From an uncultured Bacteroidales bacterium (lineage in GTDB: Bacteria; Bacteroidota; Bacteroidia; Bacteroidales; WCHB1-69), in contig ONCM01000003.1 of the NCBI GenBank assembly GCA_900316305.1, forward strand, positions 4,762-68,761: a stretch of DNA of 64,000 bases, in the 5' to 3' direction. Position numbers and translations under genes: made by a program. The number at the start of each line of letters is the position of its first letter. Positions within the stretch are counted from its first letter, which is position 1. Shown here in pieces: positions 1 through 64,000 of the stretch. The notes beneath the pieces were generated by a model. That model had not been told where the DNA came from, did not search any database, and saw nothing but the letters and a program-made list of their open reading frames with translations.

Positions 1-271
1 CTCCTTCAAAAAAGGTGATTTTCTCCCCATATTTTACAAACGTATCTTCTCGAATATCCAGGTTTTGCTCTTTGGCTTTGATCAACATCAGATGCATGTA
101 GGCGAGCACCTCATCCATATCGTGCTTCTTGGCCATCTCGTTGGCCTCCTGCCAAAACTCGCCTTTGTCCATGTTGAGGTCGGGGATGAAGTTGTATTCC
201 TGCATGTTACCAGGAGCCAACGTTCCATCAAAGTCGTATGCAATAGCTACATTTCTGTTTTCTGTAATCAT
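1..271 (-). CDS. HAD-family hydrolase, N-terminal part (runs off the window edge)
   Basis: Manual translation from the ATG at 271 gives MITENRNVAIAYDFDGTLAPGNMQEY..., with HAD motif I (DxDGT). Not in the ORF track because it is truncated. Confidence 0.85.
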   Translation of the reverse strand, partial: MITENRNVAIAYDFDGTLAPGNMQEYNFIPDLNMDKGEFWQEANEMAKKHDMDEVLAYMHLMLIKAKEQNLDIREDTFVKYGEKITFFEG

Positions 272-351
272 TTTTGTATCAGTAGATTATAGATTTTTGT
301 CGTTAATTTTTTATTTTGGCAAAGATACATTTTTAATGGTTAAAGGTTTAT

Positions 352-424
352 GGTTTAGAGTTTAAGGAGCTTAGAAGCTTAGAAGCTTAGAAGTTTAGAA
401 GCTTAGAAGTTTAGGAGCTTAGGG
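352..424. repeat. Degenerate 8-bp tandem repeat (AGCTTAGA/AGTTTAGA)
   Basis: Read directly: agcttaga agcttaga agcttaga agtttaga agcttaga agtttagg agcttagg. Confidence 0.85.
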
Positions 425-450
425 TTAAAGTTTATAGTTCGACAGTCAAA

Positions 451-485
451 TAAACAACAACGGGCGAATCTTAAAGATTCGCCCG
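451..485 (-). terminator. Intrinsic terminator of the 510..2336 gene
   Basis: Inverted repeat CGGGCGAATCT/AGATTCGCCCG followed by a T-rich tail on the minus strand. Confidence 0.75.
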
Positions 486-509
486 CCTATAGTATTACAT
501 TGTATGAAA

Positions 510-2336
510 CTATTTCACCAGTTGTTTGAAGCGGTCAGAGTGGCGATAGCGTTTGAACTCGGCATCGCGTTTGGCCGTCTTCTTCATGGAAGGATCCAAA
601 TTGATGGCGGTGGTGAGGTTGCTATAGACACCCTCCTCGTTCTTCATGCGGGCGGAAAGGACGGCCTTCAGGTAAGCGGTCTTGGCGTCCACCTCATCGA
701 TGCAGTCGAGAGTAGCTTTGGCGGCGTTGTAGTCCTTTTGCAGCAGTTGCACCAGAGCGGTGTTGTAGTCGCAAGTTTGGTTACCCATCAGCTGGGCAGC
801 CTTGGAGTAGTCGCCGTTGAGGATACTGAGTGCACCAGTGTTGTAGTTCTGGTTGACGGGTTGCACGGAAGCGTTGGCAGATGCCTCGAAGTTGGCTTGT
901 GCGGCAGCCAAATCACCGCTCAGATAGTCGGCAATAGCCATGTTGTTCAGAATAATACCATTATTCGGGGAGAGGGCGGCAGCTTTCTGCAGGTAGTTCA
1001 GAGCCTCTTCCAAATTGGAATCGTTGCCGGTCTGATAGTACTCGTTCAACTTCATAGCACCGAGGTTGTTGTACGCACGCCAGTCATTCTCAGTTTTCTT
1101 GTTGTTAATCAACGCTTTGTAGATGCTCTCCTTCGTGGCCATATCGGTGGCAACAGAAGCGGCATAGAGGCGCTCATTAATGGAGAAGTCGTTCGGGTTG
1201 GCCTGCACGAAACGGACAAGGTCGGCATCGGTGTAGGTGTCGTGCTTCTTGCAAACCATCTGGATTTCAGCGCGACGCAACGGAGGCAGGATGGCATCGG
1301 CGATTTCGGGATAGATGTCCGTCATCTCGCGGATCTTCTGCTCACGCATATCATTATTAGCCTGTGAACGCACCACGTTGAGAATCTGGTTCTTCTGCGC
1401 GATGTTCGATTTCTCGATAGCAGCCTCGAAACCGTCCCAGTCTTCACCCTTGGCATTGTTCACATACTCGAAGACCGGCTTCTGCAAATCTTTCATCTTG
1501 ATATTGTTACGCTTTGCGTAATCTTTCAGATAAGCGTTGAACTTGTCGCTGAACCAGTTCTTACCCACTTGGAAACGACGCTCGGAAAGACCCTGATTGT
1601 TGGTCTCCTCACCTTCGGGGGAAGCCCAACCGGAAATCACCACGCGGTCGATGATGTAGTCATTGCCCATGAAATCGATGAACGCCTTGATGGAATCCTT
1701 GGCGGCCTGAGTCTTATTGTTGGGATTGCTCCAGTTCATGTTCGAGCTGTTGAGGTCGAAATAGAGGGTGGCGGTTCTGCCGATGAATTCAGCCTTATAG
1801 TTATGGGGAGCCAGCAGGAAAGCGGTACCGCTGTTGGCGTTGTCCGTCAGTCTCGGGGTCAAGTTGGCGCGTGCGCTGGTGTTGCTGATGCCCTCGCCGA
1901 GGTTACGGTCGCCGAAATCGTGGTGTTTTTTCTTGAGGTCGGCCGTTGCACCCGTCACGATGTCGGCATTCTCATATTTTTCGTCGAATTTGAACGTGCC
2001 GCTCTGCGTGAACGTGCCACCATTCTTATAGTTAATGACGATACCGTCACCTTGAGCCTTCTCACCTTTCAGCTTAATCGTGGCAAAAGGAGGTTCAACC
2101 TTCTGACCATCAACAGATAAGGAAGGGGTAAAGGTCATGGTGGCTTTCTTCTTCATATATTTCGGAGGGATGGTGCCCTTGATGGTGTAAGCCACCTCGC
2201 CACCTTTATTCTCCAAATCGGGGTTGTCAAGCGTCACCGTGACTTCGGGGTATTTCTTGACCATTTTCCCAAGTCCGCAGCCGCTCATCATCATAACAGC
2301 AGCCACTACCATGCTGATAGCAAATAATTTTCTCAT
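510..2336 (-). CDS. Lipoprotein with an OmpA-like domain and C-terminal TPR repeats
   Basis: 608 aa. Lipobox MSGC, GWASPEG..N..LS.RR OmpA-like motif, helical TPR-like repeats (DWRAYNNLG). Confidence 0.8.
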   Translation of the reverse strand: MRKLFAISMVVAAVMMMSGCGLGKMVKKYPEVTVTLDNPDLENKGGEVAYTIKGTIPPKYMKKKATMTFTPSLSVDGQKVEPPFATIKLKGEKAQGDGIVINYKNGGTFTQSGTFKFDEKYENADIVTGATADLKKKHHDFGDRNLGEGISNTSARANLTPRLTDNANSGTAFLLAPHNYKAEFIGRTATLYFDLNSSNMNWSNPNNKTQAAKDSIKAFIDFMGNDYIIDRVVISGWASPEGEETNNQGLSERRFQVGKNWFSDKFNAYLKDYAKRNNIKMKDLQKPVFEYVNNAKGEDWDGFEAAIEKSNIAQKNQILNVVRSQANNDMREQKIREMTDIYPEIADAILPPLRRAEIQMVCKKHDTYTDADLVRFVQANPNDFSINERLYAASVATDMATKESIYKALINNKKTENDWRAYNNLGAMKLNEYYQTGNDSNLEEALNYLQKAAALSPNNGIILNNMAIADYLSGDLAAAQANFEASANASVQPVNQNYNTGALSILNGDYSKAAQLMGNQTCDYNTALVQLLQKDYNAAKATLDCIDEVDAKTAYLKAVLSARMKNEEGVYSNLTTAINLDPSMKKTAKRDAEFKRYRHSDRFKQLVK

Positions 2337-2459
2337 AGGTTATTAAGGTTTTTATTTGAAATTTCAAAAACGGCGCAAAGATACGTTTTTTTCAGACAAA
2401 TTTACAGAACGGTATAATAAGTTTTTTATTGTAAAAAAGTGTACTTTTGCCGCCGCAAA

Positions 2460-2615
2460 GTGGTGAAGGATTTTCTTCGTAAAATCCTGAGAGGGAAACA
2501 GGTGTAAGTCCTGTACAGTACCCGCTGCTGTAAGTTTCAAGCCAAGAAACCGCACGTTGCCACTGTCGGAAGACGGGAAGGCGCGGTTTCAGAAACGAGT
2601 CAGAAAACCTGCCAC
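2460..2615 (+). promoter_or_regulatory. Cobalamin riboswitch 1
   Basis: Conserved elements AGGGAA-CAGGTG, AGTCCTG, CCCGCTGCTGTAA, GCCACTG..GGGAAGG and the B12 box GAGTCAGAAAACCTGCC. Preceded by promoter -7 TACTTTTG at 2442-2449. Confidence 0.95.
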
Positions 2616-2713
2616 GGCGCATTGTTATCGCTTCGGGAGGTAGGCGGATACAAAAGAGACCCTAATCGCGCTCTTCATTCCAACATTAACCGAAGCATTT
2701 TGTCAAACCCTAA

Positions 2714-3811
2714 ATGCCGAGGATTATGCATTTATGTAACTTATTAAAAAAGAGTGTCTTATGGCTTCTTATTCTGCCAATTTTGGTCATTTCTTGCGTA
2801 CCAAAACCGCCGCTACCTGATCCTGAGCCCATCCCTGATACATACGCGAACGGACTTTTCATTCTCAATGAAGGTCTTTTCCAACAGAATAACAGTACGT
2901 TATCATACTATAATTATAAGGATGGAACATTCACTGCGAATATCTTTTTGGATGTCAATCATCGTGGTTTGGGCGATGTGGGCAACGATTTGCAGCGATA
3001 TGGCAGCAAACTCTACATCGTGGTCAACAACTCCAATATCGTGGAGGTGGTGGATGCAAAAACTGTCCAATCGTTGAAAACCATCAATTTGAACGGCAAA
3101 CAGCCGCGCTATATCACCTTTTTGGACAATAAAGCCTATATTTCCTGCTTCGATGGCGATGTGGTGCGCATCGACACAGCTGCTTTAGAGGTGGAAGCCA
3201 CCGTGCACACCGGTCCGAACCCCGACGGCATCTGCACCTGCAATGGCAAGATTTACGTCTCTAACTCCGGCGGCCTCAGTGCCCCGAACTACGGCAACAC
3301 CGTTTCGGTAATCGATCCCGCCTCATTCACCGTCACCAAGGACATCACAGTGGCAATCAATCCCACCCGTATCAAATCTTACAACAACCGCTACGTCTAT
3401 GTGGTCTCCAATGGCGATTACGGCACCGTGCCTTATACCTTCCAAAAGATTGATTGTCAGACTGATGAGGTGGTAAAAACATACAATCTCGAAGTCCTGA
3501 ACTTTGAAATCCACCAAAACCTCGCCTACATCTACACTTACAATTTCAACACCATGACTTCCGCATGGATCAGCGTGTTGGATTTGGAAACGGACGAAAT
3601 CGTGAAGGAGCAGTTCATCAGCGACGGCACGCAGCTGAAGACCCCTTACGGCATCAAAGTGAACCCATTGAACGGCGATGTCTATATCACCGATGCGGGC
3701 ACCTTCACCACCAATGGCGACATCTACTGCTTCGACAAAAACGGCAAGAAGAAATTCTCGTTTGAAGGCGGTTTGAATCCGTCGGCAATGGTGATTGACT
3801 TCGGCGAATAG
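2714..3811 (+). CDS. btuG: BtuG-like (YncE/DUF5074) beta-propeller surface lipoprotein, likely B12-binding
   Basis: Lipobox LVISC, motifs FILNEG..NNSTLSYY, LGDVGND and KLYIVVNNS, and a position directly downstream of a cobalamin riboswitch. The start may be 2726. Confidence 0.85.
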   Translation: MPRIMHLCNLLKKSVLWLLILPILVISCVPKPPLPDPEPIPDTYANGLFILNEGLFQQNNSTLSYYNYKDGTFTANIFLDVNHRGLGDVGNDLQRYGSKLYIVVNNSNIVEVVDAKTVQSLKTINLNGKQPRYITFLDNKAYISCFDGDVVRIDTAALEVEATVHTGPNPDGICTCNGKIYVSNSGGLSAPNYGNTVSVIDPASFTVTKDITVAINPTRIKSYNNRYVYVVSNGDYGTVPYTFQKIDCQTDEVVKTYNLEVLNFEIHQNLAYIYTYNFNTMTSAWISVLDLETDEIVKEQFISDGTQLKTPYGIKVNPLNGDVYITDAGTFTTNGDIYCFDKNGKKKFSFEGGLNPSAMVIDFGE

Positions 3812-3821
3812 CCTAGTTTAT

Positions 3822-5144
3822 TTACAAATTTACCTTCGGTTCCGGGATTTCTTTTCCTCGGCAGAAGCGGTGTACGATCTGGCGATCATCGCCCACATAG
3901 ATATACCGCTCCAAACGATCCAGTAGCGTATAATGGTCGTGGTTGAGGTCGCTGTCGTCGATGACAAGCGCGTCGAACTCGTAGCCAGGCTCGAAACTCC
4001 CCACCTTCCCGAAGAAACTCCCGCCACACTTCGTAGCCATCCAAAACGCCTCTGACAAAGTGAGATACGGTCGTTCGTGATGTTGCTGATAATACGCCTT
4101 GCTCAACTGTATCGCATAGACCATCACCTGGAAGATACTCAGGTTATGGCCGCCGCTGATGTCGCTGCCGAGTCCCACACGCACCCCCTCGTTGAGAAAC
4201 TGCCGAATGGGCGCGATGCCTGTCGTCACATTGAGATTCGAGGTGGGACAGTGGGCTACTACCACATCATTCCGCTTCATTAGTTGCATCTCTTCCTCTT
4301 CCGTAAAAACGCAGTGGGCCATCACCGTAGGCGTCTGTCCGAAAAGGCCATATCGGTTATAGGCATCGCCATACCATGTGCCTTCGAGCTTCTGCACTAG
4401 GGCTATCTCGTCTCTGTTTTCAGAAAGGTGCGACTGCACAGGCAACTGATACTTGGATGCCAGTTCGCTACAGGCGCGGAGCATTTCCGGCGGGCACGAC
4501 GGAATGAAGCGGGGCGTGATAATCGGCCGCACCAGAGGAGGATAAGGGGCCTGTAGAGACGTTTCGGGAGACGTTTCAGGAAACGTCTCTACAATCAACG
4601 ATTCGTATCCCTTCACCATCTCTTCCACCGACTCCGATAGTCCTTCGGGACAGTTGCGGTTCATGGCCACTTTGCCCACCAACGCCCCCATGCCCGCCTC
4701 CCGGAAGAGATGCATCAGCATGCGGGTACTTTCGGTATGGATGGAGGCAAACGTGCAGGTACGCATGGTGCCGACGCGCCACAGGTCGCGGACAAAACGA
4801 CGGTACATCCGCTCGGCATAGACCGTGTCGGCATATTTCATTTCCTCGGGGAAGGTGTATTCCTGAAGCCACTCCATCAGTTCCAAGTCCATGGCGATGC
4901 CTTGGTTACGGTACTGTGCAGCATGCACGTGCAGGTCGTTCATAGCGGGAATCAGCAACCGGTCGCCGAAATCAATGATTTCCGTGTTGCGACACTGGGA
5001 AGCATCGGCTCCCAACGATGCCAGATCGGCCGCCACCCCTGTCACTCGTCCGTCAGTATCCACAGCGACATAACCATTTTCCAGCACTTCAAAATGATCC
5101 TTGTCTTTTGTATAGAGTATATGGGCTTTATAAATTTTCTTCAT
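3822..5144 (-). CDS. guaD: Guanine deaminase (amidohydrolase)
   Basis: Motifs DLHVHA, WL..YTFP.E, PIITPRF, QSHLSEN, MAHC, HCPTSN and GLGSDI. Start taken at MKKIYK. Confidence 0.9.
   Translation of the reverse strand: MKKIYKAHILYTKDKDHFEVLENGYVAVDTDGRVTGVAADLASLGADASQCRNTEIIDFGDRLLIPAMNDLHVHAAQYRNQGIAMDLELMEWLQEYTFPEEMKYADTVYAERMYRRFVRDLWRVGTMRTCTFASIHTESTRMLMHLFREAGMGALVGKVAMNRNCPEGLSESVEEMVKGYESLIVETFPETSPETSLQAPYPPLVRPIITPRFIPSCPPEMLRACSELASKYQLPVQSHLSENRDEIALVQKLEGTWYGDAYNRYGLFGQTPTVMAHCVFTEEEEMQLMKRNDVVVAHCPTSNLNVTTGIAPIRQFLNEGVRVGLGSDISGGHNLSIFQVMVYAIQLSKAYYQQHHERPYLTLSEAFWMATKCGGSFFGKVGSFEPGYEFDALVIDDSDLNHDHYTLLDRLERYIYVGDDRQIVHRFCRGKEIPEPKVNL
4552..4593. repeat. GTAG-type REP-like palindrome inserted in frame in guaD
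   Basis: 14-bp inverted repeat TGTAGAGACGTTTC...GAAACGTCTCTACA, the same family as the intergenic copies at 35965, 37701, 40043 and 44655. Confidence 0.8.
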
Positions 5145-5173
5145 TTTGCGAACATTATTTTGATTGGAGAATT

Positions 5174-5244
5174 GGCAAAAATACATTTTTTTCGGTTGTG
5201 CATTTATGGTATTATTCCTCCCGAAAATAGCTAATTCTTGGGAT
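5174..5244. repeat. 71-bp intergenic direct repeat, copy 1 (contains the guaD -7 promoter)
   Basis: Aligns to 9354-9424 with 3 mismatches by eye. Confidence 0.9.
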
Positions 5245-5284
5245 TTCCATTTTGTGGAAAATATGCATTTTTGCAGCGTGAAAA

Positions 5285-6052
5285 ATGAATAATATGAATG
5301 CGATAATCATAGGAATACTGCTGCCTTTGCTCGGCACGATGCTGGGCTCGGCTTTCGTCTTCTTCATGAAGAAGGAAATTCCAGACAGGATGCAGAAGAC
5401 GCTATTAGGATTCGCCAGCGGGGTGATGGTGGCGGCCAGCGTGTGGTCGCTGCTGATACCGTCGATTGAGATGGTGAGCGAAAGTGTGTTGCCGGCTGCC
5501 ATTGGATTCCTGGCCGGTATCGCCTTCTTGCTGTTGATCGACGAACTGACACCGCACCTGCATATCGGCGCAGAGACGGCCGAAGGACCGAAATCGAAAC
5601 TCTCGCGCACGATGATGTTGGCACTGGCGGTAACCATCCACAATCTGCCCGAAGGCATGGCCGTAGGTGTGGTCTTCGCGGGCGAAGCGCAAGGACTGAC
5701 CCTCAGTGCCGCCCTCGCGGTGAGCATCGGCATCGCCATACAGAACATTCCTGAGGGCGCCATCATCTCCATGCCTATGCACGCGGAGGGCAATTCCCGC
5801 ATGAAGTCGTTCCTCATCGGCACCCTGAGCGGTGTGGTGGAGCCCATCGGAGCGGTGGCCATCTTACTGCTGGCCGGCGTACTAGGAGTGGCGCTTCCCT
5901 ACCTGCTGGCTTTCGCCGCCGGTGCCATGATGTATGTGGTTGTGGAGGAGCTCATTCCCGAAACCGCCCAAGGCACCCACACTAACCTATCCACCATCGG
6001 TTTCGCCATGGGCTTCGTACTGATGATGGTGATGGATGTGGTGCTGGGATAG
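5285..6052 (+). CDS. ZIP (ZupT/GufA) family metal transporter
   Basis: Motifs GFASGVM, PHLH, IHNLPEG.AVG, AIQNIPEG and EELIPE, with multiple TM helices. Confidence 0.93.
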   Translation: MNNMNAIIIGILLPLLGTMLGSAFVFFMKKEIPDRMQKTLLGFASGVMVAASVWSLLIPSIEMVSESVLPAAIGFLAGIAFLLLIDELTPHLHIGAETAEGPKSKLSRTMMLALAVTIHNLPEGMAVGVVFAGEAQGLTLSAALAVSIGIAIQNIPEGAIISMPMHAEGNSRMKSFLIGTLSGVVEPIGAVAILLLAGVLGVALPYLLAFAAGAMMYVVVEELIPETAQGTHTNLSTIGFAMGFVLMMVMDVVLG

Positions 6053-6105
6053 TTAGTATTCTTCTGAATTGTTACAAAAACGGTCATGAAAGAACTCCAA
6101 AAGAT

Positions 6106-6681
6106 ATGAAGAAAACAGTCCTATTACTACTATTACTGATATTATCCATCAGCCTCCAGGCACAGAAAAAACAGCTGTTCGACGGGGGAATGATGGTCCA
6201 CACGGGCTACCTCATCGACAATATCCCGGCACTGGACTACAAAGCCAGCGGGATGTCTTTCGGACTTGGCGGTGTGCTGCGCTTCCACATCGGCAACCAT
6301 GTGCGCCTGGGTGGCGAAGGCTATGTCTCCACGCTTCCCCAAAAGCGCAACAGCAGCTATGTCCGTATGGGCTGGGGCGGCATGGTGGCCGATTTCTACT
6401 GGCCGATAAAGCGGTGGGCACCGTATGCCGGATTATGCGTAGGGGGCGGCAAGACCTCAACGTTGCTTGTTCTCGACGGCTCCGACAGCGATTGGGATGC
6501 CGAGACGAACGCTGTGGTACACAAAGAGCCCTTTTTCTTCGTTAACCCATACCTCGGCGTGGAGTTTGCGCTCACCGAAGCTGTCCATCTCACGCTCAAA
6601 GCCGACCACCTCTTTCCCTTCAAGAACGAAGCCGTGCCCAAAGGAGTGCGCGTTTACTTCGGCTTCGTGTTTGCGCATTAG
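6106..6681 (+). CDS. Small outer-membrane beta-barrel protein
   Basis: Signal peptide, amphipathic Gly/aromatic beta strands and a C-terminal YFGFVF. Confidence 0.7.
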   Translation: MKKTVLLLLLLILSISLQAQKKQLFDGGMMVHTGYLIDNIPALDYKASGMSFGLGGVLRFHIGNHVRLGGEGYVSTLPQKRNSSYVRMGWGGMVADFYWPIKRWAPYAGLCVGGGKTSTLLVLDGSDSDWDAETNAVVHKEPFFFVNPYLGVEFALTEAVHLTLKADHLFPFKNEAVPKGVRVYFGFVFAH

Positions 6682-6742
6682 CGGTAATCCGTTTGAAACA
6701 ATCGAAGGCTGCGACACTCAAGTGATTCTGATAAAAGATAAT

Positions 6743-8878
6743 TTAAATTTTTACATTCACCCCAAAATAAACGCTCCTCGGCTGCTTCGGGCCGTAGATA
6801 TAGCCCGCGTCGCGAAGAATGCCGTAGTCCAAGTCGGGCTGGTAGGCGTTAGTGATGTTCTGCATACCTGCCGTCAGGCGTAACACAATCTCATTGAAGC
6901 CCACTTCAGACGGGCGCTGTATCACAGAAAAACTCTCTTCTGACTTCCGCTGAATCTTGAAATGGAAGTCGTATGAAACCTGCGCGTTAAGGACAAAAAA
7001 CGACTGCGTCTTTACCAAAACTGGCGGTTCGGTCTCGTGAGGCACCAGCATCGGGCCGGTGAAATTACCCGTAACGTTCAAGGTCAGGTGACGCCAAGGG
7101 TTGCTCTCAAGTATCAGATAGCCATAGACATCCGGTGTTCTGAGCATCCGGATTTCGGGAGCGGCGTCCTCACTCCATTCCACCGGCTCTGTGTAGCGGC
7201 TCACCTGCCATGTGGCCCCGAGTTGACCGGAAATCCAGCGGTTCCAGGCCACTTTCACCGCACCATGTACGCCCGCCACATACCCACGACCGGCATTATA
7301 ACGCTCTGATATTTCGTTACCTGCGGCATCCTCATATCGTCTTTCAGCAAAGATGTCTTTCAGGTAGGTGTAGAAGCCCTCGCCAGTCAAGTCCACATCC
7401 ACGCCACCTTTGTAAAGACAATAGTCGGTGGAAAGGGAGACGCTGTGTGAACGCTCCTCTTTGAGGTCTGGCGCTAGGGTACTGATGATGCGCTCTCCGC
7501 CCGCCAAAGAGACGTGCAGATCCTCGTCGTAGGTTTGCGGAGCCCGGAATCCGGTGGCGTAACTTACTCGTAAAGAAAGTCTTCGAATCGGATTGTAACG
7601 GATGTTCACCCTCGGGGAGAATATCGGGCGACTGATGAGCGAATGTTTGTCCATGCGCACGCCGGCTAACAGCGACCATTTTTCGTTTTTCCACTCGTTC
7701 TGTGCATAAATACTGCCGATATGCACGTCCTGGTGAAGATATTGTGCGTAACCCGGGATAGAGTCAGTCAGGTGATCGAAATTGTATTCCGCACCCACAG
7801 TCAGGGAGGCGGGCATAAACCACAGTTTGTCAAAGTGATAGCGCCACAGGGCACCGGTGGCGAGGGTGAAGTTGGTGGTATAGCCGTAAGCCTTCAACGC
7901 ATCGAAGCGCTCTTCGGGCGTGCCTTCGCCAATGCCGCCGTAGTAGCTGTTGCGACAGATGTGCTGCAGGGCGGTGTAAGCCTCCACGTGTTGGTGCCCG
8001 AAGTCGATATGGTAGTCAAGATGACCGCTGTGGATGAGATGCGCCGCGCCTTCGGAAATGTTCGACTCATGGGGCTGCAGACCGAGGTTGTTGCCGCCTC
8101 GATGCTCGTCATTGACGATGTTGTAGCGGACGCTCAGTTTCGACAGCCGCGTAGGCCGTACAAACGCATTCAGCCCGACAGAGAGGTTTCGCAACTTCGG
8201 GAGGTCGCTATAGGCGTCGCCGTTGCGATCGTACGGATCGCGATGGCGGTCTTGCGCGAACAGGTAAACGCCTGCGTTGCGGTTCCGCGTGACGGCAGAG
8301 GCATACGCGTGAGTGGTGTTGTCGAAGGTGCGCGTAAAGTCGTAGTTGCTAACAGTATGACCAAAGCCGCCGCCGTTCTCCGTAGCCTCCTTGGTGATGA
8401 TGTTGATGACACCTGCTACCGCCGATGCTCCGAACAGGGCACTGCCGCCGCCTCGCATCACTTCGATGCGGTCGATCATCTCCGCCGGAATCTGCTCAAG
8501 ACCGTAAACACCGTTCAACGAGGAGAATATCGGCTTCGAATCGATGAGAATTTGCGAATAATGGCCGTCCAGTCCGTTGATGCGCACCTGCGTGAAACCG
8601 CAGTTCTGGCAGTTGTCCTCCACGCGCAAACCCGGCATAAAGTCGAGGGTTTGCGCCAAACAAACGGCATTGGTGGCAATCATCGTGCGCGGCGTGACGA
8701 TATCGATCAATGCTGGTGCCTCCCGTCGGAGAGTTTGTTCGCGATTGGAAGATATGGTGATTTCATCCACGTGCAGCGTGTCGTGCTCGTGGTCATGGTG
8801 CGGCAAATCCTGGGCCCCCGCACCAAAGGCCAGCACCCCAAACAGAACCGTCAGGGCGCAATTTATACGTCTTTTCAT
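6743..8878 (-). CDS. TonB-dependent receptor, probably for a metal
   Basis: Plug motifs PGLRVEDNCQNCG and IDRIEV.RGG.SALFG..A.AGVINIITK, His-rich N-terminus HHDHEHD, and C-terminal YGP..PRS.YFG. Confidence 0.93.
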   Translation of the reverse strand: MKRRINCALTVLFGVLAFGAGAQDLPHHDHEHDTLHVDEITISSNREQTLRREAPALIDIVTPRTMIATNAVCLAQTLDFMPGLRVEDNCQNCGFTQVRINGLDGHYSQILIDSKPIFSSLNGVYGLEQIPAEMIDRIEVMRGGGSALFGASAVAGVINIITKEATENGGGFGHTVSNYDFTRTFDNTTHAYASAVTRNRNAGVYLFAQDRHRDPYDRNGDAYSDLPKLRNLSVGLNAFVRPTRLSKLSVRYNIVNDEHRGGNNLGLQPHESNISEGAAHLIHSGHLDYHIDFGHQHVEAYTALQHICRNSYYGGIGEGTPEERFDALKAYGYTTNFTLATGALWRYHFDKLWFMPASLTVGAEYNFDHLTDSIPGYAQYLHQDVHIGSIYAQNEWKNEKWSLLAGVRMDKHSLISRPIFSPRVNIRYNPIRRLSLRVSYATGFRAPQTYDEDLHVSLAGGERIISTLAPDLKEERSHSVSLSTDYCLYKGGVDVDLTGEGFYTYLKDIFAERRYEDAAGNEISERYNAGRGYVAGVHGAVKVAWNRWISGQLGATWQVSRYTEPVEWSEDAAPEIRMLRTPDVYGYLILESNPWRHLTLNVTGNFTGPMLVPHETEPPVLVKTQSFFVLNAQVSYDFHFKIQRKSEESFSVIQRPSEVGFNEIVLRLTAGMQNITNAYQPDLDYGILRDAGYIYGPKQPRSVYFGVNVKI

Positions 8879-8972
8879 TATTTGTTTGCTTGTTTATTAG
8901 TAATCAGTGATTAGTGAGTATAGTCAATGAATAGTATACGGCAAGTACAACGTTGCCGCAAACTACTAACTG

Positions 8973-9347
8973 CTAACTTCTAACTACTAACTGAACTGGC
9001 GGTGCCCGTAACAAGCTCACCCCCTCGACTGAACGAATCTCACAGGGAGTGGAAACAAAATAATGGAGAAAAAGGGTGAAAGTTCCGCCGGAGAAGTGTT
9101 GGCACACCGGCAGAACAACTTTCGTGACGGTAAAATGGCAGATGGCGCAATCGCTGTCGTCATCCTCATCGACAGATTGCAGGATGGTGTGCGCGAGCGT
9201 GTGGTGCGACATCGAAATGCCGTCCAACGGGCAGACAACATCCTCCTCCGCCGTCCAGTGATGGTGGTGGAGGGCCTTGGTGCCGGTCATGCCGCAGAAC
9301 ACGAGTAGCAGCACCCACGCGGTCAATTGTCTTAGTCGTGCGCTCAT
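8973..9347 (-). CDS. DUF2946/CruR-like upstream regulatory peptide (TM helix, His tract, CxxC, C-terminal RAPP)
   Basis: N-terminal hydrophobic helix, HHHH, DCAICH and LLRAPP 7 residues from the end. Lies 95 bp upstream of the TonB receptor on the same strand. Confidence 0.75.
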   Translation of the reverse strand: MSARLRQLTAWVLLLVFCGMTGTKALHHHHWTAEEDVVCPLDGISMSHHTLAHTILQSVDEDDDSDCAICHFTVTKVVLPVCQHFSGGTFTLFLHYFVSTPCEIRSVEGVSLLRAPPVQLVVRS

Positions 9348-9353
9348 TTCGGC

Positions 9354-9424
9354 GGCAAAAGTACATTTTTTTCGGTTGTGAATTTATGGTATTATTCCTC
9401 CCGAAAATAGCTACTTCTTGGGAT
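9354..9424. repeat. 71-bp intergenic direct repeat, copy 2
   Basis: Near-identical to 5174-5244 and contains the minus-strand TACTTTTG promoter of the RAPP gene. Confidence 0.9.
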
Positions 9425-9479
9425 GTTGCCATATCCAGAAAATAAGATTTTTGCCGCCAGAATTATAAGCAGACTAATT

Positions 9480-9728
9480 ATGGGACTTTTAAGCAGATTT
9501 TTCAGCAATGCAAGGAAGCCCGAAGGCTTTTTAGGCAAGATAATGGTGAATGGAATGAACGGCGGCGGTCACGCCGCGATGGATGCCAAATGGGAGAGCA
9601 TGATTGAGGGAATGCACACTTACACGCCCGAAGAAATCAAACTCCATCTTACGAATGTCGGCTTCCATGATTTCAACATCACGGTAAACGAGGAAAAGCG
9701 GTGGCTGTGCGTGACGGTGAGGAAATGA
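9480..9728 (+). pseudogene. Class I SAM methyltransferase with an in-frame internal deletion
   Basis: The N-terminus ARKPEGFLGK.MV.GMN.GGHA joins directly to the C-terminus IEGM..YT.EEI...L...GF...WLCV. No SAM-binding GxG core; 82 aa. Confidence 0.7.
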
Positions 9729-9811
9729 TTTTTTCTTTGTTTTCGAAAAAATCCGTCTGTTTATTTTTGGCTATATGAACAAAAAAACATCCGTTATAGC
9801 CAAAAATAATT
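9729..9811. repeat. ~80-bp palindromic intergenic element, copy A
   Basis: Inverted repeat TTATTTTTGGCTAT...ATAGCCAAAAATAA. Direct repeat of 13804-13888. Confidence 0.88.
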
Positions 9812-9881
9812 CATTCAAGAAATAAATCAGAAAGAGTTATATTACTCGTTATTAGATTGTTATAGTAAATATCAATTCCAC

Positions 9882-10409
9882 TCAATATGTGTGGAATGTG
9901 CTGAAACGAACATGTCCGTAATCATGTATAGATTTCGATTCCTCAAGTAGTATTTCGGCAACTGGTAGTTGGTTCCACAAACGGTATTGCAAAGTGGATA
10001 TGTCTTCTAATTCGACAAACTCTAGATCAAAATTTAAAGTATATTCCTTAAGTACAGAAACAAATTCTTCCTTGTTATGGGCTTTTGCAATTGTTTGGAC
10101 GTATGCCCCTTCCACATCTCCCAATAATTCATTATTTCTTGAACGGGTTTTAACATGAAGACAACCAAACCAAATGTCTTTATATTTTGATGTCGCCTGA
10201 ATGTTCATCAGCTCATACAGATACGCAGGGCTTTGCACATACAATTCTCCATCCTCATCCTGCAAGATATCTATCAATGGAGAATTATAAACCTTCTCCA
10301 TGGCCTGTTCAATGCTGCACCCTGTGTCCTCCATCACATATTTCACCAACTCGCTCAAGGCATAGTCGGTGAGATATGTCGCTATTTGGTGATGAGAAGG
10401 CTGTGTCAT
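9882..10409 (-). CDS. Chimeric protein: DUF3791-system-like N-terminal helical domain fused to an unrelated C-terminal domain
   Basis: The first ~68 aa (AM..VYNS....L.DED..LY.QSPAYLYE) resemble proteins that accompany DUF3791/DUF3990. The C-terminal part is AT-richer. Confidence 0.55.
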   Translation of the reverse strand: MTQPSHHQIATYLTDYALSELVKYVMEDTGCSIEQAMEKVYNSPLIDILQDEDGELYVQSPAYLYELMNIQATSKYKDIWFGCLHVKTRSRNNELLGDVEGAYVQTIAKAHNKEEFVSVLKEYTLNFDLEFVELEDISTLQYRLWNQLPVAEILLEESKSIHDYGHVRFSTFHTY

Positions 10410-10621
10410 GCGAGTACACCTCCGTTTTGTTGGCAGACAATGAGCAAGTCGTCTATAGTCTCATCCATCGACTGAAGATGTTCCACATCGTAAAACTCAA
10501 TCAGGAAGGATAGTCCTTTATGCTTGTGCAGGTAGTTGAACGCTGCTTGTCGGGTCATCGCGAAACGTTGTCCGAAAGCCTGCACGGCAGCTGTCAGAAA
10601 GGGTATCTCGTATTTGCTCAT
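10406..10621 (-). CDS. DUF3791 domain protein
   Basis: 71 aa with AFNYL...KGL.FL.E.YDVEH.QS....IDDL...C..NGG. Confidence 0.8.
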   Translation of the reverse strand: MSKYEIPFLTAAVQAFGQRFAMTRQAAFNYLHKHKGLSFLIEFYDVEHLQSMDETIDDLLIVCQQNGGVLA

Positions 10622-10673
10622 TTCTTGTAGAAATCAATATTATTTCAGACTGCAAAAATACTCATTTTTACAA

Positions 10674-11294
10674 TCAGTCAAAATGTTTTTTCGCTGTTTC
10701 CACCGCCTTCACTGCCCCCAAACAGTGAATCCTGACCACACGATTGCTGTCGCTTTCGGCGATGTTGCGCAACAAATCCAAGTAGGGTTCCACAAACTCC
10801 GGTCTGCGTTTACCGAGGACGCGGAACATTTCAGGTGCTTCCATTCTGACGCGATCGTCGCGATCATGTAGCAGTTCCGCAAACAGCGACATATAATCAT
10901 TGTACGGGTCGGGCGTGTTGGTGGCGATGTTTTCCGACGCCCAGATGAAGGCCAGCCGGACGCCCGCCTCTTCATCGTGGGCGAAGCAAAACAGACTATC
11001 CCAATACGGCTCAACAGACGAATAGCAGCCTCGCCCGATTCTGCCGAGGGCATTCACGGCACGCTCCCGCAGAAGCGGCTCCCCACTATCGCAAAAGGCG
11101 GCAATCGCAGAAACGCTGTCCTTGACGGCAATCGGGAACTTTAGTCCCATCTCACCTAACAACCACAGCGCTTTCTCCTTGATTTTGGTGGACTCTGACG
11201 ACAGCAGCGACGCGACGAATGGAATATTTCCCTCCCATTGGTCTTTGCTTTTGGTCAGGGTACCGAGGTTTTTGTATAGTTCGGATTCGGTCAT
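10674..11294 (-). CDS. HEAT-repeat protein
   Basis: Repeats KALWLLG, LRERAVNALGRIG, VRLAFIWA, VRMEAPE and VVRIHCLGA. Confidence 0.8.
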   Translation of the reverse strand: MTESELYKNLGTLTKSKDQWEGNIPFVASLLSSESTKIKEKALWLLGEMGLKFPIAVKDSVSAIAAFCDSGEPLLRERAVNALGRIGRGCYSSVEPYWDSLFCFAHDEEAGVRLAFIWASENIATNTPDPYNDYMSLFAELLHDRDDRVRMEAPEMFRVLGKRRPEFVEPYLDLLRNIAESDSNRVVRIHCLGAVKAVETAKKHFD

Positions 11295-11303
11295 AAAAGT
11301 TTA

Positions 11304-11792
11304 CTATTTAACCCTCTTTAATGTCAATGTGTTTACCGTTGTGCCGTCTTTGATTGAATCGACAGATGTGAGTACAAGTTTGTCTTGCGAAAGGGAATCA
11401 ATTACAAACCAAGGACTAATTCCAGGCTCGTTGTCCTCTCTTAACATAAGGCTGTCGTTTTTCAGAAAATAGCTGTATTGCATTGTGATCGAATCACCAT
11501 CAGCGTATCCGGTTTCGTAATAAACCCTGTTATCCTCGAAACGCCATAAGAAAGCAGGGACAAGAGTCTCGGTTACTTCTTTACCAGAAACGGTCTTTGT
11601 TCTATTCAGTCGGACGGCTTTCCATTCGCCGATGAGCATTAACTGCCAATCGTATTCAAAGCCCCCACCGCAAGCCATACTGTCGTTGAATTCGTTTTCA
11701 AAAACGGTGACGTTGTTCTGCGTTCCGCTCTTGCAGGCAGTCAGCATTACGAGGGCGAGCACCACTGCACATAGCATTACTGTTTTCTTCAT
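11304..11792 (-). CDS. Lipoprotein, lipocalin-like domain
   Basis: Lipobox LTAC, motif LIGEWK and a beta-rich body. Start taken at MKKTV. Confidence 0.7.
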   Translation of the reverse strand: MKKTVMLCAVVLALVMLTACKSGTQNNVTVFENEFNDSMACGGGFEYDWQLMLIGEWKAVRLNRTKTVSGKEVTETLVPAFLWRFEDNRVYYETGYADGDSITMQYSYFLKNDSLMLREDNEPGISPWFVIDSLSQDKLVLTSVDSIKDGTTVNTLTLKRVK

Positions 11793-12007
11793 GATTCTCT
11801 GATATTTATGTTTAAATAACAAACGGAAAATCCGCAGTGTTGTTGCGGATTTTTCAGGAATACCCGCAACGATAGCATTGCAAAAACACTTTTCCTTCTT
11901 TTAGTGTGCCGAGTTGTTTATACGATTCTGATTCGATTGTACATTAAACAATCCAAGGCATCTCTTTTTCGTCAGTGTATTATACTTGGCTGTGAAATGT
12001 ATTAGGA

Positions 12008-12340
12008 TTAAAAAATCGACACCTTTATTTTCTCCACAATCTGGTCAAAGTAAGGTTGCTTAAGACGGCTGATTTTACGCACTACATCGCGTTCAATGTC
12101 TCCCATTATCAGCTGACATTTCACATAACTTTGTTTACTTAATGGTTTTGTCAGCATTTCGTCGGAAAGGGTAAAGCTATACTGCGGATTGTAGTCTTTC
12201 GAAGAAATCATGCACAAATAGATGTAGCCCTCGTTCTCCTGCAGTTCATTATTTGAAATAATCAACGCCGGATGGGGCTTAAATGAACCATCTGGAAACA
12301 TAAAGTTGACTTCAACAACGTCACGCTGCTCGTATTTCAT
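12008..12340 (-). CDS. PemK/MazF-family toxin
   Basis: RDVVEVNF.FPDG..K.HPALIISN...ISS pattern, 110 aa, downstream of a small gene. Confidence 0.8.
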   Translation of the reverse strand: MKYEQRDVVEVNFMFPDGSFKPHPALIISNNELQENEGYIYLCMISSKDYNPQYSFTLSDEMLTKPLSKQSYVKCQLIMGDIERDVVRKISRLKQPYFDQIVEKIKVSIF

Positions 12341-12346
12341 AGGATG

Positions 12347-12556
12347 TTAGATTTTGTTTTCGTTCAACCAACGGGCCATATTATTTTTTGATGTGCATAA
12401 GAATGCTTGCCGTTCCTCTTCGGCCGTCCACTCGCGATCTTTCGCTTCTTCTTGAGACTGCGAAATGTGGAACACGTTTCCTAACGAGCGTATCAATGCC
12501 ACAACACTTTGCGCCACCTTACTGCGCCCATCGTAAGTTATTGTTAATGTTGCCAT
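12347..12556 (-). CDS. Putative antitoxin
   Basis: 69 aa (MATLTITYDGRS...), 6 bp upstream of the toxin, with its own TATTTTTG promoter at about 12579-12586. Confidence 0.65.
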   Translation of the reverse strand: MATLTITYDGRSKVAQSVVALIRSLGNVFHISQSQEEAKDREWTAEEERQAFLCTSKNNMARWLNENKI

Positions 12557-12712
12557 ATTTTCATCTATTTTCAAACGGCAAAAATACTAAAATAATTCGA
12601 ACAGCAATGTCACGATTTAATACTATGGCTACAAAGGTATAAAATTACCATATATAATCAAAAATGATTTATATCAGACACGCTTTAGTGTCTTGAACAT
12701 AACTCACAAAGG

Positions 12713-13486
12713 TTACATCTCTGCAACCTTTACTTTCTTACTGCGCCAAAAGAACCAAATCTCCCCGCCAATTCCAAACAGGACGAGAACAATTCCCAAG
12801 TATAAGCCCCACTTCGAATCCGTCCGGGACCACTCATTATAGTCAGATAATGTAAAGCAGGAATTATTGGATTCGTATGCGACCACAAAGGGGTCGTATT
12901 CATCTTGTGTATGGAGCTCTCTGTTGGTAAGCGCACTATTTTCCACGACACGCTGATAATCACGAACAGGAACATATAATGTTATGGGTGATTCGCTAGT
13001 CAAGGTTTTATCAATAATGGGTATATAAAACCAATATTGAGGGTATTCTATCAATAATACATGAGTAAAGGTTTCTCGTGCTTTAACACGCTCTATGACA
13101 ACTTCTGATATGGTGCCATTGATACTACGGAGATTTTCAGGTTTGACATCCTTGTAACCAAAATAACTAATGAGCGCAAAAATGCCAAGACCAAAACACA
13201 ACAACCCCCAAACAATAGAGCCAACAATGATTAGTATTCGTGAAAAATGCCGCTTGGTTTCTGTGTCTTTTTGTTTAGGCTCATCACCCTTGTAAAACAG
13301 AATAGTCGCAAACGGCAGAAGTACCCATACACCAAAAAACATAGTAAGTATCAAAGAAGTCCACTGGATGTATCCATCCACAAACACATTCTTTGCACTT
13401 GTAAACGTCGGATATGCAAAAATCAAAGCAAGCAATAGACTTACCAATATCGCATTTTTCCGATTCTTCTGTTTGTCGTTTTCCAT
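12713..13486 (-). CDS. Hypothetical membrane protein
   Basis: 257 aa with three N-terminal and one C-terminal hydrophobic helix. AT-rich. Confidence 0.7.
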   Translation of the reverse strand: MENDKQKNRKNAILVSLLLALIFAYPTFTSAKNVFVDGYIQWTSLILTMFFGVWVLLPFATILFYKGDEPKQKDTETKRHFSRILIIVGSIVWGLLCFGLGIFALISYFGYKDVKPENLRSINGTISEVVIERVKARETFTHVLLIEYPQYWFYIPIIDKTLTSESPITLYVPVRDYQRVVENSALTNRELHTQDEYDPFVVAYESNNSCFTLSDYNEWSRTDSKWGLYLGIVLVLFGIGGEIWFFWRSKKVKVAEM

Positions 13487-13640
13487 TACTAAAGGATTTG
13501 TCTTACTGCTACACGCCTATCATTCTATATCTCCGGTTCCTGTTCCCGCCACGGGCTTCCAGATAACCGAATCCAGATTAGAGTATCAAATTTTCGGCAA
13601 AAATACTCATTTTTTCAACGATTTCTACTTGATTCTGACG

Positions 13641-13790
13641 TTAATACAACGCCTGATAAATCCTCCTGATCTCCTCTTCGTCCAAGGGAACGTAATTGTT
13701 GGCCAACAGCCGCTGCTGGGTCTTGAGCACACTGGTGGTGAATTCGTCTATCTCGGCGGGCTTCATGCCATAGTGACGAAGCGTGTCTAT
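13641..13790 (-). pseudogene. 3' remnant of a 4-hydroxybutyrate dehydrogenase-like Fe-alcohol dehydrogenase
   Basis: Manual translation gives LRHYGMKPAEIDEFTTSVLKTQQRLLANNYVPLDEEEIRRIYQALY*. An in-frame stop lies upstream at 13845 and the catalytic domain is absent. Confidence 0.7.
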
Positions 13791-13803
13791 AGGTGACTTA
13801 CCC

Positions 13804-13888
13804 TTTTTTCTTGCTTTTTGAAAAAAACGTCTGTTTATTTTTGGCTATTCAAATATAAAAAACATCCGTTATAGCCAAAAATAATTAA
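13804..13888. repeat. ~80-bp palindromic intergenic element, copy B
   Basis: Same inverted repeat and the same AAAACATCCGTT loop segment as copy A. Confidence 0.88.
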
Positions 13889-13889
13889 T

Positions 13890-14441
13890 TTACTCGGCAA
13901 CCGAACCTATGTGAATCCATTTCAACTTGCCACTCGGACACCAGAATTCCGTGCCTCCATAGATGCTTCCGAGAAACACACGGTCGTTGTCCGTCAGTTC
14001 CTCATTCAAGATATCCTTGTAACGGTCATAAACCTTGTCTTTGGTGTCACCCACCTTAACGCCTCTGCTTGTTTTGTATCGGTTGCCGGAAGTAACCATG
14101 ATTGAAAAGACAGACGATGGGGCGCCCGCGGTGTCCGACTCCATATCCAGAACTATGCCGTCATATATCCACTCCGCATAGAAAAAACCTGAAAATTCCA
14201 TAAATCCCTCATAGACAACAGAATCTGGTTTGCCGAGTTTGTTGAGGACGACTGTATCGGTCACACCGACAGTCAACCAGCCATTGATTGTGTCAAACAG
14301 AAATTCTTCGTCCTCCTTGGATGCCTCTGAAGACTTAACAATTTCTCTATCTGAAGTATCTTCAATTACAACTTTGCTCTTGCAAGCGTTCATGGCGACA
14401 AGGGCGAGTATCACTGCACATAGCATTACTATCTTCTTCAT
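13890..14441 (-). CDS. Hypothetical lipoprotein
   Basis: Lipobox MNAC and motif KTSRGVKVGD. The signal peptide is nearly the same as that of 11304..11792. Confidence 0.75.
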   Translation of the reverse strand: MKKIVMLCAVILALVAMNACKSKVVIEDTSDREIVKSSEASKEDEEFLFDTINGWLTVGVTDTVVLNKLGKPDSVVYEGFMEFSGFFYAEWIYDGIVLDMESDTAGAPSSVFSIMVTSGNRYKTSRGVKVGDTKDKVYDRYKDILNEELTDNDRVFLGSIYGGTEFWCPSGKLKWIHIGSVAE

Positions 14442-14570
14442 AAATTTCTGATATTTAAGTTTGCAAAAATACTCATTTTTTGTAAACCTAAACACCTCCA
14501 CAAAGACGCGGAGCCCTTGCGGCAGTATGTTCCGTTTCCCAAAGCGTGCCTTCCGCACGCAGTTGTCGCA

Positions 14571-15635
14571 CTATACCTTCCGGCCAATTTTCTTGAGCAA
14601 ACGTCTTACTTTGCGGCTTCGCTTGACCAGCCACTCCTCGATCATCTCCTCCTCCATTTCAGGACCGTCGATAATCTCGTTCTTGCGTCTTTCTGAACGG
14701 GCAAACCGGAGATATGCCCCTATATGACGCCGCTTTTTCTCGTGATAGATAGCATCGAACGGGATAAGCACCCCCGTGTCCTCGATATTGTGCATCAAAT
14801 GGTTCACTGCCGTACCGAACATGAGCAATTCAGACGTGATGGAAACGTAAGCCGTTACATTGGGTGGGACATTCACATTTCTCATTCTGGCCGCCCCCTT
14901 AAGCAACTTGTAATCTTCCAATTGGTCTTCCTTGTTCAATACCAGATCCATCAATCCGGGATCGGAAGCGGGCATGATCGCTTGGTCGTCCCACGGCCGG
15001 ACAAGTTCATCCTTATCCCCAAAATGTTTCCATAAGAAATGGTAAATCAGATCTTTAGCAATATAGTCGTAGGAAGGATACAGGGTGATCTTTCCGAAGA
15101 AATAGAGCAAATTGGGATTCTTCATGATAATGGCCACCAAACCGTCCCACAAGTTGTCAAAGGCGAAAATAGACTTCGCACCGCCCTTGGAACTCTGATA
15201 CTCCGGTGCCACGAAATTGCGTCCGAGTTCAATGACATGCGGCAGATACTCATCGATAAACTTCTGGGAAAAGCGGAACTGATGGGAACTGGCTAGTACA
15301 GGCTGACCGTTTTCGTCAATCTTCGCCTCCGAGCCGAAAAGGAAGCGATAACCGCCAATAATGGCCTCATTCTCCGGATCCCAGACAATCAGCTGCTTAT
15401 ACGGCTTCTCCATCTTGTCGTATTCATCAAGATCTATAGCATTGCCCGTGGAACCGCCGGCCTCGCGGAACGCCAACTCCCGCAATCGGCCGATTTCCGT
15501 GACCACGTTGGGGGAATCCTGCCACGTTACAATGTAGAGCTCGTTGTGCCCTTTGTTGGTGTCTTCCAGCTTCTTGGATTTGGTGAGTTCTGACTTGATT
15601 AGTTCAACCGGTACGGGATCTATGATGGTATTCAT
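14571..15635 (-). CDS. GlsB/OlsB-like N-acyltransferase (GNAT; glycine/amino-lipid synthesis)
   Basis: EIGRLRE.AFR.AGG.TG...DLDEYD, YKQLIVW, IELGR.FV, DNLWDGL and YFFGK.T.YPSY match Bacteroides GlsB/ChoA-type enzymes. Confidence 0.85.
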   Translation of the reverse strand: MNTIIDPVPVELIKSELTKSKKLEDTNKGHNELYIVTWQDSPNVVTEIGRLRELAFREAGGSTGNAIDLDEYDKMEKPYKQLIVWDPENEAIIGGYRFLFGSEAKIDENGQPVLASSHQFRFSQKFIDEYLPHVIELGRNFVAPEYQSSKGGAKSIFAFDNLWDGLVAIIMKNPNLLYFFGKITLYPSYDYIAKDLIYHFLWKHFGDKDELVRPWDDQAIMPASDPGLMDLVLNKEDQLEDYKLLKGAARMRNVNVPPNVTAYVSITSELLMFGTAVNHLMHNIEDTGVLIPFDAIYHEKKRRHIGAYLRFARSERRKNEIIDGPEMEEEMIEEWLVKRSRKVRRLLKKIGRKV

Positions 15636-15648
15636 AATGATGGAGATT

Positions 15649-16512
15649 TTAATCGATACTGGATGGCCAGGGGTTGGAAACGATGCCTGCCATATCAAGC
15701 ATAGTCTGGTGCGCCAAATCGCGCATACGTGCCACCTCCTCTTTCCGGGGAGCGTTGAGGTCAGGCACGATCGGGTCGCCCACGTGGATGGTGAGCAGTG
15801 GTTCGTCTTTGCAGAAAAGTTTACGCCATCCGGTGCGCGGCCGGAAGGAGAGCATCAGGGGGATGACCGGGAGCGCGTACCGGTAGGCCATGTTGAACGT
15901 GCCTATTTTGAACGGTCGTAGCGGGGCATAGAATTTCCAGCTGCAGCTTTCGGGGAAGATGTGTATCCACTGTTTTTTGGCATGAAGTTCTTCCAAAGCC
16001 TTGTCAAATTCCCGAAGTCCGCTGCGTTCCTCCGGGATGGCGATGCCGCCGATGGCTTTCATCAAAAACCCGTCCTTGCCTCGAAACGGCTGGGCGTACA
16101 TGGGAATCCAGGCCTTGCGGTAGCGCATCGCCTGCAACACGCAAATCATGTCCCATCGGTGGACGTGGTTGCACACGGTCATCATGCCGTTTGCAAAAAG
16201 ATCGCGGTTTTGGAGAATTTTCTCGCGGCCTTCAATCTTGAGACCATAACGAATTCGGTTCACAGGGAAAGCAGCAATCCAGAGGGCAAAATAAACGAGG
16301 GAATGCCAAATTTTGAACTTCAGAGATTTATCAAGATAGGGGTAAGTCTCATCAAATGCAATGTCCTTGAGTTCCCCGCGTATGGGTGCCATTCTCGTAA
16401 ACGGGTCGTCCCCGGAAAAATCCTCCTTCGGCTCAGGGACGAAAACCTCCTCCCTGACCTTGAAGTTCCGGTACGCCGGTCCGTATGATGAATAGTCCTT
16501 TATCGTGTTCAT
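15649..16512 (-). CDS. PlsC-like lysophospholipid acyltransferase
   Basis: NHxxxxD motif (CNHVHRWD), IFPE and PFK.G.F..A. Confidence 0.85.
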   Translation of the reverse strand: MNTIKDYSSYGPAYRNFKVREEVFVPEPKEDFSGDDPFTRMAPIRGELKDIAFDETYPYLDKSLKFKIWHSLVYFALWIAAFPVNRIRYGLKIEGREKILQNRDLFANGMMTVCNHVHRWDMICVLQAMRYRKAWIPMYAQPFRGKDGFLMKAIGGIAIPEERSGLREFDKALEELHAKKQWIHIFPESCSWKFYAPLRPFKIGTFNMAYRYALPVIPLMLSFRPRTGWRKLFCKDEPLLTIHVGDPIVPDLNAPRKEEVARMRDLAHQTMLDMAGIVSNPWPSSID

Positions 16513-16590
16513 TTTCCAGCATTATTACGAACAAATCTTCGAGTTTCGTAATGATGCTGCAAAATTAACATTTTTTTGTATAGTACGGAT

Positions 16591-17373
16591 TCAGTTTTCG
16601 TTTATTGTCGTACTACTTTCCTTCTTCTCTTCTTCGTTCCTCGCCTTCACGCGCTGGTTCAATTCCTGCATATATCCGGCGGTGATGATACTCGACGGCA
16701 AGGCAATGATGGCAATACCCAGCAGCGAAGAAATGATACTGAGAGTCCTTCCCATGGCAGATACGGGACACAAATCGCCATATCCCACAGTACTCAGCGT
16801 GATGGCGGCCCAATAGACGGCGTCATAGAAAGTTTTGAAGATGTACTGCCCTGTCGCTGGGTCTATTTCATGCTCCGACTGAAAAATGAGAATGGCCGTG
16901 ATGAGGATGTCGAAAAAGGCCACAAACATGACAGTCGCCAGCAGCTTCCACTGCTTCTTTAGCACCGTGACAAATATGTCCAAAGGACCAATGTAATGGA
17001 CAATCTTTGTGAATCGAAAAATCTTCAGCAAACGCATTGCCTTGGTTAGCTTGTATGCGGGTGCCAGCAGATGGAAAGTAGGCAAGATGGACAGAAAATC
17101 CATAATGGCCATTGGGGTGAATGGATAGAGAAGGAACGCCTTCCATTTGGGCTTGTCGGAACGCAAGTCGCAAGTCACCCAGCGGAGAATATAATCCACC
17201 AGATAGACGACACCGGAAATAACATCAAAATACACAAACAAAGGCTTCTGCTCCCGGAACAGCAGGGGTACTGTGCCTATGACTATGGCCACGAGCATCA
17301 CACAATCGTAAGCGCGCGAGAGAGTGCCCTTCTTTCTCGGTTCAACCAGGTCGCTAATCCATTTTCTGTTCAT
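16591..17373 (-). CDS. Voltage-gated potassium channel-family ion transporter
   Basis: Selectivity filter TVGYGD, six TM segments and a basic S4-like helix. Confidence 0.92.
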   Translation of the reverse strand: MNRKWISDLVEPRKKGTLSRAYDCVMLVAIVIGTVPLLFREQKPLFVYFDVISGVVYLVDYILRWVTCDLRSDKPKWKAFLLYPFTPMAIMDFLSILPTFHLLAPAYKLTKAMRLLKIFRFTKIVHYIGPLDIFVTVLKKQWKLLATVMFVAFFDILITAILIFQSEHEIDPATGQYIFKTFYDAVYWAAITLSTVGYGDLCPVSAMGRTLSIISSLLGIAIIALPSSIITAGYMQELNQRVKARNEEEKKESSTTINEN

Positions 17374-17478
17374 TCTCTAAGTTAAATTAGAACGAATATT
17401 CATTATTTTATCGCATTATTTTCAACAAATGCCATAAGTCAAAACTGATGAATTATTTTTGCGCAAAAAAAATTACAC

Positions 17479-18078
17479 TCACCCTATCACAGCACCATGT
17501 ACAATCGCCAGAATGTTGTTGGAGAAGAGTTTGATGGCCATCGCCAGAAGGATAACCCCAAAGAACTTCCGCAGCACATAGATGACATCGGCGCCCAACC
17601 ATCGGCTGATTTTATCGAGATAGCGCAGCACGATGTAGTCGATGACGATGTTGATGGCCAAGCCGATCATGATGTTCACGGTGGCGTATTCCGCATGGAG
17701 CGAGATGAAGGCGGTGATGGCTCCGGGTCCGGCAATGAGCGGGAAGGCGATGGGAACGATGCTGGCACCCGACGAGGTGGGCTCGTTTTTGATGATGTCG
17801 CGCCCTAAGATCATTTCGAAGGCTAGAATGAAAAGCACGATAGAACCCGCAACGGCGAACGACGGCATGTCAATGCCGAAGAGTTTGAGCAACGCATCGC
17901 CCAGAAAATAGAATCCGACGAACAGGATAAGGGCGGCGGCAGTGGCTTCCAAGGGTTTGATTTTCGTCCCCTTGTCGCGCATGGAGACAAAAATGGGGAT
18001 GGAACCGGTGATGTCGATAATGGCGAACATCACGAGGAACGTGCTGAATATCTCTACGAAGTTGATTTGTGCGAACAT
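17479..18078 (-). CDS. MarC family membrane protein
   Basis: Motifs F.IID..G.IP, VPIAFPLIAGPGAIT and FGVILLA.AI. Confidence 0.92.
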   Translation of the reverse strand: MFAQINFVEIFSTFLVMFAIIDITGSIPIFVSMRDKGTKIKPLEATAAALILFVGFYFLGDALLKLFGIDMPSFAVAGSIVLFILAFEMILGRDIIKNEPTSSGASIVPIAFPLIAGPGAITAFISLHAEYATVNIMIGLAINIVIDYIVLRYLDKISRWLGADVIYVLRKFFGVILLAMAIKLFSNNILAIVHGAVIG

Positions 18079-18140
18079 GATGATTGTCTTTTGCAATTGC
18101 GGCGGCAAAAGTACAAAAAAAGTGTATTTTTGCAGCCGCA

Positions 18141-18274
18141 AAATGGTGAAGGGAAACAGGTGCGAATCCTGTACAGTACCCGCTGCTGTAAGTTCCGCGA
18201 AAGGAGCCGCAAAATGTCACTGTCGAAAGATGGGAAGACGCCGCTTCAGGAACAAGTCAGAAAACCTGCCATTT
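18141..18274 (+). promoter_or_regulatory. Cobalamin riboswitch 2 (P2 stem absent)
   Basis: GGGAAACAGGTGCGAATCCTG, CCCGCTGCTGTAA, TCACTG..GGGAAG and AAGTCAGAAAACCTGCC. Promoter TATTTTTG at 18125-18132. Confidence 0.93.
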
Positions 18275-18419
18275 ATGCGTTGTTAATCGCTTCGGGAGGT
18301 AGGCGGATACAAAAGAGACCTTAATCACACTCTTTGTTTCTATTATTAACCGAAGCATTTTGTCAAACTTAAATGCTAAGGATTACACGTATTTGGTATT
18401 TTTAATAAACAAAACAATT

Positions 18420-19697
18420 ATGAAGAAATTATTACTCTTTTTCGGTTTATTTTGCATGATAAACCTGACTTTTGCCCAACAGACGGTGATTCTGAATGGA
18501 CATGGAAATCATGATGGTGCAGTCCGCGATGGCGATGATCCCGTTGACGCATCCCTCCCCTTTAGCGACATCCTTTTCTGGGTGGGCAGCGGTTCCGACA
18601 GCGCTGAGTTCATCGTCAACTTTGCGCAACCTGACACCGCATTCGCATGGGGCTTCCTCTTCAACGGCAGCACCACCGCACAAGAGATGGTCAATGCCAT
18701 CGCAGCCGCCGACCCCCGTTTCTGGTCCGAAGGCTCTCCCTCCTCTGGCGGTGACCTCCACTTCGTCCTCTCCAACGGCGACACCCTGGGACTTTCCCCC
18801 GTTGATCCGACTATGGGTTACAACTTCTGGTGGACCAACCTCAACGGTGTTAGCGCAGGTGCCGGTGCAGCTAGCACACTCCATAACGGAGACATATTCA
18901 AATACGGTGACATGAATTCCGCCATCGGCTGGGATTTCCAGTATGGTTATTACATGGAAGAGGCATGGGTCAAGACTCCCACTGCTGTCGCGCCTCCTAC
19001 AGATCCTCTTCCCGATGAGGCCACTATCGCCTTCAGCGAAATCCTCTACTGGGTGGGTGAAGGTTCCAACGAGGCCGTCATGGCCGTCAACTGGGCTGAC
19101 ACTGCTTTGGCATGGGGCTACCGCTGGAACGGCACTGCCACCGTCGCTGACATGATAGCTGACATCGCCGCCGCCGACCCGCGCTTCAGCTACGAACTGG
19201 GCAGCTGGGGTCTCGACGACATCATCTTCGCTGTTGCCGAAGGCGACACCCTCCGCAAAGTTCCCTACAGTTATTGGGAAAGCAAGAACAATGGCTATAC
19301 GGATATGGGTATGGGTCAGACCCTCGCCAACGGTGACTTCGAGAAGTGGGCCGAACCCGCCGCCGGCATCATCGCCGATAGCATGGAATACGATGGTTAC
19401 TGGTACTACACCTACGTCTATCCGATGACCATCAATCCCGTCTCTGTGCCCGAGACAGGCTCAGGCATCGACAATCACGAGATATCCCGCATGTACGCGT
19501 ATCCGAACCCGTGCACGAACACGCTCTACATCACCAACGAGAACGCCGAGCGCATCGAACTGTACAATGCTAACGGCAAACTGTTGGAGGCTGTCGAGAA
19601 CCACGACACGCAAGTGACTCTGAATATGCAACAGTATCCTGCTGGCCTCTATCTGCTGAAAGTCGGCAATGACGTGCAGAAAATCTTGAAGAAATAA
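18420..19697 (+). CDS. T9SS-secreted protein with two transcobalamin/DUF4430-like domains (putative cobamide-binding protein A)
   Basis: Signal peptide, two I.[FY]WVG.GS..A....N[FW] domains and a T9SS type A CTD (YPNP...YNANG...G.YLLKV...KILKK). Riboswitch-controlled. Confidence 0.85.
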   Translation: MKKLLLFFGLFCMINLTFAQQTVILNGHGNHDGAVRDGDDPVDASLPFSDILFWVGSGSDSAEFIVNFAQPDTAFAWGFLFNGSTTAQEMVNAIAAADPRFWSEGSPSSGGDLHFVLSNGDTLGLSPVDPTMGYNFWWTNLNGVSAGAGAASTLHNGDIFKYGDMNSAIGWDFQYGYYMEEAWVKTPTAVAPPTDPLPDEATIAFSEILYWVGEGSNEAVMAVNWADTALAWGYRWNGTATVADMIADIAAADPRFSYELGSWGLDDIIFAVAEGDTLRKVPYSYWESKNNGYTDMGMGQTLANGDFEKWAEPAAGIIADSMEYDGYWYYTYVYPMTINPVSVPETGSGIDNHEISRMYAYPNPCTNTLYITNENAERIELYNANGKLLEAVENHDTQVTLNMQQYPAGLYLLKVGNDVQKILKK

Positions 19698-19720
19698 CCC
19701 TTTTATATTAATGAGTAGCC
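19011..19720 (+). repeat. ~710-bp direct repeat, copy 1 (last domain, CTD and start of the 3' UTR)
   Basis: Near-identical to 25056-25769 in both DNA and protein. Confidence 0.92.
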
Positions 19721-19735
19721 TATCGGCTGAAATGG

Positions 19736-19766
19736 AAACGGCCCCGCGTTTGCGAGGCCGTTTTTT
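19736..19766. terminator. Intrinsic terminator, probably bidirectional
   Basis: AAACGGCCCCGC gttt GCGAGGCCGTTTTTT between convergent genes. Confidence 0.8.
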
Positions 19767-20062
19767 CATTCTTTCTTTTTCCCTTGACCCAATTCCCGGC
19801 GGTTTCGCCCGATATACAAAAAATAGAGCATCAAGTCGATGGCCACCAACGTACCGTTAAAGATGTAGAGCCAGATGACAATGTCGTGGTTATACAACAC
19901 CTTGTGGATGATGCCGAAGATGTACCCTAATACGATCAGGGACATGAAAAGAGGGCTTTTGCCAATCACCACCTTGGTGCGCAAGGATTTGGCAATGGAA
20001 ATCGGCCAGCTGACCGTGAAACAAAGCAGGAAGAGAACTTCCCATATACTAAAATCTGTCAT
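19766..20062 (-). CDS. Small 3-TM PQ-loop/SemiSWEET-like membrane protein
   Basis: 98 aa, CF..SWP.SI.KS.RTK...GKS..F family pattern. Start taken at MTDFS. Confidence 0.7.
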   Translation of the reverse strand: MTDFSIWEVLFLLCFTVSWPISIAKSLRTKVVIGKSPLFMSLIVLGYIFGIIHKVLYNHDIVIWLYIFNGTLVAIDLMLYFLYIGRNRRELGQGKKKE

Positions 20063-20148
20063 AATTTTGATTATTAACAACTTATAAAACATTCGGATTC
20101 CCCCGAATGGGACTGCAAAAATACAAAAAAAAGTGTATTTTTGCCGCC

Positions 20149-20321
20149 GGTTTGGTCGCCCTGACGAAGGGCGCCAAGAGGGAAGCCGGTGCGAGTCCGG
20201 CGCAGTCCCGCTGCTGTAAGCTCCAACGAACTGAAAGCCCAATTTTAACGTCACTGTGTGCTGCCATAAGTACATGGGAAGACAGGGCCGACGGGGAGCA
20301 AGCCAGAATACCTGCCAAACC
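20149..20321 (+). promoter_or_regulatory. Cobalamin riboswitch 3
   Basis: AGAGGGAAGCCGGTGCGAGTCCGG, CCCGCTGCTGTAA, TCACTG..GGGAAG and AAGCCAGAATACCTGCC. P1 is GGTTTGGT/GCCAAACC. Confidence 0.95.
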
Positions 20322-20486
20322 CTGAGAAATCGGTAACGCTTTCGAGGAAAAGCACCCCGAACAAGGACCCGTCAGGTATTCATTACCTCCCCTTTTGTGT
20401 GGTTCGAAGGTTCGCACGCGCCTGTTTCCCAAAAGTTTTTGCCGATATTGGACAGAAATGGTCAAACATTTTTAAACAATATCATT

Positions 20487-23400
20487 ATGGTAAAAAAACT
20501 ACTTGTATTCATCATGGCTCTGGGGCTTGCATTAAACGCCTCAGCCCAATTGACAACCATCGACCCGAATGATGTCCAATTCTGGACCGGCACCGGCAGC
20601 AACAGCACGGTCGTCGCCATCGGTTGGGACGATGATTCAGCTCCTTACACGCCCACCGTGGTGATCTGGGGCGTGCGCTGGGAAGGCAGTATCTACCTTG
20701 TCAACGCATTGGACACCATCGCCGCCTACGACAGTCGCTTTTCCTACGTGATGGGCGGCAGTGGATTCCTGACATCGCTCTATTACAACGACCCGGACGA
20801 AGGCCTTGTGCTGACCCCTTCGGGAGGATTTAACTGCAACAATTACGGCGGAGCTTATGGCTCAACTACACTCAATAGCACGCACTTGCGGATTACCGAA
20901 TCCACATGCAGCAACTACAACTTTGCCGGTGTGACCAACATTGTCTATGCTGTCGACCCCAACGCCGTAACCTCCTGTCCCAAGGCGCAAAGCGTTAGCA
21001 TTTCAGATCTTACCGCCTATAGCGCCACGGTAAACATCACCGACACCACCAATTTGAATAACTATACAGTAATGCTTTTTGAAGGCGACTCGCTGATTGA
21101 CAGCGTCGTCATCTACACCCAGACCATCTCCTACTCTACCCTTACCGCCAACACCGGCTACACGGTGAAGGTCTTCTCCAACTGCTCCGACGGCACGCAG
21201 ACCACAGCCCGCAGCGCCAGCTTCCGCACTCCGTGCGTAGAAGTGGCTCACACCGAACTTCCGTGGACGGAAGATTTTCAGTCTTACAATGGCCTGTCTT
21301 ATGCGTCCGCGTCGGTCTCCTTCGCCAGCCAAGTATTCTGCTGGGATCTGATTAACCCCTACAGCACCTCCGATCCCTATATCAACAACTCTTCCTCGGT
21401 CAATGTGAGCGGCGGCAAATGCCTCTACGTGAGCAGCCGTCCCACAAGTCCGACCATTCTGGTGCTGCCGCCGTTTGAGGACACCCCCAACCAGTTGCGC
21501 CTCCAATTCGACGTGCTCTCCACCTACGGACACGGCTTCGAAGCGGGTGTCATCACCGATGTGACGGATGAAACCTCCTTCACCCCCATCGCTACCTGTC
21601 TGCCAACCAACAGCGGTTGGAACCACTTTGAGGTTTCCTTCGCTGGCTTCACCTCCGGCAGAATCGCCCTCCGTTCCAACGACAACGGTCCCGCCTATCT
21701 CGACAATATGATGGTGGATGAAGTACCTTCCTGCGTGAAACCTTCTCAGGTGATTGTCTCTAACATTGATGTCTATTCAGCTGACATCACGATCACCGAT
21801 CCCAATAATACTAATCATTATATGGTATATGCCGCCGAAGATAGCGTAGAAATCTATAGTGACAGCTACACTCTCACCAACCTGCAGCCCAACACGCTCT
21901 ATGTGGTGGGTGTGCGCACCATCTGCAGCGACAACACCATTACAAACGCTACCGAAACCTCCTTCCGCACCGGCTGTGGCCCGATTGCCATCCCCTATCA
22001 TGAGGATTTCAGCCAGTTTGCGGATTTGTCCAACGGCTACGGCTACGCAGTGACCGACAGCACCCTACCCTGCTGGGGCTTCTTCAAATCACGTGCGCTC
22101 GACCGTCTGGAGCTCTTCCCCTACACGTCCACTTACGGCTATGGCGAGGATGGCTACACCTTGCGCATCTATTCCAACAATTCCAACTCTATTGATATTC
22201 TGATGCTTCCCGAACTTGCTCAAGCAACCAATACGTTGGAAATCAGCTTTATGACCCGTCCTTCCGAAACCGGCTCTTTTGGCGGTATTTTGGAAGTGGG
22301 CTATATGACCGATCCCACCGACACAGCCAGTTTTGTCGCGGTGACCAGCTATAGCTGTGGCCAGTTCACCAACGGCTACGACCTGCGTGCCGTCACCTTG
22401 AGCAATGCACCCGCCAATGCCCGCATCGCGATACGCACAATCCCCACTGGCGGTTCCGCCAAATCTTGGTACATCGATGACCTCGACGTTCACGACATGC
22501 CCGCCTGCGCCCGCGCCAACGGCATCAGCGTGGATAATATCACCACCGACGGCTTCACTCTTCACGTGGACGACCCCACCTTGGTGAACAACTATCGTTA
22601 CTATATCAGCTCAGAAAATAGCGTTGATAGCGCCGACTTCTACGACACAGTGGTTATCGTCAACGGTTTGGCCGCTTCTACGGACTTCGAACTCACTGTA
22701 GTCTCTATCTGTCCCGATGGTACTTTCACTTTGCCTCACACCATTTCGGTCAGCACCCTCTGTGCGCCCGTGCCCGATGTTCCCTTCGTGGAAAACTTCG
22801 AAAGCTGGACGGCCACTCAGTCGGAGGGCATGAACCGTTGCTGGAACCGTCTGTACTGTAACTCATCCAGCAGCTTGGTTACCAACAACTATCCTTATTG
22901 TGCCAGTGGTAGTGGCAATGCCTACAACGGCTTCAAGTCACTCAAGATGTACTCCAAAGGAACTACCAGTGCCATCAAAGAATACTCCGTGGCTTATCTG
23001 CCTGAGTTTACGGCTAATATGAACACCCTGAAAGTAAGTTTCTTCTACAAATATGGTGGCAGCACCACCAATATGAACAAGGTGCGTATCGCTGTTGGTA
23101 TCAGCGAAGACGTGACCGACACCACCACTTTCACCCGTTTGGCCACCCTCACCCCGACCGTCATCGGTTGGAACGAGTTTGAGGTGGAATTCAGCGGCTA
23201 CACCGGCAACGGCAACCGCATCACCATCATGCAGACCAGCACCGGCACCACCGCCATCACCAGCTACATCGACAGCGTGGTGGTGGACACCGTCAGCAGC
23301 TGCAACCGTCCTACCACTTTTGAAGTGTCCAACATCTCCGCTTACGGCGCTACCCTTACCTGGACCGATCCCGGCACGGCAGACTCCTACATCGTGCGCT

Positions 23401-25745
23401 GGACCGACGGCACTACGACCGACAGCGTCATCGTCACCAACGACACCCTCTACGAACTCAGTAGTCTGTTGCCCAGCACCACCTATTCTGTGGATATCCG
23501 CAGTATCTGTTGGGGCGAACCCACCAATGCCCGCACGCTGACCTTCGCCACTTCCTGTGCTCCCATGCCGCTGCCGTGGAGCATGGACTTCGAAAACATC
23601 ACGAATATTAACCAACTCTCTTCCTGCTGGAACAGATATAGCGGTATTTATGTTGACTCTACCAACAGTGCTACGCTGACCTCCACTTCCAGCGGTTGGG
23701 CACGTTCCAACACTGCTTTTGACGGATCGTCACATGTGAAAGTCAACATCTATGGAACTTCATGCAAGTATTGGTTAGTGACTCCTGAAATTGATCTCAC
23801 TGCGAATGCCGAGCTGACCTTCGACTATATGTTCACCGCTTACAACAATGCCAACGCTCCTCAAACAGGATCCGGCCTTGATGATGACCGTTTCATCGTG
23901 CTCGCCACCACCGACAACGGCACCAGCTGGACTCCTATTGCCAAGTGGGGTAACGACACCGTCAACCGCGATGATTACTACCTTGCCGATGTTACCAACA
24001 CCGTATCCAATATCACCCTCTCTTTGGCTGATTTCACCGGACAAGTTGTTCGACTGGCCTTCTACGGCGAAAGTACTGTCGGCGGCACCGACAACGATTT
24101 CCGCATCGACAATATCGTAGTGGCATTGGCAGCCGACACTACCTCCACTCCCGACACTATCCCCACGCCTCCTCCTACCCCTGAAGATGCCACCATCTCC
24201 GCTAATGACATTATCTACTGGATTGGCAGTGGTGACGAAAGCGCCATCTTCGTACTCAACATTGACACTACTTCAGTGGCTTGGGGTTATCACTTTGATG
24301 CGGATGATGAACCCACGATTGACGATATGATCGCCGACATTGATGCCGCTGACCCGCGTTTGGCCTACACTGTCAGCTATGAAACATACGAATACACTTT
24401 CTATTATGTCAATCACCCGCTCAAACTCATCGGCGACAACTTCCGTTTCAAAGTGAATGGCTCGTTGGCTTCCGCCCTTGAAGAGTTTGAAGACTATGAC
24501 CTTGCCGACAGCATGATCGTTGTGGTCAGCACGTTGGCAGGTGATGTCTGGAACACGCCTATTGTTCCTGCAACCGTGGCTACCATGCCGGTAGATGCTA
24601 CCATCTCCGCTGAGGAAATCCTCTATTGGGTCGGTGAAGGCAGCAACGAGGCCGTCATCGCTATCAACTGGGGCGTTCCCGACACTGCACTGGCTTGGGG
24701 TTTGCGTTTCAACGGCAATCTGACCGTGACCACCGCTTTGCAGGCGCTCGTTGCCGGTGAAAGCCGTCTCACGACCAACACCGCCATGTCCACCTTCGAC
24801 TACAATGATGGGACGGTCAACCTCAGCTTCCAGAATAATCCTAACAACTTCATGCAGTTCATCCTCAACGGCAACTCACAGGCTGGTCTGTCCAGTCCGG
24901 TGACCGACGGTGCTTTCCTCAAGGTAGGTGAATCCGCTTACGGTATCGGTTACGACTCCACCGCATACGCCGGTATGTGGTATCCGTCGGGCGTGGCATG
25001 GCCGACCACCATTCATCCTGTTACAGCTCCCGACACCACACCTATAATCCCCGTCCCCGAAGAGGCCACTATCGCTTTCAGCGAAATCCTCTACTGGGTG
25101 GGTGAAGGTTCCAACGAGGCCGTCATGGCTGTCAACTGGGCCGACACTGCTTTGGCTTGGGGTTACCGCTGGAACGGCACTGCCACTGTCGCCGACATGA
25201 TGGCCGATATCGCCGCCGCCGACCCGCGCTTCAGCTACGAACTGGGCAGCTGGGGTCTCGACGACATCCTCTTCATTGTTGCCGAAGGCGACACCCTCCG
25301 CAAGGTTCCCTACAGCTATTGGGAAAGCAAGAACAATGGCTATATGGATATGGGTATGGATCAGACCCTCGCTAACGGTGACTTCGAGAAATGGGCCGAA
25401 CCCGCTGCCGGCGTTATTGTCGATAGCATGGAATACGAGGGTTACTGGTACTACACCTACGTCTATCCGATGACCATCAATCCTGTTTCTGTGCCCGACA
25501 CCATCCACGACGGCATCGATGACCACGAGATGTCCCGCGTGTACGCCTACCCGAACCCGTGCACGAACACGCTTTACATCACCAACGAGAACGCCGAGCG
25601 CATCGAACTGTACAATGCTAACGGCAAACTGCTGGAGGCCATCGAAAACCGCGACACGCAAGTGACTCTGAATATGCAACAGTATCCTGCTGGCCTCTAT
25701 CTGCTGAAAGTCGGCAACGGCGTGCAGAAGATTCTGAAGAAATAA
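20487..25745 (+). CDS. 1752-aa T9SS surface protein: transcobalamin-like domain, 4x (FN3 + jelly-roll/cleaved-adhesin-like), 3 transcobalamin-like domains, CTD (putative cobamide-binding protein B)
   Basis: Signal peptide. Four FN3-like units bounded by C..P and F.T.C, each followed by a P[WYF].E[DN]F...ID[DN] module. Four I.[FY]W.G.G domains. T9SS CTD. Confidence 0.88.
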   Translation: MVKKLLVFIMALGLALNASAQLTTIDPNDVQFWTGTGSNSTVVAIGWDDDSAPYTPTVVIWGVRWEGSIYLVNALDTIAAYDSRFSYVMGGSGFLTSLYYNDPDEGLVLTPSGGFNCNNYGGAYGSTTLNSTHLRITESTCSNYNFAGVTNIVYAVDPNAVTSCPKAQSVSISDLTAYSATVNITDTTNLNNYTVMLFEGDSLIDSVVIYTQTISYSTLTANTGYTVKVFSNCSDGTQTTARSASFRTPCVEVAHTELPWTEDFQSYNGLSYASASVSFASQVFCWDLINPYSTSDPYINNSSSVNVSGGKCLYVSSRPTSPTILVLPPFEDTPNQLRLQFDVLSTYGHGFEAGVITDVTDETSFTPIATCLPTNSGWNHFEVSFAGFTSGRIALRSNDNGPAYLDNMMVDEVPSCVKPSQVIVSNIDVYSADITITDPNNTNHYMVYAAEDSVEIYSDSYTLTNLQPNTLYVVGVRTICSDNTITNATETSFRTGCGPIAIPYHEDFSQFADLSNGYGYAVTDSTLPCWGFFKSRALDRLELFPYTSTYGYGEDGYTLRIYSNNSNSIDILMLPELAQATNTLEISFMTRPSETGSFGGILEVGYMTDPTDTASFVAVTSYSCGQFTNGYDLRAVTLSNAPANARIAIRTIPTGGSAKSWYIDDLDVHDMPACARANGISVDNITTDGFTLHVDDPTLVNNYRYYISSENSVDSADFYDTVVIVNGLAASTDFELTVVSICPDGTFTLPHTISVSTLCAPVPDVPFVENFESWTATQSEGMNRCWNRLYCNSSSSLVTNNYPYCASGSGNAYNGFKSLKMYSKGTTSAIKEYSVAYLPEFTANMNTLKVSFFYKYGGSTTNMNKVRIAVGISEDVTDTTTFTRLATLTPTVIGWNEFEVEFSGYTGNGNRITIMQTSTGTTAITSYIDSVVVDTVSSCNRPTTFEVSNISAYGATLTWTDPGTADSYIVRWTDGTTTDSVIVTNDTLYELSSLLPSTTYSVDIRSICWGEPTNARTLTFATSCAPMPLPWSMDFENITNINQLSSCWNRYSGIYVDSTNSATLTSTSSGWARSNTAFDGSSHVKVNIYGTSCKYWLVTPEIDLTANAELTFDYMFTAYNNANAPQTGSGLDDDRFIVLATTDNGTSWTPIAKWGNDTVNRDDYYLADVTNTVSNITLSLADFTGQVVRLAFYGESTVGGTDNDFRIDNIVVALAADTTSTPDTIPTPPPTPEDATISANDIIYWIGSGDESAIFVLNIDTTSVAWGYHFDADDEPTIDDMIADIDAADPRLAYTVSYETYEYTFYYVNHPLKLIGDNFRFKVNGSLASALEEFEDYDLADSMIVVVSTLAGDVWNTPIVPATVATMPVDATISAEEILYWVGEGSNEAVIAINWGVPDTALAWGLRFNGNLTVTTALQALVAGESRLTTNTAMSTFDYNDGTVNLSFQNNPNNFMQFILNGNSQAGLSSPVTDGAFLKVGESAYGIGYDSTAYAGMWYPSGVAWPTTIHPVTAPDTTPIIPVPEEATIAFSEILYWVGEGSNEAVMAVNWADTALAWGYRWNGTATVADMMADIAAADPRFSYELGSWGLDDILFIVAEGDTLRKVPYSYWESKNNGYMDMGMDQTLANGDFEKWAEPAAGVIVDSMEYEGYWYYTYVYPMTINPVSVPDTIHDGIDDHEMSRVYAYPNPCTNTLYITNENAERIELYNANGKLLEAIENRDTQVTLNMQQYPAGLYLLKVGNGVQKILKK

Positions 25746-25769
25746 CCCCTTTTATATTAATGAGTTGCC
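25056..25769 (+). repeat. ~710-bp direct repeat, copy 2
   Basis: Matches 19011-19720. Confidence 0.92.
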
Positions 25770-25800
25770 GGTCTTTGGGATGATGTAACCGGTTAAAGAA

Positions 25801-25833
25801 GGAAACGGCTCCGCAATGTCGGGGCTGTTTCCT
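25801..25833 (+). terminator. Intrinsic terminator
   Basis: GGAAACGGCTCCG caatgt CGGGGCTGTTTCC hairpin after protein B, related to those at 19736 and 27027. Confidence 0.7.
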
Positions 25834-25896
25834 GTTTGAAAACTATCAAATACAAAATTACGCGTCACTATAATCCTAATATAACCGAAAAAATCC

Positions 25897-25962
25897 TATT
25901 TTTGCCACTACAAAGTGGTGTGGATATGCATTTATGATATTTTTTAACAAACAAAATAAATT
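25897..25962 (+). promoter_or_regulatory. -7 promoter and short leader homologous to the riboswitch leaders but lacking the aptamer
   Basis: TATTTTTG, then CAAAGTGGTG and GGATATGCATTTATG, which match the two ends of the riboswitch-1 leader (2456-2465 and 2721-2736). Confidence 0.7.
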
Positions 25963-27021
25963 ATGAAGAAATTATTACTCTTTTTCGGTTTATTCTGCAT
26001 GATAAACCTGATTTTTGCCCAAGAGATGGATCATCTAATTGGCCATGATTCCGTTGTCACTACTTATCCTGATTCCATCTTGAATACGATTTTGGATTCC
26101 GAACCTGGTCCTTTCTGCGGCCCTGTCGGCTCTGAAGGCTGCAACGCCATCGCCGCCAATGACAACCAAATTGTGGCTTGGGCTACTGGAGTGGAACTTA
26201 CCCGTGGACCGTATATGATCACCAACCCGGAAGGTCCGTATGCCTACTTCGGCGGTGACACCAACGCCATCGGACCGGCTACCATGGACAACACCATGGA
26301 TGCCGTCAGTCTCGGCGACGGCGGTTCCGCGCTGGTCACCTTCGACCGTCCCATCAGTAACGGCGAAGGTCCTGACTTTGCCGTATTCGAGAACTCCTTC
26401 AACGACACCTTCCTCGAACTGGCCTTTGTGGAGGTAAGCTCCGACGGCGTGCATTTCGTGCGCTTCCCAGCCACCTCACTCACCCCGACCGACGAGCAGG
26501 TGAGCGGTGCTGTAGGCGGCGTGGATGCCACCAACCTCAACAACCTGGCCGGCAAGTTCCGCATCGGCTACGGCACCCCGTTTGATCTCGAAGAGCTGCG
26601 CGACAGTGCCAACCTCAACATTGACAGCATCGTCTATGTGCGTATCATCGATGTGGTGGGCACCATCGACCCGCAGTACGCCACCTACGACGCTTTCGGA
26701 CACATCGTCAACGACCCTTGGCCGACCAACTTCTGGAGCTGCGGCTACGACCTCACTGGCGTGGGCGTCATTCACCAAAAGACCGTCGGCATTGGCAACC
26801 ACGAAATGGCTCGCGTGTATGCCTATCCGAACCCCTGCAATAGCACGCTCTACATCATCAACGAGAACGCCGAACGCATCGAACTCTACAACACCAATGG
26901 CCAACTACTTGAAACAATAAATAACGGCGACACACAAGTGACTCTCAACATGCAACAATATCCCTCTGGTCTTTATCTGCTGAAAGTCGGCAACGGCGTA
27001 CAGAAGATTCTGAAGAAATAA
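25963..27021 (+). CDS. T9SS-secreted protein with a BtuH-like domain (putative cobamide-binding protein C)
   Basis: VSLGDGG....TFD.PI.NG.GPDFAVFEN.F..ELAFVEVS.DG and FDL..VRI.D..G.DL.GV pattern. Signal peptide almost identical to protein A. T9SS CTD. Confidence 0.75.
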   Translation: MKKLLLFFGLFCMINLIFAQEMDHLIGHDSVVTTYPDSILNTILDSEPGPFCGPVGSEGCNAIAANDNQIVAWATGVELTRGPYMITNPEGPYAYFGGDTNAIGPATMDNTMDAVSLGDGGSALVTFDRPISNGEGPDFAVFENSFNDTFLELAFVEVSSDGVHFVRFPATSLTPTDEQVSGAVGGVDATNLNNLAGKFRIGYGTPFDLEELRDSANLNIDSIVYVRIIDVVGTIDPQYATYDAFGHIVNDPWPTNFWSCGYDLTGVGVIHQKTVGIGNHEMARVYAYPNPCNSTLYIINENAERIELYNTNGQLLETINNGDTQVTLNMQQYPSGLYLLKVGNGVQKILKK

Positions 27022-27026
27022 ATAGG

Positions 27027-27059
27027 AAACGGCCCCGCAATCGCGAGGCCGTTTTTTTT
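27027..27059 (+). terminator. Intrinsic terminator
   Basis: AAACGGCCCCGC aatc GCGAGGCCGTTTTTTTT. Confidence 0.85.
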
Positions 27060-27284
27060 ATCAATGTGTCGGTTCCTATTCCCACCCCCGCGTGCGGAAC
27101 GCACGCCATCTTAGTAACCCCACATCAGGCGCCAGCCGCAGTGTGGGGTAGGCGTATGCAGCGCAACAAAAAATTTTGCGCACCGTATTATTTTTTGTAT
27201 CTTTGCACCGTCAACTCGAGGACATGTTTTGTCGCAAGATTGGCGGATTTTTATTGAATAAAACGAAGCGTTATGCTCGTCTTG

Positions 27285-27432
27285 CTAATGGAAACGTGAG
27301 AAATTTCCCGAATAATGATGCAAGAGAGTGTGATGGCTTACGCGAATAGCGTGGGCTGAATCCACATCTGCATCATTAGGTTTTCTCACGACCTCCATTA
27401 GAAGAAGTGGTATACAGTGCCACGCTTCTTTT
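27285..27432 (+). ncRNA. Candidate structured leader RNA (long interrupted hairpin plus a terminator-like hairpin)
   Basis: Nested pairings CTAATGGA/TCCATTAG, CGTGAGAAA/TTTCTCACG, TAATGATGCA/TGCATCATTA and GCTTACGC/GCGTGGGC. Downstream of promoter TATCTTTG at 27198. Confidence 0.55.
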
Positions 27433-27507
27433 GTGTGATATGCTCTTAGGGTACTGGGGAGCGCGGAAACCTGATGAGCCGACAGGGATACAACACGGCT
27501 GGATACA

Positions 27508-27921
27508 ATGAAAAGAATCTCATTGGTGTTAATTGCATTGTTTTGGACAGCAACAAGTCTCGCCCAGTCCACAAATGAAGAACCTTACAATCCAAATGCA
27601 CCTGAAAACACCATTAAAATTCCAGGCAGAGAAATTTATGTAAATGGCATGGATGAGCCATCTCGAATGTCTTGGGATGTGGCAAAAAGTGTATGCGCCT
27701 GCAAAGGAGATGGCTGGCGGCTTCCAACTATTGGTGAATTGCAAACTATCTATCAATACCGGGATATGTTTGGTAATTTCAGCCGTGAGTACTACTGGGC
27801 ACTGGAACTGAACAAAAAATCAGGCAGATATTACAATCTGAAATTCACGAATGGGAAGATCGCGGACGAAGAGTCAGATGAAAGAAACAAAGTCCGTTGT
27901 GTTTGGATTCCCACGAAGTAG
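27508..27921 (+). CDS. Secreted DUF1566 (Lcl-like) domain protein
   Basis: Signal peptide and W..A...C.....GWRLPT..EL...YYW...VRCV. Confidence 0.8.
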   Translation: MKRISLVLIALFWTATSLAQSTNEEPYNPNAPENTIKIPGREIYVNGMDEPSRMSWDVAKSVCACKGDGWRLPTIGELQTIYQYRDMFGNFSREYYWALELNKKSGRYYNLKFTNGKIADEESDERNKVRCVWIPTK

Positions 27922-27951
27922 ATTGACAATTCACCATTATTCCCAAAAACA

Positions 27952-29106
27952 ATGACGCACAAACGATATTTTCTCTGCATTTTCTTGATGTTGAATGCGG
28001 CTGCCATCTTTGCGCAAACGCCCATTCAAGTTGCTGATTTGTCTTTTAAGTTGAATGGCAACACAGCAGAAGAGTTCTATTACAGTTTCGCTGAAGGGGA
28101 CATAATGGTTGTGGATTTTGAACTCGCCAAGGGGAAGGGAGTGCAATTTGAAATTGTGGAACTACCTAACCAGATTAAAACAAGCCAGTTCACAGCGAAA
28201 ATGACCGATTATCGACTAAATGTTTTCTCTACAAAGGTCTATTTGTTCAGGATAACCAACGGATTGGGCAACAAAATGTGTTCTCTTCACATTAAACGTA
28301 TTCCCAAATCGCAAGAAACACTGAAATTCAATACGGGATGGGAATGGAAAACACTTTATGACACTACATATAATCACTATTCGGAAGATTCTCTTGTCGG
28401 ACATGATACGGTACATTACATGGAGACAATAAAAGAAGTGGACTCAAGAGAGGTGTCAGAAGAAATGTTGTTCGATCGTAAAGAGGAAATACCTTCTATT
28501 GCCAAAATGTTTTTGGACGAAAATCCTCGTAAATGCATTACATTCCATTTACCTCAAAACATAGAAAATACCTATTTGAGGAAGACTGTGATTGGTTGGG
28601 GCTTTTGGATATGTGTGGGAGATCATTCAAGCAGTTGGTGGAGCAAAAATAAAAATTTAATGATTAAAGGGGCTTCTACTATTGCGGGAACAACAATGAG
28701 CCCTTTGGGTGCTTTCGTCGCAGGAGAAATTACAAATTTACTAATTCCAGACAAAGGCGCAGTGGATAATGTTATATGGGCTGTTATTTCTAATTGGAAC
28801 GACAGAAATGCATTTGTAAATGGAGAACGTGCATATTGTATGCAAACTGGAAATGGTCCAGGTGCATGGGGAAAATTTTTAGATGCAAAGGATACCCAAG
28901 GTACATATCACATCTGTTTACGAAATGACAATACTATAGGAAAAATAAGGGTGAACGTGAAAGTATCTGTTCTTGTGGAAACCATTACCTATAAAGATGT
29001 AGATTATCCTCGGACACGGATAGTTCCTCAATATGTAAAAGTACCAAAAGTCCGCAGGAATATTACCTCCCGTCAGATCAGAGTTCCAGTGAATGAAGGT
29101 AGATAA
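27952..29106 (+). CDS. Secreted hypothetical protein
   Basis: 384 aa with a signal peptide (AAAIFAQ). Its end is 13 bp from the start of the C10 protease gene. Confidence 0.75.
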   Translation: MTHKRYFLCIFLMLNAAAIFAQTPIQVADLSFKLNGNTAEEFYYSFAEGDIMVVDFELAKGKGVQFEIVELPNQIKTSQFTAKMTDYRLNVFSTKVYLFRITNGLGNKMCSLHIKRIPKSQETLKFNTGWEWKTLYDTTYNHYSEDSLVGHDTVHYMETIKEVDSREVSEEMLFDRKEEIPSIAKMFLDENPRKCITFHLPQNIENTYLRKTVIGWGFWICVGDHSSSWWSKNKNLMIKGASTIAGTTMSPLGAFVAGEITNLLIPDKGAVDNVIWAVISNWNDRNAFVNGERAYCMQTGNGPGAWGKFLDAKDTQGTYHICLRNDNTIGKIRVNVKVSVLVETITYKDVDYPRTRIVPQYVKVPKVRRNITSRQIRVPVNEGR

Positions 29107-29119
29107 TAATACAATCATC

Positions 29120-32100
29120 ATGAAAAAGATCACGTTATTGTTAGCATTGATTATGTGCGTCAATATGGTCTTCTCTAATCCTGTTGACACAATTACGGCA
29201 AAACGAGTAGCCATCAATTTCTGGAAACAGAACAATGCAGGGCCAACTGTAAATGGTAAAACTTTGCGTTTCCAACGAGAGGTCCCGGATTTTCGTCTTC
29301 TGCCTGATACCCTTTTCTCGGGTTTTTACATCTTTAATGCTGTAAATGGAAAAGGATTTGTCATTGTTTCGGCTAATGATAATGCAATCCCCATATTAGG
29401 ATATTCAATGGAAAACTCTTTCCAAATTGAAAATATGCCTCCTAATCTTAAATTTTGGTTGGAAGGCTACGAACAAGAAATCCAAAATGCAGATTATGTC
29501 AGATGCTCTAATGAAATACGTAGTGATTGGGGAATGTTGTTAGCTGGCGAGCCTTTGCCTGTAAAAAGTACTACCAATGTTACTCCTCTATTAACTACAC
29601 ATTGGGACCAGGGTTGGCCGTATAATTTATCTTGTCCATACGATTATGATGCTGAAGATAATACCATGACAGGATGTGTGGCAACAGCCATGGCACAGGT
29701 GCTGAAATATTGGGAATATCCTCAAATTGGAACAGGTTCTCATACTTACATAGACCCCAATTACGGCATGCAGAGCGTGGATTTTGAGACAGGAATTGCT
29801 TGGAATGAGATGTTGAATGACTATTCTACATCTACTTCATATACTCTCATGCAAGCAAGTGCTATTTCATCATTGATGTATATGTGCGGAGTAAGTGTGG
29901 ATATGAATTATGGTATTTATGCTAGTGGAATATCAAATTTTATTAACGAATACGGATTACTACCGTTACCTTGTCCTGAAACGGCGTTAAAAACATATTT
30001 TAACTATAGTGACAATCTTGAGGGAATATCTAAATCTGATTTCACATCTGCTCAATGGATAAGTATATTAAAAAATGAGTTGGATTCAGACAGAGTGATT
30101 CTCTATACAGGACATGACGCGAACAACACAAGTGCACATGCTTTTGTTTGTGATGGCTATTCTAATAATAATAATTTTCATTTTAATTGGGGATGGAGTG
30201 GTTATTGTGACGGATATTACTCTATTAACAATCTTGCTCCTGGATCTGGAGGATCAGGTAGTGGTAACGGTAATTATACTTATGGTCAACAAGCTATCAT
30301 TCACATTACACCATCCAATCAGGTAGTTCATCCTAATTACGATCTTGTGATGAATAGCACGTTGACCACATCTGACACTAGTTATTTGTTTGGCCCCAAT
30401 CATCCAATTTCGATTAATTGTGCAGTAGCAAACACAGGCAATGCGACTTTTAATGGGTATCTTGTTGCATTAGTGTCGGATTTAAACGGAAATATTGTAG
30501 CTGAAATCACATCTTCCTATACCACAATCTCTCCAAATCATTATGTGAATAAAAGCTTTACGGTTCAAGGAGGGTTGCCTTTAGGGCCTGGAAGATATTT
30601 TGCTATTATCACTTCTGCAACAAATCTTAATGATCCTGCTACATCGCGAATCATCAGAGATAATTTGTCCAATATCAATTTTGCTCAGTTCAAGGTGACC
30701 TATGAAGCGGACATTGAAACCTTTTCTGAGTTTGAGCTGTCGGAATACATGATATATACAGGACAATCGCTTTCAGTAAACGTGGATATTGCAAATTTCG
30801 GTTCCGATTTTTCTGGTGATTTTTCTGTTGCGTTACTCTCTATGACTGGTTCGTATGTTCAAACTATTCAACAACATACTCTTACAATTCCTCTTGAGAG
30901 TATGACACATTATACTAACGGAATCGACTTTACGGGTACTATTACTGCTTCTGCCGGTGATTACTTTCTGACATTACGGTATAGACCGCAGGGTTCTTCC
31001 AATTGGTATTATGCGGGCAGTTATTTTTATCAGAATCCAGTCAGAATTACTGTTTACGCTCAGCCCGTGGCGGATATGTATGAAGCGAATAATACGGCTG
31101 CAACCGCATATACTTTATCTCCTGTTTTTACAGATAACATGGCCAACGTAAATACCAATGGAGCAAACATCCATTCTATCACCGATGTTGATTATTATAA
31201 AATTATCCTTCCTTCTGGATATTCTTATGATATAGTTCCAATCCTGCAAGACGTGTATTATAATGATGACATATCCTATTCAGTCGATGCAAAGTTTTAT
31301 TTTTCTGTCAACAATACGACATCTTGGCAAGGACCGTTTGATTACGATGCTAATATTCTAACATATATAGCTAATTATTGTGGGACTACGATGAGTGACG
31401 GAGGAACTATATATTTTAAAGTGTTACCCACATCCCAAGGAGACATAGGTACTTATTCACTGCATGTTGTATTGAATCGTTCAATTAGCCCTGACCAGTA
31501 CGAGCCAAACAGTACAGCATCAACAGCTTACAATCTTGGCACTGTCAACTCCAGTAGTGTAAATTACAATGTGAACGCCAACTTCCATATCACCACTGAT
31601 GCAGATTACTACAAGATTAACCTTCCGTCAGGTTATTCCTATACCATAAACGCAAATATACTTAACAGTTACAATAACACCTCCTATACAGCAGATGCAA
31701 AATTCGCGACATCCCAAGATGGTAGCACTTGGTCTTCCAACTATGGGAATGCCATGTCAGCAATGACAATGAGTGATGGTGGAACACTTTATTTTCGGGT
31801 TTTACCTTATACTGACCATGAAATAGGAACATATCAATTGCAAATTTCCATCACTCGGACAGGCGGTGTTGAACCTGACCAATACGAGCCGAACAATACA
31901 GTCAACACTTCCTATTTACTGGCTACAATAGACGAACCGACATCTTCCATTGTTGCCAATGCGTCGTTCCATACCACATCGGATGAAGATTACTACAAAA
32001 TTGATTTCCCGGCAGATTATAATTACACTATTGAAGTTGTGATGTTCGACTGCACAAATGACCCTAACTGTTCTGTGGATGCGAAAATCGCAGTCTCTGA

Positions 32101-32494
32101 CGACGGAAACAACTGGTCTTCGTTCTATGGGACTTCCATACCACCAATGACCATTGAAGATGGAGGAAGACTTTATTACCATGTCGCTCCTCAACAAACA
32201 GCTGCGACAGGGACCTACCAATTACATTTCTCAATTTCACGAACAACGGGAATCCAAGACAATGAGTTTGCCTCCATCATGATCTACCCAAATCCTGTAA
32301 CCGACCGTTTGGTCATCAGTGGCACAAACGAGATCCAGTTGGACGGTATAGAAATATATGACATCACAGGTCGCCTCATACAAACGGTTCAAAAAGATTA
32401 TCGGGTGATAAATACCTCTCAATTATCGAAAGGCACCTATATGCTGAGACTGTTTACTTCTGAAGGAGAAGTCGTTAGAAAGTTCTTGAAATAG
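29120..32494 (+). CDS. C10 (streptopain-like) cysteine protease with prodomain, Ig-like domains, three D.YE.N repeats and a T9SS CTD
   Basis: Prodomain GFVIVS.....PILGYS, catalytic GCVATAMAQ, HAFVCDGY and FHFNWGW, and C-terminal YPNP..YDITG..KFLK. Confidence 0.92.
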   Translation: MKKITLLLALIMCVNMVFSNPVDTITAKRVAINFWKQNNAGPTVNGKTLRFQREVPDFRLLPDTLFSGFYIFNAVNGKGFVIVSANDNAIPILGYSMENSFQIENMPPNLKFWLEGYEQEIQNADYVRCSNEIRSDWGMLLAGEPLPVKSTTNVTPLLTTHWDQGWPYNLSCPYDYDAEDNTMTGCVATAMAQVLKYWEYPQIGTGSHTYIDPNYGMQSVDFETGIAWNEMLNDYSTSTSYTLMQASAISSLMYMCGVSVDMNYGIYASGISNFINEYGLLPLPCPETALKTYFNYSDNLEGISKSDFTSAQWISILKNELDSDRVILYTGHDANNTSAHAFVCDGYSNNNNFHFNWGWSGYCDGYYSINNLAPGSGGSGSGNGNYTYGQQAIIHITPSNQVVHPNYDLVMNSTLTTSDTSYLFGPNHPISINCAVANTGNATFNGYLVALVSDLNGNIVAEITSSYTTISPNHYVNKSFTVQGGLPLGPGRYFAIITSATNLNDPATSRIIRDNLSNINFAQFKVTYEADIETFSEFELSEYMIYTGQSLSVNVDIANFGSDFSGDFSVALLSMTGSYVQTIQQHTLTIPLESMTHYTNGIDFTGTITASAGDYFLTLRYRPQGSSNWYYAGSYFYQNPVRITVYAQPVADMYEANNTAATAYTLSPVFTDNMANVNTNGANIHSITDVDYYKIILPSGYSYDIVPILQDVYYNDDISYSVDAKFYFSVNNTTSWQGPFDYDANILTYIANYCGTTMSDGGTIYFKVLPTSQGDIGTYSLHVVLNRSISPDQYEPNSTASTAYNLGTVNSSSVNYNVNANFHITTDADYYKINLPSGYSYTINANILNSYNNTSYTADAKFATSQDGSTWSSNYGNAMSAMTMSDGGTLYFRVLPYTDHEIGTYQLQISITRTGGVEPDQYEPNNTVNTSYLLATIDEPTSSIVANASFHTTSDEDYYKIDFPADYNYTIEVVMFDCTNDPNCSVDAKIAVSDDGNNWSSFYGTSIPPMTIEDGGRLYYHVAPQQTAATGTYQLHFSISRTTGIQDNEFASIMIYPNPVTDRLVISGTNEIQLDGIEIYDITGRLIQTVQKDYRVINTSQLSKGTYMLRLFTSEGEVVRKFLK

Positions 32495-32710
32495 AGGGAT
32501 AACTCTAACGACAGCGCAAAAAAATCTGTGCAATCCCTGATATTTCTGCGACCACCCACCATTCGCCGCAGGCGAACCTTTCTGTACTTTCTGTGTGACA
32601 ACAAATATATTCGCCGAAGGCGACCCTCGACGAAAACCGCAAATCATTTGCAGTATACCGTCTACCGTTGACCGATTTGCTTTTTCGTCCCCTCATTCCC
32701 CTTGCGAGCC

Positions 32711-33027
32711 CGAGATTCCGTTTGGCCCGTACTTGCAAAGCCTTTTCGTTAATGCGCCTGCCTCGATAATGTGAGGCTTTTTCGTTCCCGCAGGGTGGCC
32801 AAACGGAATGGAGGTGGGCTTTCCGTTAACGTCTAAGCTGCCGTTATCCGGTCAATCGTTGCCGCCTCCCGTCGCGATAAACCCACATATCGATACCCTC
32901 TACTCTGCCGATCAACCCACCTCCATTCCGTTTGGCCTGAAAAGCGAGACAGGAACTCGCAAGAGCTGTCGTTGCCGAAAAAGTCAGATGGTTGCTCGCG
33001 AGAGCAAACGTGCCAAACGGAACCTCG
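32711..33027. repeat. Four TTCCGTTTGGC repeats in alternating orientation
   Basis: Copies at 32711, 32797, 32916 and 33012. The inner pair is a perfect 22-bp inverted repeat. Confidence 0.85.
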
Positions 33028-33053
33028 TACACGCAAGGGCAATTCTAATCAAA

Positions 33054-33428
33054 TTATCTGCGTCCGCCAGGACCGCCGCCGCCAGGACCACCAGCGGGTC
33101 TGCCACCGCCAGGAGCGCCACCAGGATTGCCGGCAGGTCTGCTGGGAGTGGTGGTAGGCCTGGGGTTATTGTTAGGAGTGGTGGCAGGTTTGGGATTATT
33201 GTTGGGAGCCGCAGGTTGAGCATTATTGTTAGGAGCCGCAGGTCTGGCGTTATTGCTAGGTGTCGCAGGGCTATTATTGGGCGTAGCAGACTTGGCAGCA
33301 TTGTTGGGCGCAGGAGCAGCAGAGGCAGTGCCGTGCGCCGCCGGAGCATGATGATGATCCGGGGATGCCGGCTTGTGCGCGATGCGGTCGGCGTAAAAAC
33401 GAGCACTCTTGAAGCAGTTGCCACCCAT
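33054..33428 (-). pseudogene. Remnant Pro/Asn/Gly-rich low-complexity protein tail
   Basis: PAAPNNN repeats ending GGPGGRR*. No folded domain, and it overlaps the extended 3' end of the upstream gene. Confidence 0.5.
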
Positions 33429-34215
33429 ATTTGTCCTTCAACCGCCCTAACGATCCATCTTCTTTCATTTGTCGGATCATGTTGTTGACAACCTTCAACA
33501 GGTCGTCCTGCCCCTTTCGCATCAGCACACCGATTTCGCTGTGGGTGAAGGGCACGGCCATCAACGGTGCGGCAAGGCGAGGATCGTTCTGGACATACCA
33601 CGGAGCCTCGGTAATTTCGGTGATCATTACATCAGCCTCCCCCTGCGCCACCAATCCGGGAATCTCCTCGTTGTTCGGATGAACGATAATCGTAGCGTGG
33701 ATGAGATGCTCGCGGGCAAACCTCTCGTTCAGCCCGCCGGGATTCACCATCACACGCACTTCGGGCTTGTCAATATCTTCCAACGACCGGAACCGCGTGG
33801 TGTCCTCCACACGACAAAGGATGGTCTTACCGTTGGCCAAGTAGCCGTCACTCATCGCCATGATTTTAAGCCGATCCTCAGTAATGGTGATGCCACTGAC
33901 AGCGAGGTCGAAAGTCTGCGGATCCGCCAACACATCGGCGGTCAGCGTGGGCCACGAGGTGGGAACAAATACGACGCTGACCCCTAACTGTCGGGCTATC
34001 GCCTCCGCCATGTCGATTTCGAACCCACAATAGGTGCTGTCGGCCTCAAAATAGGAGAGCGGACGGTAGTCGCCAGTGGTACCGACCAGCAGCACCCCGC
34101 GCTCCTGAATCCGCTGCACAGTGGGCAGCATCTCTTTGTGCGGCTTGCACGATGTAAAGAGCATCGCACAACAGACAAGGATGGCGACGAACAGTCGTGT
34201 GAGATTCTTTCTCAT
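33274..34215 (-). CDS. Family-3 substrate-binding / cyclohexadienyl dehydratase (PheC-like) lipoprotein with an aberrant C-terminal extension
   Basis: Lipobox FTSC and motifs VGTTGDYRP, TSWPTL, NPGGLNE.FA and DVMITE. Family similarity ends at L..KYG (about 33420). Confidence 0.85.
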   Translation of the reverse strand: MRKNLTRLFVAILVCCAMLFTSCKPHKEMLPTVQRIQERGVLLVGTTGDYRPLSYFEADSTYCGFEIDMAEAIARQLGVSVVFVPTSWPTLTADVLADPQTFDLAVSGITITEDRLKIMAMSDGYLANGKTILCRVEDTTRFRSLEDIDKPEVRVMVNPGGLNERFAREHLIHATIIVHPNNEEIPGLVAQGEADVMITEITEAPWYVQNDPRLAAPLMAVPFTHSEIGVLMRKGQDDLLKVVNNMIRQMKEDGSLGRLKDKYGWQLLQECSFLRRPHRAQAGIPGSSSCSGGARHCLCCSCAQQCCQVCYAQ

Positions 34216-34248
34216 TGTTTGATGATTATATGCTTTTCGCCGTTTCGA

Positions 34249-35868
<1,620 letters not shown>

Positions 35869-35931
35869 TTAAAATTTTCAAAAACGGCAAAAATACACTT
35901 TTTAACGTTATTGTTTGCTGACAAAAATGAA

Positions 35932-35960
35932 AAAAGGCCGTCAAAATAGGACGGCCTTTT
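35932..35960 (-). terminator. Intrinsic terminator after the MFS gene
   Basis: AAAAGGCCGTC...GACGGCCTTTT. Confidence 0.8.
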
Positions 35961-35964
35961 CGTT

Positions 35965-35994
35965 TGTAGAGACGTTGCGCGCAACGTCTCTACA
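35965..35994. repeat. GTAG-type REP palindrome
   Basis: Perfect palindrome TGTAGAGACGTTGCGCGCAACGTCTCTACA. Confidence 0.85.
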
Positions 35995-36008
35995 GTATGC
36001 GTATCAAA

Positions 36009-37661
36009 TTATTTAATGTTCGGTTCTTCCAGACCAAGGTGCTGTTTCTTATCGACAGCCTTGAGGATGATACCGAGAATCAAAGCGGCGACACCGAGGC
36101 ATGCCAGCATCACCAACGGCCAAGTGTAGTCGTAGGAAACGGCGGCCGTTTCGGCATCAATCAAACCTTCGTTCATCTGAGCGATGACATCCTGGTTGGT
36201 CTTGTCGAGCACCTTGCCGATGAGCAGCGGGAAGAGCCACAAACCGATGTTCTGGATCCAGAAAATGAGGGCGTAAGCGGAACCGATGATCTTCTCATCG
36301 ACCAATTTCGGGACACTCGGCCACAAAGCGGCGGGCACCAAGGAAAATGATGCACCCAACACCAAGATGGTGAGGTAAGCTACGATGACACCGCCGGCGG
36401 CGTTGCCCTTGAACTGCGGCAAAATGAAAGCGAATGTCAAGTGACAGATAATCAGCAACAAAGAGCCAATCATCAGCATGGAAGCGGCTTTACCCTTGTG
36501 GTCAACGTAGTTACCCAAAATTGGGGTGATGGCCACAGCCAACAACGGGAAGACGGCGAAGATGGTCTCAGCCGTACCACGCATATAACCCATCCAACAA
36601 TAAACCACCAAAGCCACGATAGCCAGTGCCATCAGACCGACTTTGGCTGATTTGTTCTTGGAGAAGTTGCTGGTGAAAGAGCAGACAGCCACCACCAACA
36701 TAATGAGGTATTGGATAATCGTCACGGAACTGCCGCCCCAGAAAGTGCTGGCGTCAGCTTCGGTGAGCGTAAGGTTACATTGCAACATGTTCACGGCATA
36801 TTTCTGGAACGGGAAAATAGCGCTGTAGTAAAGCACGCAAAGCAGAGCCACCAACCAGAAACCACCAGAAGAGAGAATCTTGCCAATGTCGGACACTTTG
36901 AAGGGATCATCCTTCTCTTCGGCTTCACCAGTCTGTTCGTCGAGCTTCTTATCCATGAAGAAATAAACGATAAACATCATCAAAGCAATACAAAGCAGCA
37001 CCACACCGAAAGCCACGGAACGGGAAACGTCGATATTACCACCCAACTTAGCGAAGAAGGGTGAGAAAATCATACAGGTGGCAACACCCAGACGGGCGAG
37101 AGCCATCTCGGAACCCATGGCCAAAGCCGTCTCACGACCTTTGAACCATTTCACAATACCACGGGAGACCGTGATGCCGGCCATTTCCACGCCGCAACCG
37201 AAAATCATGAAACCAACGGCTGCCACCTTAGCGGAAGCAGGCATTCCTTCATAGAAAGGAGCCACGCCGAGTTCTTGGAAACCAGGGATGTAGTTGAGGT
37301 GATTGTTGAACCACGCTTCCACACCACTACCCATGAAAGCTTCAGTAACAGCATAATACTTGATTAAACCACCGATGAGCATCACCGTGCCTGACAACAC
37401 AGCGGTGAATCTCACTCCCATCTTGTCGAGGATGATACCGGCAAAGATGAGGAAGAAGACAAACACGTTCAGAAATGTCTCCGCGCCCTGCATCGTACCG
37501 AAGGCCGTTGAGTCCCAACCTCTTGTCGATTGCATCAAGTCCTTGATGGGCGAAAGGATGTCCATGAAGATGTAGGAACAGAACATGGCCAGAGCCAACA
37601 GCAACAACGCCGTCCATCTCATGGCCGGGTTGTCTCTCAAAGTTTGAAATTTTTCTTCCAT
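36009..37661 (-). CDS. MFS transporter
   Basis: GIILDKMGVR and GNYVDHKGK MFS loop motifs, many TM helices. Start taken at MEEKFQ; the longer ORF reads through REP sequence. Confidence 0.92.
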   Translation of the reverse strand: MEEKFQTLRDNPAMRWTALLLLALAMFCSYIFMDILSPIKDLMQSTRGWDSTAFGTMQGAETFLNVFVFFLIFAGIILDKMGVRFTAVLSGTVMLIGGLIKYYAVTEAFMGSGVEAWFNNHLNYIPGFQELGVAPFYEGMPASAKVAAVGFMIFGCGVEMAGITVSRGIVKWFKGRETALAMGSEMALARLGVATCMIFSPFFAKLGGNIDVSRSVAFGVVLLCIALMMFIVYFFMDKKLDEQTGEAEEKDDPFKVSDIGKILSSGGFWLVALLCVLYYSAIFPFQKYAVNMLQCNLTLTEADASTFWGGSSVTIIQYLIMLVVAVCSFTSNFSKNKSAKVGLMALAIVALVVYCWMGYMRGTAETIFAVFPLLAVAITPILGNYVDHKGKAASMLMIGSLLLIICHLTFAFILPQFKGNAAGGVIVAYLTILVLGASFSLVPAALWPSVPKLVDEKIIGSAYALIFWIQNIGLWLFPLLIGKVLDKTNQDVIAQMNEGLIDAETAAVSYDYTWPLVMLACLGVAALILGIILKAVDKKQHLGLEEPNIK

Positions 37662-37700
37662 AATGATTTTATTTAGTTTGAAATAATTTTTTTCCGTTGT

Positions 37701-37787
37701 TGTAGAGACGCGCTGTAGCGCGTCTCTGTTGTGGAAACATGTTGCAGCACGTCTCCGCTGTAGAGACGCGCTGCAGCACGTCTCTAC
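37701..37787. repeat. Cluster of three GTAG-type REP units
   Basis: Two GTAGAGACGCGCTG..GC.CGTCTCT copies plus one degenerate middle copy. Confidence 0.85.
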
Positions 37788-37792
37788 GGGGT

Positions 37793-38020
37793 TCATTCGT
37801 TTTTCTCGTCTCTATTTTTACTCGATTTCACCAAATCAATCAATATATACCCCGTCAGTACCCCCCACAATGCCATCAGCACGGGACTCTTCTTCAAAAT
37901 ATTGTCAGAAAACTGGCCGGATTTGTACCAGTATAGCAGAGCAAGCACCATACCCAGCGCCATCGCAGCCAAGTGCATCCATGTGAGGTTTTTCTTCCAA
38001 AAATCGTTACTCTTGCTCAT
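37793..38020 (-). CDS. Small 2-TM membrane protein (DUF6132-like)
   Basis: 75 aa with G...G..Y.Y..G......SP....WG...G. Overlaps the upstream stop. Confidence 0.6.
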   Translation of the reverse strand: MSKSNDFWKKNLTWMHLAAMALGMVLALLYWYKSGQFSDNILKKSPVLMALWGVLTGYILIDLVKSSKNRDEKNE

Positions 38021-38792
38021 GGGAAATCTTATCGTATTGGTAATTAAAATAGTTAGTCCGTATCTTTTCCTTGATCTGCTCATCACTCCATCGCACAAGG
38101 TCGTAATAGCTGAACCGGCAGTACATCATAAAGTTAAGAAGCTCCTCACCCTCCAAACCCGTAAGTTCCGAAACGATTTCCCGGTTGTATTTCTGCTGGA
38201 TGCGCTCCACTTCGTCTTCATAGGAGACCATCTCATTGTACAATCGGTTCATCTTGCTCCTCCGACTGTACTTGTCGTACAGGAAGGAAATCGGCGACAT
38301 CGTCACGGTGCCGCCCAACGACAGAATATTGCCACCTTTTTCATCATAAGATGCGTTGGCCCGTTGCCATTCCGAAAGATGCACATCCTCCGCACGTTTG
38401 TAGTAATCAGGCAGTTTCAACGTCACAATGTCCTTTTTGAACCCTTCGTATGACGGATTGATACCGATAATGGTCACCTCCTTCAACATGGTAGCTTTAT
38501 AGTAGAGGAAAAAGTCCTCATAGCCACTGAACAACTTCTTGTCAATGGGAGCGACCAACTGCCGATAAGTGGATTTGGTGATAATCAGGGTGTCGTGTAG
38601 GGACAAATTGATCTCGAAACGACCATTTTTATCAGTGAAAGCGAATTTTTTGGTGTTCACATTATAGACACTGGCTCCTGACAGAGGCTGGTAGGTGATG
38701 CCGTCAAACACGCGCGCCGAATACCTCTTCTGCTGCGCCTGTGCCGCTATCAGACAGCCCAAAATTCCGATTATGAGCAAAAATTTTTTCAC
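38007..38792 (-). CDS. Carboxypeptidase-regulatory-like domain protein
   Basis: Signal peptide, D..T..PL.GASV...TD.NG.F, L.EV.I and SPISFLY..SR. Confidence 0.8.
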   Translation of the reverse strand: MKKFLLIIGILGCLIAAQAQQKRYSARVFDGITYQPLSGASVYNVNTKKFAFTDKNGRFEINLSLHDTLIITKSTYRQLVAPIDKKLFSGYEDFFLYYKATMLKEVTIIGINPSYEGFKKDIVTLKLPDYYKRAEDVHLSEWQRANASYDEKGGNILSLGGTVTMSPISFLYDKYSRRSKMNRLYNEMVSYEDEVERIQQKYNREIVSELTGLEGEELLNFMMYCRFSYYDLVRWSDEQIKEKIRTNYFNYQYDKISHEQE

Positions 38793-38846
38793 GGTGGCAA
38801 AAGTACAGTTTTTTTTGTACCGTTCACAACGGAATTTACAAACAGT

Positions 38847-39836
38847 TTATTTTATAAAAGAGCAGATAATAAAGATCAGGCTGGCGGCCTGTAAAATGTT
38901 GCGAGCCAGGAACCAACGGATGGCAAACCACTCCAAATGATTCTCGCAAATGAGATCCCAGTGCTCGATAGGACCATACCACCATTTCCGTTGGAACTCG
39001 CGTTCCGGATGGTAACAGAATTGGTACAGCAGATAAAACAAAGCGATGGATCTCGGCAAAACCAAGAAAATGGCGGCAAAAACAAAATGTAAATGGCCAA
39101 GTAGGATGGCTATCAACAAGATGATGTACGGGGAGAAATTGAAGATGGCGGAGGCAACCAACTGCAACGGACGGGTTTTCAACACCTCAGCCAACGTTTT
39201 CTTACCCACCTTCCGATCCGTGTTCGTTTCCATGATGGAATGCGTGAACAAGATGTTGACGACCCACAGACCCACCGCAACGGAGGCCACCCATACACCG
39301 GCATTAAGGCTTCCACAGGCCGCATAGTGCACGCCTGTCATAAGCAGGGGACCGAAAATGAGACCCGTAACGAGTTCACCGAGACCGTGATAACAAAAAC
39401 GGATAGGCTTTCCCGAATAGAAGAAGCCGAGAAATCCGGCGGCGAGGGCAATATAAAGCGGTACAAGTCCGCGTTTCACGAAGACAACGCAGCCCAACAA
39501 CAACGCGGCAAGTCCGAAAAGGGAGGCCACCACAAAAAGTTGACGCGGGGTCACCTCACCGGAGGTCAGGTACGGACTTTTGGCGATACGGGCACGCTGC
39601 CCCTCTGCCGCCGTCTGCTCACGAACCTCCTCACTCTTGAACTGGTAGTCAAAATAGTCGTCAAAGAGGTTCACCGACAAGTGCGCCAGCATCACCCCAA
39701 AAACCGCGACAATGCTCAATCCGATGGAAAAATTTTCGTTCCCGACAGCCATAAACACGGCCACCAGTGCCGGCAACACGCTCTGTGGCAACGCATACGC
39801 CCGCGCGTTCTGAATCCAATAGATGATTTTTTTCAT
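38847..39836 (-). CDS. UbiA-family prenyltransferase (MenA-like)
   Basis: NLFDDYFD, YS..P......GLGEL and D...GKKTL, multi-TM. Confidence 0.85.
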   Translation of the reverse strand: MKKIIYWIQNARAYALPQSVLPALVAVFMAVGNENFSIGLSIVAVFGVMLAHLSVNLFDDYFDYQFKSEEVREQTAAEGQRARIAKSPYLTSGEVTPRQLFVVASLFGLAALLLGCVVFVKRGLVPLYIALAAGFLGFFYSGKPIRFCYHGLGELVTGLIFGPLLMTGVHYAACGSLNAGVWVASVAVGLWVVNILFTHSIMETNTDRKVGKKTLAEVLKTRPLQLVASAIFNFSPYIILLIAILLGHLHFVFAAIFLVLPRSIALFYLLYQFCYHPEREFQRKWWYGPIEHWDLICENHLEWFAIRWFLARNILQAASLIFIICSFIK

Positions 39837-39894
39837 TTCAAATTTTCATTATACAAAAAAACCATCTGTTGGTGTGACAGATGGCCTTGTTTTG

Positions 39895-39966
39895 TACTGC
39901 GTACGAGAATCGAACTCGTATTGCAAGATTGAGAATCTTGATTCCTAACCGTTAGAAGAACGCAGC
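39895..39966 (-). tRNA. tRNA-Glu(CTC)
   Basis: Acceptor GCTGCGT/ACGCAGT, anticodon arm CAAGA-TTCTCAA-TCTTG, T-loop GTTCGATTC and a downstream terminator at about 39855-39885. Confidence 0.95.
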
Positions 39967-40042
39967 AGTTGAAATCGGCGGCAAAAATACACTTTTTTTT
40001 AATACAGCAACGGGTTGTGGCAAAATTTTTCTTTGATGCCCC

Positions 40043-40086
40043 GTAGAGACGCGCTGCAGCACGTCTCTACAACAGCATGTCTCTAC
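40043..40086. repeat. GTAG-type REP palindrome plus a half copy
   Basis: GTAGAGACGCGCTGCAGCACGTCTCTAC. Confidence 0.8.
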
Positions 40087-40931
40087 AATGATTTCACAAG
40101 ACCTTGCAACAATTTGATTTCCTCCGCCCACAACGTCTCATCCGGCGTTTCCAAAATGAGCGGGATGTTGTCAAAGCGCGGATCGTTCATGAACCGCTCG
40201 AAAAATTCCATACCCAAAAGTCCCTTGCCAATGCTGTCGTGACGATCGACACGACTGCCGAGATCCTTTTTCGTATCATTGAGGTGGATAGCCCGCAAAT
40301 AGCGAAAACCAACCGTCGCCTCAAATTCTTCAAAAGCGGCTTTGTAGCCGTTCTCTGTCTTCAGATCATAACCGGCAGAATAGGTGTGGCAGGTATCCAA
40401 GCACACCCCTACCCTACTCTTATCTTCCACCTTGTCAATAATATACGCCAAATGTTGGAAACTAAAACCCACATTGGAACCCTGTCCTGCTGTATTTTCA
40501 ATCACAGCCGTCACACCCTGCGTCTTGTCCAACGCGATGTTGATGCTCTCTGCAACCAAGGTGAGACAAGCCTCCAACGAAATCTGCTTCAGATGGCTGC
40601 CCGGGTGGAAATTAAGCATTTTTAACCCTAGTTGCTCGCAACGCTGCATCTCTTCCAAGAAGGAGTTGCGCGACTTCTCCAACCCTTCCGCATCGGGACT
40701 GCCAAGATTGATGAGGTAACTGTCGTGCGGAAGCACATAATCTGCAGAAATACCCGATTTTTCAAGATTTTCCTTGAAAGCCGTGATGGACTTCTCACTC
40801 AACGGCGCCGAAAACCACTGTCGCTGATTCTTGGTGAACAAAGCGAAAGCAGTAGCACCCACCTGCATGGCATTCAACGGGGCATTCTCCACCCCACCAC
40901 TCGCACTCACATGAGGACCAATGTACTTCAT
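40083..40931 (-). CDS. nfo: Endonuclease IV
   Basis: [32 protein letters not shown] and LETP. Confidence 0.97.
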
Positions 40932-40983
40932 ACCTTAAACACATTCGTATGTTGCCATGCTATAGCAACTTTACAACTATCAC

Positions 40984-42018
40984 CTAAACTAACTTAATAT
41001 CCACAACACCCTCCTTATCGGTAACATTACCGATAACGAACGCCTTCTCACCCAGCTCGTTGAACATCTTTACAGTGCGGTCAGCATCTTTCGGGTCCAC
41101 CATCAGGACCATGCCGATACCCATGTTGAAGACATTGAACATCTCACGGTGATCGACCTTGCCGTACTTTTCAAGGAACGGGAAGATGGCGGGCATTTCC
41201 CAATTGTGTTCGTCCACGAAGATGCCTTGTCCGGGACGCAAAGCACGCGGAATATTTTCGTCGAAACCACCACCGGTGATGTGACAGATAGCGTGAATAT
41301 CAACACTTTTTAACACCTTTAACACGGGCTTCACATAGATGCGCGTGGGGGTGAGCAGCACGTTGCCAAGCGTGTCGGGCAGCGTGTCGTATTTCTTGTT
41401 CAAATCCAGCTGGTTGTCTTTGAAGACAATCTTGCGGACGAGGGAGAATCCATTGGAATGCACGCCAGAAGAGGCCAAACCGATGAGCACATCGCCGACG
41501 TTAACCTTCGAACCGTCAATGAGTTTGGATTTCTCCACCGCACCAACGGTGAAACCGGCGATGTCGTATTCGTCCTCATCGTACATGTCAGGCATCTCAG
41601 CCGTCTCGCCCCCGATAAGCGCACAGTTGGACAGCACACAGCCGTCAGCCACGCCCTTCACAATCGCCTCGATTTTGGCAGGATGGTTCTTGCCCACAGC
41701 GATGTAGTCCAGGAAGAACAGAGGAGCTGCACCCTGGGCGAGTACGTCGTTGACGCACATGGCCACGGCATCCTGACCGATCGTGTCGTGACGGTCCATC
41801 ATGAACGCCAGTTTGAGCTTGGTGCCCACACCGTCGGTACCGCTGACCAAAACGGGTTCCTTGTAGCCAAGGGAGGCCAAATCGAACATACCGCCGAAGC
41901 TGCCGATGTTGCCCATCATGCCGGGACGGTTGGTGCGGGAAATATGTTTTTTGATGAGGCGCACGGATTCATAGCCTGCTTCCAGCTGTACGCCCGCTGC
42001 TTGATATGCTTTTGACAT
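40984..42018 (-). CDS. purM: AIR synthase
   Basis: [37 protein letters not shown] and FNMGIG. Confidence 0.98.
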
Positions 42019-42040
42019 AGTTATATCGTATTAAAAAACG

Positions 42041-43114
42041 TTAAATAATCAACATTGCATCTCCGTAGGTGAGGAAGCGGTATTTCTCCGCCACAGCCTC
42101 CTTATAGGCCTTCATCACGAAGTCGTAACCACCGAACGCCGCCACCATCATCAACATGGAACTTTGCGGAGCGTGGAAGTTGGTAACCATCGCATTGGCC
42201 ACTTTGAAACGGTACGGCGGGTAGATGAACTTGTTGGTCCACATATCCTCCTTGCCGTTCATCTCGGTGGTCTTCACCATGCCGTTATCATACACGGAAG
42301 ACTCCAAAGCCTTCATCGTGGTGGTACCGACCACCACAATTTTGTGACCCTCTTCCTTCGTCTCGTTGATCTTGTTTGCCACCTCGGTGCGGATGATCAT
42401 ACGCTCGGAATCGGGTTTGTGCTTCGACAAATCCTCCACATCAATATCGTTAAAATTACTTAATCCGGCATGCAGCGTGATATAGGTACGCTCAATGCCC
42501 TTGATCTCCATTTTGGAAAGCAGGAAGCGGCTGAAGTGGAATCCGGCAGCCGGTGCCACTACTGCGCCCTCCTCAGTAGCGTAGATGGTCTGATAGTCCT
42601 GTTCATCCTCCGGCTCGATGTCACGCAAACGCTGAATATCGTTAGGCAGCGGCGTAGTGCCGATTTCCATGAGCTTTTTCTTGAAAGCATCGTGGTCACC
42701 GTCGAAAAGGAAACGCAACGTACGACCACGAGAAGTGGTATTGTCAATGACCTCAGCCACCAGACTGTCATCCTCGGTGAACGACAGCTTGTTACCGATA
42801 CGAATCTTGCGGGCGGGATCGACCAAGACATCCCACAAACGACTTTCCTCGTCCAGCTCTCTCAACAGAAAAACACGGATTTGGGCGCGGGTCTGCTCCT
42901 TCTCCCCGAACATCAAAGCAGGGAAGACGCGGGTGTTGTTCATCACGAACAAATCCCCTTCGTCAAAGTAGTCTATAATATCTTTAAATAGCTTATGCTC
43001 AATAGTTTTTGTCTTTCTATTGAGCACCATCATACGCGCCTCGTCACGCTCTTCAACAGGGTGCAAAGCGATCAATTCTTGTGGCAAATAATACTTAAAT
43101 TCGGATAATTTCAT
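42041..43114 (-). CDS. queA: S-adenosylmethionine:tRNA ribosyltransferase-isomerase
   Basis: F.Y.LP.ELIA..P, N.TRV.PA, YQT.YA, VGTT, TNFH.P.S and YRF..YGDAMLI. Confidence 0.97.
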
Positions 43115-43269
43115 CAACTATAATTTTGGCGCGCAAAGATACAATATTTTTAAGCGTTTGTCAAGTGTTTTTTTTAGAAAAAATTTATAAAAAAAGTTGT
43201 ACCTTTGCCTTCGGTCATTTTACGACTCTTTTGTCTATTCAAGTATTTAATAACCAAATAATTAAAAAT

Positions 43270-44481
43270 ATGAAAGACCTTCTGTTAAAACGTTTCAGCA
43301 AGTATATCTCCTACGCGACCACCGCAGACCCTGAATCGGAAACCTATCCGAGCACCCAGGCACTTCTCGATTTCGCCGATGTCATGGTGGAAGAACTGAA
43401 AAATATTGGTATGCAAAATGTTACAAAAGACCAACATGGCTATGTGACCGCTCTGCTGCCCGCCAATACAACAGAAAAACAGCCCGTAATCGGTTTTATG
43501 GCGCACCTGGACACCGCACCCGACATGCCCGGCATCGCCGCACCCGTCATCGTGCCGAACTATGACGGTAGCACCATCGTGCTGGACAAAGAAACTAACA
43601 CCGTACTCTCCCCTGAAGAATTCCCGGAACTGCTAGATTACAAGGGATTAACCATCCTTACCACTGATGGTAAACACCTTCTCGGTGCCGATGACAAAGC
43701 CGGCGTGGCCGAAATCGTTTGCGCAATGGAATACCTCATCCAACATCCTGAAATCAAGCACGGCGACATCAAAGTGGCCTTCTCCCATGACGAAGAGGTC
43801 GGCAACGGCGTGAAATTCTTTGACGTAGAGGCTTTTGGCTGCGATTTCGCCTACACCATGGACGGTGGCGCCATCGGGGAACTGGAGTTCGAAAACTTCA
43901 ACGCTGCCGGTGCCAACATCCGCATACAAGGCAAGAACATCCATCCCGGCTATGCCAAGAACAAGATGGTGAACTCGCAACTTATCGCCATGGAACTCAA
44001 CAACTTGCTGCCCGCTGCGCAACGTCCCGAACACACGCAGGACTATGAAGGATTTTACCTCCTCACCCGCATCGACGGTACGGTGGAGGAGACCAAGATG
44101 TCGTACATCATCCGCAACCACAACCGCGAAACCTTCGAATCGCAGAAAAAATTCATGCAGGAGATTGTCAACTTCCTGAACATCAAGTACAACAATTGCA
44201 TCACCTGTGAAATCAAGGACCAATATTACAACATGCGCGAGAAAGTGGAACCCGTCTATTACGTGGTGGAACGCGCCGTGAAGGCGATGAAAGAAGCTGA
44301 CGTAGAGCCCGTCATCGTGCCCATCCGCGGCGGCACCGACGGCGCCAACCTTTCGTTCCGCAACCTCCCCTGCCCCAACATCTTCGCCGGCGGCCACAAC
44401 TTCCATGGCAAATACGAATATGTGCCGCTGGAATCCATGGTGAAAGCCACTGAAGTGATTATTAACATCTCAAAATGCTAA
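43270..44481 (+). CDS. pepT: Peptidase T
   Basis: AHLDTAPD, LLGADDKAG, DEEVG, HPGYAK, PIRGGTDG and NFHG.YE. Confidence 0.97.
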   Translation: MKDLLLKRFSKYISYATTADPESETYPSTQALLDFADVMVEELKNIGMQNVTKDQHGYVTALLPANTTEKQPVIGFMAHLDTAPDMPGIAAPVIVPNYDGSTIVLDKETNTVLSPEEFPELLDYKGLTILTTDGKHLLGADDKAGVAEIVCAMEYLIQHPEIKHGDIKVAFSHDEEVGNGVKFFDVEAFGCDFAYTMDGGAIGELEFENFNAAGANIRIQGKNIHPGYAKNKMVNSQLIAMELNNLLPAAQRPEHTQDYEGFYLLTRIDGTVEETKMSYIIRNHNRETFESQKKFMQEIVNFLNIKYNNCITCEIKDQYYNMREKVEPVYYVVERAVKAMKEADVEPVIVPIRGGTDGANLSFRNLPCPNIFAGGHNFHGKYEYVPLESMVKATEVIINISKC

Positions 44482-44499
44482 TTAACAAGCAAATAAAAC

Positions 44500-44532
44500 A
44501 AATGGCGCGAACGTAACATTCGCGCCATTTTT
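44500..44532 (+). terminator. pepT terminator
   Basis: AAATGGCGCGAA...TTCGCGCCATTTTT. Confidence 0.85.
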
Positions 44533-44578
44533 GTAGGGATGGGATACCCAAAAAAATTATATTTTTGCGCCCCGATTT

Positions 44579-44650
44579 GGTCCTGTAGTTCAATGGATAG
44601 AACGGAAGTTTCCTAAACTTTTGATAGGAGTTCGATTCTCCTCGGGACTA
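44579..44650 (+). tRNA. tRNA-Arg(CCT)
   Basis: Acceptor GGTCCTG/CGGGACT, anticodon loop TTCCTAA and T-loop GTTCGATTC. Confidence 0.95.
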
Positions 44651-44654
44651 CTAC

Positions 44655-44682
44655 GTAGAGACGCAAAATTTTGCGTCTCTAC
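44655..44682. repeat. GTAG-type REP palindrome
   Basis: GTAGAGACGCAAAATTTTGCGTCTCTAC. Confidence 0.85.
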
Positions 44683-44690
44683 ATTCATTG

Positions 44691-44770
44691 CCTCATCGCA
44701 TTTCATCGTTTTTCATCGCATTTCATCGTTTTTCATCGTTTTTCATCGCATTTCATCGCATTTCATCGTC
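44691..44770. repeat. 8x 10-bp tandem repeat TTTCATCG(CA/TT)
   Basis: Read directly. Begins at the lptC stop codon. Confidence 0.9.
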
Positions 44771-45332
44771 AGAAATCATACCCCACCATCTCCCCGTGCG
44801 GGTGGATGATCGTATATTTCGTAAACCGCTCGTCCGCATCAAAACCGTCACCGTAATTCACCGATCCGTCCCGCTTCACCTGCTTCACCGACTTCGTGGA
44901 GTAGATGCTGCGCCGGCGCTGGTCCCAAATTACCTCATCGGTAATCACAGAATCCCCATTGATAATATCGTAAATGACCACATTGTCCGTGGCCTTGAAC
45001 AGATTGTTATTGATCTGGCACGCGTAATTCGCCGTAATGATGGCCTGCTTACGCCCAAAATCGTTGAAAGAGGTAATGGTGATCCCTTCCGGACAATCCA
45101 CGTAAGAAGTGTCCCCGTTGTAGCGGTTGAACATCGGCGTGGTGACAATGAAACTCGTGCGCCCGGAATCGCTGACGGTGATCGTCATATTCTGAGCCGA
45201 TTCGTCAGGATATTTGCCATTATATTCAAAAAGTTCGGATTTTTTTTCCGAAGATTTACAAGCAGCAAAAAGCATCATAATGCACGAGGCGATTATGATG
45301 CTTTTGAATGCGTATTTTAGTCTGAAAGACAT
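44769..45332 (-). CDS. lptC: LPS export protein LptC (Bacteroidetes type)
   Basis: SDSG, P.G, A.YA, NV, T..L.WD, G.GF..DE.F pattern, in the conserved coaX-OMP-TPR-lptC gene order. Confidence 0.85.
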   Translation of the reverse strand: MSFRLKYAFKSIIIASCIMMLFAACKSSEKKSELFEYNGKYPDESAQNMTITVSDSGRTSFIVTTPMFNRYNGDTSYVDCPEGITITSFNDFGRKQAIITANYACQINNNLFKATDNVVIYDIINGDSVITDEVIWDQRRRSIYSTKSVKQVKRDGSVNYGDGFDADERFTKYTIIHPHGEMVGYDF

Positions 45333-45336
45333 GAGA

Positions 45337-46782
45337 TTATCTCACAGTCGTATTCTCTTGGATCCAGCAGCCCACGTGAACGACATCACCGCTCTTCAGA
45401 CCGCGTTTGAACAGTTCATCCTTGCTGGGGAATCTCAGTTTGGAACGATGGTTGTTGGCATCGTTGGCGCAAGAAGGATCAACAGCGACAGCCTTGGCAT
45501 ATTTATCGGCAGCAGCCCAAGCGTATGCACCAGGAACCTCATTGTCGCCAGAGCATCCACGAGAGTAGAGGTCTCCAATCAAGATGTAAGCCTTGCCCAT
45601 ATCGGGTTTTGACTTGAGGGCTTCGTAAGCGGCGGCACGGGCTTCGGAGTTAGCACCTCTCAGCTGATATGCGAGAGCCAGCATGTAGTTGGCGTCAGCT
45701 TTCTGTTCGTGCGTCTCACTCAATTTCACAGCCTCTTTGAAGTAGTCAACAGTAGCGGTGAAGTTCTCATCCGTCTTGTTCGTAGCATAATTCTTGAGCA
45801 TGAGATTACCCATCATGAAGGCCGTGTTGCGGCTCGGGCTGGCTTTATGCAGAATGGACAGACCGTCCTGGAAGACCTGGCTGTTGGTGCAACCGCCCTT
45901 GAACATGGTGTTCACCATTTTGCTGACAGCGGCCAAATCACCCTTGATTTCTTCGAACTTCTTGGTGTAGAGCATCTCCAAAACTTCGCAAGAAGCGTAA
46001 GGCGTCACAGCATTGTTGATCTTCACCAACGTTTTGCGGTAGTTGACGATGAGCTTAGCCTGACGGGCAGTGTCGGAAGTCAACTTCTTGGCCTGTTTGT
46101 CGTAAGCCATACGGTCAATTTCACCTTTTTCCAGTTGGGCATTCAAAGCTTCCAACGCATCAGCGCTCTGCTCGTAAGCCTTGGTGGCATTCAAGATAGA
46201 AAGATCAAGGTAGTCGGTGGCACGCTCGTAGGCCTCAATCACGATAGAGGTATCTTTCTTGGCCTTGGTCATATTCTCAGCCAACTGATAATACGTGTCC
46301 CAAATGGCGGGTTGCGTGTTCTCCTTCTCCATTTCAACAGACTGCACAAACCATGTGTATGCCTGCTCATACTGAGATTTACGATATCTCATCGTGTTGT
46401 AAGCCTTGAAGCCCAGACCGGAACCGGGAGTGAACTTCTCCGGGAAATGGTTGCTGCGGACATCGAAGGTGTACATCAAAGAGTCGATGAGCACTTCGCG
46501 ATGTGCAGAATCCTTCTCATCCTTGATAAGATTCTGGAACAACGTCTGTGCATTGGTGTAAATGCCGTCCCAAGAGCATGGGCAGTTTTGGATGACATAC
46601 TGCCAAGATTCGTATGCATCTTTGTAATTCTTGGCATTGTAAAATGTTCTGAAATTCGTGATTTGTTCAAGGCATTTCAAGGAATCAGCCTCATTTGCTC
46701 CGTATTTGAAGGAGCAGGGTTTCTGCGCGAAGGCGAAACTTCCGCCGATAACCAGTACGATGACAGCTAAGATCTTTTTCAT
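45337..46782 (-). CDS. Periplasmic TPR protein
   Basis: Signal peptide, KNY.DAY..W, TPR helices and C-terminal VGCWI.E.TTVR. Confidence 0.85.
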   Translation of the reverse strand: MKKILAVIVLVIGGSFAFAQKPCSFKYGANEADSLKCLEQITNFRTFYNAKNYKDAYESWQYVIQNCPCSWDGIYTNAQTLFQNLIKDEKDSAHREVLIDSLMYTFDVRSNHFPEKFTPGSGLGFKAYNTMRYRKSQYEQAYTWFVQSVEMEKENTQPAIWDTYYQLAENMTKAKKDTSIVIEAYERATDYLDLSILNATKAYEQSADALEALNAQLEKGEIDRMAYDKQAKKLTSDTARQAKLIVNYRKTLVKINNAVTPYASCEVLEMLYTKKFEEIKGDLAAVSKMVNTMFKGGCTNSQVFQDGLSILHKASPSRNTAFMMGNLMLKNYATNKTDENFTATVDYFKEAVKLSETHEQKADANYMLALAYQLRGANSEARAAAYEALKSKPDMGKAYILIGDLYSRGCSGDNEVPGAYAWAAADKYAKAVAVDPSCANDANNHRSKLRFPSKDELFKRGLKSGDVVHVGCWIQENTTVR

Positions 46783-46814
46783 TTCTTCTTTTATTTTATA
46801 GGGTTATTACTTTA

Positions 46815-48095
46815 TTAATCTATCTTAACTCTTTGATACCAACGTTCTTGGAGGATGAAGCAGAGTGAGATTCTGTAGTAGTTCTGCTGTACCAAATTGT
46901 TCTCCATCGTTCCAGTTCTTCCGTATTCAAACATGATATTGATGGACGAATGAGTATTGAACGTGTTTATGGGTAATCCTACGCCTAAACAGACTCCATA
47001 TTCTGAAATAGGTTTATTGCGCAATGACAATTCTCCGGTGGTAAACTTGCTTCCCAAACGAAAAGCCAGCTTTTTGAAGAACTTGTTGGATAACGGATCC
47101 GGAATATACTGAAAACCAATGGATGACGAAAGCGAGTTGTGCAACGAATCCGTCGGTTTCAAGAATTCAAATTTCTCCCAATTCCGCCACGTCACGTCCG
47201 TGGCAACCGTCAATTTGTCCTTATAGCAGTAGCTAATACCACCACCCACGGACTGCGGGATATATAAGTTGCCGCTAATGCCATCTTTATACAATATAGT
47301 ATCGTATGTCGCCGTGGAAACATAACTACCGCTATAGGAGTTGACTAAAATACTCTCTTTCGCCCAAATATAAGCGGTGTTGCTATAGACAACACCCAAT
47401 CCGATACGATGCTTTGGACCGGCATTGAAGAAATATTGCAAACCGGCATCAAGATAGATACCTTTCGTCTGATAGGCATCACGCACATAACTGTTGGTGA
47501 AGTAGGAACCATCAAATTCAGTATTGGAATATGAATAGATGGTACCGAATATATAGCTGGCATTCAAGCCAATAGAGAGTCCTTTACAAATTTTGAACGC
47601 ATTACCCCAGTAAAGCTGGTTGATACCACCGTCGCCGCTGTATTTGTAGGTGACCGGTCCGATATTATCCACTACCCGTACATCCTCAATATCGTAACCC
47701 ACTGAACTGAAGGGCAATATACCCAAACTGGTGCGCCAATGACGGGTCACCGGCAAACCAATGGCTATATAACCGGGTTGAAAATAGTTGTTCTTCTGCT
47801 GCATCTTCATCTGGTTCAACTTCGACATATATACCGAACCAGAAACATCGGCAATGAACGAGAGAGAATCAAAAGCCGCGTATGACGCAGGATTCCGAAA
47901 ATTGATGAAATACGGATTCTGCATGGCATACGAAACTCCGCCCATGGCATCCAACACACCATTGGAAGAACGGTTCAACGAACCCACCCCATAACTGGAG
48001 TATGGCTGGCTGATCTCATTTTGCGCCTGTACATGGAACACGCACAAGCAGCAAATCAAAAGCATCCATATTTTATGGTCAATCTTCTGAAGCAT
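46815..48095 (-). CDS. Outer-membrane beta-barrel (FadL-like) protein
   Basis: SQPYS.YG.G, MGG, NPASY, G..PFS.VGY, G.GG.NQ and C-terminal ERW. Confidence 0.85.
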   Translation of the reverse strand: MLQKIDHKIWMLLICCLCVFHVQAQNEISQPYSSYGVGSLNRSSNGVLDAMGGVSYAMQNPYFINFRNPASYAAFDSLSFIADVSGSVYMSKLNQMKMQQKNNYFQPGYIAIGLPVTRHWRTSLGILPFSSVGYDIEDVRVVDNIGPVTYKYSGDGGINQLYWGNAFKICKGLSIGLNASYIFGTIYSYSNTEFDGSYFTNSYVRDAYQTKGIYLDAGLQYFFNAGPKHRIGLGVVYSNTAYIWAKESILVNSYSGSYVSTATYDTILYKDGISGNLYIPQSVGGGISYCYKDKLTVATDVTWRNWEKFEFLKPTDSLHNSLSSSIGFQYIPDPLSNKFFKKLAFRLGSKFTTGELSLRNKPISEYGVCLGVGLPINTFNTHSSINIMFEYGRTGTMENNLVQQNYYRISLCFILQERWYQRVKID

Positions 48096-48813
48096 TCAGT
48101 ACTAATATTTTATACAATCCGAACAGGGTCGGATTTGGGGCGGCAAATATACGTTTTTTTATGAATTTTTGGAGCAACTCCGAATCACCACCCGAAAATA
48201 ACACCTTCAGACCGGAAAAAGCCTCCTCATATTGGGCAATCAGACCGTCAATTTCTCGCGCCATCCCATTGATGACACCAGACAAAATGGAGCCTCGGGT
48301 GTCGTCACCGATGAAATAATCGATGGATTCAGGGTCCACTAACGGCAAACGAGCCGTGAATTGCGAAAGAGCTTGGAAACGCATCTGCATTCCCGGCGCA
48401 ATACTTCCACCCAAATACTCTCCGTCAGCATTGACGAAATCCGCCACCAGACAGGTACCCGCCATGATGGAGAGCACATTTTCTCCAGGATATAAAGCAT
48501 TGGCTCCCACCGCATTGGCGATACGGTCGGTACCCAACGTCTCCGGCGTTGCGTAACGCATGTTGATGGGCAAACGGCACTCGGAAGAAAAACGGACCAA
48601 CTTGACACGACAGCCCAACCAACGGAACAGTTCCTCGTCATCCTTTCCGACAGAAGAGACAATTGCACTCCGCACCGGATAACAGGCCAGCACCTCCTCC
48701 AAAATCGGAACCGACAACTGTTTCTCTTGCAAAAACTTGACTATTTTCCCACTTTCATCGAAAACAGCCAACTTCTGCAACGTATTGCCAATATCTATCA
48801 CTAGGTTGACCAT
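48079..48813 (-). CDS. coaX: Type III pantothenate kinase
   Basis: IDIGNT, TLG.DR, GT, GG.I.PG and SGGD. Confidence 0.95.
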   Translation of the reverse strand: MVNLVIDIGNTLQKLAVFDESGKIVKFLQEKQLSVPILEEVLACYPVRSAIVSSVGKDDEELFRWLGCRVKLVRFSSECRLPINMRYATPETLGTDRIANAVGANALYPGENVLSIMAGTCLVADFVNADGEYLGGSIAPGMQMRFQALSQFTARLPLVDPESIDYFIGDDTRGSILSGVINGMAREIDGLIAQYEEAFSGLKVLFSGGDSELLQKFIKKRIFAAPNPTLFGLYKILVLNASED

Positions 48814-48823
48814 TGACCTTTGA

Positions 48824-49849
48824 CTATTGACCATTAACCGTTAACCCTTTTCTATTCCTCAAAATATCAATAGCCAAATAAATAGCATTGCGCATCGACT
48901 GGGCGTCGGCAACATTCTTTCCGGCAATATCGTAGGCAGTGCCATGGGCTGGCGACGTGCGCACGATGGGCAGTCCGGCGGTGAAATTCACCCCATCCTT
49001 GGAGAGCAGTTTGAAAGGAATCATGCCCTGATCGTAATGCATGGCCAACACCGCATCAAACTTGGTATAAGCACCCGTAGAGAAGAAACTATCGGCCGGG
49101 AAGGGTCCGAAAGCGTTAATACCGTCATGAAAAGCTTGAGCCACAGCTGGTTGTATCACTTCTTTTTCCTCGTTGCCAATCAATCCTTCGTCACCGCAAT
49201 GCGGGTTGAGCGCGAGCACCGCAATGGTCGGGTTGCTCACCGCAAAATCTTTCTTCAACGATTCATTCACAATCTCCAACTTTTTCAGAATCAACTCGGT
49301 AGTAATGGTTTCAGCCACTTTGCCGATTGGATGATGGTGGGTGACAAACGCCACACGCAAATTCTCCGAAACCATCATCATCGTGGCCGGATGCTCTTTC
49401 CCGCCAAAGTAGTGGTCGAAAAACTCGGTGTGCCCAGGGAAGACAAATTTCTCCGATTGGATGTTACTCTTATTGATGGGCGCCGTCACAATCGCGTCGA
49501 TGAGGTTGTTCTTCAAGTCGCGGCCGGCCGCGTATAGCGAACGCTCCGCCATCTGACCGGCAATCTTCGTGGAAGTTCCCAAATCCAACTTCACCTCCTC
49601 TTCATACAAATTGATGAGATTCGGCCGTTTTGTGGAGAGCTGCTCGGCCGTTTTCGTGAACTGGAACGAAAAATCCGGCAACTCCATGTACTTTTTATGA
49701 TATGAGGCCACTTTCGACAAACCATAAACCACCGGAGTGCACATCTCCATGATTCGGTTGTCGCTCAACGATTTAATGATTACTTCATAGCCGATACCGT
49801 TAATATCGCCCTGTGTGATTCCAATTGTGAAATTCTTATTGTCAGCCAT
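48824..49849 (-). CDS. pdxA: 4-hydroxythreonine-4-phosphate dehydrogenase
   Basis: GD.NGIG.E, VTAPINK, FPGHTE, LNPH, GPFPAD and RTSP.HGTA.DIAG. Confidence 0.96.
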   Translation of the reverse strand: MADNKNFTIGITQGDINGIGYEVIIKSLSDNRIMEMCTPVVYGLSKVASYHKKYMELPDFSFQFTKTAEQLSTKRPNLINLYEEEVKLDLGTSTKIAGQMAERSLYAAGRDLKNNLIDAIVTAPINKSNIQSEKFVFPGHTEFFDHYFGGKEHPATMMMVSENLRVAFVTHHHPIGKVAETITTELILKKLEIVNESLKKDFAVSNPTIAVLALNPHCGDEGLIGNEEKEVIQPAVAQAFHDGINAFGPFPADSFFSTGAYTKFDAVLAMHYDQGMIPFKLLSKDGVNFTAGLPIVRTSPAHGTAYDIAGKNVADAQSMRNAIYLAIDILRNRKGLTVNGQ

Positions 49850-49979
49850 AAATACTTTTTTTGGGGCTGCAAATATACATAATATTCATCAATCGGGCGT
49901 TATTTTCTTAATAATTCTTAAAACTGAAAAAAGACGAATTGATAATGGAAGAAATGATATTTTTGCAGTTTGATTTTTT

Positions 49980-51074
49980 ATGAAGCGGAGTCTCATTATA
50001 GGAATCTTATTGTTTACAGTCGGCGGGATGTCCTCAATGGCACAAACCGGCGGTAAATACATATATAACTTCCTGAACCTCAGTTATTCTTCAAGACTGA
50101 TGGGATTGGGAGGCAATCTGATTTCCGTTCACGATGACGACCCGACGCTGATGCTGACCAACCCGTCATACGTCAGCGACCGCCACCATAATCAGCTGGC
50201 ATTGAACTTCACCGACTACTTCACCACCAGCAACGCCATGTCCGCAGTCTATTCGCACACCTTCAACAAGGCGGGCAGTTTTTCGGCTGGTGTATGCGCC
50301 CTCACCTACGGCTCATTCCGGGGAGCGGACGAAAACGGCATTGAAACCGGCAAGTTCACCGCCGGCGACTACGCCCTTTTCATTGGCTGGGGCCGCGAAC
50401 TCTCCAACCATTTCGCCGTTGGCGCGAACCTCAAAACCATCTTCAGCCATTACGATGCCTATTATTCCGCCGGACTGGCCGTGGATGTCGCCGGCAGCTA
50501 TTTTGACACCGCTAGCAATCTGTCTCTCACATTGTTGTTTAAGAATATTGGCGGCCCAGTGAAATCTTACGCTCCAGGCAATTTCGAAAATCTGCCTTTT
50601 GACATCCAATTCGCGCTGTCACAACGGCTGAAACACGTCCCCATCCGCTACCACATCTCCCTCCACTCCCTCTACCGCTGGAACATGAACTATTACGGCC
50701 AAGACAATCCTTTCATCAGCACCGATGCCATCACCGGCGAACCGCAATACCCCTCCAAGATAGCGCAATTTGCGGACAACTTCTTCCGCCATTTCGTCAT
50801 CGGCTTGGAATTGGAACCCATCAAGTATTTCTCCATACAGGTGGCTTACAATCATAATGTCCACCAGGAAATGCGCGTAATTTCCCGAAAGTCTTTGGCA
50901 GGTTTTTCATACGGTATCCGACTGAACATCAAAGGTATAAGAGTTGGTTTCTCCCGACTCCACTACGCTATCGGCGCTACTCCGAACTGTTTTGATCTCG
51001 CCCTCGACTTTGAGGAATTGGCCAAGAACAGCAAAGAGAAAAAAGCAAAAAAATTAGAACGAATCACCCCTTAA
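49980..51074 (+). CDS. porQ: T9SS component PorQ
   Basis: Y.FL.L..S.R...LGG, NP, YG.F...DE.G, L.H.P......LH.L and GFS.G. Confidence 0.85.
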   Translation: MKRSLIIGILLFTVGGMSSMAQTGGKYIYNFLNLSYSSRLMGLGGNLISVHDDDPTLMLTNPSYVSDRHHNQLALNFTDYFTTSNAMSAVYSHTFNKAGSFSAGVCALTYGSFRGADENGIETGKFTAGDYALFIGWGRELSNHFAVGANLKTIFSHYDAYYSAGLAVDVAGSYFDTASNLSLTLLFKNIGGPVKSYAPGNFENLPFDIQFALSQRLKHVPIRYHISLHSLYRWNMNYYGQDNPFISTDAITGEPQYPSKIAQFADNFFRHFVIGLELEPIKYFSIQVAYNHNVHQEMRVISRKSLAGFSYGIRLNIKGIRVGFSRLHYAIGATPNCFDLALDFEELAKNSKEKKAKKLERITP

Positions 51075-51076
51075 CA

Positions 51077-52288
51077 ATGAATATACCCTTTTCACCGCCT
51101 CATATCGATGACGCGATCATCGAAGAAGTCGTCTCCGCGCTCCGCTCTGGATGGATCACCACTGGACCGCGCACCAAACTCTTTGAACAGAAACTGGCAG
51201 AATACTGCGGTATCCAACATGTCGAATGCGTCAACTCCGCTTCCGCCGGCATGGAGCTCGCCCTTCGCTGGTTCGGTATCGGGCCCGACGATGAGGTGAT
51301 CGTCCCCGCCTACACCTACACCGCCACCGCCGAAGTGGTGCTGCACTGCGGTGCCAAACTGGTTCTCGTCGATGTGAATGATGACCTGCTCATCGACGTG
51401 GACAAGGTTCGACAAGCCATCACCCCTAAAACCAAGGTGATTATGCCGGTGGATATCGTCGGCTTGCCTTGTGATTACCAAGAAATTCTTGATTTGGTGA
51501 ACGAGCCGGAAATTCGGAAACTGTTTCGTCCAGCCAACGACTGCCAAAGCACGCTGGGACGCATCCTGATTCTGGCCGATGCAGCCCACTCCCTCGGCGC
51601 TTACTACCAAGGAAAACACACTGGTGCCGTGGCCGATATCTCCGTCTTCTCCTTTCACGCGGTCAAAAACCTGACCACGGCAGAAGGCGGTGCCATCTGC
51701 CTCAACCTGCCCGAAACCTTCCACTCCGAGAGCATCAAGAAAGATTTCAACACGCTCTCCCTGCATGGCCAAACTAAAGACGCCTTCACGAAAACGAAAG
51801 CCGGAGCCTGGCGCTACGATGTCTGCACCATCGGCTACAAATGCAATATGACCGACGTGGCCGCTGCCATGGGTTTGGTGGAACTGGCACGCTATGACCA
51901 AAACATCCTACCTAAACGAAAGAAAATCTTTGACGCTTATAATCAAGCATTTGCGAATGACCCACGCTTCCGTGTGCCCACATACGTCACACCGACGAAA
52001 CAATCTTCGTACCACGTGTTCACGTTACGGGTAAACCATATCACGGAAGAACAGCGCGACTTAATAATTGTGAAGATGGCTGAAAATGGGGTGGCCGCCA
52101 ATGTACATTTCATTCCGCTGCCCATGCTGACCGCTTATAAGTCGTTAGGATTCAATATTCAAGACTATCCTAACGCCTATCGCCAATATGCTTGCGAAAT
52201 CAGTCTGCCTGTCTATTACGACCTCAGCGACGAGCAGGTCAACGAAGTGATTCGCGTACTGAAAGCCGCCGTTTCGGAAGTATTATAA
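51077..52288 (+). CDS. DegT/DnrJ/EryC1/StrS aminotransferase
   Basis: SGWITTGP, DAAHSLG, FSFHAVKNLTTAEGG and GYK.NM.D. Confidence 0.95.
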   Translation: MNIPFSPPHIDDAIIEEVVSALRSGWITTGPRTKLFEQKLAEYCGIQHVECVNSASAGMELALRWFGIGPDDEVIVPAYTYTATAEVVLHCGAKLVLVDVNDDLLIDVDKVRQAITPKTKVIMPVDIVGLPCDYQEILDLVNEPEIRKLFRPANDCQSTLGRILILADAAHSLGAYYQGKHTGAVADISVFSFHAVKNLTTAEGGAICLNLPETFHSESIKKDFNTLSLHGQTKDAFTKTKAGAWRYDVCTIGYKCNMTDVAAAMGLVELARYDQNILPKRKKIFDAYNQAFANDPRFRVPTYVTPTKQSSYHVFTLRVNHITEEQRDLIIVKMAENGVAANVHFIPLPMLTAYKSLGFNIQDYPNAYRQYACEISLPVYYDLSDEQVNEVIRVLKAAVSEVL

Positions 52289-52867
52289 GTTGTACCATTC
52301 GGGGTGGGCGTGAGGCTTGTCCTCCAAATTGAACTGCCCCTTGCGATAACCCTCAAGGCCATAATATTGCGCCTGGATTTCCTGAATGTCCTTCTCGTAA
52401 TCGCCCGTCGGCTCAAAAATGGACATGATGCCGCACGTGCGCGTCTTGTAATCGATATAGCCCAAACTGATCGGCACACCGGCCTCCATCGCTATCTGGT
52501 AAAATCCGCGTTTCCACTTCTCTACCCTCTTGCGAGTGCCTTCCGGACAGATAATCAACGTGATACGGTCACGTTCCTTGATGATATTGGCGGCATAGTC
52601 CACGAAATTCCGAGCATGTTTCCGATCCACAGGAATGCCTCCTAACTTCTTCAGTATCAGATTCAACGGGAAGAAGAAAAACTCCTTCTTGATGATGGTG
52701 CTGGCATGCAAGTCATAATACTGCATGGCCGACAATCCAATGATGAAATCCATCAATGAGGTGTGTGGCGCCATCATCAGAACGCTTTTGGGAAGGGTGC
52801 CTTCCGGTCTAGGGTAGGGAATGGGTTTCAAACGATATACGTATTTGAAAAGGAACGTGCTAATCAT
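52283..52867 (-). CDS. 1-acyl-sn-glycerol-3-phosphate acyltransferase family protein
   Basis: APHTS..D, GGIPVDR, PEGTR and WK.GFY.IA. Confidence 0.92.
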   Translation of the reverse strand: MISTFLFKYVYRLKPIPYPRPEGTLPKSVLMMAPHTSLMDFIIGLSAMQYYDLHASTIIKKEFFFFPLNLILKKLGGIPVDRKHARNFVDYAANIIKERDRITLIICPEGTRKRVEKWKRGFYQIAMEAGVPISLGYIDYKTRTCGIMSIFEPTGDYEKDIQEIQAQYYGLEGYRKGQFNLEDKPHAHPEWYNL

Positions 52868-53774
52868 GATTCAAACTATTGATTATAAACTTATTATCTT
52901 GAAAATAGCCCTCGATTTTACATCCGCAACGAAGGGCGCGGTTATCGGCCAAATGACCGGCAGGCACATTGAACACCACCGGACAGTCCAAATCCTGACA
53001 ATAGTCGGCGACAATCTCTTCGGCCGTCTTTCCGAAAGGAATCGTGTTGTCATGCATATCACTCAAATGCCCGACCAACAATGCTTTGATATGCGAAAAC
53101 TTCCCGCTACGCTTCAAATTGAGCACCATACGGTCGATATGATAGAGATATTCGTCTAAATCTTCGAAAAAGAGGACTTTATCCGTTGTATCCACATCCG
53201 ACGGGGAACCCATCAACGAATAGAGCATGGAAAGGTTGCCTCCTGTCAAGGTTCCGGAAAACTCCCCAAGACGTGACAAAGGGTGATTTTCCAACTCGTA
53301 AATCAAATCTTGACCCTTAATGGCCGACAAAAAACTCTGAGCAGCAAAGCTTTGCAATCTTTCATCCGTGATATTGATGGGCATCGTGGCATGAATCGTG
53401 GCCGTATTCAGATGCCGCTGAATATGACTGTGGAAAACGGTGATGTCGCTATAACCGCATATCCATTTCGGATGCTGACGAAAGTGGGTGAAATTCAATC
53501 GGTCGATGATACGGGCAGAACCATAACCCCCTCTGACACACCAAATTAATTTCACATCATCGTTGTCCAACAGACTTTGGAAATAGTCGGCTCGCACCTG
53601 GTCACTGCCTGCAAACTGGTGCTCCTCGGCGAAAAGTCTATCGTCATAAAAAACGTTAAAACCCTCGCTTTTGAGCCAATTTTCAGCGGGTAGAATTTCC
53701 TGTTCGGAAATCTTACGGGCGGGGGCGGCCAACGCCACCGTATCGCCAGGAACCAGATATGGAGGTATGATCAT
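52860..53774 (-). CDS. LD-carboxypeptidase (S66)
   Basis: RGGYGS, GYSDIT, GGNLS, ED..E and GH. Confidence 0.95.
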   Translation of the reverse strand: MIIPPYLVPGDTVALAAPARKISEQEILPAENWLKSEGFNVFYDDRLFAEEHQFAGSDQVRADYFQSLLDNDDVKLIWCVRGGYGSARIIDRLNFTHFRQHPKWICGYSDITVFHSHIQRHLNTATIHATMPINITDERLQSFAAQSFLSAIKGQDLIYELENHPLSRLGEFSGTLTGGNLSMLYSLMGSPSDVDTTDKVLFFEDLDEYLYHIDRMVLNLKRSGKFSHIKALLVGHLSDMHDNTIPFGKTAEEIVADYCQDLDCPVVFNVPAGHLADNRALRCGCKIEGYFQDNKFIINSLNHD

Positions 53775-54625
53775 AAGGCAATATGGTTTTCAGCAAGAAT
53801 CTGCAACGTCAACTCTCTCAACAATTTACGCTGTTCTGTATTCCGGTAAAAACGTTTTTTATGTGGAGCTGGTTTGCAATTCTTGAAAATTCTTCCCGTA
53901 ACATTCTGATATTGAGGATCTATAGCGGCCGCTAACATCGTGGCGGCACCCTGTTCCGGCGTGTTGATCAACGGACGGAAAATCCAATCGCACAACGTAT
54001 CGACCACTTTGTTATCCATCCGTATAATGTTGGTACTCACGATAAAAGGATCGGCAACATTGAAACAGATACCCTCTTCCTTCCACGCTTCAGAAGCGTC
54101 CAGCATAAAGTAGTAGAGCCCAAGTTTGGAATTGGCGTACGCCTTGAAACGGTCGTATTCCCGCTGCGTCTTCGGAGTAAACATCTCCGGGGTGATTTTG
54201 GCAATCATATAGGAAAGGGAAATCATACTGACGATGCGGGTCCCTTTCCCCATAATCGGATGCAACAGATTCGTTAATGTGTAGTGTCCCAGATAGTTGA
54301 CAGCCATCGTGTATTCAATGTTGTTGACACTGGTTTTGGCATGGCTGGGCAGCACTCCGGCATTGTTGAGCAAAATCTGCAAAGAGGGGAAACGGCTCTT
54401 CACCTCATCGGCAAAACGCACAATATCCGACAAATTGCCGAGATCCAGCGACATAACATGGAACGTACCGCCCGTCTCCTTGCGAATTTCCTCCATCACG
54501 GGTTGCGCGGCAGCCTCGTCAATGCAGGCCATAATCACCTCATAACCCGCCTTGGCCAACTCCCGAACGTGAATCCGGCCCATCCCTCCATCAGCACCTG
54601 TCACTAATGCGACTCCTCTGCTCAT
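53771..54625 (-). CDS. SDR oxidoreductase
   Basis: TGA.GG.G, NNAG, NYLGH and YANSK. Confidence 0.92.
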   Translation of the reverse strand: MSRGVALVTGADGGMGRIHVRELAKAGYEVIMACIDEAAAQPVMEEIRKETGGTFHVMSLDLGNLSDIVRFADEVKSRFPSLQILLNNAGVLPSHAKTSVNNIEYTMAVNYLGHYTLTNLLHPIMGKGTRIVSMISLSYMIAKITPEMFTPKTQREYDRFKAYANSKLGLYYFMLDASEAWKEEGICFNVADPFIVSTNIIRMDNKVVDTLCDWIFRPLINTPEQGAATMLAAAIDPQYQNVTGRIFKNCKPAPHKKRFYRNTEQRKLLRELTLQILAENHIAL

Positions 54626-54661
54626 CCTACTCTCTTTAACAATTATTAACCGAAATAAAAG

Positions 54662-54907
54662 CTAATTTTCCTTACACAGTACAACATGGTGGACATGTCT
54701 TACAGAATCCATGTCAAAAGTCTCATCTTTGTTGAAGGATTCGCAATCGCCACGCGTGAAATTGTTCACTGTATCGATCTCATTGCTTATGATACTGTCA
54801 TTCAACGTAACCACATTGGTGGAAATACAATTGCATTCCTTCATTCCACAAGAAGCAAAGCATAAAATGCCTGCAATTGTGCATAAAATAACGGCTATTT
54901 TTTTCAT
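54662..54907 (-). CDS. Small Cys-containing lipoprotein
   Basis: Lipobox FASC, C.C plus two further Cys, 81 aa. Confidence 0.65.
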   Translation of the reverse strand: MKKIAVILCTIAGILCFASCGMKECNCISTNVVTLNDSIISNEIDTVNNFTRGDCESFNKDETFDMDSVRHVHHVVLCKEN

Positions 54908-54918
54908 TCTCTTAAAGT

Positions 54919-55350
54919 TTAGGCTTCTTTTGCAGTACATGCCAACGCATATAACTTGATTTGTTTGATCATGGAGGCCAATCCGTTGGATCGGGTGGGG
55001 GAGAGGTGGTTTTTGAGTCCGATAGCATCCAGATAGGACAAATCGTTGTCGAGAATCTCCTGCGGGGTATGTCCTGACAGCACTCTAATCAACAGATTGA
55101 CAATACCTTTCGTGATAATAGCATCGCTATCAGCGGAAAAATAGAGTTTGCCATCCTTGTATTCCGGATGCAACCACACCTGTGACTGGCAACCGCTGAT
55201 CAAAAATTCCTCCGTTTTGAACTGCGGATCAATCATCGGCAAATCCTTCCCTAACTCTATTATATAATTGTATTTGTCCATCCAGTCATCGAACATTTCG
55301 AACTCCTGGATTAACTCTTCTTCCTTTTCTTTCATCGTATTCATAACCAA
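54919..55350 (-). CDS. sufE: SufE cysteine desulfuration protein
   Basis: W..KY..II.LGK.LP, GCQSQVW, DSDA.I.KG and SPTR.NGL. Confidence 0.95.
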   Translation of the reverse strand: MVMNTMKEKEEELIQEFEMFDDWMDKYNYIIELGKDLPMIDPQFKTEEFLISGCQSQVWLHPEYKDGKLYFSADSDAIITKGIVNLLIRVLSGHTPQEILDNDLSYLDAIGLKNHLSPTRSNGLASMIKQIKLYALACTAKEA

Positions 55351-55422
55351 TATCCTTTATTTGAGCAACTTACGTAATTACAAACTATGCCGCAAAAATA
55401 ATAAAAAGGTCGAATCAACGGG

Positions 55423-57447
55423 TTAATATTCCCGAATGCGGTTTTCAATCTCTATGATGACATCCCGGCACTGCGCGGCAAGATCAAAATCGAGCTCCTT
55501 CACGGCCTTGTCCATCTTCTTCCGTAACTCTTTCTTCTTCTTCTCCAGCTGCTCCACGTTGTACATGGACATATCTTCCGCCACAGACGGCAATTTCTTC
55601 TCTTTCTGCACATATTGTCCGACACTTTTCTTGGCTTTTCCATTCTCGCCAGACATGCCCGTAAGCAACATCTCATCGGATTTCACCACTCCTTTTGGGG
55701 TAATATGATGCAACTCATTGTAGGCTATCTGTTTGGAACGGCGACGGTTAGTCTCATCGATGGTCGCCTGCATCGATTTGGTGATCTTGTTGGCATAAAA
55801 GATCACCCGCCCGTTCACGTGACGCGCAGCACGACCGGCCGTCTGCGTCAGCGAGCGCACATTGCGCAGGAAACCCTCCTTGTCGGCGTCCATGATGGCC
55901 ACCAAGGAGACCTCCGGCAAGTCAAGACCTTCTCTCAACAAGTTGACACCTACTAACACGTCAATGGCACCGGCACGCAGGTTCTGCAGAATCTCCACCC
56001 GATCCAACGTTTCCACATCTGAATGGATGTAACAGGCTCTGATTCCGATATTTATGAGGTAAGTGTTCAACTCTTCGGCCATGCGCTTGGTCAATGTCGT
56101 CACTAGCACACGCTCGCCTTTATCCACTGTATCCTCAATCTCATTGAGCAGATCATCAACCTGATTGGTCGCGGGTCGTACTTCAATAGGCGGATCCAAC
56201 AGTCCCGTGGGCCGTACCACCTGCTCCACCACGATGCCGCCCGACTGCTCCAATTCATAGTCTGCTGGCGTGGCACTCATGTAAATGGTCTGCCCGACCA
56301 GTGCCTCGAATTCGTCGAACTTCAACGGTCGGTTGTCCAAAGCCGCGGGCAATCGGAATCCGTACTCCACAAGGTTGATTTTACGGGAACGGTCACCGCC
56401 ATACATAGCTCCGATTTGCGGCACCGTGACGTGACTTTCGTCAATTACCAGCACAAAATCGTCAGGGAAAAAGTCCAAAATGCAGAACGGCCGCATCCCC
56501 GGTTCGCGCTTGTCAAAATAGCGCGAATAGTTCTCAATGCCTGAGCAGTATCCCAACTCCTTCATCATCTCGATATCATACGTCACACGATCTTCCAACC
56601 GTTTGGCTTCCAAATGTTTACCGATGGATTTGAAGTAGTCGCGCTGCTCACCCAAATCTAGCGTGATTTGGTTAATGGCCTCATTCATGGTCTGTTGTGT
56701 CGTGACAAAAATGCTGGCGGGATAAATGACAATGTTCTCCTCTTTGGTGATGACCCCGCCTGTGGCCGCTTCAATAACAGCCAATGACTCAATCTCATCG
56801 TCCCAAAAGATAATGCGATAGGCGTGTTCGCTATAGGGCGGGAAAATATCCACCGTATCACCCTTCACGCGGAATTGTCCGCCCTGCAAATCAAGTTCCG
56901 TACGAGAATAAAGACTGGACACGAACTTGAGTAACAACGCGTTACGGTCAATTTTCATCCCCGTATGCAGATGAATCACGTTTTTGGAAAAGTCCTCTGG
57001 ATTGCCAATACCGTAAATACAAGATACTGAAGCAACTACAATCACATCGCGGCGACCTGACATCAGCGCAGCCGTCGTATGCAGCCGCAATTTCTCAATC
57101 TCATCGTTGATGGACAGATCCTTTTCAATATAAGTATTAGTGGTCGGGATATAGGCTTCAGGCTGGTAATAATCGTAGTAAGAAACGTAGTATTCTACCG
57201 CATTTTCCGGGAAAAACTGCTTAAACTCACTGTAAAGCTGCGCAGCGAGAGTCTTGTTGTGACTCAAAACCAATGCCGGACGATTCACCTGGTTCAGCAC
57301 ATTGGCTATGGTGAATGTCTTGCCCGATCCTGTGACTCCAAGCAACGTCTGCGCCTTGTCGCCACGGTTCAACCCCGCCACCAACTGTTTGATGGCCTCC
57401 GGCTGGTCGCCCGACGGTTCGTAGGAAGATACGAGTTTATAATTCAT
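55423..57447 (-). CDS. uvrB: Excinuclease ABC subunit B
   Basis: GDQP.AI, GVTGSGKT, YYDYYQPEAY, DESH and a C-terminal UVR domain. Confidence 0.99.
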   Translation of the reverse strand: MNYKLVSSYEPSGDQPEAIKQLVAGLNRGDKAQTLLGVTGSGKTFTIANVLNQVNRPALVLSHNKTLAAQLYSEFKQFFPENAVEYYVSYYDYYQPEAYIPTTNTYIEKDLSINDEIEKLRLHTTAALMSGRRDVIVVASVSCIYGIGNPEDFSKNVIHLHTGMKIDRNALLLKFVSSLYSRTELDLQGGQFRVKGDTVDIFPPYSEHAYRIIFWDDEIESLAVIEAATGGVITKEENIVIYPASIFVTTQQTMNEAINQITLDLGEQRDYFKSIGKHLEAKRLEDRVTYDIEMMKELGYCSGIENYSRYFDKREPGMRPFCILDFFPDDFVLVIDESHVTVPQIGAMYGGDRSRKINLVEYGFRLPAALDNRPLKFDEFEALVGQTIYMSATPADYELEQSGGIVVEQVVRPTGLLDPPIEVRPATNQVDDLLNEIEDTVDKGERVLVTTLTKRMAEELNTYLINIGIRACYIHSDVETLDRVEILQNLRAGAIDVLVGVNLLREGLDLPEVSLVAIMDADKEGFLRNVRSLTQTAGRAARHVNGRVIFYANKITKSMQATIDETNRRRSKQIAYNELHHITPKGVVKSDEMLLTGMSGENGKAKKSVGQYVQKEKKLPSVAEDMSMYNVEQLEKKKKELRKKMDKAVKELDFDLAAQCRDVIIEIENRIREY

Positions 57448-57474
57448 ATTGCCTGTTGCCTAATTACCAAAAAC

Positions 57475-57509
57475 AACAAAACGCCGATTAAGAAAACCGG
57501 CGTTTTGTT
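57475..57509 (-). terminator. Terminator after the 57531..58088 gene
   Basis: AACAAAACGCCG...CGGCGTTTTGTT. Confidence 0.75.
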
Positions 57510-57530
57510 TAATTCTTTGCAAAATAACTA

Positions 57531-58088
57531 TTAGTGGAATCTGTAACGAAGACCAACGCCGAAGTTGTAAAGACCACCGAGAACAGCATCGCGTCTCGTG
57601 TAGTAGGGATTCACCATACCCATTACATTGATCATCGGACGCCAGTCAACAGTAAGGTTCAACGGAATACCGAATTCCCATTCGAAACCAATTTGACCAC
57701 CGACATTCAAGCGGAAAGGCATATAAGGCGCATCATAATAATAATCATCGTAAATTAAACCGTCATAAATAGAACCTTTTCTGCTGAAATGTCCATATCC
57801 GGCACCATAACCAAAACCAACGCCAACTGCGGGACCCACAAACCAATTCCAAATACCTTTAATATTAAATGTCCAATCAAAAGCAGCAGTTGCATTCAAT
57901 GATGTGAAACCAGTCCACATATCACCTATGCCAGCTGTCAAATCCATGTACATTCCATCATTAAGGGAGTGCTGATAAGAAAATTCTTCATAGTTCCAAC
58001 CCAAACGGCCACCGATGGCGCGCGGTTGTGCGAACGCAACACTTGCAACTGCAAGCATAATAACCATTGTTGTAAAAATCTTTTTCAT
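57531..58088 (-). CDS. Outer-membrane beta-barrel protein
   Basis: Signal peptide, AIGGRLG, SYQH, GQIG.E..F.IPL.L..DWRP and terminal RYRF. Confidence 0.85.
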   Translation of the reverse strand: MKKIFTTMVIMLAVASVAFAQPRAIGGRLGWNYEEFSYQHSLNDGMYMDLTAGIGDMWTGFTSLNATAAFDWTFNIKGIWNWFVGPAVGVGFGYGAGYGHFSRKGSIYDGLIYDDYYYDAPYMPFRLNVGGQIGFEWEFGIPLNLTVDWRPMINVMGMVNPYYTRRDAVLGGLYNFGVGLRYRFH

Positions 58089-58299
58089 ACTTTTGGTTTT
58101 TAAGTGATTAATTTTTGAAAGTGCAAAATTAGCTTTTTTTAACATTTTCAATTCCTGAAGAATAATTTAGTTATAAACAGGTCAATATTCATAACTCACC
58201 CCTTATTGAACCGTGTAACCATCTAACAGTATAACCTAAAAAATTCTATCTTTGCACTTTTCAACTTATCAAAACAATAACCACTAAAATACTGATAAT

Positions 58300-60348
58300 A
58301 TGAAAGATATAAAACGTTACACCATTACTTCCGCGCTGCCATACGCCAATGGTCCCGTGCATATCGGACACCTCGCCGGCGTGTATGTGCCCGCTGACAT
58401 CTACGTACGCTACCTGCGCAACAACGGCAAGGAAGTGCTCTTCATCGGTGGCTCCGACGAACACGGCGTACCCATTACCATCAAGGCCCGCAAAGAAGGC
58501 GTGACCCCACAAGATATTGTCGATCGCTACCATGCCATTATCAAGAAATCTTTCGAAGACCTCGGCATCTCGTTCGATATTTACTCCCGCACGTCAAATC
58601 CCACGCACCACGAAACAGCCGCTGAATATTTCAAATATCTGTATGATCACGGCAAACTGATTGAAAAAACATCCCAACAATACTATGACGAGGAAGCACA
58701 CGAGTTCCTTGCCGACCGCTACATCACTGGTACTTGTCCACACTGCAACAACGAGCACGCTTACGGCGACCAATGCGAAGCTTGCGGTACCTCCCTCAGT
58801 GCCACAGACTTAATCAATCCGAAGTCAGCACTCAGCGGCAACACGCCTGTACTGAAAGAGACCAAACACTGGTATCTTCCTCTGAATGAATATGATGGAT
58901 GGTTGAGAGAATGGATTCTGCAAGGACATAAAGCTGATTGGAGACCGACCGTTTATGGTCAGTGTAAGTCATGGATTGAGCAAGGTCTGCAGCCTCGTGC
59001 CGTCACCCGCGACCTCTCCTGGGGTGTGAAAGTCCCGCTGGAAAACGCTGAAGGCAAGGTACTCTACGTCTGGTTCGATGCTCCAATCGGTTATATTTCA
59101 GCCACTAAGGAATGGGCTAAGGCGCACAATACCGATTGGAAACCGTGGTGGCAGGATGAAAGCTCTAAACTGGTGCACTTCATCGGTAAGGACAATATTG
59201 TCTTCCACTGCATCATCTTCCCTTGCATGTTGAAAGCGCATGGCGACTACATTCTTCCTGATAATGTGCCCGCCAATGAGTTCCTTAATCTCGAAGGCGA
59301 CAAAATTTCCACTTCCCGCAACTGGGCAGTTTGGGCACACGAATATGTGGAGGATTTCCCTGGTAAACAGGATGTTCTGCGTTATACGCTTACCTCCATT
59401 GCACCGGAAACCAAAGATGCTGACTTCACTTGGGCGGATTTCCAAGCCAAAAACAATAACGAGCTGCTTGCTATTTTCGGCAACTTTGTCAACAGAACAG
59501 TGGTGCTTTCCCACAAATACTACGGTGGAATCGTCCCTGAATGCGGGAAACTTACTGATTATGAGAAGGAAATCATCGAAAAAATGGCCAAATTCCCTGC
59601 CATTATTGCGGATTCCATTGAACATTACAAGTTCCGTGAAGCACAAGCTGAGCTGATGAATTTGGCCCGTCTCGGCAACAAATACCTCACCGACACTGAA
59701 CCTTGGAAAAAGCAAAAAGAGGATCCAGAATACGTCAAAACCATTTTGCACATTTCGTTGCAGATTTGCGCTTCTCTATCCATCCTTTGCGAACCTTTCC
59801 TGCCGTTTACCGCACAAAAATTGCAGAAAATGCTCAATATAAACAACAAGAATTGGGCAGACGGCGGTCGTCATGATCTGTTAAAAGCTGGTGCTCAATT
59901 GAATCCGGCTGAATATCTGTTCGAAAAGATTGAGGATGAGACCATTGCCAAACAAGTACAGAAACTGCAGGACACCAAGAAGCAAAACGAAGTGGCCAAT
60001 GCGGAAGCTGTTCAGGCTAAAGAGGATGTCACCTTTGATGACTTCCAGAAGATGGATATTAGAGTGGTCACCGTTTTGGCAGCCGAAAAGGTGGCTAAAA
60101 CCAAGAAACTGTTGAAACTCAAGGTAAATACCGGCGTAGATACTCGCGAAATCATCTCCGGTATTGCAGAATATTACCAACCGGAGGATTTGGTTGGCAA
60201 ACAAGTGCTGATGCTCATCAACCTTGCACCTAAAAACATCAAGGGCGTGGATTCACACGGTATGGTTCTCATGGCCGAGAACGCCGACGGCTCTCTTTCG
60301 GTTATGCAACCGCAGAAACCTGTGAAAGAGGGAAGTACTGTCAAATGA
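58300..60348 (+). CDS. metG: Methionyl-tRNA synthetase
   Basis: PYANG..HIGH, zinc knuckle, YVWFDA, KISTS and a C-terminal tRNA-binding domain. Confidence 0.99.
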
Positions 60349-60508
60349 CGATGAATATGCGATGAATATACGATGAATATACGATGAATATACGATGAAT
60401 ATACGATGAATATACGATGAAAGACGATGAATTATCATCGTCTTTTTTCATCGGTTTTCATCGTTTTTTTCATCGGTTTTCATCGTTTTATTCATCGTTC
60501 TTCATCGT
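60349..60508. repeat. CGATGAA tandem array (8 forward) followed by 7 inverted TCATCG copies
   Basis: Read directly. Symmetric about GACGATGA-ATTA-TCATCGTC at 60423-60442. Confidence 0.9.
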
Positions 60509-60509
60509 A

Positions 60510-61030
60510 AATCGTGCAACGATTTTATCTGCAGTCAATTGCGGCAAAACACCAATAAAATAAGGAGTTTTCAAACATATAAACAAAGAAATGAGTATGA
60601 GAAAATTAGGAGGTTACCAACATAAAAATGTTTATAAAATGACGAGTTATCCAAATAACGCGAGTTACGATTTGAAATCTCTGTGCATAAAAATTGGATA
60701 AATAAAAACTGCACAAAAAAGGGAATTTTTGAACACTATTTTTGAACTTTTGGACACGGTTAAAAACCGTAAACTTATCCACTGATAAAATTTAAAAAGA
60801 AAATGTCGGGCGTATATTCATTCTTGAAATCTGATAGTTAGAATTAACATTATTCACTTTGGACTGTTTATTACTTTTAATAACTCACTTTTCCAAATTT
60901 TTCTGGGATTTTCTTTCAACCTTTTCAACAGACTTAATAGTCATAGAAATCAAAATTTAAATCATTTAGAATAGAAATGGGTGACGTAAAAAATGAAAGG
61001 ATTGGGTCGTTTCGACATTCATCTTTTTTG
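60510..61030. other. Candidate chromosomal replication origin (oriC)
   Basis: AT-rich gap with no ORF. DnaA-box-like 9-mers: TTATCCAAA 60647, TGTGCATAA 60682, ATTGGATAA 60693, TTATCCACT 60775, TTATTCACT 60850 and TTTTCAACA 60922. Confidence 0.55.
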
Positions 61031-61062
61031 TATTTTTGCAGCCAATATATAAAGTGGAAAAA

Positions 61063-61488
61063 ATGAAGATATTCATCGGATCGGATCATGCAGGTGTTGA
61101 CCTGAAATCAGCCGTCATAAAGCATTATGAGGGTAAGTTTGAGTTTGAAGACAAGGGAACGTTTTCGCACGACAGTGTGGATTATCCCGACTTCGCACAC
61201 GCCGTGGCGGAGAGTGTCTTGAATAATGCAGATTCGTTGGGAATCCTGATTTGCGGTACCGGTAACGGGATGGCCATCACGGCAAACAAGCACGCAGGCA
61301 TCCGTGCCGCTCTATGCTGGGCACCTGAAATCGCAGCTTTGGCCAAACAGCACAACAATGCCAACATCGTGGTGCTGCCCGCCCGCTTCATCTCCACTGA
61401 AAATGCCCTTCTCACCCTTCAAGCTTACTTTGATACGGAGTTTGAGGGCGGAAGACATCAAAGAAGAATCGACAAAATCAACCTCTGA
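61063..61488 (+). CDS. rpiB: Ribose-5-phosphate isomerase B
   Basis: GSDHAG, SVDYPD, CGTGNG, HNNAN and FEGGRH.RR. Confidence 0.97.
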   Translation: MKIFIGSDHAGVDLKSAVIKHYEGKFEFEDKGTFSHDSVDYPDFAHAVAESVLNNADSLGILICGTGNGMAITANKHAGIRAALCWAPEIAALAKQHNNANIVVLPARFISTENALLTLQAYFDTEFEGGRHQRRIDKINL

Positions 61489-62615
61489 TGAAGAATTCGC
61501 CGCTATTTGACCAGGATTTTGAGAGCATCCGTAAAAAAGCGTATGCCATTCGTCATAACTATTTTGACGATATGGATAAACATTTGCTCTCCTTGGAGAA
61601 TGTTCTGATGAAAAACGGAATGAACGTTCTCTGGGCGAAAGACCGTAACTCGTTGTTTGACAATGTGAATTCGCTAATTGATGCTGGTTCTCTACGCAGG
61701 GTTTGTTTCGATTCCAATCTTCCTTTGGAGAGCACATTCCATAACAAAGTGGAAGCGGTTCCTGTTGAAAAGCTGGAAGAATCATCGGATGATGTGGATA
61801 TGCTCGTGGTAGATGCCGATTTCGCCATTAGCGAGAACGGCGGATTGGTAATGCTGGACAAAAAGTCGGCCTGTTGCTTCAATAAGACCAAAAAGATGGC
61901 GGTCATTGTCTATATTGACCAAGTCATTACCAGTCAGCAAGATATTTCTTTCTTTACCGCACTTAAATATCTGGCAAAAGAGGATAATATGCCACATGAT
62001 GTGAAAATCATCAAAAACGGCTTGCAATACGTATGTCCGAACAATCTTTCGTTCCTGTCTGACCAACCGGTCTCCCAGGAACCCATGAATGTGTCTGTTA
62101 TCTTGTATCTTAATGGTATAGAGGATATTATTTCCTCAGATTTGTTGAAAGAGTCGCTCTATTGTATCCAATGTGGACGTTGTTTGGAGGTATGTCCCGT
62201 GGCTTCTGCCCATGATGGTATCTCTCCGATTGAACTGGTTAAAATGAACAGTTTCGACAAATACAACCAAACACAGCATCTCTTTTCCCATACGACATTG
62301 TGCGGCGCATGTTCGGCTGCCTGTCCGGTGAACATTCCGCTTACCAAACTGCTGCTTTCGGAAATGCAGATTTCCAACATGGTGGTTAAACCTTCCAGAA
62401 CCAAGCAACTCTATTCGCTGTTTTCCAAACGCAGCAAACTTAACAGGGCTAATGGTTCCTTCTTCCGTTTCTTCTTTGTGAAACGCTTTTTCGGAAGAAA
62501 CCGCCTTTTGAGCAAATATTTTTCAAATCAAAATTCTGATTTTTTCAATATTTCCTACGAACCCCCTTACGAAGACAATCCAAATGAGCTCATCAAAGAT
62601 TCAGATTTTGAATGA
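61488..62615 (+). CDS. LUD-domain / LutB-like 4Fe-4S protein
   Basis: ADFAISENG (LUD), CIQCGRCLEVCP and TLCGACSAACPV.IPL. Confidence 0.75.
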   Translation: MKNSPLFDQDFESIRKKAYAIRHNYFDDMDKHLLSLENVLMKNGMNVLWAKDRNSLFDNVNSLIDAGSLRRVCFDSNLPLESTFHNKVEAVPVEKLEESSDDVDMLVVDADFAISENGGLVMLDKKSACCFNKTKKMAVIVYIDQVITSQQDISFFTALKYLAKEDNMPHDVKIIKNGLQYVCPNNLSFLSDQPVSQEPMNVSVILYLNGIEDIISSDLLKESLYCIQCGRCLEVCPVASAHDGISPIELVKMNSFDKYNQTQHLFSHTTLCGACSAACPVNIPLTKLLLSEMQISNMVVKPSRTKQLYSLFSKRSKLNRANGSFFRFFFVKRFFGRNRLLSKYFSNQNSDFFNISYEPPYEDNPNELIKDSDFE

Positions 62616-64000
62616 TAAGATCAGGCATTTTCTAAAAAAGTACTACCTGAACAAACTTTACAAAGGAATTATTTTCTTTGTCATTGTCTTATTGGCTACT
62701 TTCATAGTCTATTCCCTGTTCGAATATTTTTCGTATTCCAATACTTTTACCCGCTCTTTTCTCTTTTATTCTTTCATTGCACTTGCTGTAGGTATTGGAA
62801 TTGCTTATATTATCATCCCTGCTTTTAAGATTGCCGGTTTGGGTAAGCAGCTTTCCAATGAGGAAGTGGCGAAGATTATAGGCAAACATTTCAATCAGAT
62901 TGACGATAAACTTCTGAATCTCTTTGAATTACAGCAACAGATGGAGCGTGGCGATTATGTGAGTTACGATTTGCTTTCTGCTGCCATCGATAGTAAAGTG
63001 GATTCTTTCAAGGCTTATTCTTTCGTACAAGCCATTCCTGTGGAGAAAACAAAGCGTTTCGCCCTTTGGATGTTGCTTCCTATTGCCATTTTCTTGGTTC
63101 TATTTTCCATAAAGAAAGAATTATTTACTGAATCTACCAAACGTATTGTCCACTACAATGAAGTTTATGAGAAACCGGCTCCGTATTCGTTTGTGATCAC
63201 CAATGATTCTCTGAGCGCTTTCCAATATGAGGATTTTACGGTGAATGTGAAAGTAGAAGGCAGTGAAGTGCCTGATGAGGTCTATATCAAGTACAAAAAC
63301 AGAAATTATAAGTGTCAGAAAAATGCCAATTCGGAGTTTTCCTACACCTTTACGAATTTGCAACAAAGTACTGATTTTCAAATCAATACAGATGAAGTAA
63401 CCTCTACAATTTATCAGATTAATGTCCTGCCAAAACCTGTGATGCTCGGCTTCAACATATCCCTCCATTATCCGTCCTATTTGAACAAACCAGACGAAGA
63501 ATTAGAGAATGTGAGCAATATTACGGTTCCGGAAGGAACAGTGATTACGTGGAATTTTATTACCCGTAATTCCGATAATCTGATTCTGATTGTTGATGAA
63601 AACGAGAAGACCATTTCTTCCGAAAAAGACAACTACTTGGTCAATGTAACGGCCAGAAATTCCTTTACCTATTCAGTTTTGAATAAAAACAAGTTCATGA
63701 CGGGTAAGGATACGCTCACGGATGAAGTGACAGTGATAAAGGACATGTATCCTGATATTTACGTGCAGGCACAGCAAGATTCCGCCTACCACGACCGGAT
63801 TTATTTCAAGGGCAATATCAAGGATGACTACGGTTTCACGAAACTTCAGTTTGTGTATAACAAGTTGGATAAAGATGGTAAAGTTTTGGCTTCCAACATA
63901 GTAGTTCCTATCAAAATCCAGAATAGTGTGACTATCCAGGATTTCTATTATTACTTTGACCAGAATATGTTGGCACTTAATCCTGGCGAACAAATTGACT
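62584..64000 (+). CDS. DUF4175-like large membrane protein (partial, runs off the window)
   Basis: Manual translation gives MSSSKIQILNDKIRHFLKKYYLNKLYKG..., later IG.HF..IDDKLLN, YPSYL.K and I.DDYGF.KL. Confidence 0.8.
   Translation, partial: MSSSKIQILNDKIRHFLKKYYLNKLYKGIIFFVIVLLATFIVYSLFEYFSYSNTFTRSFLFYSFIALAVGIGIAYIIIPAFKIAGLGKQLSNEEVAKIIGKHFNQIDDKLLNLFELQQQMERGDYVSYDLLSAAIDSKVDSFKAYSFVQAIPVEKTKRFALWMLLPIAIFLVLFSIKKELFTESTKRIVHYNEVYEKPAPYSFVITNDSLSAFQYEDFTVNVKVEGSEVPDEVYIKYKNRNYKCQKNANSEFSYTFTNLQQSTDFQINTDEVTSTIYQINVLPKPVMLGFNISLHYPSYLNKPDEELENVSNITVPEGTVITWNFITRNSDNLILIVDENEKTISSEKDNYLVNVTARNSFTYSVLNKNKFMTGKDTLTDEVTVIKDMYPDIYVQAQQDSAYHDRIYFKGNIKDDYGFTKLQFVYNKLDKDGKVLASNIVVPIKIQNSVTIQDFYYYFDQNMLALNPGEQID

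Follow-up and report, generated by a model that had tools for sequence, protein, structure and literature searches.

Metal-reading nascent-chain arrest peptides are a recently found form of regulation and have been studied so far in two Proteobacteria only. CruR of Bordetella pertussis (Bp2923), a DUF2946 protein, carries a CxxC motif 45 residues ahead of RAPP, and this spacing varies by ±1-2 residues within DUF2946 according to the available text of its description (PMC9426467). It arrests ribosomes in vitro with proline in the P and A sites, as seen by toeprinting in the accessible part of a survey of arrest peptides (PMC12992588). CutF of Rhodobacter capsulatus, as far as the available text describes it, melts a stem-loop which hides the start of the next gene (10.1101/2025.02.05.636593). 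A catalogue of 5,334 CutF-like proteins, 19% of them from Bacteroidota, also records TonB-like neighbours in its accessible portion (PMC9973294). Small RAPP/RGPP proteins with signal sequences, encoded upstream of TonB-dependent receptor genes in Gram-negative phyla, are reported in the survey (PMC12992588), and the available text of that survey describes neither a case study from Bacteroidota nor CxxC spacing or RNA pairing. The terms Bacteroidetes, Bacteroidota, Flavobacter and Proteobacteria do not occur in the accessible supplementary text of the CruR study (PMC9426467). CutF-like Bacteroidota proteins beside TonB receptors are already in print (PMC9973294, PMC12992588), and the idea of such a switch in this phylum is less new than was assumed.

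The locus described here lies in a window of 64,000 nucleotides, the whole stretch of DNA analysed, from a rumen Bacteroidales bacterium whose genome is 97%-complete. An earlier note had proposed for it an analogous switch of the CruR type in Bacteroidales, and this proposal is supported at the level of sequence by the comparisons given below.

The leader ORF and its family

The candidate CutF/CruR-like arrest peptide is encoded by a leader ORF of 124 aa at 8973..9347 on the minus strand (stop codon included), situated 94 nt upstream of a TonB-dependent receptor gene on the same strand. The ORF with an N-terminal helix, HHHH, DCAICH and LLRAPP, on which the earlier note was built, was recovered as described; the range given for it, 8878..9347, covers the ORF and also takes in the 94-nt spacer, position 8878 being the first base of the receptor ATG. 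The N-terminus is hydrophobic (LTAWVLLLVFCGM), with the hydrophobic stretch at residues 8-22 preceded by R4 and R6 as expected of an export signal. AlphaFold2 placed a helix at codons 3-26 (9270..9341, minus strand), with pLDDT of 81-93 in the first three ten-residue blocks and 53-73 in the remaining chain. The segment would serve as a signal peptide or, alternatively, anchor the protein in the membrane with its N-terminus inside. The translation further shows HHHH at residues 27-30 (9258..9269, minus strand), CAIC, the CxxC motif, at codons 67-70 (9138..9149, minus strand) within DCAICH (residues 66-71), and RAPP at codons 114-117 (CGG GCA CCG CCA; 8997..9008, minus strand), where arrest is predicted from the CruR precedent. 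RAPP ends the LLRAPP stretch (residues 112-117), lies 43 residues from CAIC and is followed by seven further residues and TAG. Its place at 114-117 of 124 residues is within the about 15 residues from the C-terminus in which the Pro-rich motif of such peptides is found.

A protein search yielded 24 homologues of the leader ORF at E <= 0.01. Lack of conservation of RAPP and CxxC in orthologues had been named in advance as speaking against the proposed switch; C67, C70 and R114-P117 were invariant in 21/21 full-length homologues (62-88% identity), and so were H27-H29. In a wider alignment of 44 sequences, C67, C70, P116 and P117 remained invariant and R114, A115, H27 and H29 were conserved in at least 90%. 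The His/Cys set kept in the leader peptide comprises H27-29, C39, H49, H53, C67 and C70. CxxC and RAPP are 43 residues apart in the leader ORF of the window and in 18/18 close loci. CxxC was found exactly 43 residues before R[AG]PP in 34 of 35 representative proteins, with unconserved tails of 1-9 residues, and the segment between the two motifs is variable in sequence and constant in length. All 30 remote loci encode CxxC, 43-45 residues, R[AG]PP and a 2-7-residue tail; the spacing is 43 in 13 loci, 44 in 15 and 45 in 2, and the motif is RAPP in 16 and RGPP in 14. A survey of the gene pair, which the earlier note had suggested, found the small ORF followed by the receptor in 18/18 related rumen MAG loci (gap 49-173 nt) and a receptor gene after the small ORF in 29/29 remote loci. 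The wider family was absent from 3/3 same-genus genomes searched and present in 70/401 sampled Bacteroidia genomes. The design of CxxC, a 43-45-residue tether and RAPP/RGPP is common in Bacteroidia and always stands before a TonB-dependent receptor in the loci examined, and current Pfam and NCBIfam models miss it. The notion that the leader ORF is a chance frame with coincidental motifs could draw on its scoring above threshold in no library family; with 24 homologues, 18 syntenic loci, presence across Bacteroidia, invariant motifs and fixed spacing, it is already refuted.

The same alignments bear on a second alternative, in which the mature product, exported or anchored in the membrane, would bind metal and assist the receptor as an accessory protein or chaperone, while RAPP would only slow translation, aiding export or setting stoichiometry. 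The N-terminal half to two thirds of the leader is strongly conserved among close homologues and includes the invariant His/Cys set, as such a product would predict. A few relatives weakly match the CzcI-family and LpqS copper-homeostasis models of NCBIfam, and His-rich and CxxC features of the receptor correspond to those of the leader. However, in the wider family, with a mean column identity of 25%, conservation is limited to RAPP, the ligand residues and the length of the spacer. The fixed length and variable sequence between CxxC and RAPP suit a tether better than a fold, and the tail after RAPP, 1-9 residues long, is unconserved. The AlphaFold2 model of the leader ORF contains no confident metal site and no confident fold past the helix, and mature CruR and CutF are reported as undetectable or degraded in the accessible parts of their descriptions (PMC9426467, PMC9973294). 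A role of the mature product is considered improbable.

In Pfam, the leader ORF matched DUF2946 (PF11162) with 11.9 bits (E = 0.4; residues 11-80 on profile positions 6-82), below the gathering threshold of 23.7 bits, and it is therefore not filed as a DUF2946 member under the present Pfam model. DUF2946 matches at E <= 1 were obtained for 21/44 relatives, the best at 1.3e-5, and none of the 30 remote ORFs matched at E <= 0.001. Comparison of the family alignment by hhalign with six Pfam-detected Bacteroidota proteins, which are borderline Pfam matches (21.7-26.5 bits) from other classes of Bacteroidota, gave a probability of 97.75% and E = 1.3e-12 over 103 columns, and the alignment runs through both CxxC and RAPP. 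No protein annotated as DUF2946 was recovered when the wide alignment was used in a word-indexed protein search, and a PF11162 search of the host genome found only an unrelated 47-aa frame on a different contig. DUF6769 (PF20558; gathering threshold 27 bits) showed no match to the leader ORF at E <= 1, a weak match in 3/44 relatives and a match of 27.7 bits in one remote ORF (L034). NCBIfam gave nothing relevant for the leader ORF, the 44 relatives or the 30 remote ORFs. As regards the wider CutF/CruR-like class, the export signal, Cys/His motif, RAPP, spacing, gene order and homology by which it is recognized are all present in the leader ORF. A Sec/YidC monitoring substrate of the SecM or ApdA/ApdP type was also considered and rejected, as the downstream gene encodes a TonB-dependent receptor and is not secA, secDF or yidC.

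Putative promoter, spacer and predicted pairing at the receptor start

A putative -7 promoter box, TACTTTTG, is located at 9356..9363 on the minus strand and matches TAnnTTTG, the consensus of this box in Bacteroides. The box stops 8 nt ahead of the leader ATG, implying a very short leader. Such a box stands 8-10 nt before the leader ATG in 14/19 loci and in 0/18 of the ORF-receptor spacers examined. With the receptor downstream on the same strand and a promoter box only upstream of the ORF, the leader ORF holds the operon position expected of it. Contigs from RNA libraries cover the leader ORF, the spacer and the 5' end of the receptor (X6 record 27, 8868-9076; X1 record 4, 8564-8968; X4 record 22, 8506-8981); these contigs give no proof of a single transcript and no ends, strand or level, and DNA was possibly present. 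Their depth spike at 8923-9023 arises because a dispersed heptad repeat lies there. A consensus scan detected no terminator-like site on the minus strand, and its two sigma-70-like matches were no more than in shuffles. The sigma-70-like promoter type is ill-suited to Bacteroidota. No Rfam family matched over 8700-9500 at E <= 1.

The ORF-receptor spacer (8879..8972, minus strand; 94 nt, 34% G+C) is predicted to fold as a long imperfect hairpin. The fold of 8850-9040 had an MFE of -53.7 kcal/mol (z = -2.79), and 0/200 shuffles were as stable. Its core is the hairpin UGCGGCAA-(8 nt)-UUGCCGUA (8937..8960, minus strand), with no U-tract after it. An array of the heptad AGTTAGN, detected by TRF with 4.6 copies at 8961..8992 on the minus strand, extends from the ORF tail across the stop codon into the spacer. 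This heptad is dispersed genome-wide, with 581 matches and 0 for the reversed control pattern; as the spacer interior is composed of such a repeat, its hairpin may have no dedicated regulatory role.

Outside this interior, pairing prediction gave a closing helix, whose 5' strand, GUGAGCUUGUUA, is formed by codons 110-113 (Val-Ser-Leu-Leu; 9009..9020, minus strand) and whose 3' strand, AAACAAGCAAACA (8883..8895, minus strand), ends 4 nt before the receptor AUG. The 13 nt ending there complement the Ser-Leu-Leu-Arg codons of the leader, before and at the arrest site. The helix has -11.0 kcal/mol, was equalled by 16/500 shuffles and is included in the MFE fold, and the last 4-12 nt before the receptor AUG are unpaired even in the closed fold. 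When leader segments were ranked as partners of the initiation region, the stall-proximal ones took ranks 1-8 of about 115 in 15/18 family loci, the window included, and the exceptions were L008 (14th) and L021/L022 (53rd); in the remote locus L004 they rank first. The duplex between stall codons and initiation region beat at least 93% of shuffles in 15/18 family loci; L021 and L022 lack the closing helix, and that of L008 is weak. In 9/30 remote loci, compared with 2.3 expected by position, the top-ranking partner of the initiation region fell inside the footprint of the stalled ribosome; the helix was undetectable in 21/30. The region between the two strands is remodelled across family loci, with 49-173 nt and several unrelated hairpins. 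Synonymous variation is low at AGC-UUG-UUA (entropy 0.3-0.5 bit), which is suggestive of RNA pairing, and several other leader codons are equally low. The loci are akin, so shared descent can mimic selection on the closing helix, and the strands are constrained for other reasons, one by its amino acids and the other by the initiation region. Bacteroidota initiate translation without Shine-Dalgarno pairing, and the predicted closing helix offers a concrete, mutable RNA pairing in a phylum with initiation unlike that of model organisms.

We propose that the leader ORF acts in cis as a metal-responsive translation-arrest leader of the CutF/CruR kind, which would form with the receptor a two-gene operon under one promoter just upstream of the ORF. 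By analogy with CruR, the ribosome would pause at RAPP when Pro116 occupies the P site and Pro117 the A site. During this pause CxxC would be separated from the peptidyl-transferase centre by 46-49 residues, having only just emerged from the exit tunnel. Sitting on the 5' strand, the paused ribosome would keep the closing helix apart, so that the receptor's A-rich initiation region would stay open and the receptor would be made. Plentiful metal would bind the nascent His/Cys segment, and compaction or pulling of the chain would free the ribosome. The freed ribosome would terminate eight codons on, the helix would re-form and receptor synthesis would drop. For the leader ORF we infer that the ribosome pauses, that metal is bound and which way the receptor responds. 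That it is an arrest-type regulatory leader at all appears quite probable from its sequence features; this particular route, a metal-relieved pause unmasking the receptor initiation region, is a tentative proposition, close to evenly balanced and on the lower side.

Rho-dependent control is the main rival. It keeps the arrest leader and gives it a transcriptional output: the paused ribosome shields the transcript, and release lets Rho load on the spacer's untranslated 3' half, a C-rich, G-poor tract, and terminate transcription before the receptor. CruR acts in this manner before a TonB-dependent transporter in the available account (PMC9426467), and the host genome encodes Rho. Rich in C and poor in G, the 3' half of the spacer contains CACTRAT-type heptads; the spacers of L011, L013, L016 and L020 are occupied by C-rich repeats of a similar kind, and neither an intrinsic terminator nor a second promoter was found in the spacer. 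However, the C-rich tract is predicted to pair with the G/U-rich 5' arm, which would hide it from Rho, and heptad arrays found genome-wide provide no dedicated rut site. This explanation also gives no role to the conserved pairing of arrest codons and initiation region, and it must work with a spacer of 94 nt (49 nt in L016) compared with 162 nt in CruR. Control by Rho is rated as rather unlikely.

The polarity of the response could also follow CutF, periplasmic metal on the exported His/Cys segment strengthening the pause and the receptor being induced by metal. CutF behaves so and needs its signal peptide in the accessible text of two reports (10.1101/2025.02.05.636593, PMC9973294), and by a chain-length estimate residues to about 55-60 of the leader (HHHH, C39, H49, H53) could be past the translocon. 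Induction of an importer amid plentiful cargo, on the other hand, makes little physiological sense, and the constant distance of 43-45 residues puts CxxC at the tunnel exit rather than in the periplasm, which fits the CruR model better. This polarity is regarded as very improbable, and the metal-relieved pause is retained as the preferred reading.

The receptor, its neighbours and the probable ligand

The receptor gene (6743..8878, minus strand) encodes a TonB-dependent receptor of 711 aa with Pfam plug (4.6e-19) and barrel (3e-32) domains, and orthologues occur in 18/18 related loci with 79-96% identity. The His-rich N-terminus and CQNC plug attributed to it earlier were both located in the sequence. 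The former is HHDHEHDTLH at codons 27-36 (8771..8800, minus strand), with HHDHEHD at 27-33, and CQNC occupies codons 90-93 (8600..8611, minus strand). Three to five His are present in this N-terminal stretch in 18/18 receptors with an intact N-terminus. The stretch comes after the signal peptide and before a TonB-box-like DEITISSN, and would therefore be periplasmic by the general topology of TonB-dependent transporters. The plug CQNC was found in 19/19 receptors of the subfamily and in 0/30 receptor fragments of the remote loci. A sequence search of solved structures with the receptor gave only plug-level similarity, to CirA, FepA and BtuB; among the solved structures so found, similarity to CrtA or BfrG was not detected. 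The conserved site of CrtA is E337/Q356/H358/R395.

A ZupT-like ZIP transporter gene (5285..6052, plus strand) is convergent with the receptor. A ZIP gene adjoins the pair in 6/18 related loci and in the window, on either side, and with this loose linkage the ZIP transporter is a possible inner-membrane partner of the receptor. The other neighbours of the pair vary by locus and are unrelated, including glutathione peroxidase, GNAT, H+-PPase, DUF4230, MsrA and others. The earlier note had pointed to ZIP and B12 genes as metal-related neighbours; the ZIP gene stands, and the mention of B12 genes is only loosely borne out, by three cobalamin riboswitches (2444-2630, 18127-18287 and 20136-20333) which are not linked to the ORF/receptor pair, no B12 synthesis or transport gene being present among the 33 window ORFs scanned. 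Of the genes preceded by the riboswitches, one encodes a DUF5074 protein and two encode proteins with Por_Secre_tail, a sorting domain. The choice of Zn, Co or Ni made there from the ZIP gene and these unlinked riboswitches is a guess.

No heme-copper oxidase or multicopper oxidase domains were found in the 97%-complete host genome, which weakens the rationale for copper import. As ligand, Zn, Co or Ni together appear likelier than Cu. A more specific reading, which we hold as doubtful, is a zinc (or cobalt/nickel) switch of the CruR/CutF type that is purely translational and works in a strict anaerobe, with a near-leaderless ORF whose Ser-Leu-Leu-Arg codons would serve as the anti-initiation strand and with a receptor which would use a second metal device and pass the metal to ZIP. 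If true, it would be the first arrest-peptide-controlled gene shown in Bacteroidota. The second metal device in that reading consists of the periplasmic His-rich tail beside the TonB box and the plug CxxC, and its host is an anaerobe without detectable cuproenzymes. For gut and rumen microbiology, the family marks a set of receptors probably under trace-metal control.

Comparison with described arrest leaders

The leader ORF resembles ApdA/ApdP and SecM, as described in the available texts, in having RAPP or RAGP near the C-terminus, an export signal and, as proposed for it here, an RNA opening that controls the downstream gene. It differs from these in that they have sec/yidC genes downstream, use the pulling force of the translocon and not a metal for release, and possess no CxxC. 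The likeness to CutF lies in the paused ribosome unmasking the start of the next gene, as proposed here. In the accessible descriptions, however, CutF has CxxxC and PPP, is copper-induced and has a multicopper oxidase under its control. It hides a Shine-Dalgarno sequence; the element masked here would be an A-rich leader in which none is obvious.

Unlike CruR, the leader ORF is below the Pfam threshold, belongs to a different phylum and has extra conserved His residues. Its motif spacing is 43 and not 45, and seven residues follow RAPP and not three. The spacer of 94 nt is A+T-rich here, whereas CruR, from a G+C-rich locus, has one of 162 nt. There is no following PepSY_TM gene, the host is without detectable heme-copper oxidase, and the output may be translational and not Rho-dependent. 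In common with CruR, as its available description presents it (PMC9426467), the leader ORF is a small first operon gene with an export signal, CxxC, a spacer of about 45 residues, RAPP near the C-terminus, a long spacer after the gene and a TonB-dependent transporter next. Both peptides are predicted to be poorly structured, in the accessible text for CruR (PMC9426467) and by AlphaFold2 here. Judged by these motifs and their arrangement, the leader ORF is a further member of the catalogued CutF/CruR-type class and a candidate for it in Bacteroidota.

The leader ORF and receptor as a conserved pair

The leader ORF, the candidate arrest peptide of 124 amino acids, lies on the minus strand at 8973..9347. 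At its N-terminus a hydrophobic stretch comes after two arginines. HHHH occupies residues 27-30 with more His and Cys beyond, DCAICH closes an acidic run (CAIC at 67-70), and LLRAPP is situated near the end (RAPP at 114-117), seven residues before a TAG stop. CAIC and RAPP are 43 residues apart. A spacer of 94 nt, with 34% G+C compared with 55% in both genes, separates the ORF from a TonB-dependent receptor of 711 amino acids (6743..8878, minus strand; Pfam Plug 4.6e-19, barrel 3e-32). The receptor possesses QDLPHHDHEHDTLHVDEITISSN directly after its signal peptide and CQNC at residues 90-93. A ZupT-like ZIP gene (5285..6052, plus strand) is convergent with it. All elements listed in the earlier note (ORF, helix, HHHH, CAIC, LLRAPP, receptor and ZIP gene) were found to be present. 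A single correction concerns coordinate 8878, which is part of the start codon of the receptor and falls outside the ORF.

A search of 5.8 billion proteins identified 24 relatives of the leader ORF at E <= 0.01 among 29 candidates, with 62-97% identity. LLRAPP is present in 23 of 25 alignment rows, the exceptions being one truncated row and one with a diverged C-terminus. The arrest reading of the earlier note expected CxxC and RAPP to be kept in orthologues, and both are invariant in all 21 full-length homologues (C67, C70 and R114-P117), along with H27-H29, C39, H49 and H53. In the close-family alignment the interval between CxxC and RAPP is variable in sequence and gap-free, and the tail past RAPP is variable in length as well as in sequence.

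With each species represented by one genome, a scan gave 18 close loci, all from rumen or gut Bacteroidales MAGs. The survey of the gene pair, which had also been proposed earlier, showed the small ORF followed by a receptor orthologue (79-96% identity) in 18 of 18. Genes flanking the pair vary among the loci while the pair persists, and the leader ORF and receptor therefore travel as a unit. The distribution is patchy: within the order a narrow profile matches 3 of 401 genomes, one of them being the window's own, and within the same genus it matches none of three. At one locus, L013 (about 3185-3440), the start codon and signal peptide of the receptor are missing, the frame picks up inside the signal peptide shortly 5' of the His-rich stretch, and the spacer holds ~10 CACTGAT/CACTAAT heptads. 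Either a repeat expansion destroyed the start or the assembly is at fault. Contigs from four ruminant-gut RNA libraries of four studies match the locus and together span ORF, spacer and the 5' end of the receptor; such contigs prove neither a single transcript nor transcript ends.

A putative promoter, RNA pairing and a possible route of control

A TAnnTTTG box, which matches the consensus of the Bacteroides -7 promoter element, ends 8-10 nt 5' of the ORF ATG in 14 of 19 loci and was found in none of 18 spacers. The position of the box and its lack in the spacers therefore point to a single promoter with a very short leader, the receptor being dependent on read-through.

The region 8850-9040 is predicted to form a fold of -53.7 kcal/mol (z = -2.79), and none of 200 shuffles was as stable. 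In its closing helix, GUGAGCUUGUUA (codons 110-113, immediately 5' of the RAPP arginine) pairs with AAACAAGCAAACA, a strand which ends 4 nt 5' of the receptor AUG. A receptor start can be recognised in 18 loci, counting the window; their spacers range from 49 to 173 nt and carry several unrelated hairpins. In 15 of these loci the closing pairing outperforms at least 93% of shuffles; L008 has a weak form of it, and L021 and L022 have none. Extensions of the core helix differ by lineage, with GUG:CAC in L014/L015 and UUACGA:UCGUAA in L017/L019/L020. When about 115 overlapping ORF windows were ranked as partners of the initiation region, the stall-proximal windows took ranks 1-8 in 15 of 18 loci, 14th in L008 and 53rd in L021/L022. 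In nine of the 30 remote loci of the wider family, whose sequences show no relation at the RNA level, the paused-ribosome footprint at R[AG]PP contains the best partner, against 2.3 expected by position (binomial P about 3e-4, relatedness among loci ignored). In several of these nine the 5' strand consists of the tail codons just 3' of the motif, and L038 forms a perfect 11-bp helix.

The spacers of L006, L007, L008 and L012 carry a G+C-rich palindrome of the GTAGAGACGCAATGCATTGCGTCTCTAC type in place of the window's core hairpin. This palindrome resembles a mobile hairpin of the REP-like kind. Similar 'ACGTCTCTAC' repeats are situated elsewhere in the window (37701-37785 and 40057-40088).

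Translation initiation in the phylum Bacteroidota generally proceeds without Shine-Dalgarno pairing. PMC12992588 describes an in vitro arrest of CruR in which the P site holds codon 3 of RAPP and the A site codon 4. A ribosome paused in this manner on the leader ORF would occupy roughly codons 112-121, and with them the greater part of the 5' strand of the closing helix as well as the beginning of the helix that follows. During the pause the A-rich initiation region of the receptor would be open, by the same unmasking logic as in CutF and SecM. At such a pause 46-49 residues would separate CxxC from the peptidyl-transferase centre and place it just past the tunnel exit. The tether fixed at 43-45 residues suggests that the arrest is released when metal compacts the chain at the tunnel exit or when the translocon pulls on it, a proposal also made for CruR in PMC9426467. 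Plentiful cargo would switch the importer off, which is physiologically sensible.

The main rival to unmasking is the route of CruR, where Rho would terminate transcription within the spacer once the pause is released. The genome encodes Rho as well as EF-P, and C is abundant and G scarce in the 3' half of the spacer, but this C-rich tract is predicted to be paired in the RNA fold. It is also made of heptad repeats found 581 times genome-wide, against none for the reversed control pattern, and is therefore a generic intergenic feature of the organism. Unmasking and Rho-dependent termination could both operate. As far as sequence goes, the interpretation of the leader ORF as an arrest switch is supported, with unmasking as the putative mechanism.

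AGTTAGN heptad arrays occur at 8961-8992 of the window and throughout the genome of 3.3 Mb (284 matches forward and 297 reverse) and look like a dispersed intergenic tandem repeat. Rumen RNA libraries show a spike of depth at the same 35-nt heptad piece, where its flanks are unrelated. Other short-period arrays of the window are at 355-422, 44693-44769, 48806-48846 and 60348-60508.

The metal ligand and the receptor subfamily

The basis for naming the metal is thin. The characterised relatives CruR and CutF sense copper, which favors copper, but no COX1 or multicopper-oxidase domain was found in the 97%-complete genome. Zinc or another divalent metal is favored by the unusually His-rich leader ORF, by three to five His just N-terminal to a TonB-box-like segment in 18/18 receptors of the subfamily, by the plug CQNC in 19/19, and by a ZupT-like gene adjoining the pair, on either side, in the window and 6 of 18 relatives. 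The remote receptors lack these receptor features, with CxxC of any kind in none of 30. The His-rich stretch of the window's receptor (8771-8800, codons 27-36) is placed between the signal peptide and a TonB-box-like DEITISSN; a stretch in this position would be expected to face the periplasm, not the outside. It could serve in sensing or in hand-over of imported metal beside the TonB box.

The 'B12 genes' of the earlier note turned out to be three full-length cobalamin riboswitches (91-111 bits; 2444-2630, 18127-18287 and 20136-20333, plus strand), situated several kb off. In relatives they show no linkage to the gene pair, and they carry no weight as a clue to the ligand. A DUF5074 gene (2714-3811) follows one of them, and genes with a T9SS sorting domain (Por_Secre_tail) follow the other two, at 18360-19697 and 20397-25745, the latter coding for a fn3 protein of 1782 amino acids. 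Such secreted or surface proteins under B12 control could serve to capture B12. Several Por_Secre_tail proteins cluster at 18-32 kb, one of which (29093-32494, plus strand, 1133 amino acids) combines a Spi inhibitor-like propeptide, a streptopain-like peptidase C10 domain and a T9SS sorting domain.

The wider Bacteroidia family and its known relatives

In a profile search, 40 of 1.84 billion representatives reached E <= 0.001. R[AG]PP is present in 35 of 37 looked-up ids, the others being one CAPP and one fragment of 56 amino acids. Among the 35, CxxC is exactly 43 residues ahead of the motif in 34, and tails are of 1-9 residues. With a 44-sequence alignment as query, a sample of 401 genomes spanning the class Bacteroidia gave matches at E <= 0.001 in 70, which represent 43 of 200 genera. 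The remote loci (29 newly fetched and L004) share a common plan in 30/30 ORFs: a hydrophobic N-terminus, His, CxxC, the interval, R[AG]PP and a tail of 2-7 residues. The interval is 43 residues in 13 loci, 44 in 15 and 45 in two, and the motif is RAPP in 16 and RGPP in 14. All 29 new downstream genes contain a Plug domain, 28 with a CarboxypepD_reg-like domain too, and L004 shows the same arrangement of ORF and receptor. Variants of the arrest motif were noted among the database relatives P0026 and P0060, with CAPP for RAPP in one relative and RGPP in P0060; RGPP forms are scattered over several different families of Bacteroidia.

According to PMC9426467, DUF2946 genes invariably lead their operons, often together with a gene for a TonB-dependent transporter and with long intergenic regions, and more than 95% of the members carry an export signal. 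Each of these sequence-level features is shared by the window ORF. Against the Pfam DUF2946 model it scores 11.9 bits (E = 0.4), below the threshold of 23.7. The same model matches 21 of 44 relatives at E <= 1 (best 1.3e-5) and none of the 30 remote ORFs at E <= 0.001, and no NCBIfam model was found for the window ORF, the 44 relatives or the 30 remote ORFs. A PF11162 search of 401 genomes of the phylum gave seven at E <= 0.001, four of them over threshold, and all seven belong to the same phylum outside the class. In profile-profile comparison the 44-sequence alignment matched six proteins found with PF11162 at 97.75% probability (E = 1.3e-12) with both motifs aligned. Two proteins detected by Pfam DUF2946 in other classes of the phylum, at L028 and L030, have a ligand motif of mixed Cys/His type before RAPP, with C-A-L-H-H in the place of CxxC.

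The papers listed by a full-text literature search on TonB-dependent uptake and arrest peptides in Bacteroidota were surveys, with no experimental study in the phylum among them, and a search on histidine-rich, zinc-related TonB-dependent uptake in Bacteroides gave nothing relevant. PMC9973294 counts 5,334 CutF-like proteins, of which Bacteroidota contribute 19%, and names TonB-like proteins as one of the most frequent kinds of neighbour, and PMC12992588 places RAPP/RGPP uORFs 5' of TonB-dependent receptors throughout Gram-negative bacteria. Judged from sequence comparison, we conclude that the leader family represents a divergent Bacteroidia branch of the DUF2946/CruR/CutF superfamily, beyond the present Pfam model and within the rule-based 'CutF-like' class of PMC9973294. 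The frequency of the family in Bacteroidia and its absence from family libraries, the exact 43-45-residue rule in Bacteroidota, the pairing of arrest codons with the receptor initiation region, and the special receptor subfamily with the His-rich stretch and CQNC may be new, while the overall class to which the leader ORF belongs is already known.

What the first reader, a model, noticed from the sequence alone, without database searches (positions are those of the whole stretch)
18141..27059. Riboswitch-controlled cluster of T9SS-exported putative cobamide-capture proteins (candidate 'cobalophore' system)
Seen in the sequence: three co-oriented genes share a closely related T9SS C-terminal domain and terminator. 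Two sit directly under cobalamin riboswitches and the third under a relic of the same leader. Established: Bacteroides B12 uptake uses the lipid-anchored surface proteins BtuG, BtuH and BtuJ encoded beside btuB. Inference: here B12-regulated binding proteins are exported through the type IX system instead (porQ is in the window), either anchored to A-LPS or released. They include a 1752-aa protein with an FN3/jelly-roll stalk that could project binding domains away from the cell. No btuB or btuFCD lies in the cluster, so it would feed a receptor encoded elsewhere, possibly through the orphan BtuG at 2714. I know of no characterised system with this design.
Basis: partly seen in the sequence, partly recalled or inferred. 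Interest (0 to 1): 0.9.

Follow-up and report, generated by a model that had tools for sequence, protein, structure and literature searches.

The report
T9SS-displayed vitamin B12 capture proteins
A rumen-type Bacteroidales bacterium puts proteins that resemble known vitamin B12 binders under B12-sensing riboswitches and gives them a type IX secretion tail in place of the lipid anchor known from gut Bacteroides, which points to a second, undescribed way of displaying B12-scavenging proteins.

Summary
Rfam finds full cobalamin riboswitches directly before genes A and B, and a third before a BtuG-like lipoprotein gene. All three proteins end in a T9SS type A sorting domain. Gene C has no aptamer relic. 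It shares only about 20 nt of leader and the signal peptide with A.

- A carries 2 and B carries 4 copies of a ~150-aa domain. Its model matches the cobalamin-binding beta-domains of intrinsic factor, transcobalamin and haptocorrin (Z 9.6-10.1). Some relatives hit Pfam DUF4430.
- C's model matches the B12-binding domain of B. thetaiotaomicron BtuH2 best of 48,161 chains (Z 12.8).
- Of 77 related loci, 67 have a same-strand cobalamin riboswitch. The other 10 could not be tested.
- The C domain is fused to, or encoded just after, the repeat protein in 60 of 77 loci.
- In 10 of 10 sampled genomes from other families the order is CTD protein(s), C-type protein, TonB-dependent receptor (9 by similarity, 1 by position only), BtuG.

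Corrinoid binding was not tested. I rate this a new variant of a known kind.

The parts
2444..2630 (+). Cobalamin riboswitch 1, before the BtuG-like gene
   Evidence: RF00174, 95.8 bits, model 1-189. Its leader, including the stretch after the aptamer, is nearly identical to that of gene A.
2714..3811 (+). BtuG-like beta-propeller lipoprotein (365 aa)
   Evidence: Pfam DUF5074, E 4.1e-18. It is the only DUF5074 match in the genome. The ...LVISC lipobox is read from the sequence. Orthologues sit between the riboswitch and the repeat-protein gene in 9 related loci.
18127..18287 (+). Cobalamin riboswitch 2, before gene A
   Evidence: RF00174, 91.3 bits, full length. One hairpin (23 model positions) is replaced by 2 nt.
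18420..19697 (+). Gene A: signal peptide, 2 transcobalamin-beta-like ('WVG') domains, T9SS CTD (425 aa)
   Evidence: WVG domains at 18540-19007 and 19011-19457. CTD PF18962, E 2.9e-12. Model pLDDT 79; residues 212-318 match the intrinsic factor and transcobalamin beta-domains at Z 10.1.
19698..19775 (+). Terminator hairpin after A
   Evidence: -26.1 kcal/mol; 0 of 200 shuffles fold as well; U run follows.
20136..20333 (+). Cobalamin riboswitch 3, before gene B
   Evidence: RF00174, 110.8 bits, full length.
20487..25745 (+). Gene B (1752 aa): signal peptide, 1 WVG domain, about 4 x [FN3-like + choice-of-anchor J] stalk, 3 WVG domains, T9SS CTD
   Evidence: WVG domains at 20550-20981, 24180-24587, 24588-25052 and 25056-25514. 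fn3 E 1.4e-14 and CTD E 5e-11. choice_anch_J E 2.2e-26 in 4 stretches. The last ~395 aa are 67% identical to A, and far closer still over the last ~230 aa.
25746..25845 (+). Terminator hairpin after B
   Evidence: -31.9 kcal/mol; 0 of 200 shuffles fold as well.
25963..27021 (+). Gene C (352 aa): signal peptide, BtuH-like domain, T9SS CTD. It has its own promoter-like box and no riboswitch.
   Evidence: CTD E 3.7e-12. Model pLDDT 85; residues 71-272 match BtuH2 7biz_B at Z 12.8, rmsd 3.1, 160 aligned, 21% identity. hhalign against a BtuH alignment gives E 1.7e-4, probability 49%. No RF00174 upstream at E <= 10.
27022..27060 (+). Terminator hairpin after C
   Evidence: Hairpin plus U run, -26.4 kcal/mol for 27022-27100. 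Also found by the scan.
49980..51074 (+). porQ (T9SS attachment-complex component)
   Evidence: NF033711, 316.4 bits, cut-off 220, at G000:C38:54753-55769.

Best explanation
A, B and C are accessory corrinoid-capture proteins of the BtuB/BtuG vitamin B12 uptake system. They are displayed through the type IX secretion system instead of a lipid anchor.

Proposed sequence of events:
1. When intracellular cobamide is low, the riboswitches before btuG, A and B allow expression (inferred from the riboswitch class). C is made from its own promoter.
2. The proteins cross the inner membrane by a Sec signal peptide and the outer membrane by their type A CTD.
3. PorU removes the CTD and links the protein to the cell surface, and so also to vesicles (inferred from the Porphyromonas model).
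4. The tandem transcobalamin-beta-like domains of A and B, and the BtuH-like domain of C, bind corrinoids. In B, three of the four such domains are held out on a stalk of about 1000 residues.
5. The corrinoid passes to the BtuG lipoprotein on a TonB-dependent BtuB encoded elsewhere. The best candidate is G000:C54:8750-10834. BtuFCD then imports it.

Shown here: the riboswitches, the CTDs, the T9SS genes, the fold resemblance and the conserved operon context. Inferred: corrinoid binding, anchoring and hand-off.
For: 1. Regulation. RF00174 lies 132 and 153 nt before the ATGs of A and B. The genome has only 4 such riboswitches, 3 of them in this window. The fourth precedes a 696-aa ORF that I read by eye as a ribonucleotide reductase.

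2. Conserved regulation in relatives.
- 62 of 77 related loci hold 64 same-strand riboswitches.
- Of these 64, 53 stand directly before a WVG gene and 7 before a BtuG-like gene followed by a WVG gene. In 3 the nearest ORF is a small overlapping one and the WVG gene follows. One lies at a locus end.
- For 5 of the 15 loci without a hit I searched the whole genome. Each had a riboswitch just outside the held stretch, on the same contig.

3. Fold of the repeat domain.
- Model residues 212-318 of A match intrinsic factor 2pmv_A (Z 10.1, rmsd 2.5, 96 aligned), transcobalamin 2bb6_A (Z 10.1), haptocorrin 4kkj_A (Z 9.6), the apo transcobalamin beta-domain 5no0_A (Z 8.5) and the DUF4430 protein 3u7z_B (Z 8.4).
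- The same domain in relatives hits Pfam DUF4430: P0189 E 3.5e-21 in 4 stretches, P0200 E 1.1e-20, P0113 E 1.5e-5.
- 5 of 50 aligned WVG domains hit DUF4430, best E 2.8e-6.

4. Fold of C. BtuH2 (7biz_B) is the top match of 48,161 chains at Z 12.8. Next is the BtuH-like part of 8blw_B at Z 11.2. Generic CBM32 jelly rolls follow at Z 9-10. hhalign of 17 C domains against 6 BtuH-family proteins gives E 1.7e-4 over 105 columns at 30% identity. Those 6 proteins were anchored by one of them, L082:195-1406, which matches 8blw_B at E 3e-81 and 7biz_A at E 8e-47.

5. Fusion and adjacency. The C domain is in the same ORF as WVG domains in 46 loci and in the next gene in 15 loci, which makes 60 of 77 loci. 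WVG domains also sit at the N-termini of BtuG-fusion ORFs in other genomes.

6. Operon context across the order.
- All 10 regions fetched from 10 family codes show the C-domain gene, then a receptor-sized gene, then a BtuG-like gene on one strand. In 9 of 10 the middle gene matched a TonB-dependent receptor by phmmer.
- 8 of 10 have a riboswitch at the 5' end.
- The gene before C is a WVG+CTD protein in 5 regions and a DUF4465(BtuJ)+CTD protein in 3. In one region DUF4465 is fused to C.
- DUF4465 proteins bind B12 experimentally (bioRxiv 10.1101/2025.08.21.671476, section 4 read).

7. Export. Type A CTDs, a PorU sortase (1188 bits) and PorQ. A and C show no proper lipobox (read).

8. Need for scavenging. 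Two B12-binding-domain genes are present. No CbiC or CobS was found in a genome rated 97% complete.

9. Contigs from RNA libraries of 3 studies cover A, B and C at 95% identity or more. This is weak evidence, because DNA can be present in such libraries.
Against: - No corrinoid-binding assay exists for either domain family.
- The window's own six WVG domains do not reach Pfam DUF4430. A and B gave no hit even at E <= 10, and the one window domain scanned on its own gave none at E <= 0.01. The WVG profile finds no transcobalamin or DUF4430 chain in the PDB by HMM at E <= 10.
- The C profile does not find BtuH2 by HMM at E <= 10. Foldseek ranks only generic beta-sandwiches for C. The hhalign probability is only 49%.
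- In transcobalamin-type carriers the beta-domain works together with an alpha-domain that is absent here (recalled knowledge).
- In B. thetaiotaomicron, two proteins of the same operons (BtuL and BtuK2) do not bind B12 (PMC13616437, passages and section 22). Operon membership therefore does not prove binding.
- In this genome btuB is not linked to the cluster, and C has no riboswitch.
Confidence: 0.75

Rival explanations
1. The proteins are released as soluble corrinoid carriers, a true 'cobalophore'. They diffuse away, bind corrinoid and are recaptured by BtuG/BtuB, rather than staying anchored to the surface.
For: T9SS cargo can be delivered to the medium or to the surface. I saw this only in the abstract of PMC10202324 in the listing. 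B. thetaiotaomicron vesicles carrying BtuJ are described as working like siderophores (PMC12751083, abstract passage). There is no lipobox in A or C.
Against: The CTDs match the type A model TIGR04183. The genome has the PorU sortase and PorQ of the attachment complex, which in Porphyromonas anchor such cargo (abstracts in the listing; the rest is recalled). A stalk of about 1000 residues in B makes more sense for a tethered protein.
Confidence: 0.12
2. A, B and C are B12-regulated surface proteins that do not bind corrinoids themselves. They might be adhesins to corrinoid-producing neighbours or to feed particles, or modulators of vesicle release as BtuL is.
For: BtuL and BtuK2 lie in B12 operons but do not bind B12 (PMC13616437, section 22 and passages). 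B's middle is built from FN3 and choice-of-anchor J modules, which are typical of adhesins. The sequence matches to known binders are weak.
Against: Two unrelated domains both resemble known B12 binders by fold. The WVG protein occupies the operon slot that a DUF4465/BtuJ-type binder holds in other families, and the C domain is fused to DUF4465 in L125. WVG domains are fused to BtuG propellers.
Confidence: 0.1
3. The arrangement is a chance neighbourhood. The riboswitches control something else, or the ORFs are not real genes.
For: None found. The only weak point is that gene C has no riboswitch.
Against: 67 of 77 loci in other genomes keep the riboswitch-gene pairing, while these genomes hold only 2-4 such riboswitches each. 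Hundreds to thousands of homologues exist. RNA-library contigs cover the genes.
Confidence: 0.01

Closest known systems
BtuH (B. thetaiotaomicron BT1956 / BT1488; PDB 7BIZ), a surface lipoprotein with a B12-binding domain
   Same: C's model has BtuH2's B12-binding domain as its best structural match (Z 12.8, 160 residues, 21% identity). The core motif SLGxGG...N..G.DF....N.F aligns in hhalign. In relatives C lies in riboswitch-controlled operons with a TonB-dependent receptor and BtuG.
   Different: C has no lipobox and no PKD domains. It has a Sec signal peptide and a T9SS CTD instead. The sequence is too far from BtuH for HMMER to see. Conservation of the corrin-contacting residues and of the Na/Ca site was not checked residue by residue. 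In this genome C is not next to btuB or a riboswitch.
Transcobalamin / intrinsic factor / haptocorrin beta-domain, and Pfam DUF4430 (PF14478)
   Same: The fold of the repeat domain (Z 9.6-10.1 over 94-96 residues). Some members of the same domain family reach the Pfam model.
   Different: There is no alpha-domain partner. The domain is present in 2-5 tandem copies with an extra C-terminal beta-hairpin and a conserved N-terminal WVGxG motif. It is bacterial, T9SS-exported and riboswitch-controlled. The window's own copies fall below Pfam detection.
BtuJ (DUF4465), high-affinity B12-binding lipoproteins on B. thetaiotaomicron cells and vesicles
   Same: The operon slot. In 3 of 10 sampled operons a DUF4465+CTD protein stands where a WVG+CTD protein stands in 5 others. 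The proposed role is the same: first extracellular capture (PMC13616437, abstract and passages).
   Different: The fold is unrelated. There is no DUF4465 match in this genome even at E <= 10. A, B and C are not lipoproteins.
BtuG-BtuB complex of gut Bacteroides
   Same: A riboswitch-controlled DUF5074 lipoprotein is present at 2714-3811. In relatives it is co-transcribed with the WVG/C genes.
   Different: Here btuG stands alone, 14 kb from A, with no adjacent btuB. The best homologue of a riboswitch-linked BtuB (from L074) is on another contig and has no riboswitch in the genome-wide scan.

Membership tests
Cobalamin riboswitch (Rfam RF00174) | Covariance-model score over the gathering threshold (31.5 bits), full-length aptamer | tested here: met
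   91.3 bits and 110.8 bits before A and B, and 95.8 bits before btuG. Nothing before C even at E <= 10.
Cobalamin riboswitch (Rfam RF00174) | Ligand-dependent repression of the downstream gene | not testable with these tools
   Needs expression measurements with and without B12.
T9SS type A cargo | C-terminal sorting domain (PF18962 / TIGR04183) | tested here: met
   All three proteins: Pfam E 2.9e-12, 5e-11 and 3.7e-12; TIGR04183 E 4.9e-11, 2.1e-10 and 6.3e-11. The CTD models match solved T9SS CTDs at Z 9.8-10.4.
T9SS type A cargo | T9SS machinery, with the attachment complex, present in the genome | tested here: met
   PorU sortase NF033707 at 1188 bits. PorQ NF033711 at 316 bits. Other components were not searched.
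T9SS type A cargo | Actual T9SS-dependent export, CTD cleavage and surface attachment | not testable with these tools
   Needs proteomics or a T9SS mutant.
DUF4430 / transcobalamin beta-domain | Match to Pfam PF14478 over its cut-off | tested here: inconclusive
   The window's A and B gave no match at E <= 10. Domain 2 of A gave none at E <= 0.01. Homologous domains in relatives do match: P0189 at 75.9 bits, P0200 at 74.3 bits, and 5 of 50 aligned domains.
DUF4430 / transcobalamin beta-domain | Fold of the beta-domain | tested here: met
   VIA-align Z 10.1 (2pmv_A, 2bb6_A), 9.6 (4kkj_A), 8.5 (5no0_A) and 8.4 (3u7z_B), over 88-96 residues at rmsd 2.5-2.8. Foldseek did not list them.
DUF4430 / transcobalamin beta-domain | Cobalamin binding | not testable with these tools
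   No ligand modelling or assay was available.
BtuH | Sequence membership (HMM-level similarity to BtuH proteins) | tested here: not met
   The profile of 74 C-family proteins finds only CTD-bearing chains in the PDB at E <= 10. A local hmmsearch gives only weak hits to BtuH-like lipoproteins, from E 1e-5 to 0.1 in a tiny database.
BtuH | Fold of the B12-binding domain; remote homology | tested here: met
   7biz_B Z 12.8 and 8blw_B Z 11.2, ranked first and second of 48,161 chains. hhalign E 1.7e-4, but probability only 49%.
BtuH | Corrin-contacting residues and the Na/Ca site conserved | tested here: inconclusive
   Only the N-x-F stretch aligns (C 'ENSF' against BtuH 'GNSF'). Its equivalence to Asn-399 and Phe-401 of BtuH2 is my inference from motif spacing. 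The C-terminal half was not aligned.
BtuH | Surface lipoprotein (lipobox) | tested here: not met
   C starts MKKLLLFFGLFCMINLIFAQE, with no proper lipobox, and ends in a T9SS CTD.
BtuJ (DUF4465) | Match to Pfam PF14717 | tested here: not met
   No match in A, B or C at E <= 10. None in the whole genome at E <= 10.
BtuG (DUF5074) | Pfam PF16819 match and lipoprotein signal | tested here: met
   Window 2714-3811: 66 bits against a cut-off of 27.2. LVISC lipobox read from the sequence.
BtuG (DUF5074) | Encoded next to its btuB partner | tested here: not met
   No TonB-dependent receptor lies next to 2714-3811. The nearest, at 6743-8878 on the minus strand, is a generic receptor.

The most novel reading that the evidence does not exclude
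T9SS-bearing Bacteroidales have their own B12-capture toolkit. It has the same logic as the Bacteroides BtuJ/H/G relay, but the binders are T9SS cargo, and one of them is a previously unrecognised bacterial corrinoid-binding module related to the beta-domain of the mammalian B12 carriers. On this reading each WVG domain binds a corrinoid on its own. The tandem arrays (2-5 copies, on a stalk of about 1000 residues in B) form a multivalent capture surface on cells and vesicles that hands corrinoids to BtuG. In this rumen lineage these proteins, rather than the transporter, make up most of the B12 riboswitch regulon.
Probability: 0.45. Interest if true: 0.8.

Novelty: new variant of a known kind. 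Interest (0 to 1): 0.7.

Why it matters
Competition for vitamin B12 shapes gut and rumen communities. Current models rest on lipoproteins of Bacteroides, a genus whose B12 literature never mentions type IX secretion. I found 0 mentions of T9SS in the 2026 review PMC13616437.

- The C domain occurs in 48 of 151 genomes sampled across the order, and the WVG domain in 19 of 151. The C domain counts 1977 clusters at 50% identity. A large, unstudied set of candidate B12 binders therefore exists in livestock-associated bacteria.
- If the WVG domain binds corrinoids, it gives a bacterial counterpart of the transcobalamin beta-domain and a small, modular binder.
- It would also link T9SS to micronutrient acquisition.
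- The hypothesis can be tested directly with recombinant domains.

Tried and rejected
- Foldseek of the whole A model against the PDB gave only CTD and spurious multi-domain matches. Foldseek of the C model gave generic beta-sandwich enzymes. VIA-align without the Foldseek prefilter was needed.
- phmmer of A and C against the PDB gave only spurious repeat-protein hits on the CTD region.
- HMM profiles against the PDB found no B12 binder: A2 at E <= 1 and E <= 10, and A5 at E <= 10.
- The ESM Atlas search for the C domain returned unnamed clusters only.
- Complex prediction with the BtuG-like protein (residues 40-365) and the WVG alignment returned no verdict (score 0.00, mark 0.32). This is no evidence either way.
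- The sigma-70 promoter and terminator scan was uninformative, with counts near the shuffled expectation.
- I considered the TonB-dependent receptor in the window (6743-8878, minus strand) as BtuB. It is the best TIGR01779 hit in the genome, but only over the plug domain (68 bits against a cut-off of 599.7). It was not among the tblastn hits of the riboswitch-linked receptor of L074 at E <= 1e-5, so I left it unassigned.
- No RNA-library contig gave depth in bin 25625-25925, between B and C, apart from 0.15 in one run.
- I did not map BtuH2's binding residues onto C, because I had no residue-level structural alignment.
- The co-location counts come from my own reading of the coordinate tables. 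WVG lies near or fused to BtuG in 12 of 18 other genomes, and the C domain lies within about 5 kb of BtuG in 32 of 47. One search left 50 matches unlisted, so these are lower bounds.
- The 80 loci kept are the best of 256 relatives. They all come from uncultured ruminant or gut Bacteroidales and are not independent of one another.
- Claim 'not in print'. It rests on searches. 'BtuG' plus 'T9SS' gave 1 paper (on the BAM complex; title and abstract start only). 'cobalamin riboswitch' plus 'T9SS' gave 1 paper (one passage read, unrelated). 'DUF4430' gave 8 papers (7 listed), none about Bacteroidota B12 uptake by title. Subscription journals and supplementary files were not visible and could hold such a report.
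- Papers, and what I saw of each. PMC13616437: outline, passages, sections 15 and 22. 10.1101/2025.08.21.671476: outline, section 4, passages. PMC12751083: passages. PMC8941943: a term search with no hits, plus the abstract start. PMC6143338: passages. PMC9723704: one passage. All others: search listing only.

Full report
**What is there**

The window is G000:C38:4762-68761 of a 3.28-Mb genome in 99 contigs, rated 97% complete. It holds three + strand genes.
- A: 18420-19697, 425 aa.
- B: ATG 20487 to 25745, 1752 aa.
- C: 25963-27021, 352 aa.

Rfam at gathering threshold finds full-length cobalamin aptamers at 18127-18287 (91.3 bits) and 20136-20333 (110.8 bits). These lie 132 and 153 nt before the ATGs of A and B. 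A third lies at 2444-2630 (95.8 bits), before a DUF5074 (BtuG-family) lipoprotein gene at 2714-3811.

The whole genome has only four such riboswitches. The fourth precedes a 696-aa ORF that I read by eye as a ribonucleotide reductase.

All three proteins end in the T9SS type A sorting domain. Their 3' ends are 92% and 77% identical as DNA. Each gene is followed by a hairpin.

**What is not there**

Gene C has no riboswitch and no relic of one. There is no RF00174 match at E <= 10 in 25650-26050. The alignment shows similarity to A's leader only in the last few tens of bases before the ATG, plus the signal-peptide codons. A TAnnTTTG-like box upstream suggests that C has its own promoter (the motif name is recalled).

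- porQ is at 49980-51074.
- B has fn3 and four choice-of-anchor J stretches.
- The flanks hold no btuB or btuFCD. FecCD lies on contig C62.

**The repeat domain of A and B**

A has two and B has four copies of a ~150-aa domain with an invariant W-x-G-x-G box. I call it the WVG domain.

Pfam does not see it in the window's copies. It does see the same domain in relatives that are 40-50% identical over their whole length, as DUF4430: P0189 with 4 stretches at E 3.5e-21, P0200 at E 1.1e-20, P0113 at E 1.5e-5. Five of 50 aligned WVG domains also hit DUF4430.

An AlphaFold2 model of A (33-row alignment, mean pLDDT 79) was compared with 48,161 PDB representatives. Residues 212-318 match these chains:
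- intrinsic factor beta-domain, 2pmv_A: Z 10.1, rmsd 2.5, 96 aligned
- transcobalamin, 2bb6_A: Z 10.1
- haptocorrin, 4kkj_A: Z 9.6
- isolated apo beta-domain, 5no0_A: Z 8.5
- a DUF4430 protein, 3u7z_B: Z 8.4

The only rows of equal rank are T9SS CTDs, which match the C-terminus. Sequence-only searches of the PDB fail, so the relation is remote.

**The domain of C**

The family is large. The C domain alone finds 1977 clusters at 50% identity with E <= 0.001 (1459 at 1e-10, 800 at 1e-30). No Pfam family covers it.

The model (74-row alignment, pLDDT 85) has as best match, of 48,161 chains, the B12-binding domain of BtuH2: 7biz_B, Z 12.8, rmsd 3.1, 160 aligned, 21% identity. Next is 8blw_B, the BtuH-like part of the lipoprotein bound to BtuB1 (Z 11.2). 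Generic CBM32 jelly rolls follow at Z 9-10.

To test this by sequence I collected BtuH-family proteins from BtuG loci of other genomes.
- One of them, L082:195-1406, matches 8blw_B at E 3e-81 and 7biz_A at E 8e-47.
- In a local search with the C-domain HMM, six such BtuH-like lipoproteins are among the eight hits that follow the one true C protein, at E 1e-5 to 0.1.
- hhalign of 17 C domains against 6 BtuH proteins gives E 1.7e-4, 105 columns and 30% identity, but probability only 49%.

My conclusion is a BtuH-like fold and probably remote homology. C is not a member of the BtuH family as HMMER sees it.

**Comparative genomics**

A scan of 185,579 species genomes with the A alignment found 256 relatives. 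The best 80 gave 77 loci, all from uncultured ruminant or gut Bacteroidales.

Riboswitch linkage:
- Rfam found 64 same-strand cobalamin riboswitches in 62 of the 77 loci: 18 of 20, 15 of 19, 15 of 19 and 14 of 19.
- 53 stand 25-230 nt before a WVG gene, or overlap the listed ORF start.
- 7 stand before a BtuG-like gene that is followed by the WVG gene.
- In 3 the nearest ORF is a small overlapping one and the WVG gene follows.
- 1 lies at a locus end.
- For 5 of the 15 loci without a hit I searched the whole genomes. Each had a riboswitch just beyond the held stretch on the same contig, verified by sequence overlap.
- The other 10 cannot be tested. Nine genes run off the locus and one lies at a contig end.
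- Those four genomes have only 2-3 such riboswitches each.

Link between C and the WVG proteins: the C domain is in the same ORF as WVG domains in 46 loci and in the next gene in 15. That is 60 of 77 loci, with one locus showing both.

Operon partners: in nine loci an orthologue of the window's BtuG-like gene lies between the riboswitch and the WVG gene. In L074 the order is TonB-dependent receptor, BtuG-like, WVG x3, C.

**Across the order**

In 151 genomes drawn evenly from the order (148 genus codes), BtuG-like genes occur in 133, the C domain in 48 (one copy each) and the WVG domain in 19.

I fetched ten regions from ten family codes.
- All ten show, on one strand, a C-domain gene, then a receptor-sized gene, then a BtuG-like gene.
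- Nine of the middle genes matched a TonB-dependent receptor by phmmer. One of these was confirmed by Pfam Plug plus barrel. The tenth is a 590-aa ORF assigned by position only.
- Nine of ten C proteins have a detectable CTD.
- Eight of ten regions have a riboswitch at the 5' end. The other two start within 125 nt of the fetched edge.
- The gene before C is a WVG+CTD protein in five regions and a DUF4465+CTD protein in three. In one it is a CTD protein with no other Pfam family. In the last, DUF4465 is fused behind the C domain.

DUF4465 is the BtuJ family. Seven members have been shown to bind B12 (10.1101/2025.08.21.671476, abstract and section 4). The WVG protein therefore occupies the slot of a proven B12 binder, and T9SS tails on B12-operon proteins are common outside Bacteroides.

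**Mechanism**

The genome has B12-binding-domain genes but no CbiC or CobS match, so it probably depends on scavenged corrinoids. It has the PorU sortase and PorQ.

The most likely course is as follows.
1. Low cobamide opens the riboswitches.
2. A, B and BtuG are made. C is made from its own promoter.
3. Sec and T9SS export the three proteins, and PorU attaches them to the surface. This step is inferred from Porphyromonas.
4. Their domains capture corrinoids and pass them to BtuG on a BtuB encoded elsewhere.

The best homologue of the riboswitch-linked receptor of L074 is G000:C54:8750-10834 (30% identity, E 3e-83). It has no BtuG-like gene nearby, and none of the genome's four riboswitches lies on that contig.

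Contigs from RNA libraries of three studies cover all three genes, which is weak support for expression.

**Comparison with what is known, and novelty**

The known relay in B. thetaiotaomicron (BtuJ, BtuH, BtuK and BtuG with BtuB) consists of lipoproteins (PMC13616437 sections 15 and 22; PMC12751083 passages). None of the papers I could search links T9SS to B12 capture or discusses DUF4430 in this role.

The system works like the Bacteroides relay. It differs in three ways:
- in anchoring, with a T9SS CTD in place of a lipid anchor;
- in one of its modules, which is transcobalamin-beta-like;
- in this genome, in being scattered into separate riboswitch-gene units.

I rate it a new variant of a known kind. 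My confidence in the functional assignment is 0.75. Direct corrinoid binding by both domains is the main untested step.

Noticed in passing
window 19766-20062 (-): A 98-aa ORF lies on the opposite strand between A's terminator and B's riboswitch. By eye its translation looks hydrophobic, like a small membrane protein. It has no Pfam or NCBIfam match.
   Followed up: partly
window 18996-19704 vs 25041-25752: The last ~230 codons of A and B (last WVG domain plus CTD) are 92% identical as DNA, while the rest has diverged. This suggests recent duplication or gene conversion between the paralogues. One RNA-library contig joins 25239 back to 19308, probably an assembly chimera of the two copies.
   Followed up: partly
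window 2380-2735 vs 18060-18440: The leaders of btuG and of A are near-identical beyond the aptamer, including the presumed expression platform. A's aptamer lacks one hairpin: 23 model positions are replaced by 2 nt.
   Followed up: partly
window 27952-32494 (+): Directly downstream of C lie a 384-aa protein whose only hit is a weak one below the cut-off (EMP24/GOLD, E 1e-4) and a 1133-aa C10-family cysteine peptidase with a Spi inhibitor prodomain and a T9SS CTD.
   Followed up: no
G000:C62:43034-43213 (-): The genome's fourth cobalamin riboswitch precedes a 696-aa ORF starting MDQLYIIKRNGKREPF. By eye this looks like an ATP-cone ribonucleotide reductase, that is, a B12-independent enzyme switched off when B12 is present. 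I ran no family search on it.
   Followed up: partly
L085:200-1393 (+): A BtuH-family protein (same alignment as the 7BIZ-like L082 protein) has no lipobox and carries a C-terminal extension that looks like a T9SS CTD. True BtuH proteins may therefore also exist in a T9SS form. The tail was not scanned against Pfam.
   Followed up: no
L083, L086, L089, L090 (BtuG-fusion ORFs of other genomes): WVG-type domains sit at the N-terminus of long ORFs that also contain the BtuG propeller, with E 3e-14 to 3.5e-21 in a local search. This is a second kind of fusion linking the domain to B12 uptake.
   Followed up: partly
L025:6070-6129 (+): A SAM-II riboswitch (59.2 bits) lies about 1.4 kb downstream of a WVG gene in one related locus.
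   Followed up: no
window 6743-8878 (-): A 711-aa TonB-dependent receptor of unclear substrate (weak matches to CirA, heme and B12 receptor models over the plug) lies 3 kb from the BtuG-like gene on the other strand.
   Followed up: partly
window 46815-48095 (-): A BamG-family protein (NF053685, 341.7 bits). Elsewhere in the window are housekeeping genes (CTP synthase, PurM, QueA, PepT, Nfo) and two tRNAs at 39895-39966 and 44579-44650.
   Followed up: no
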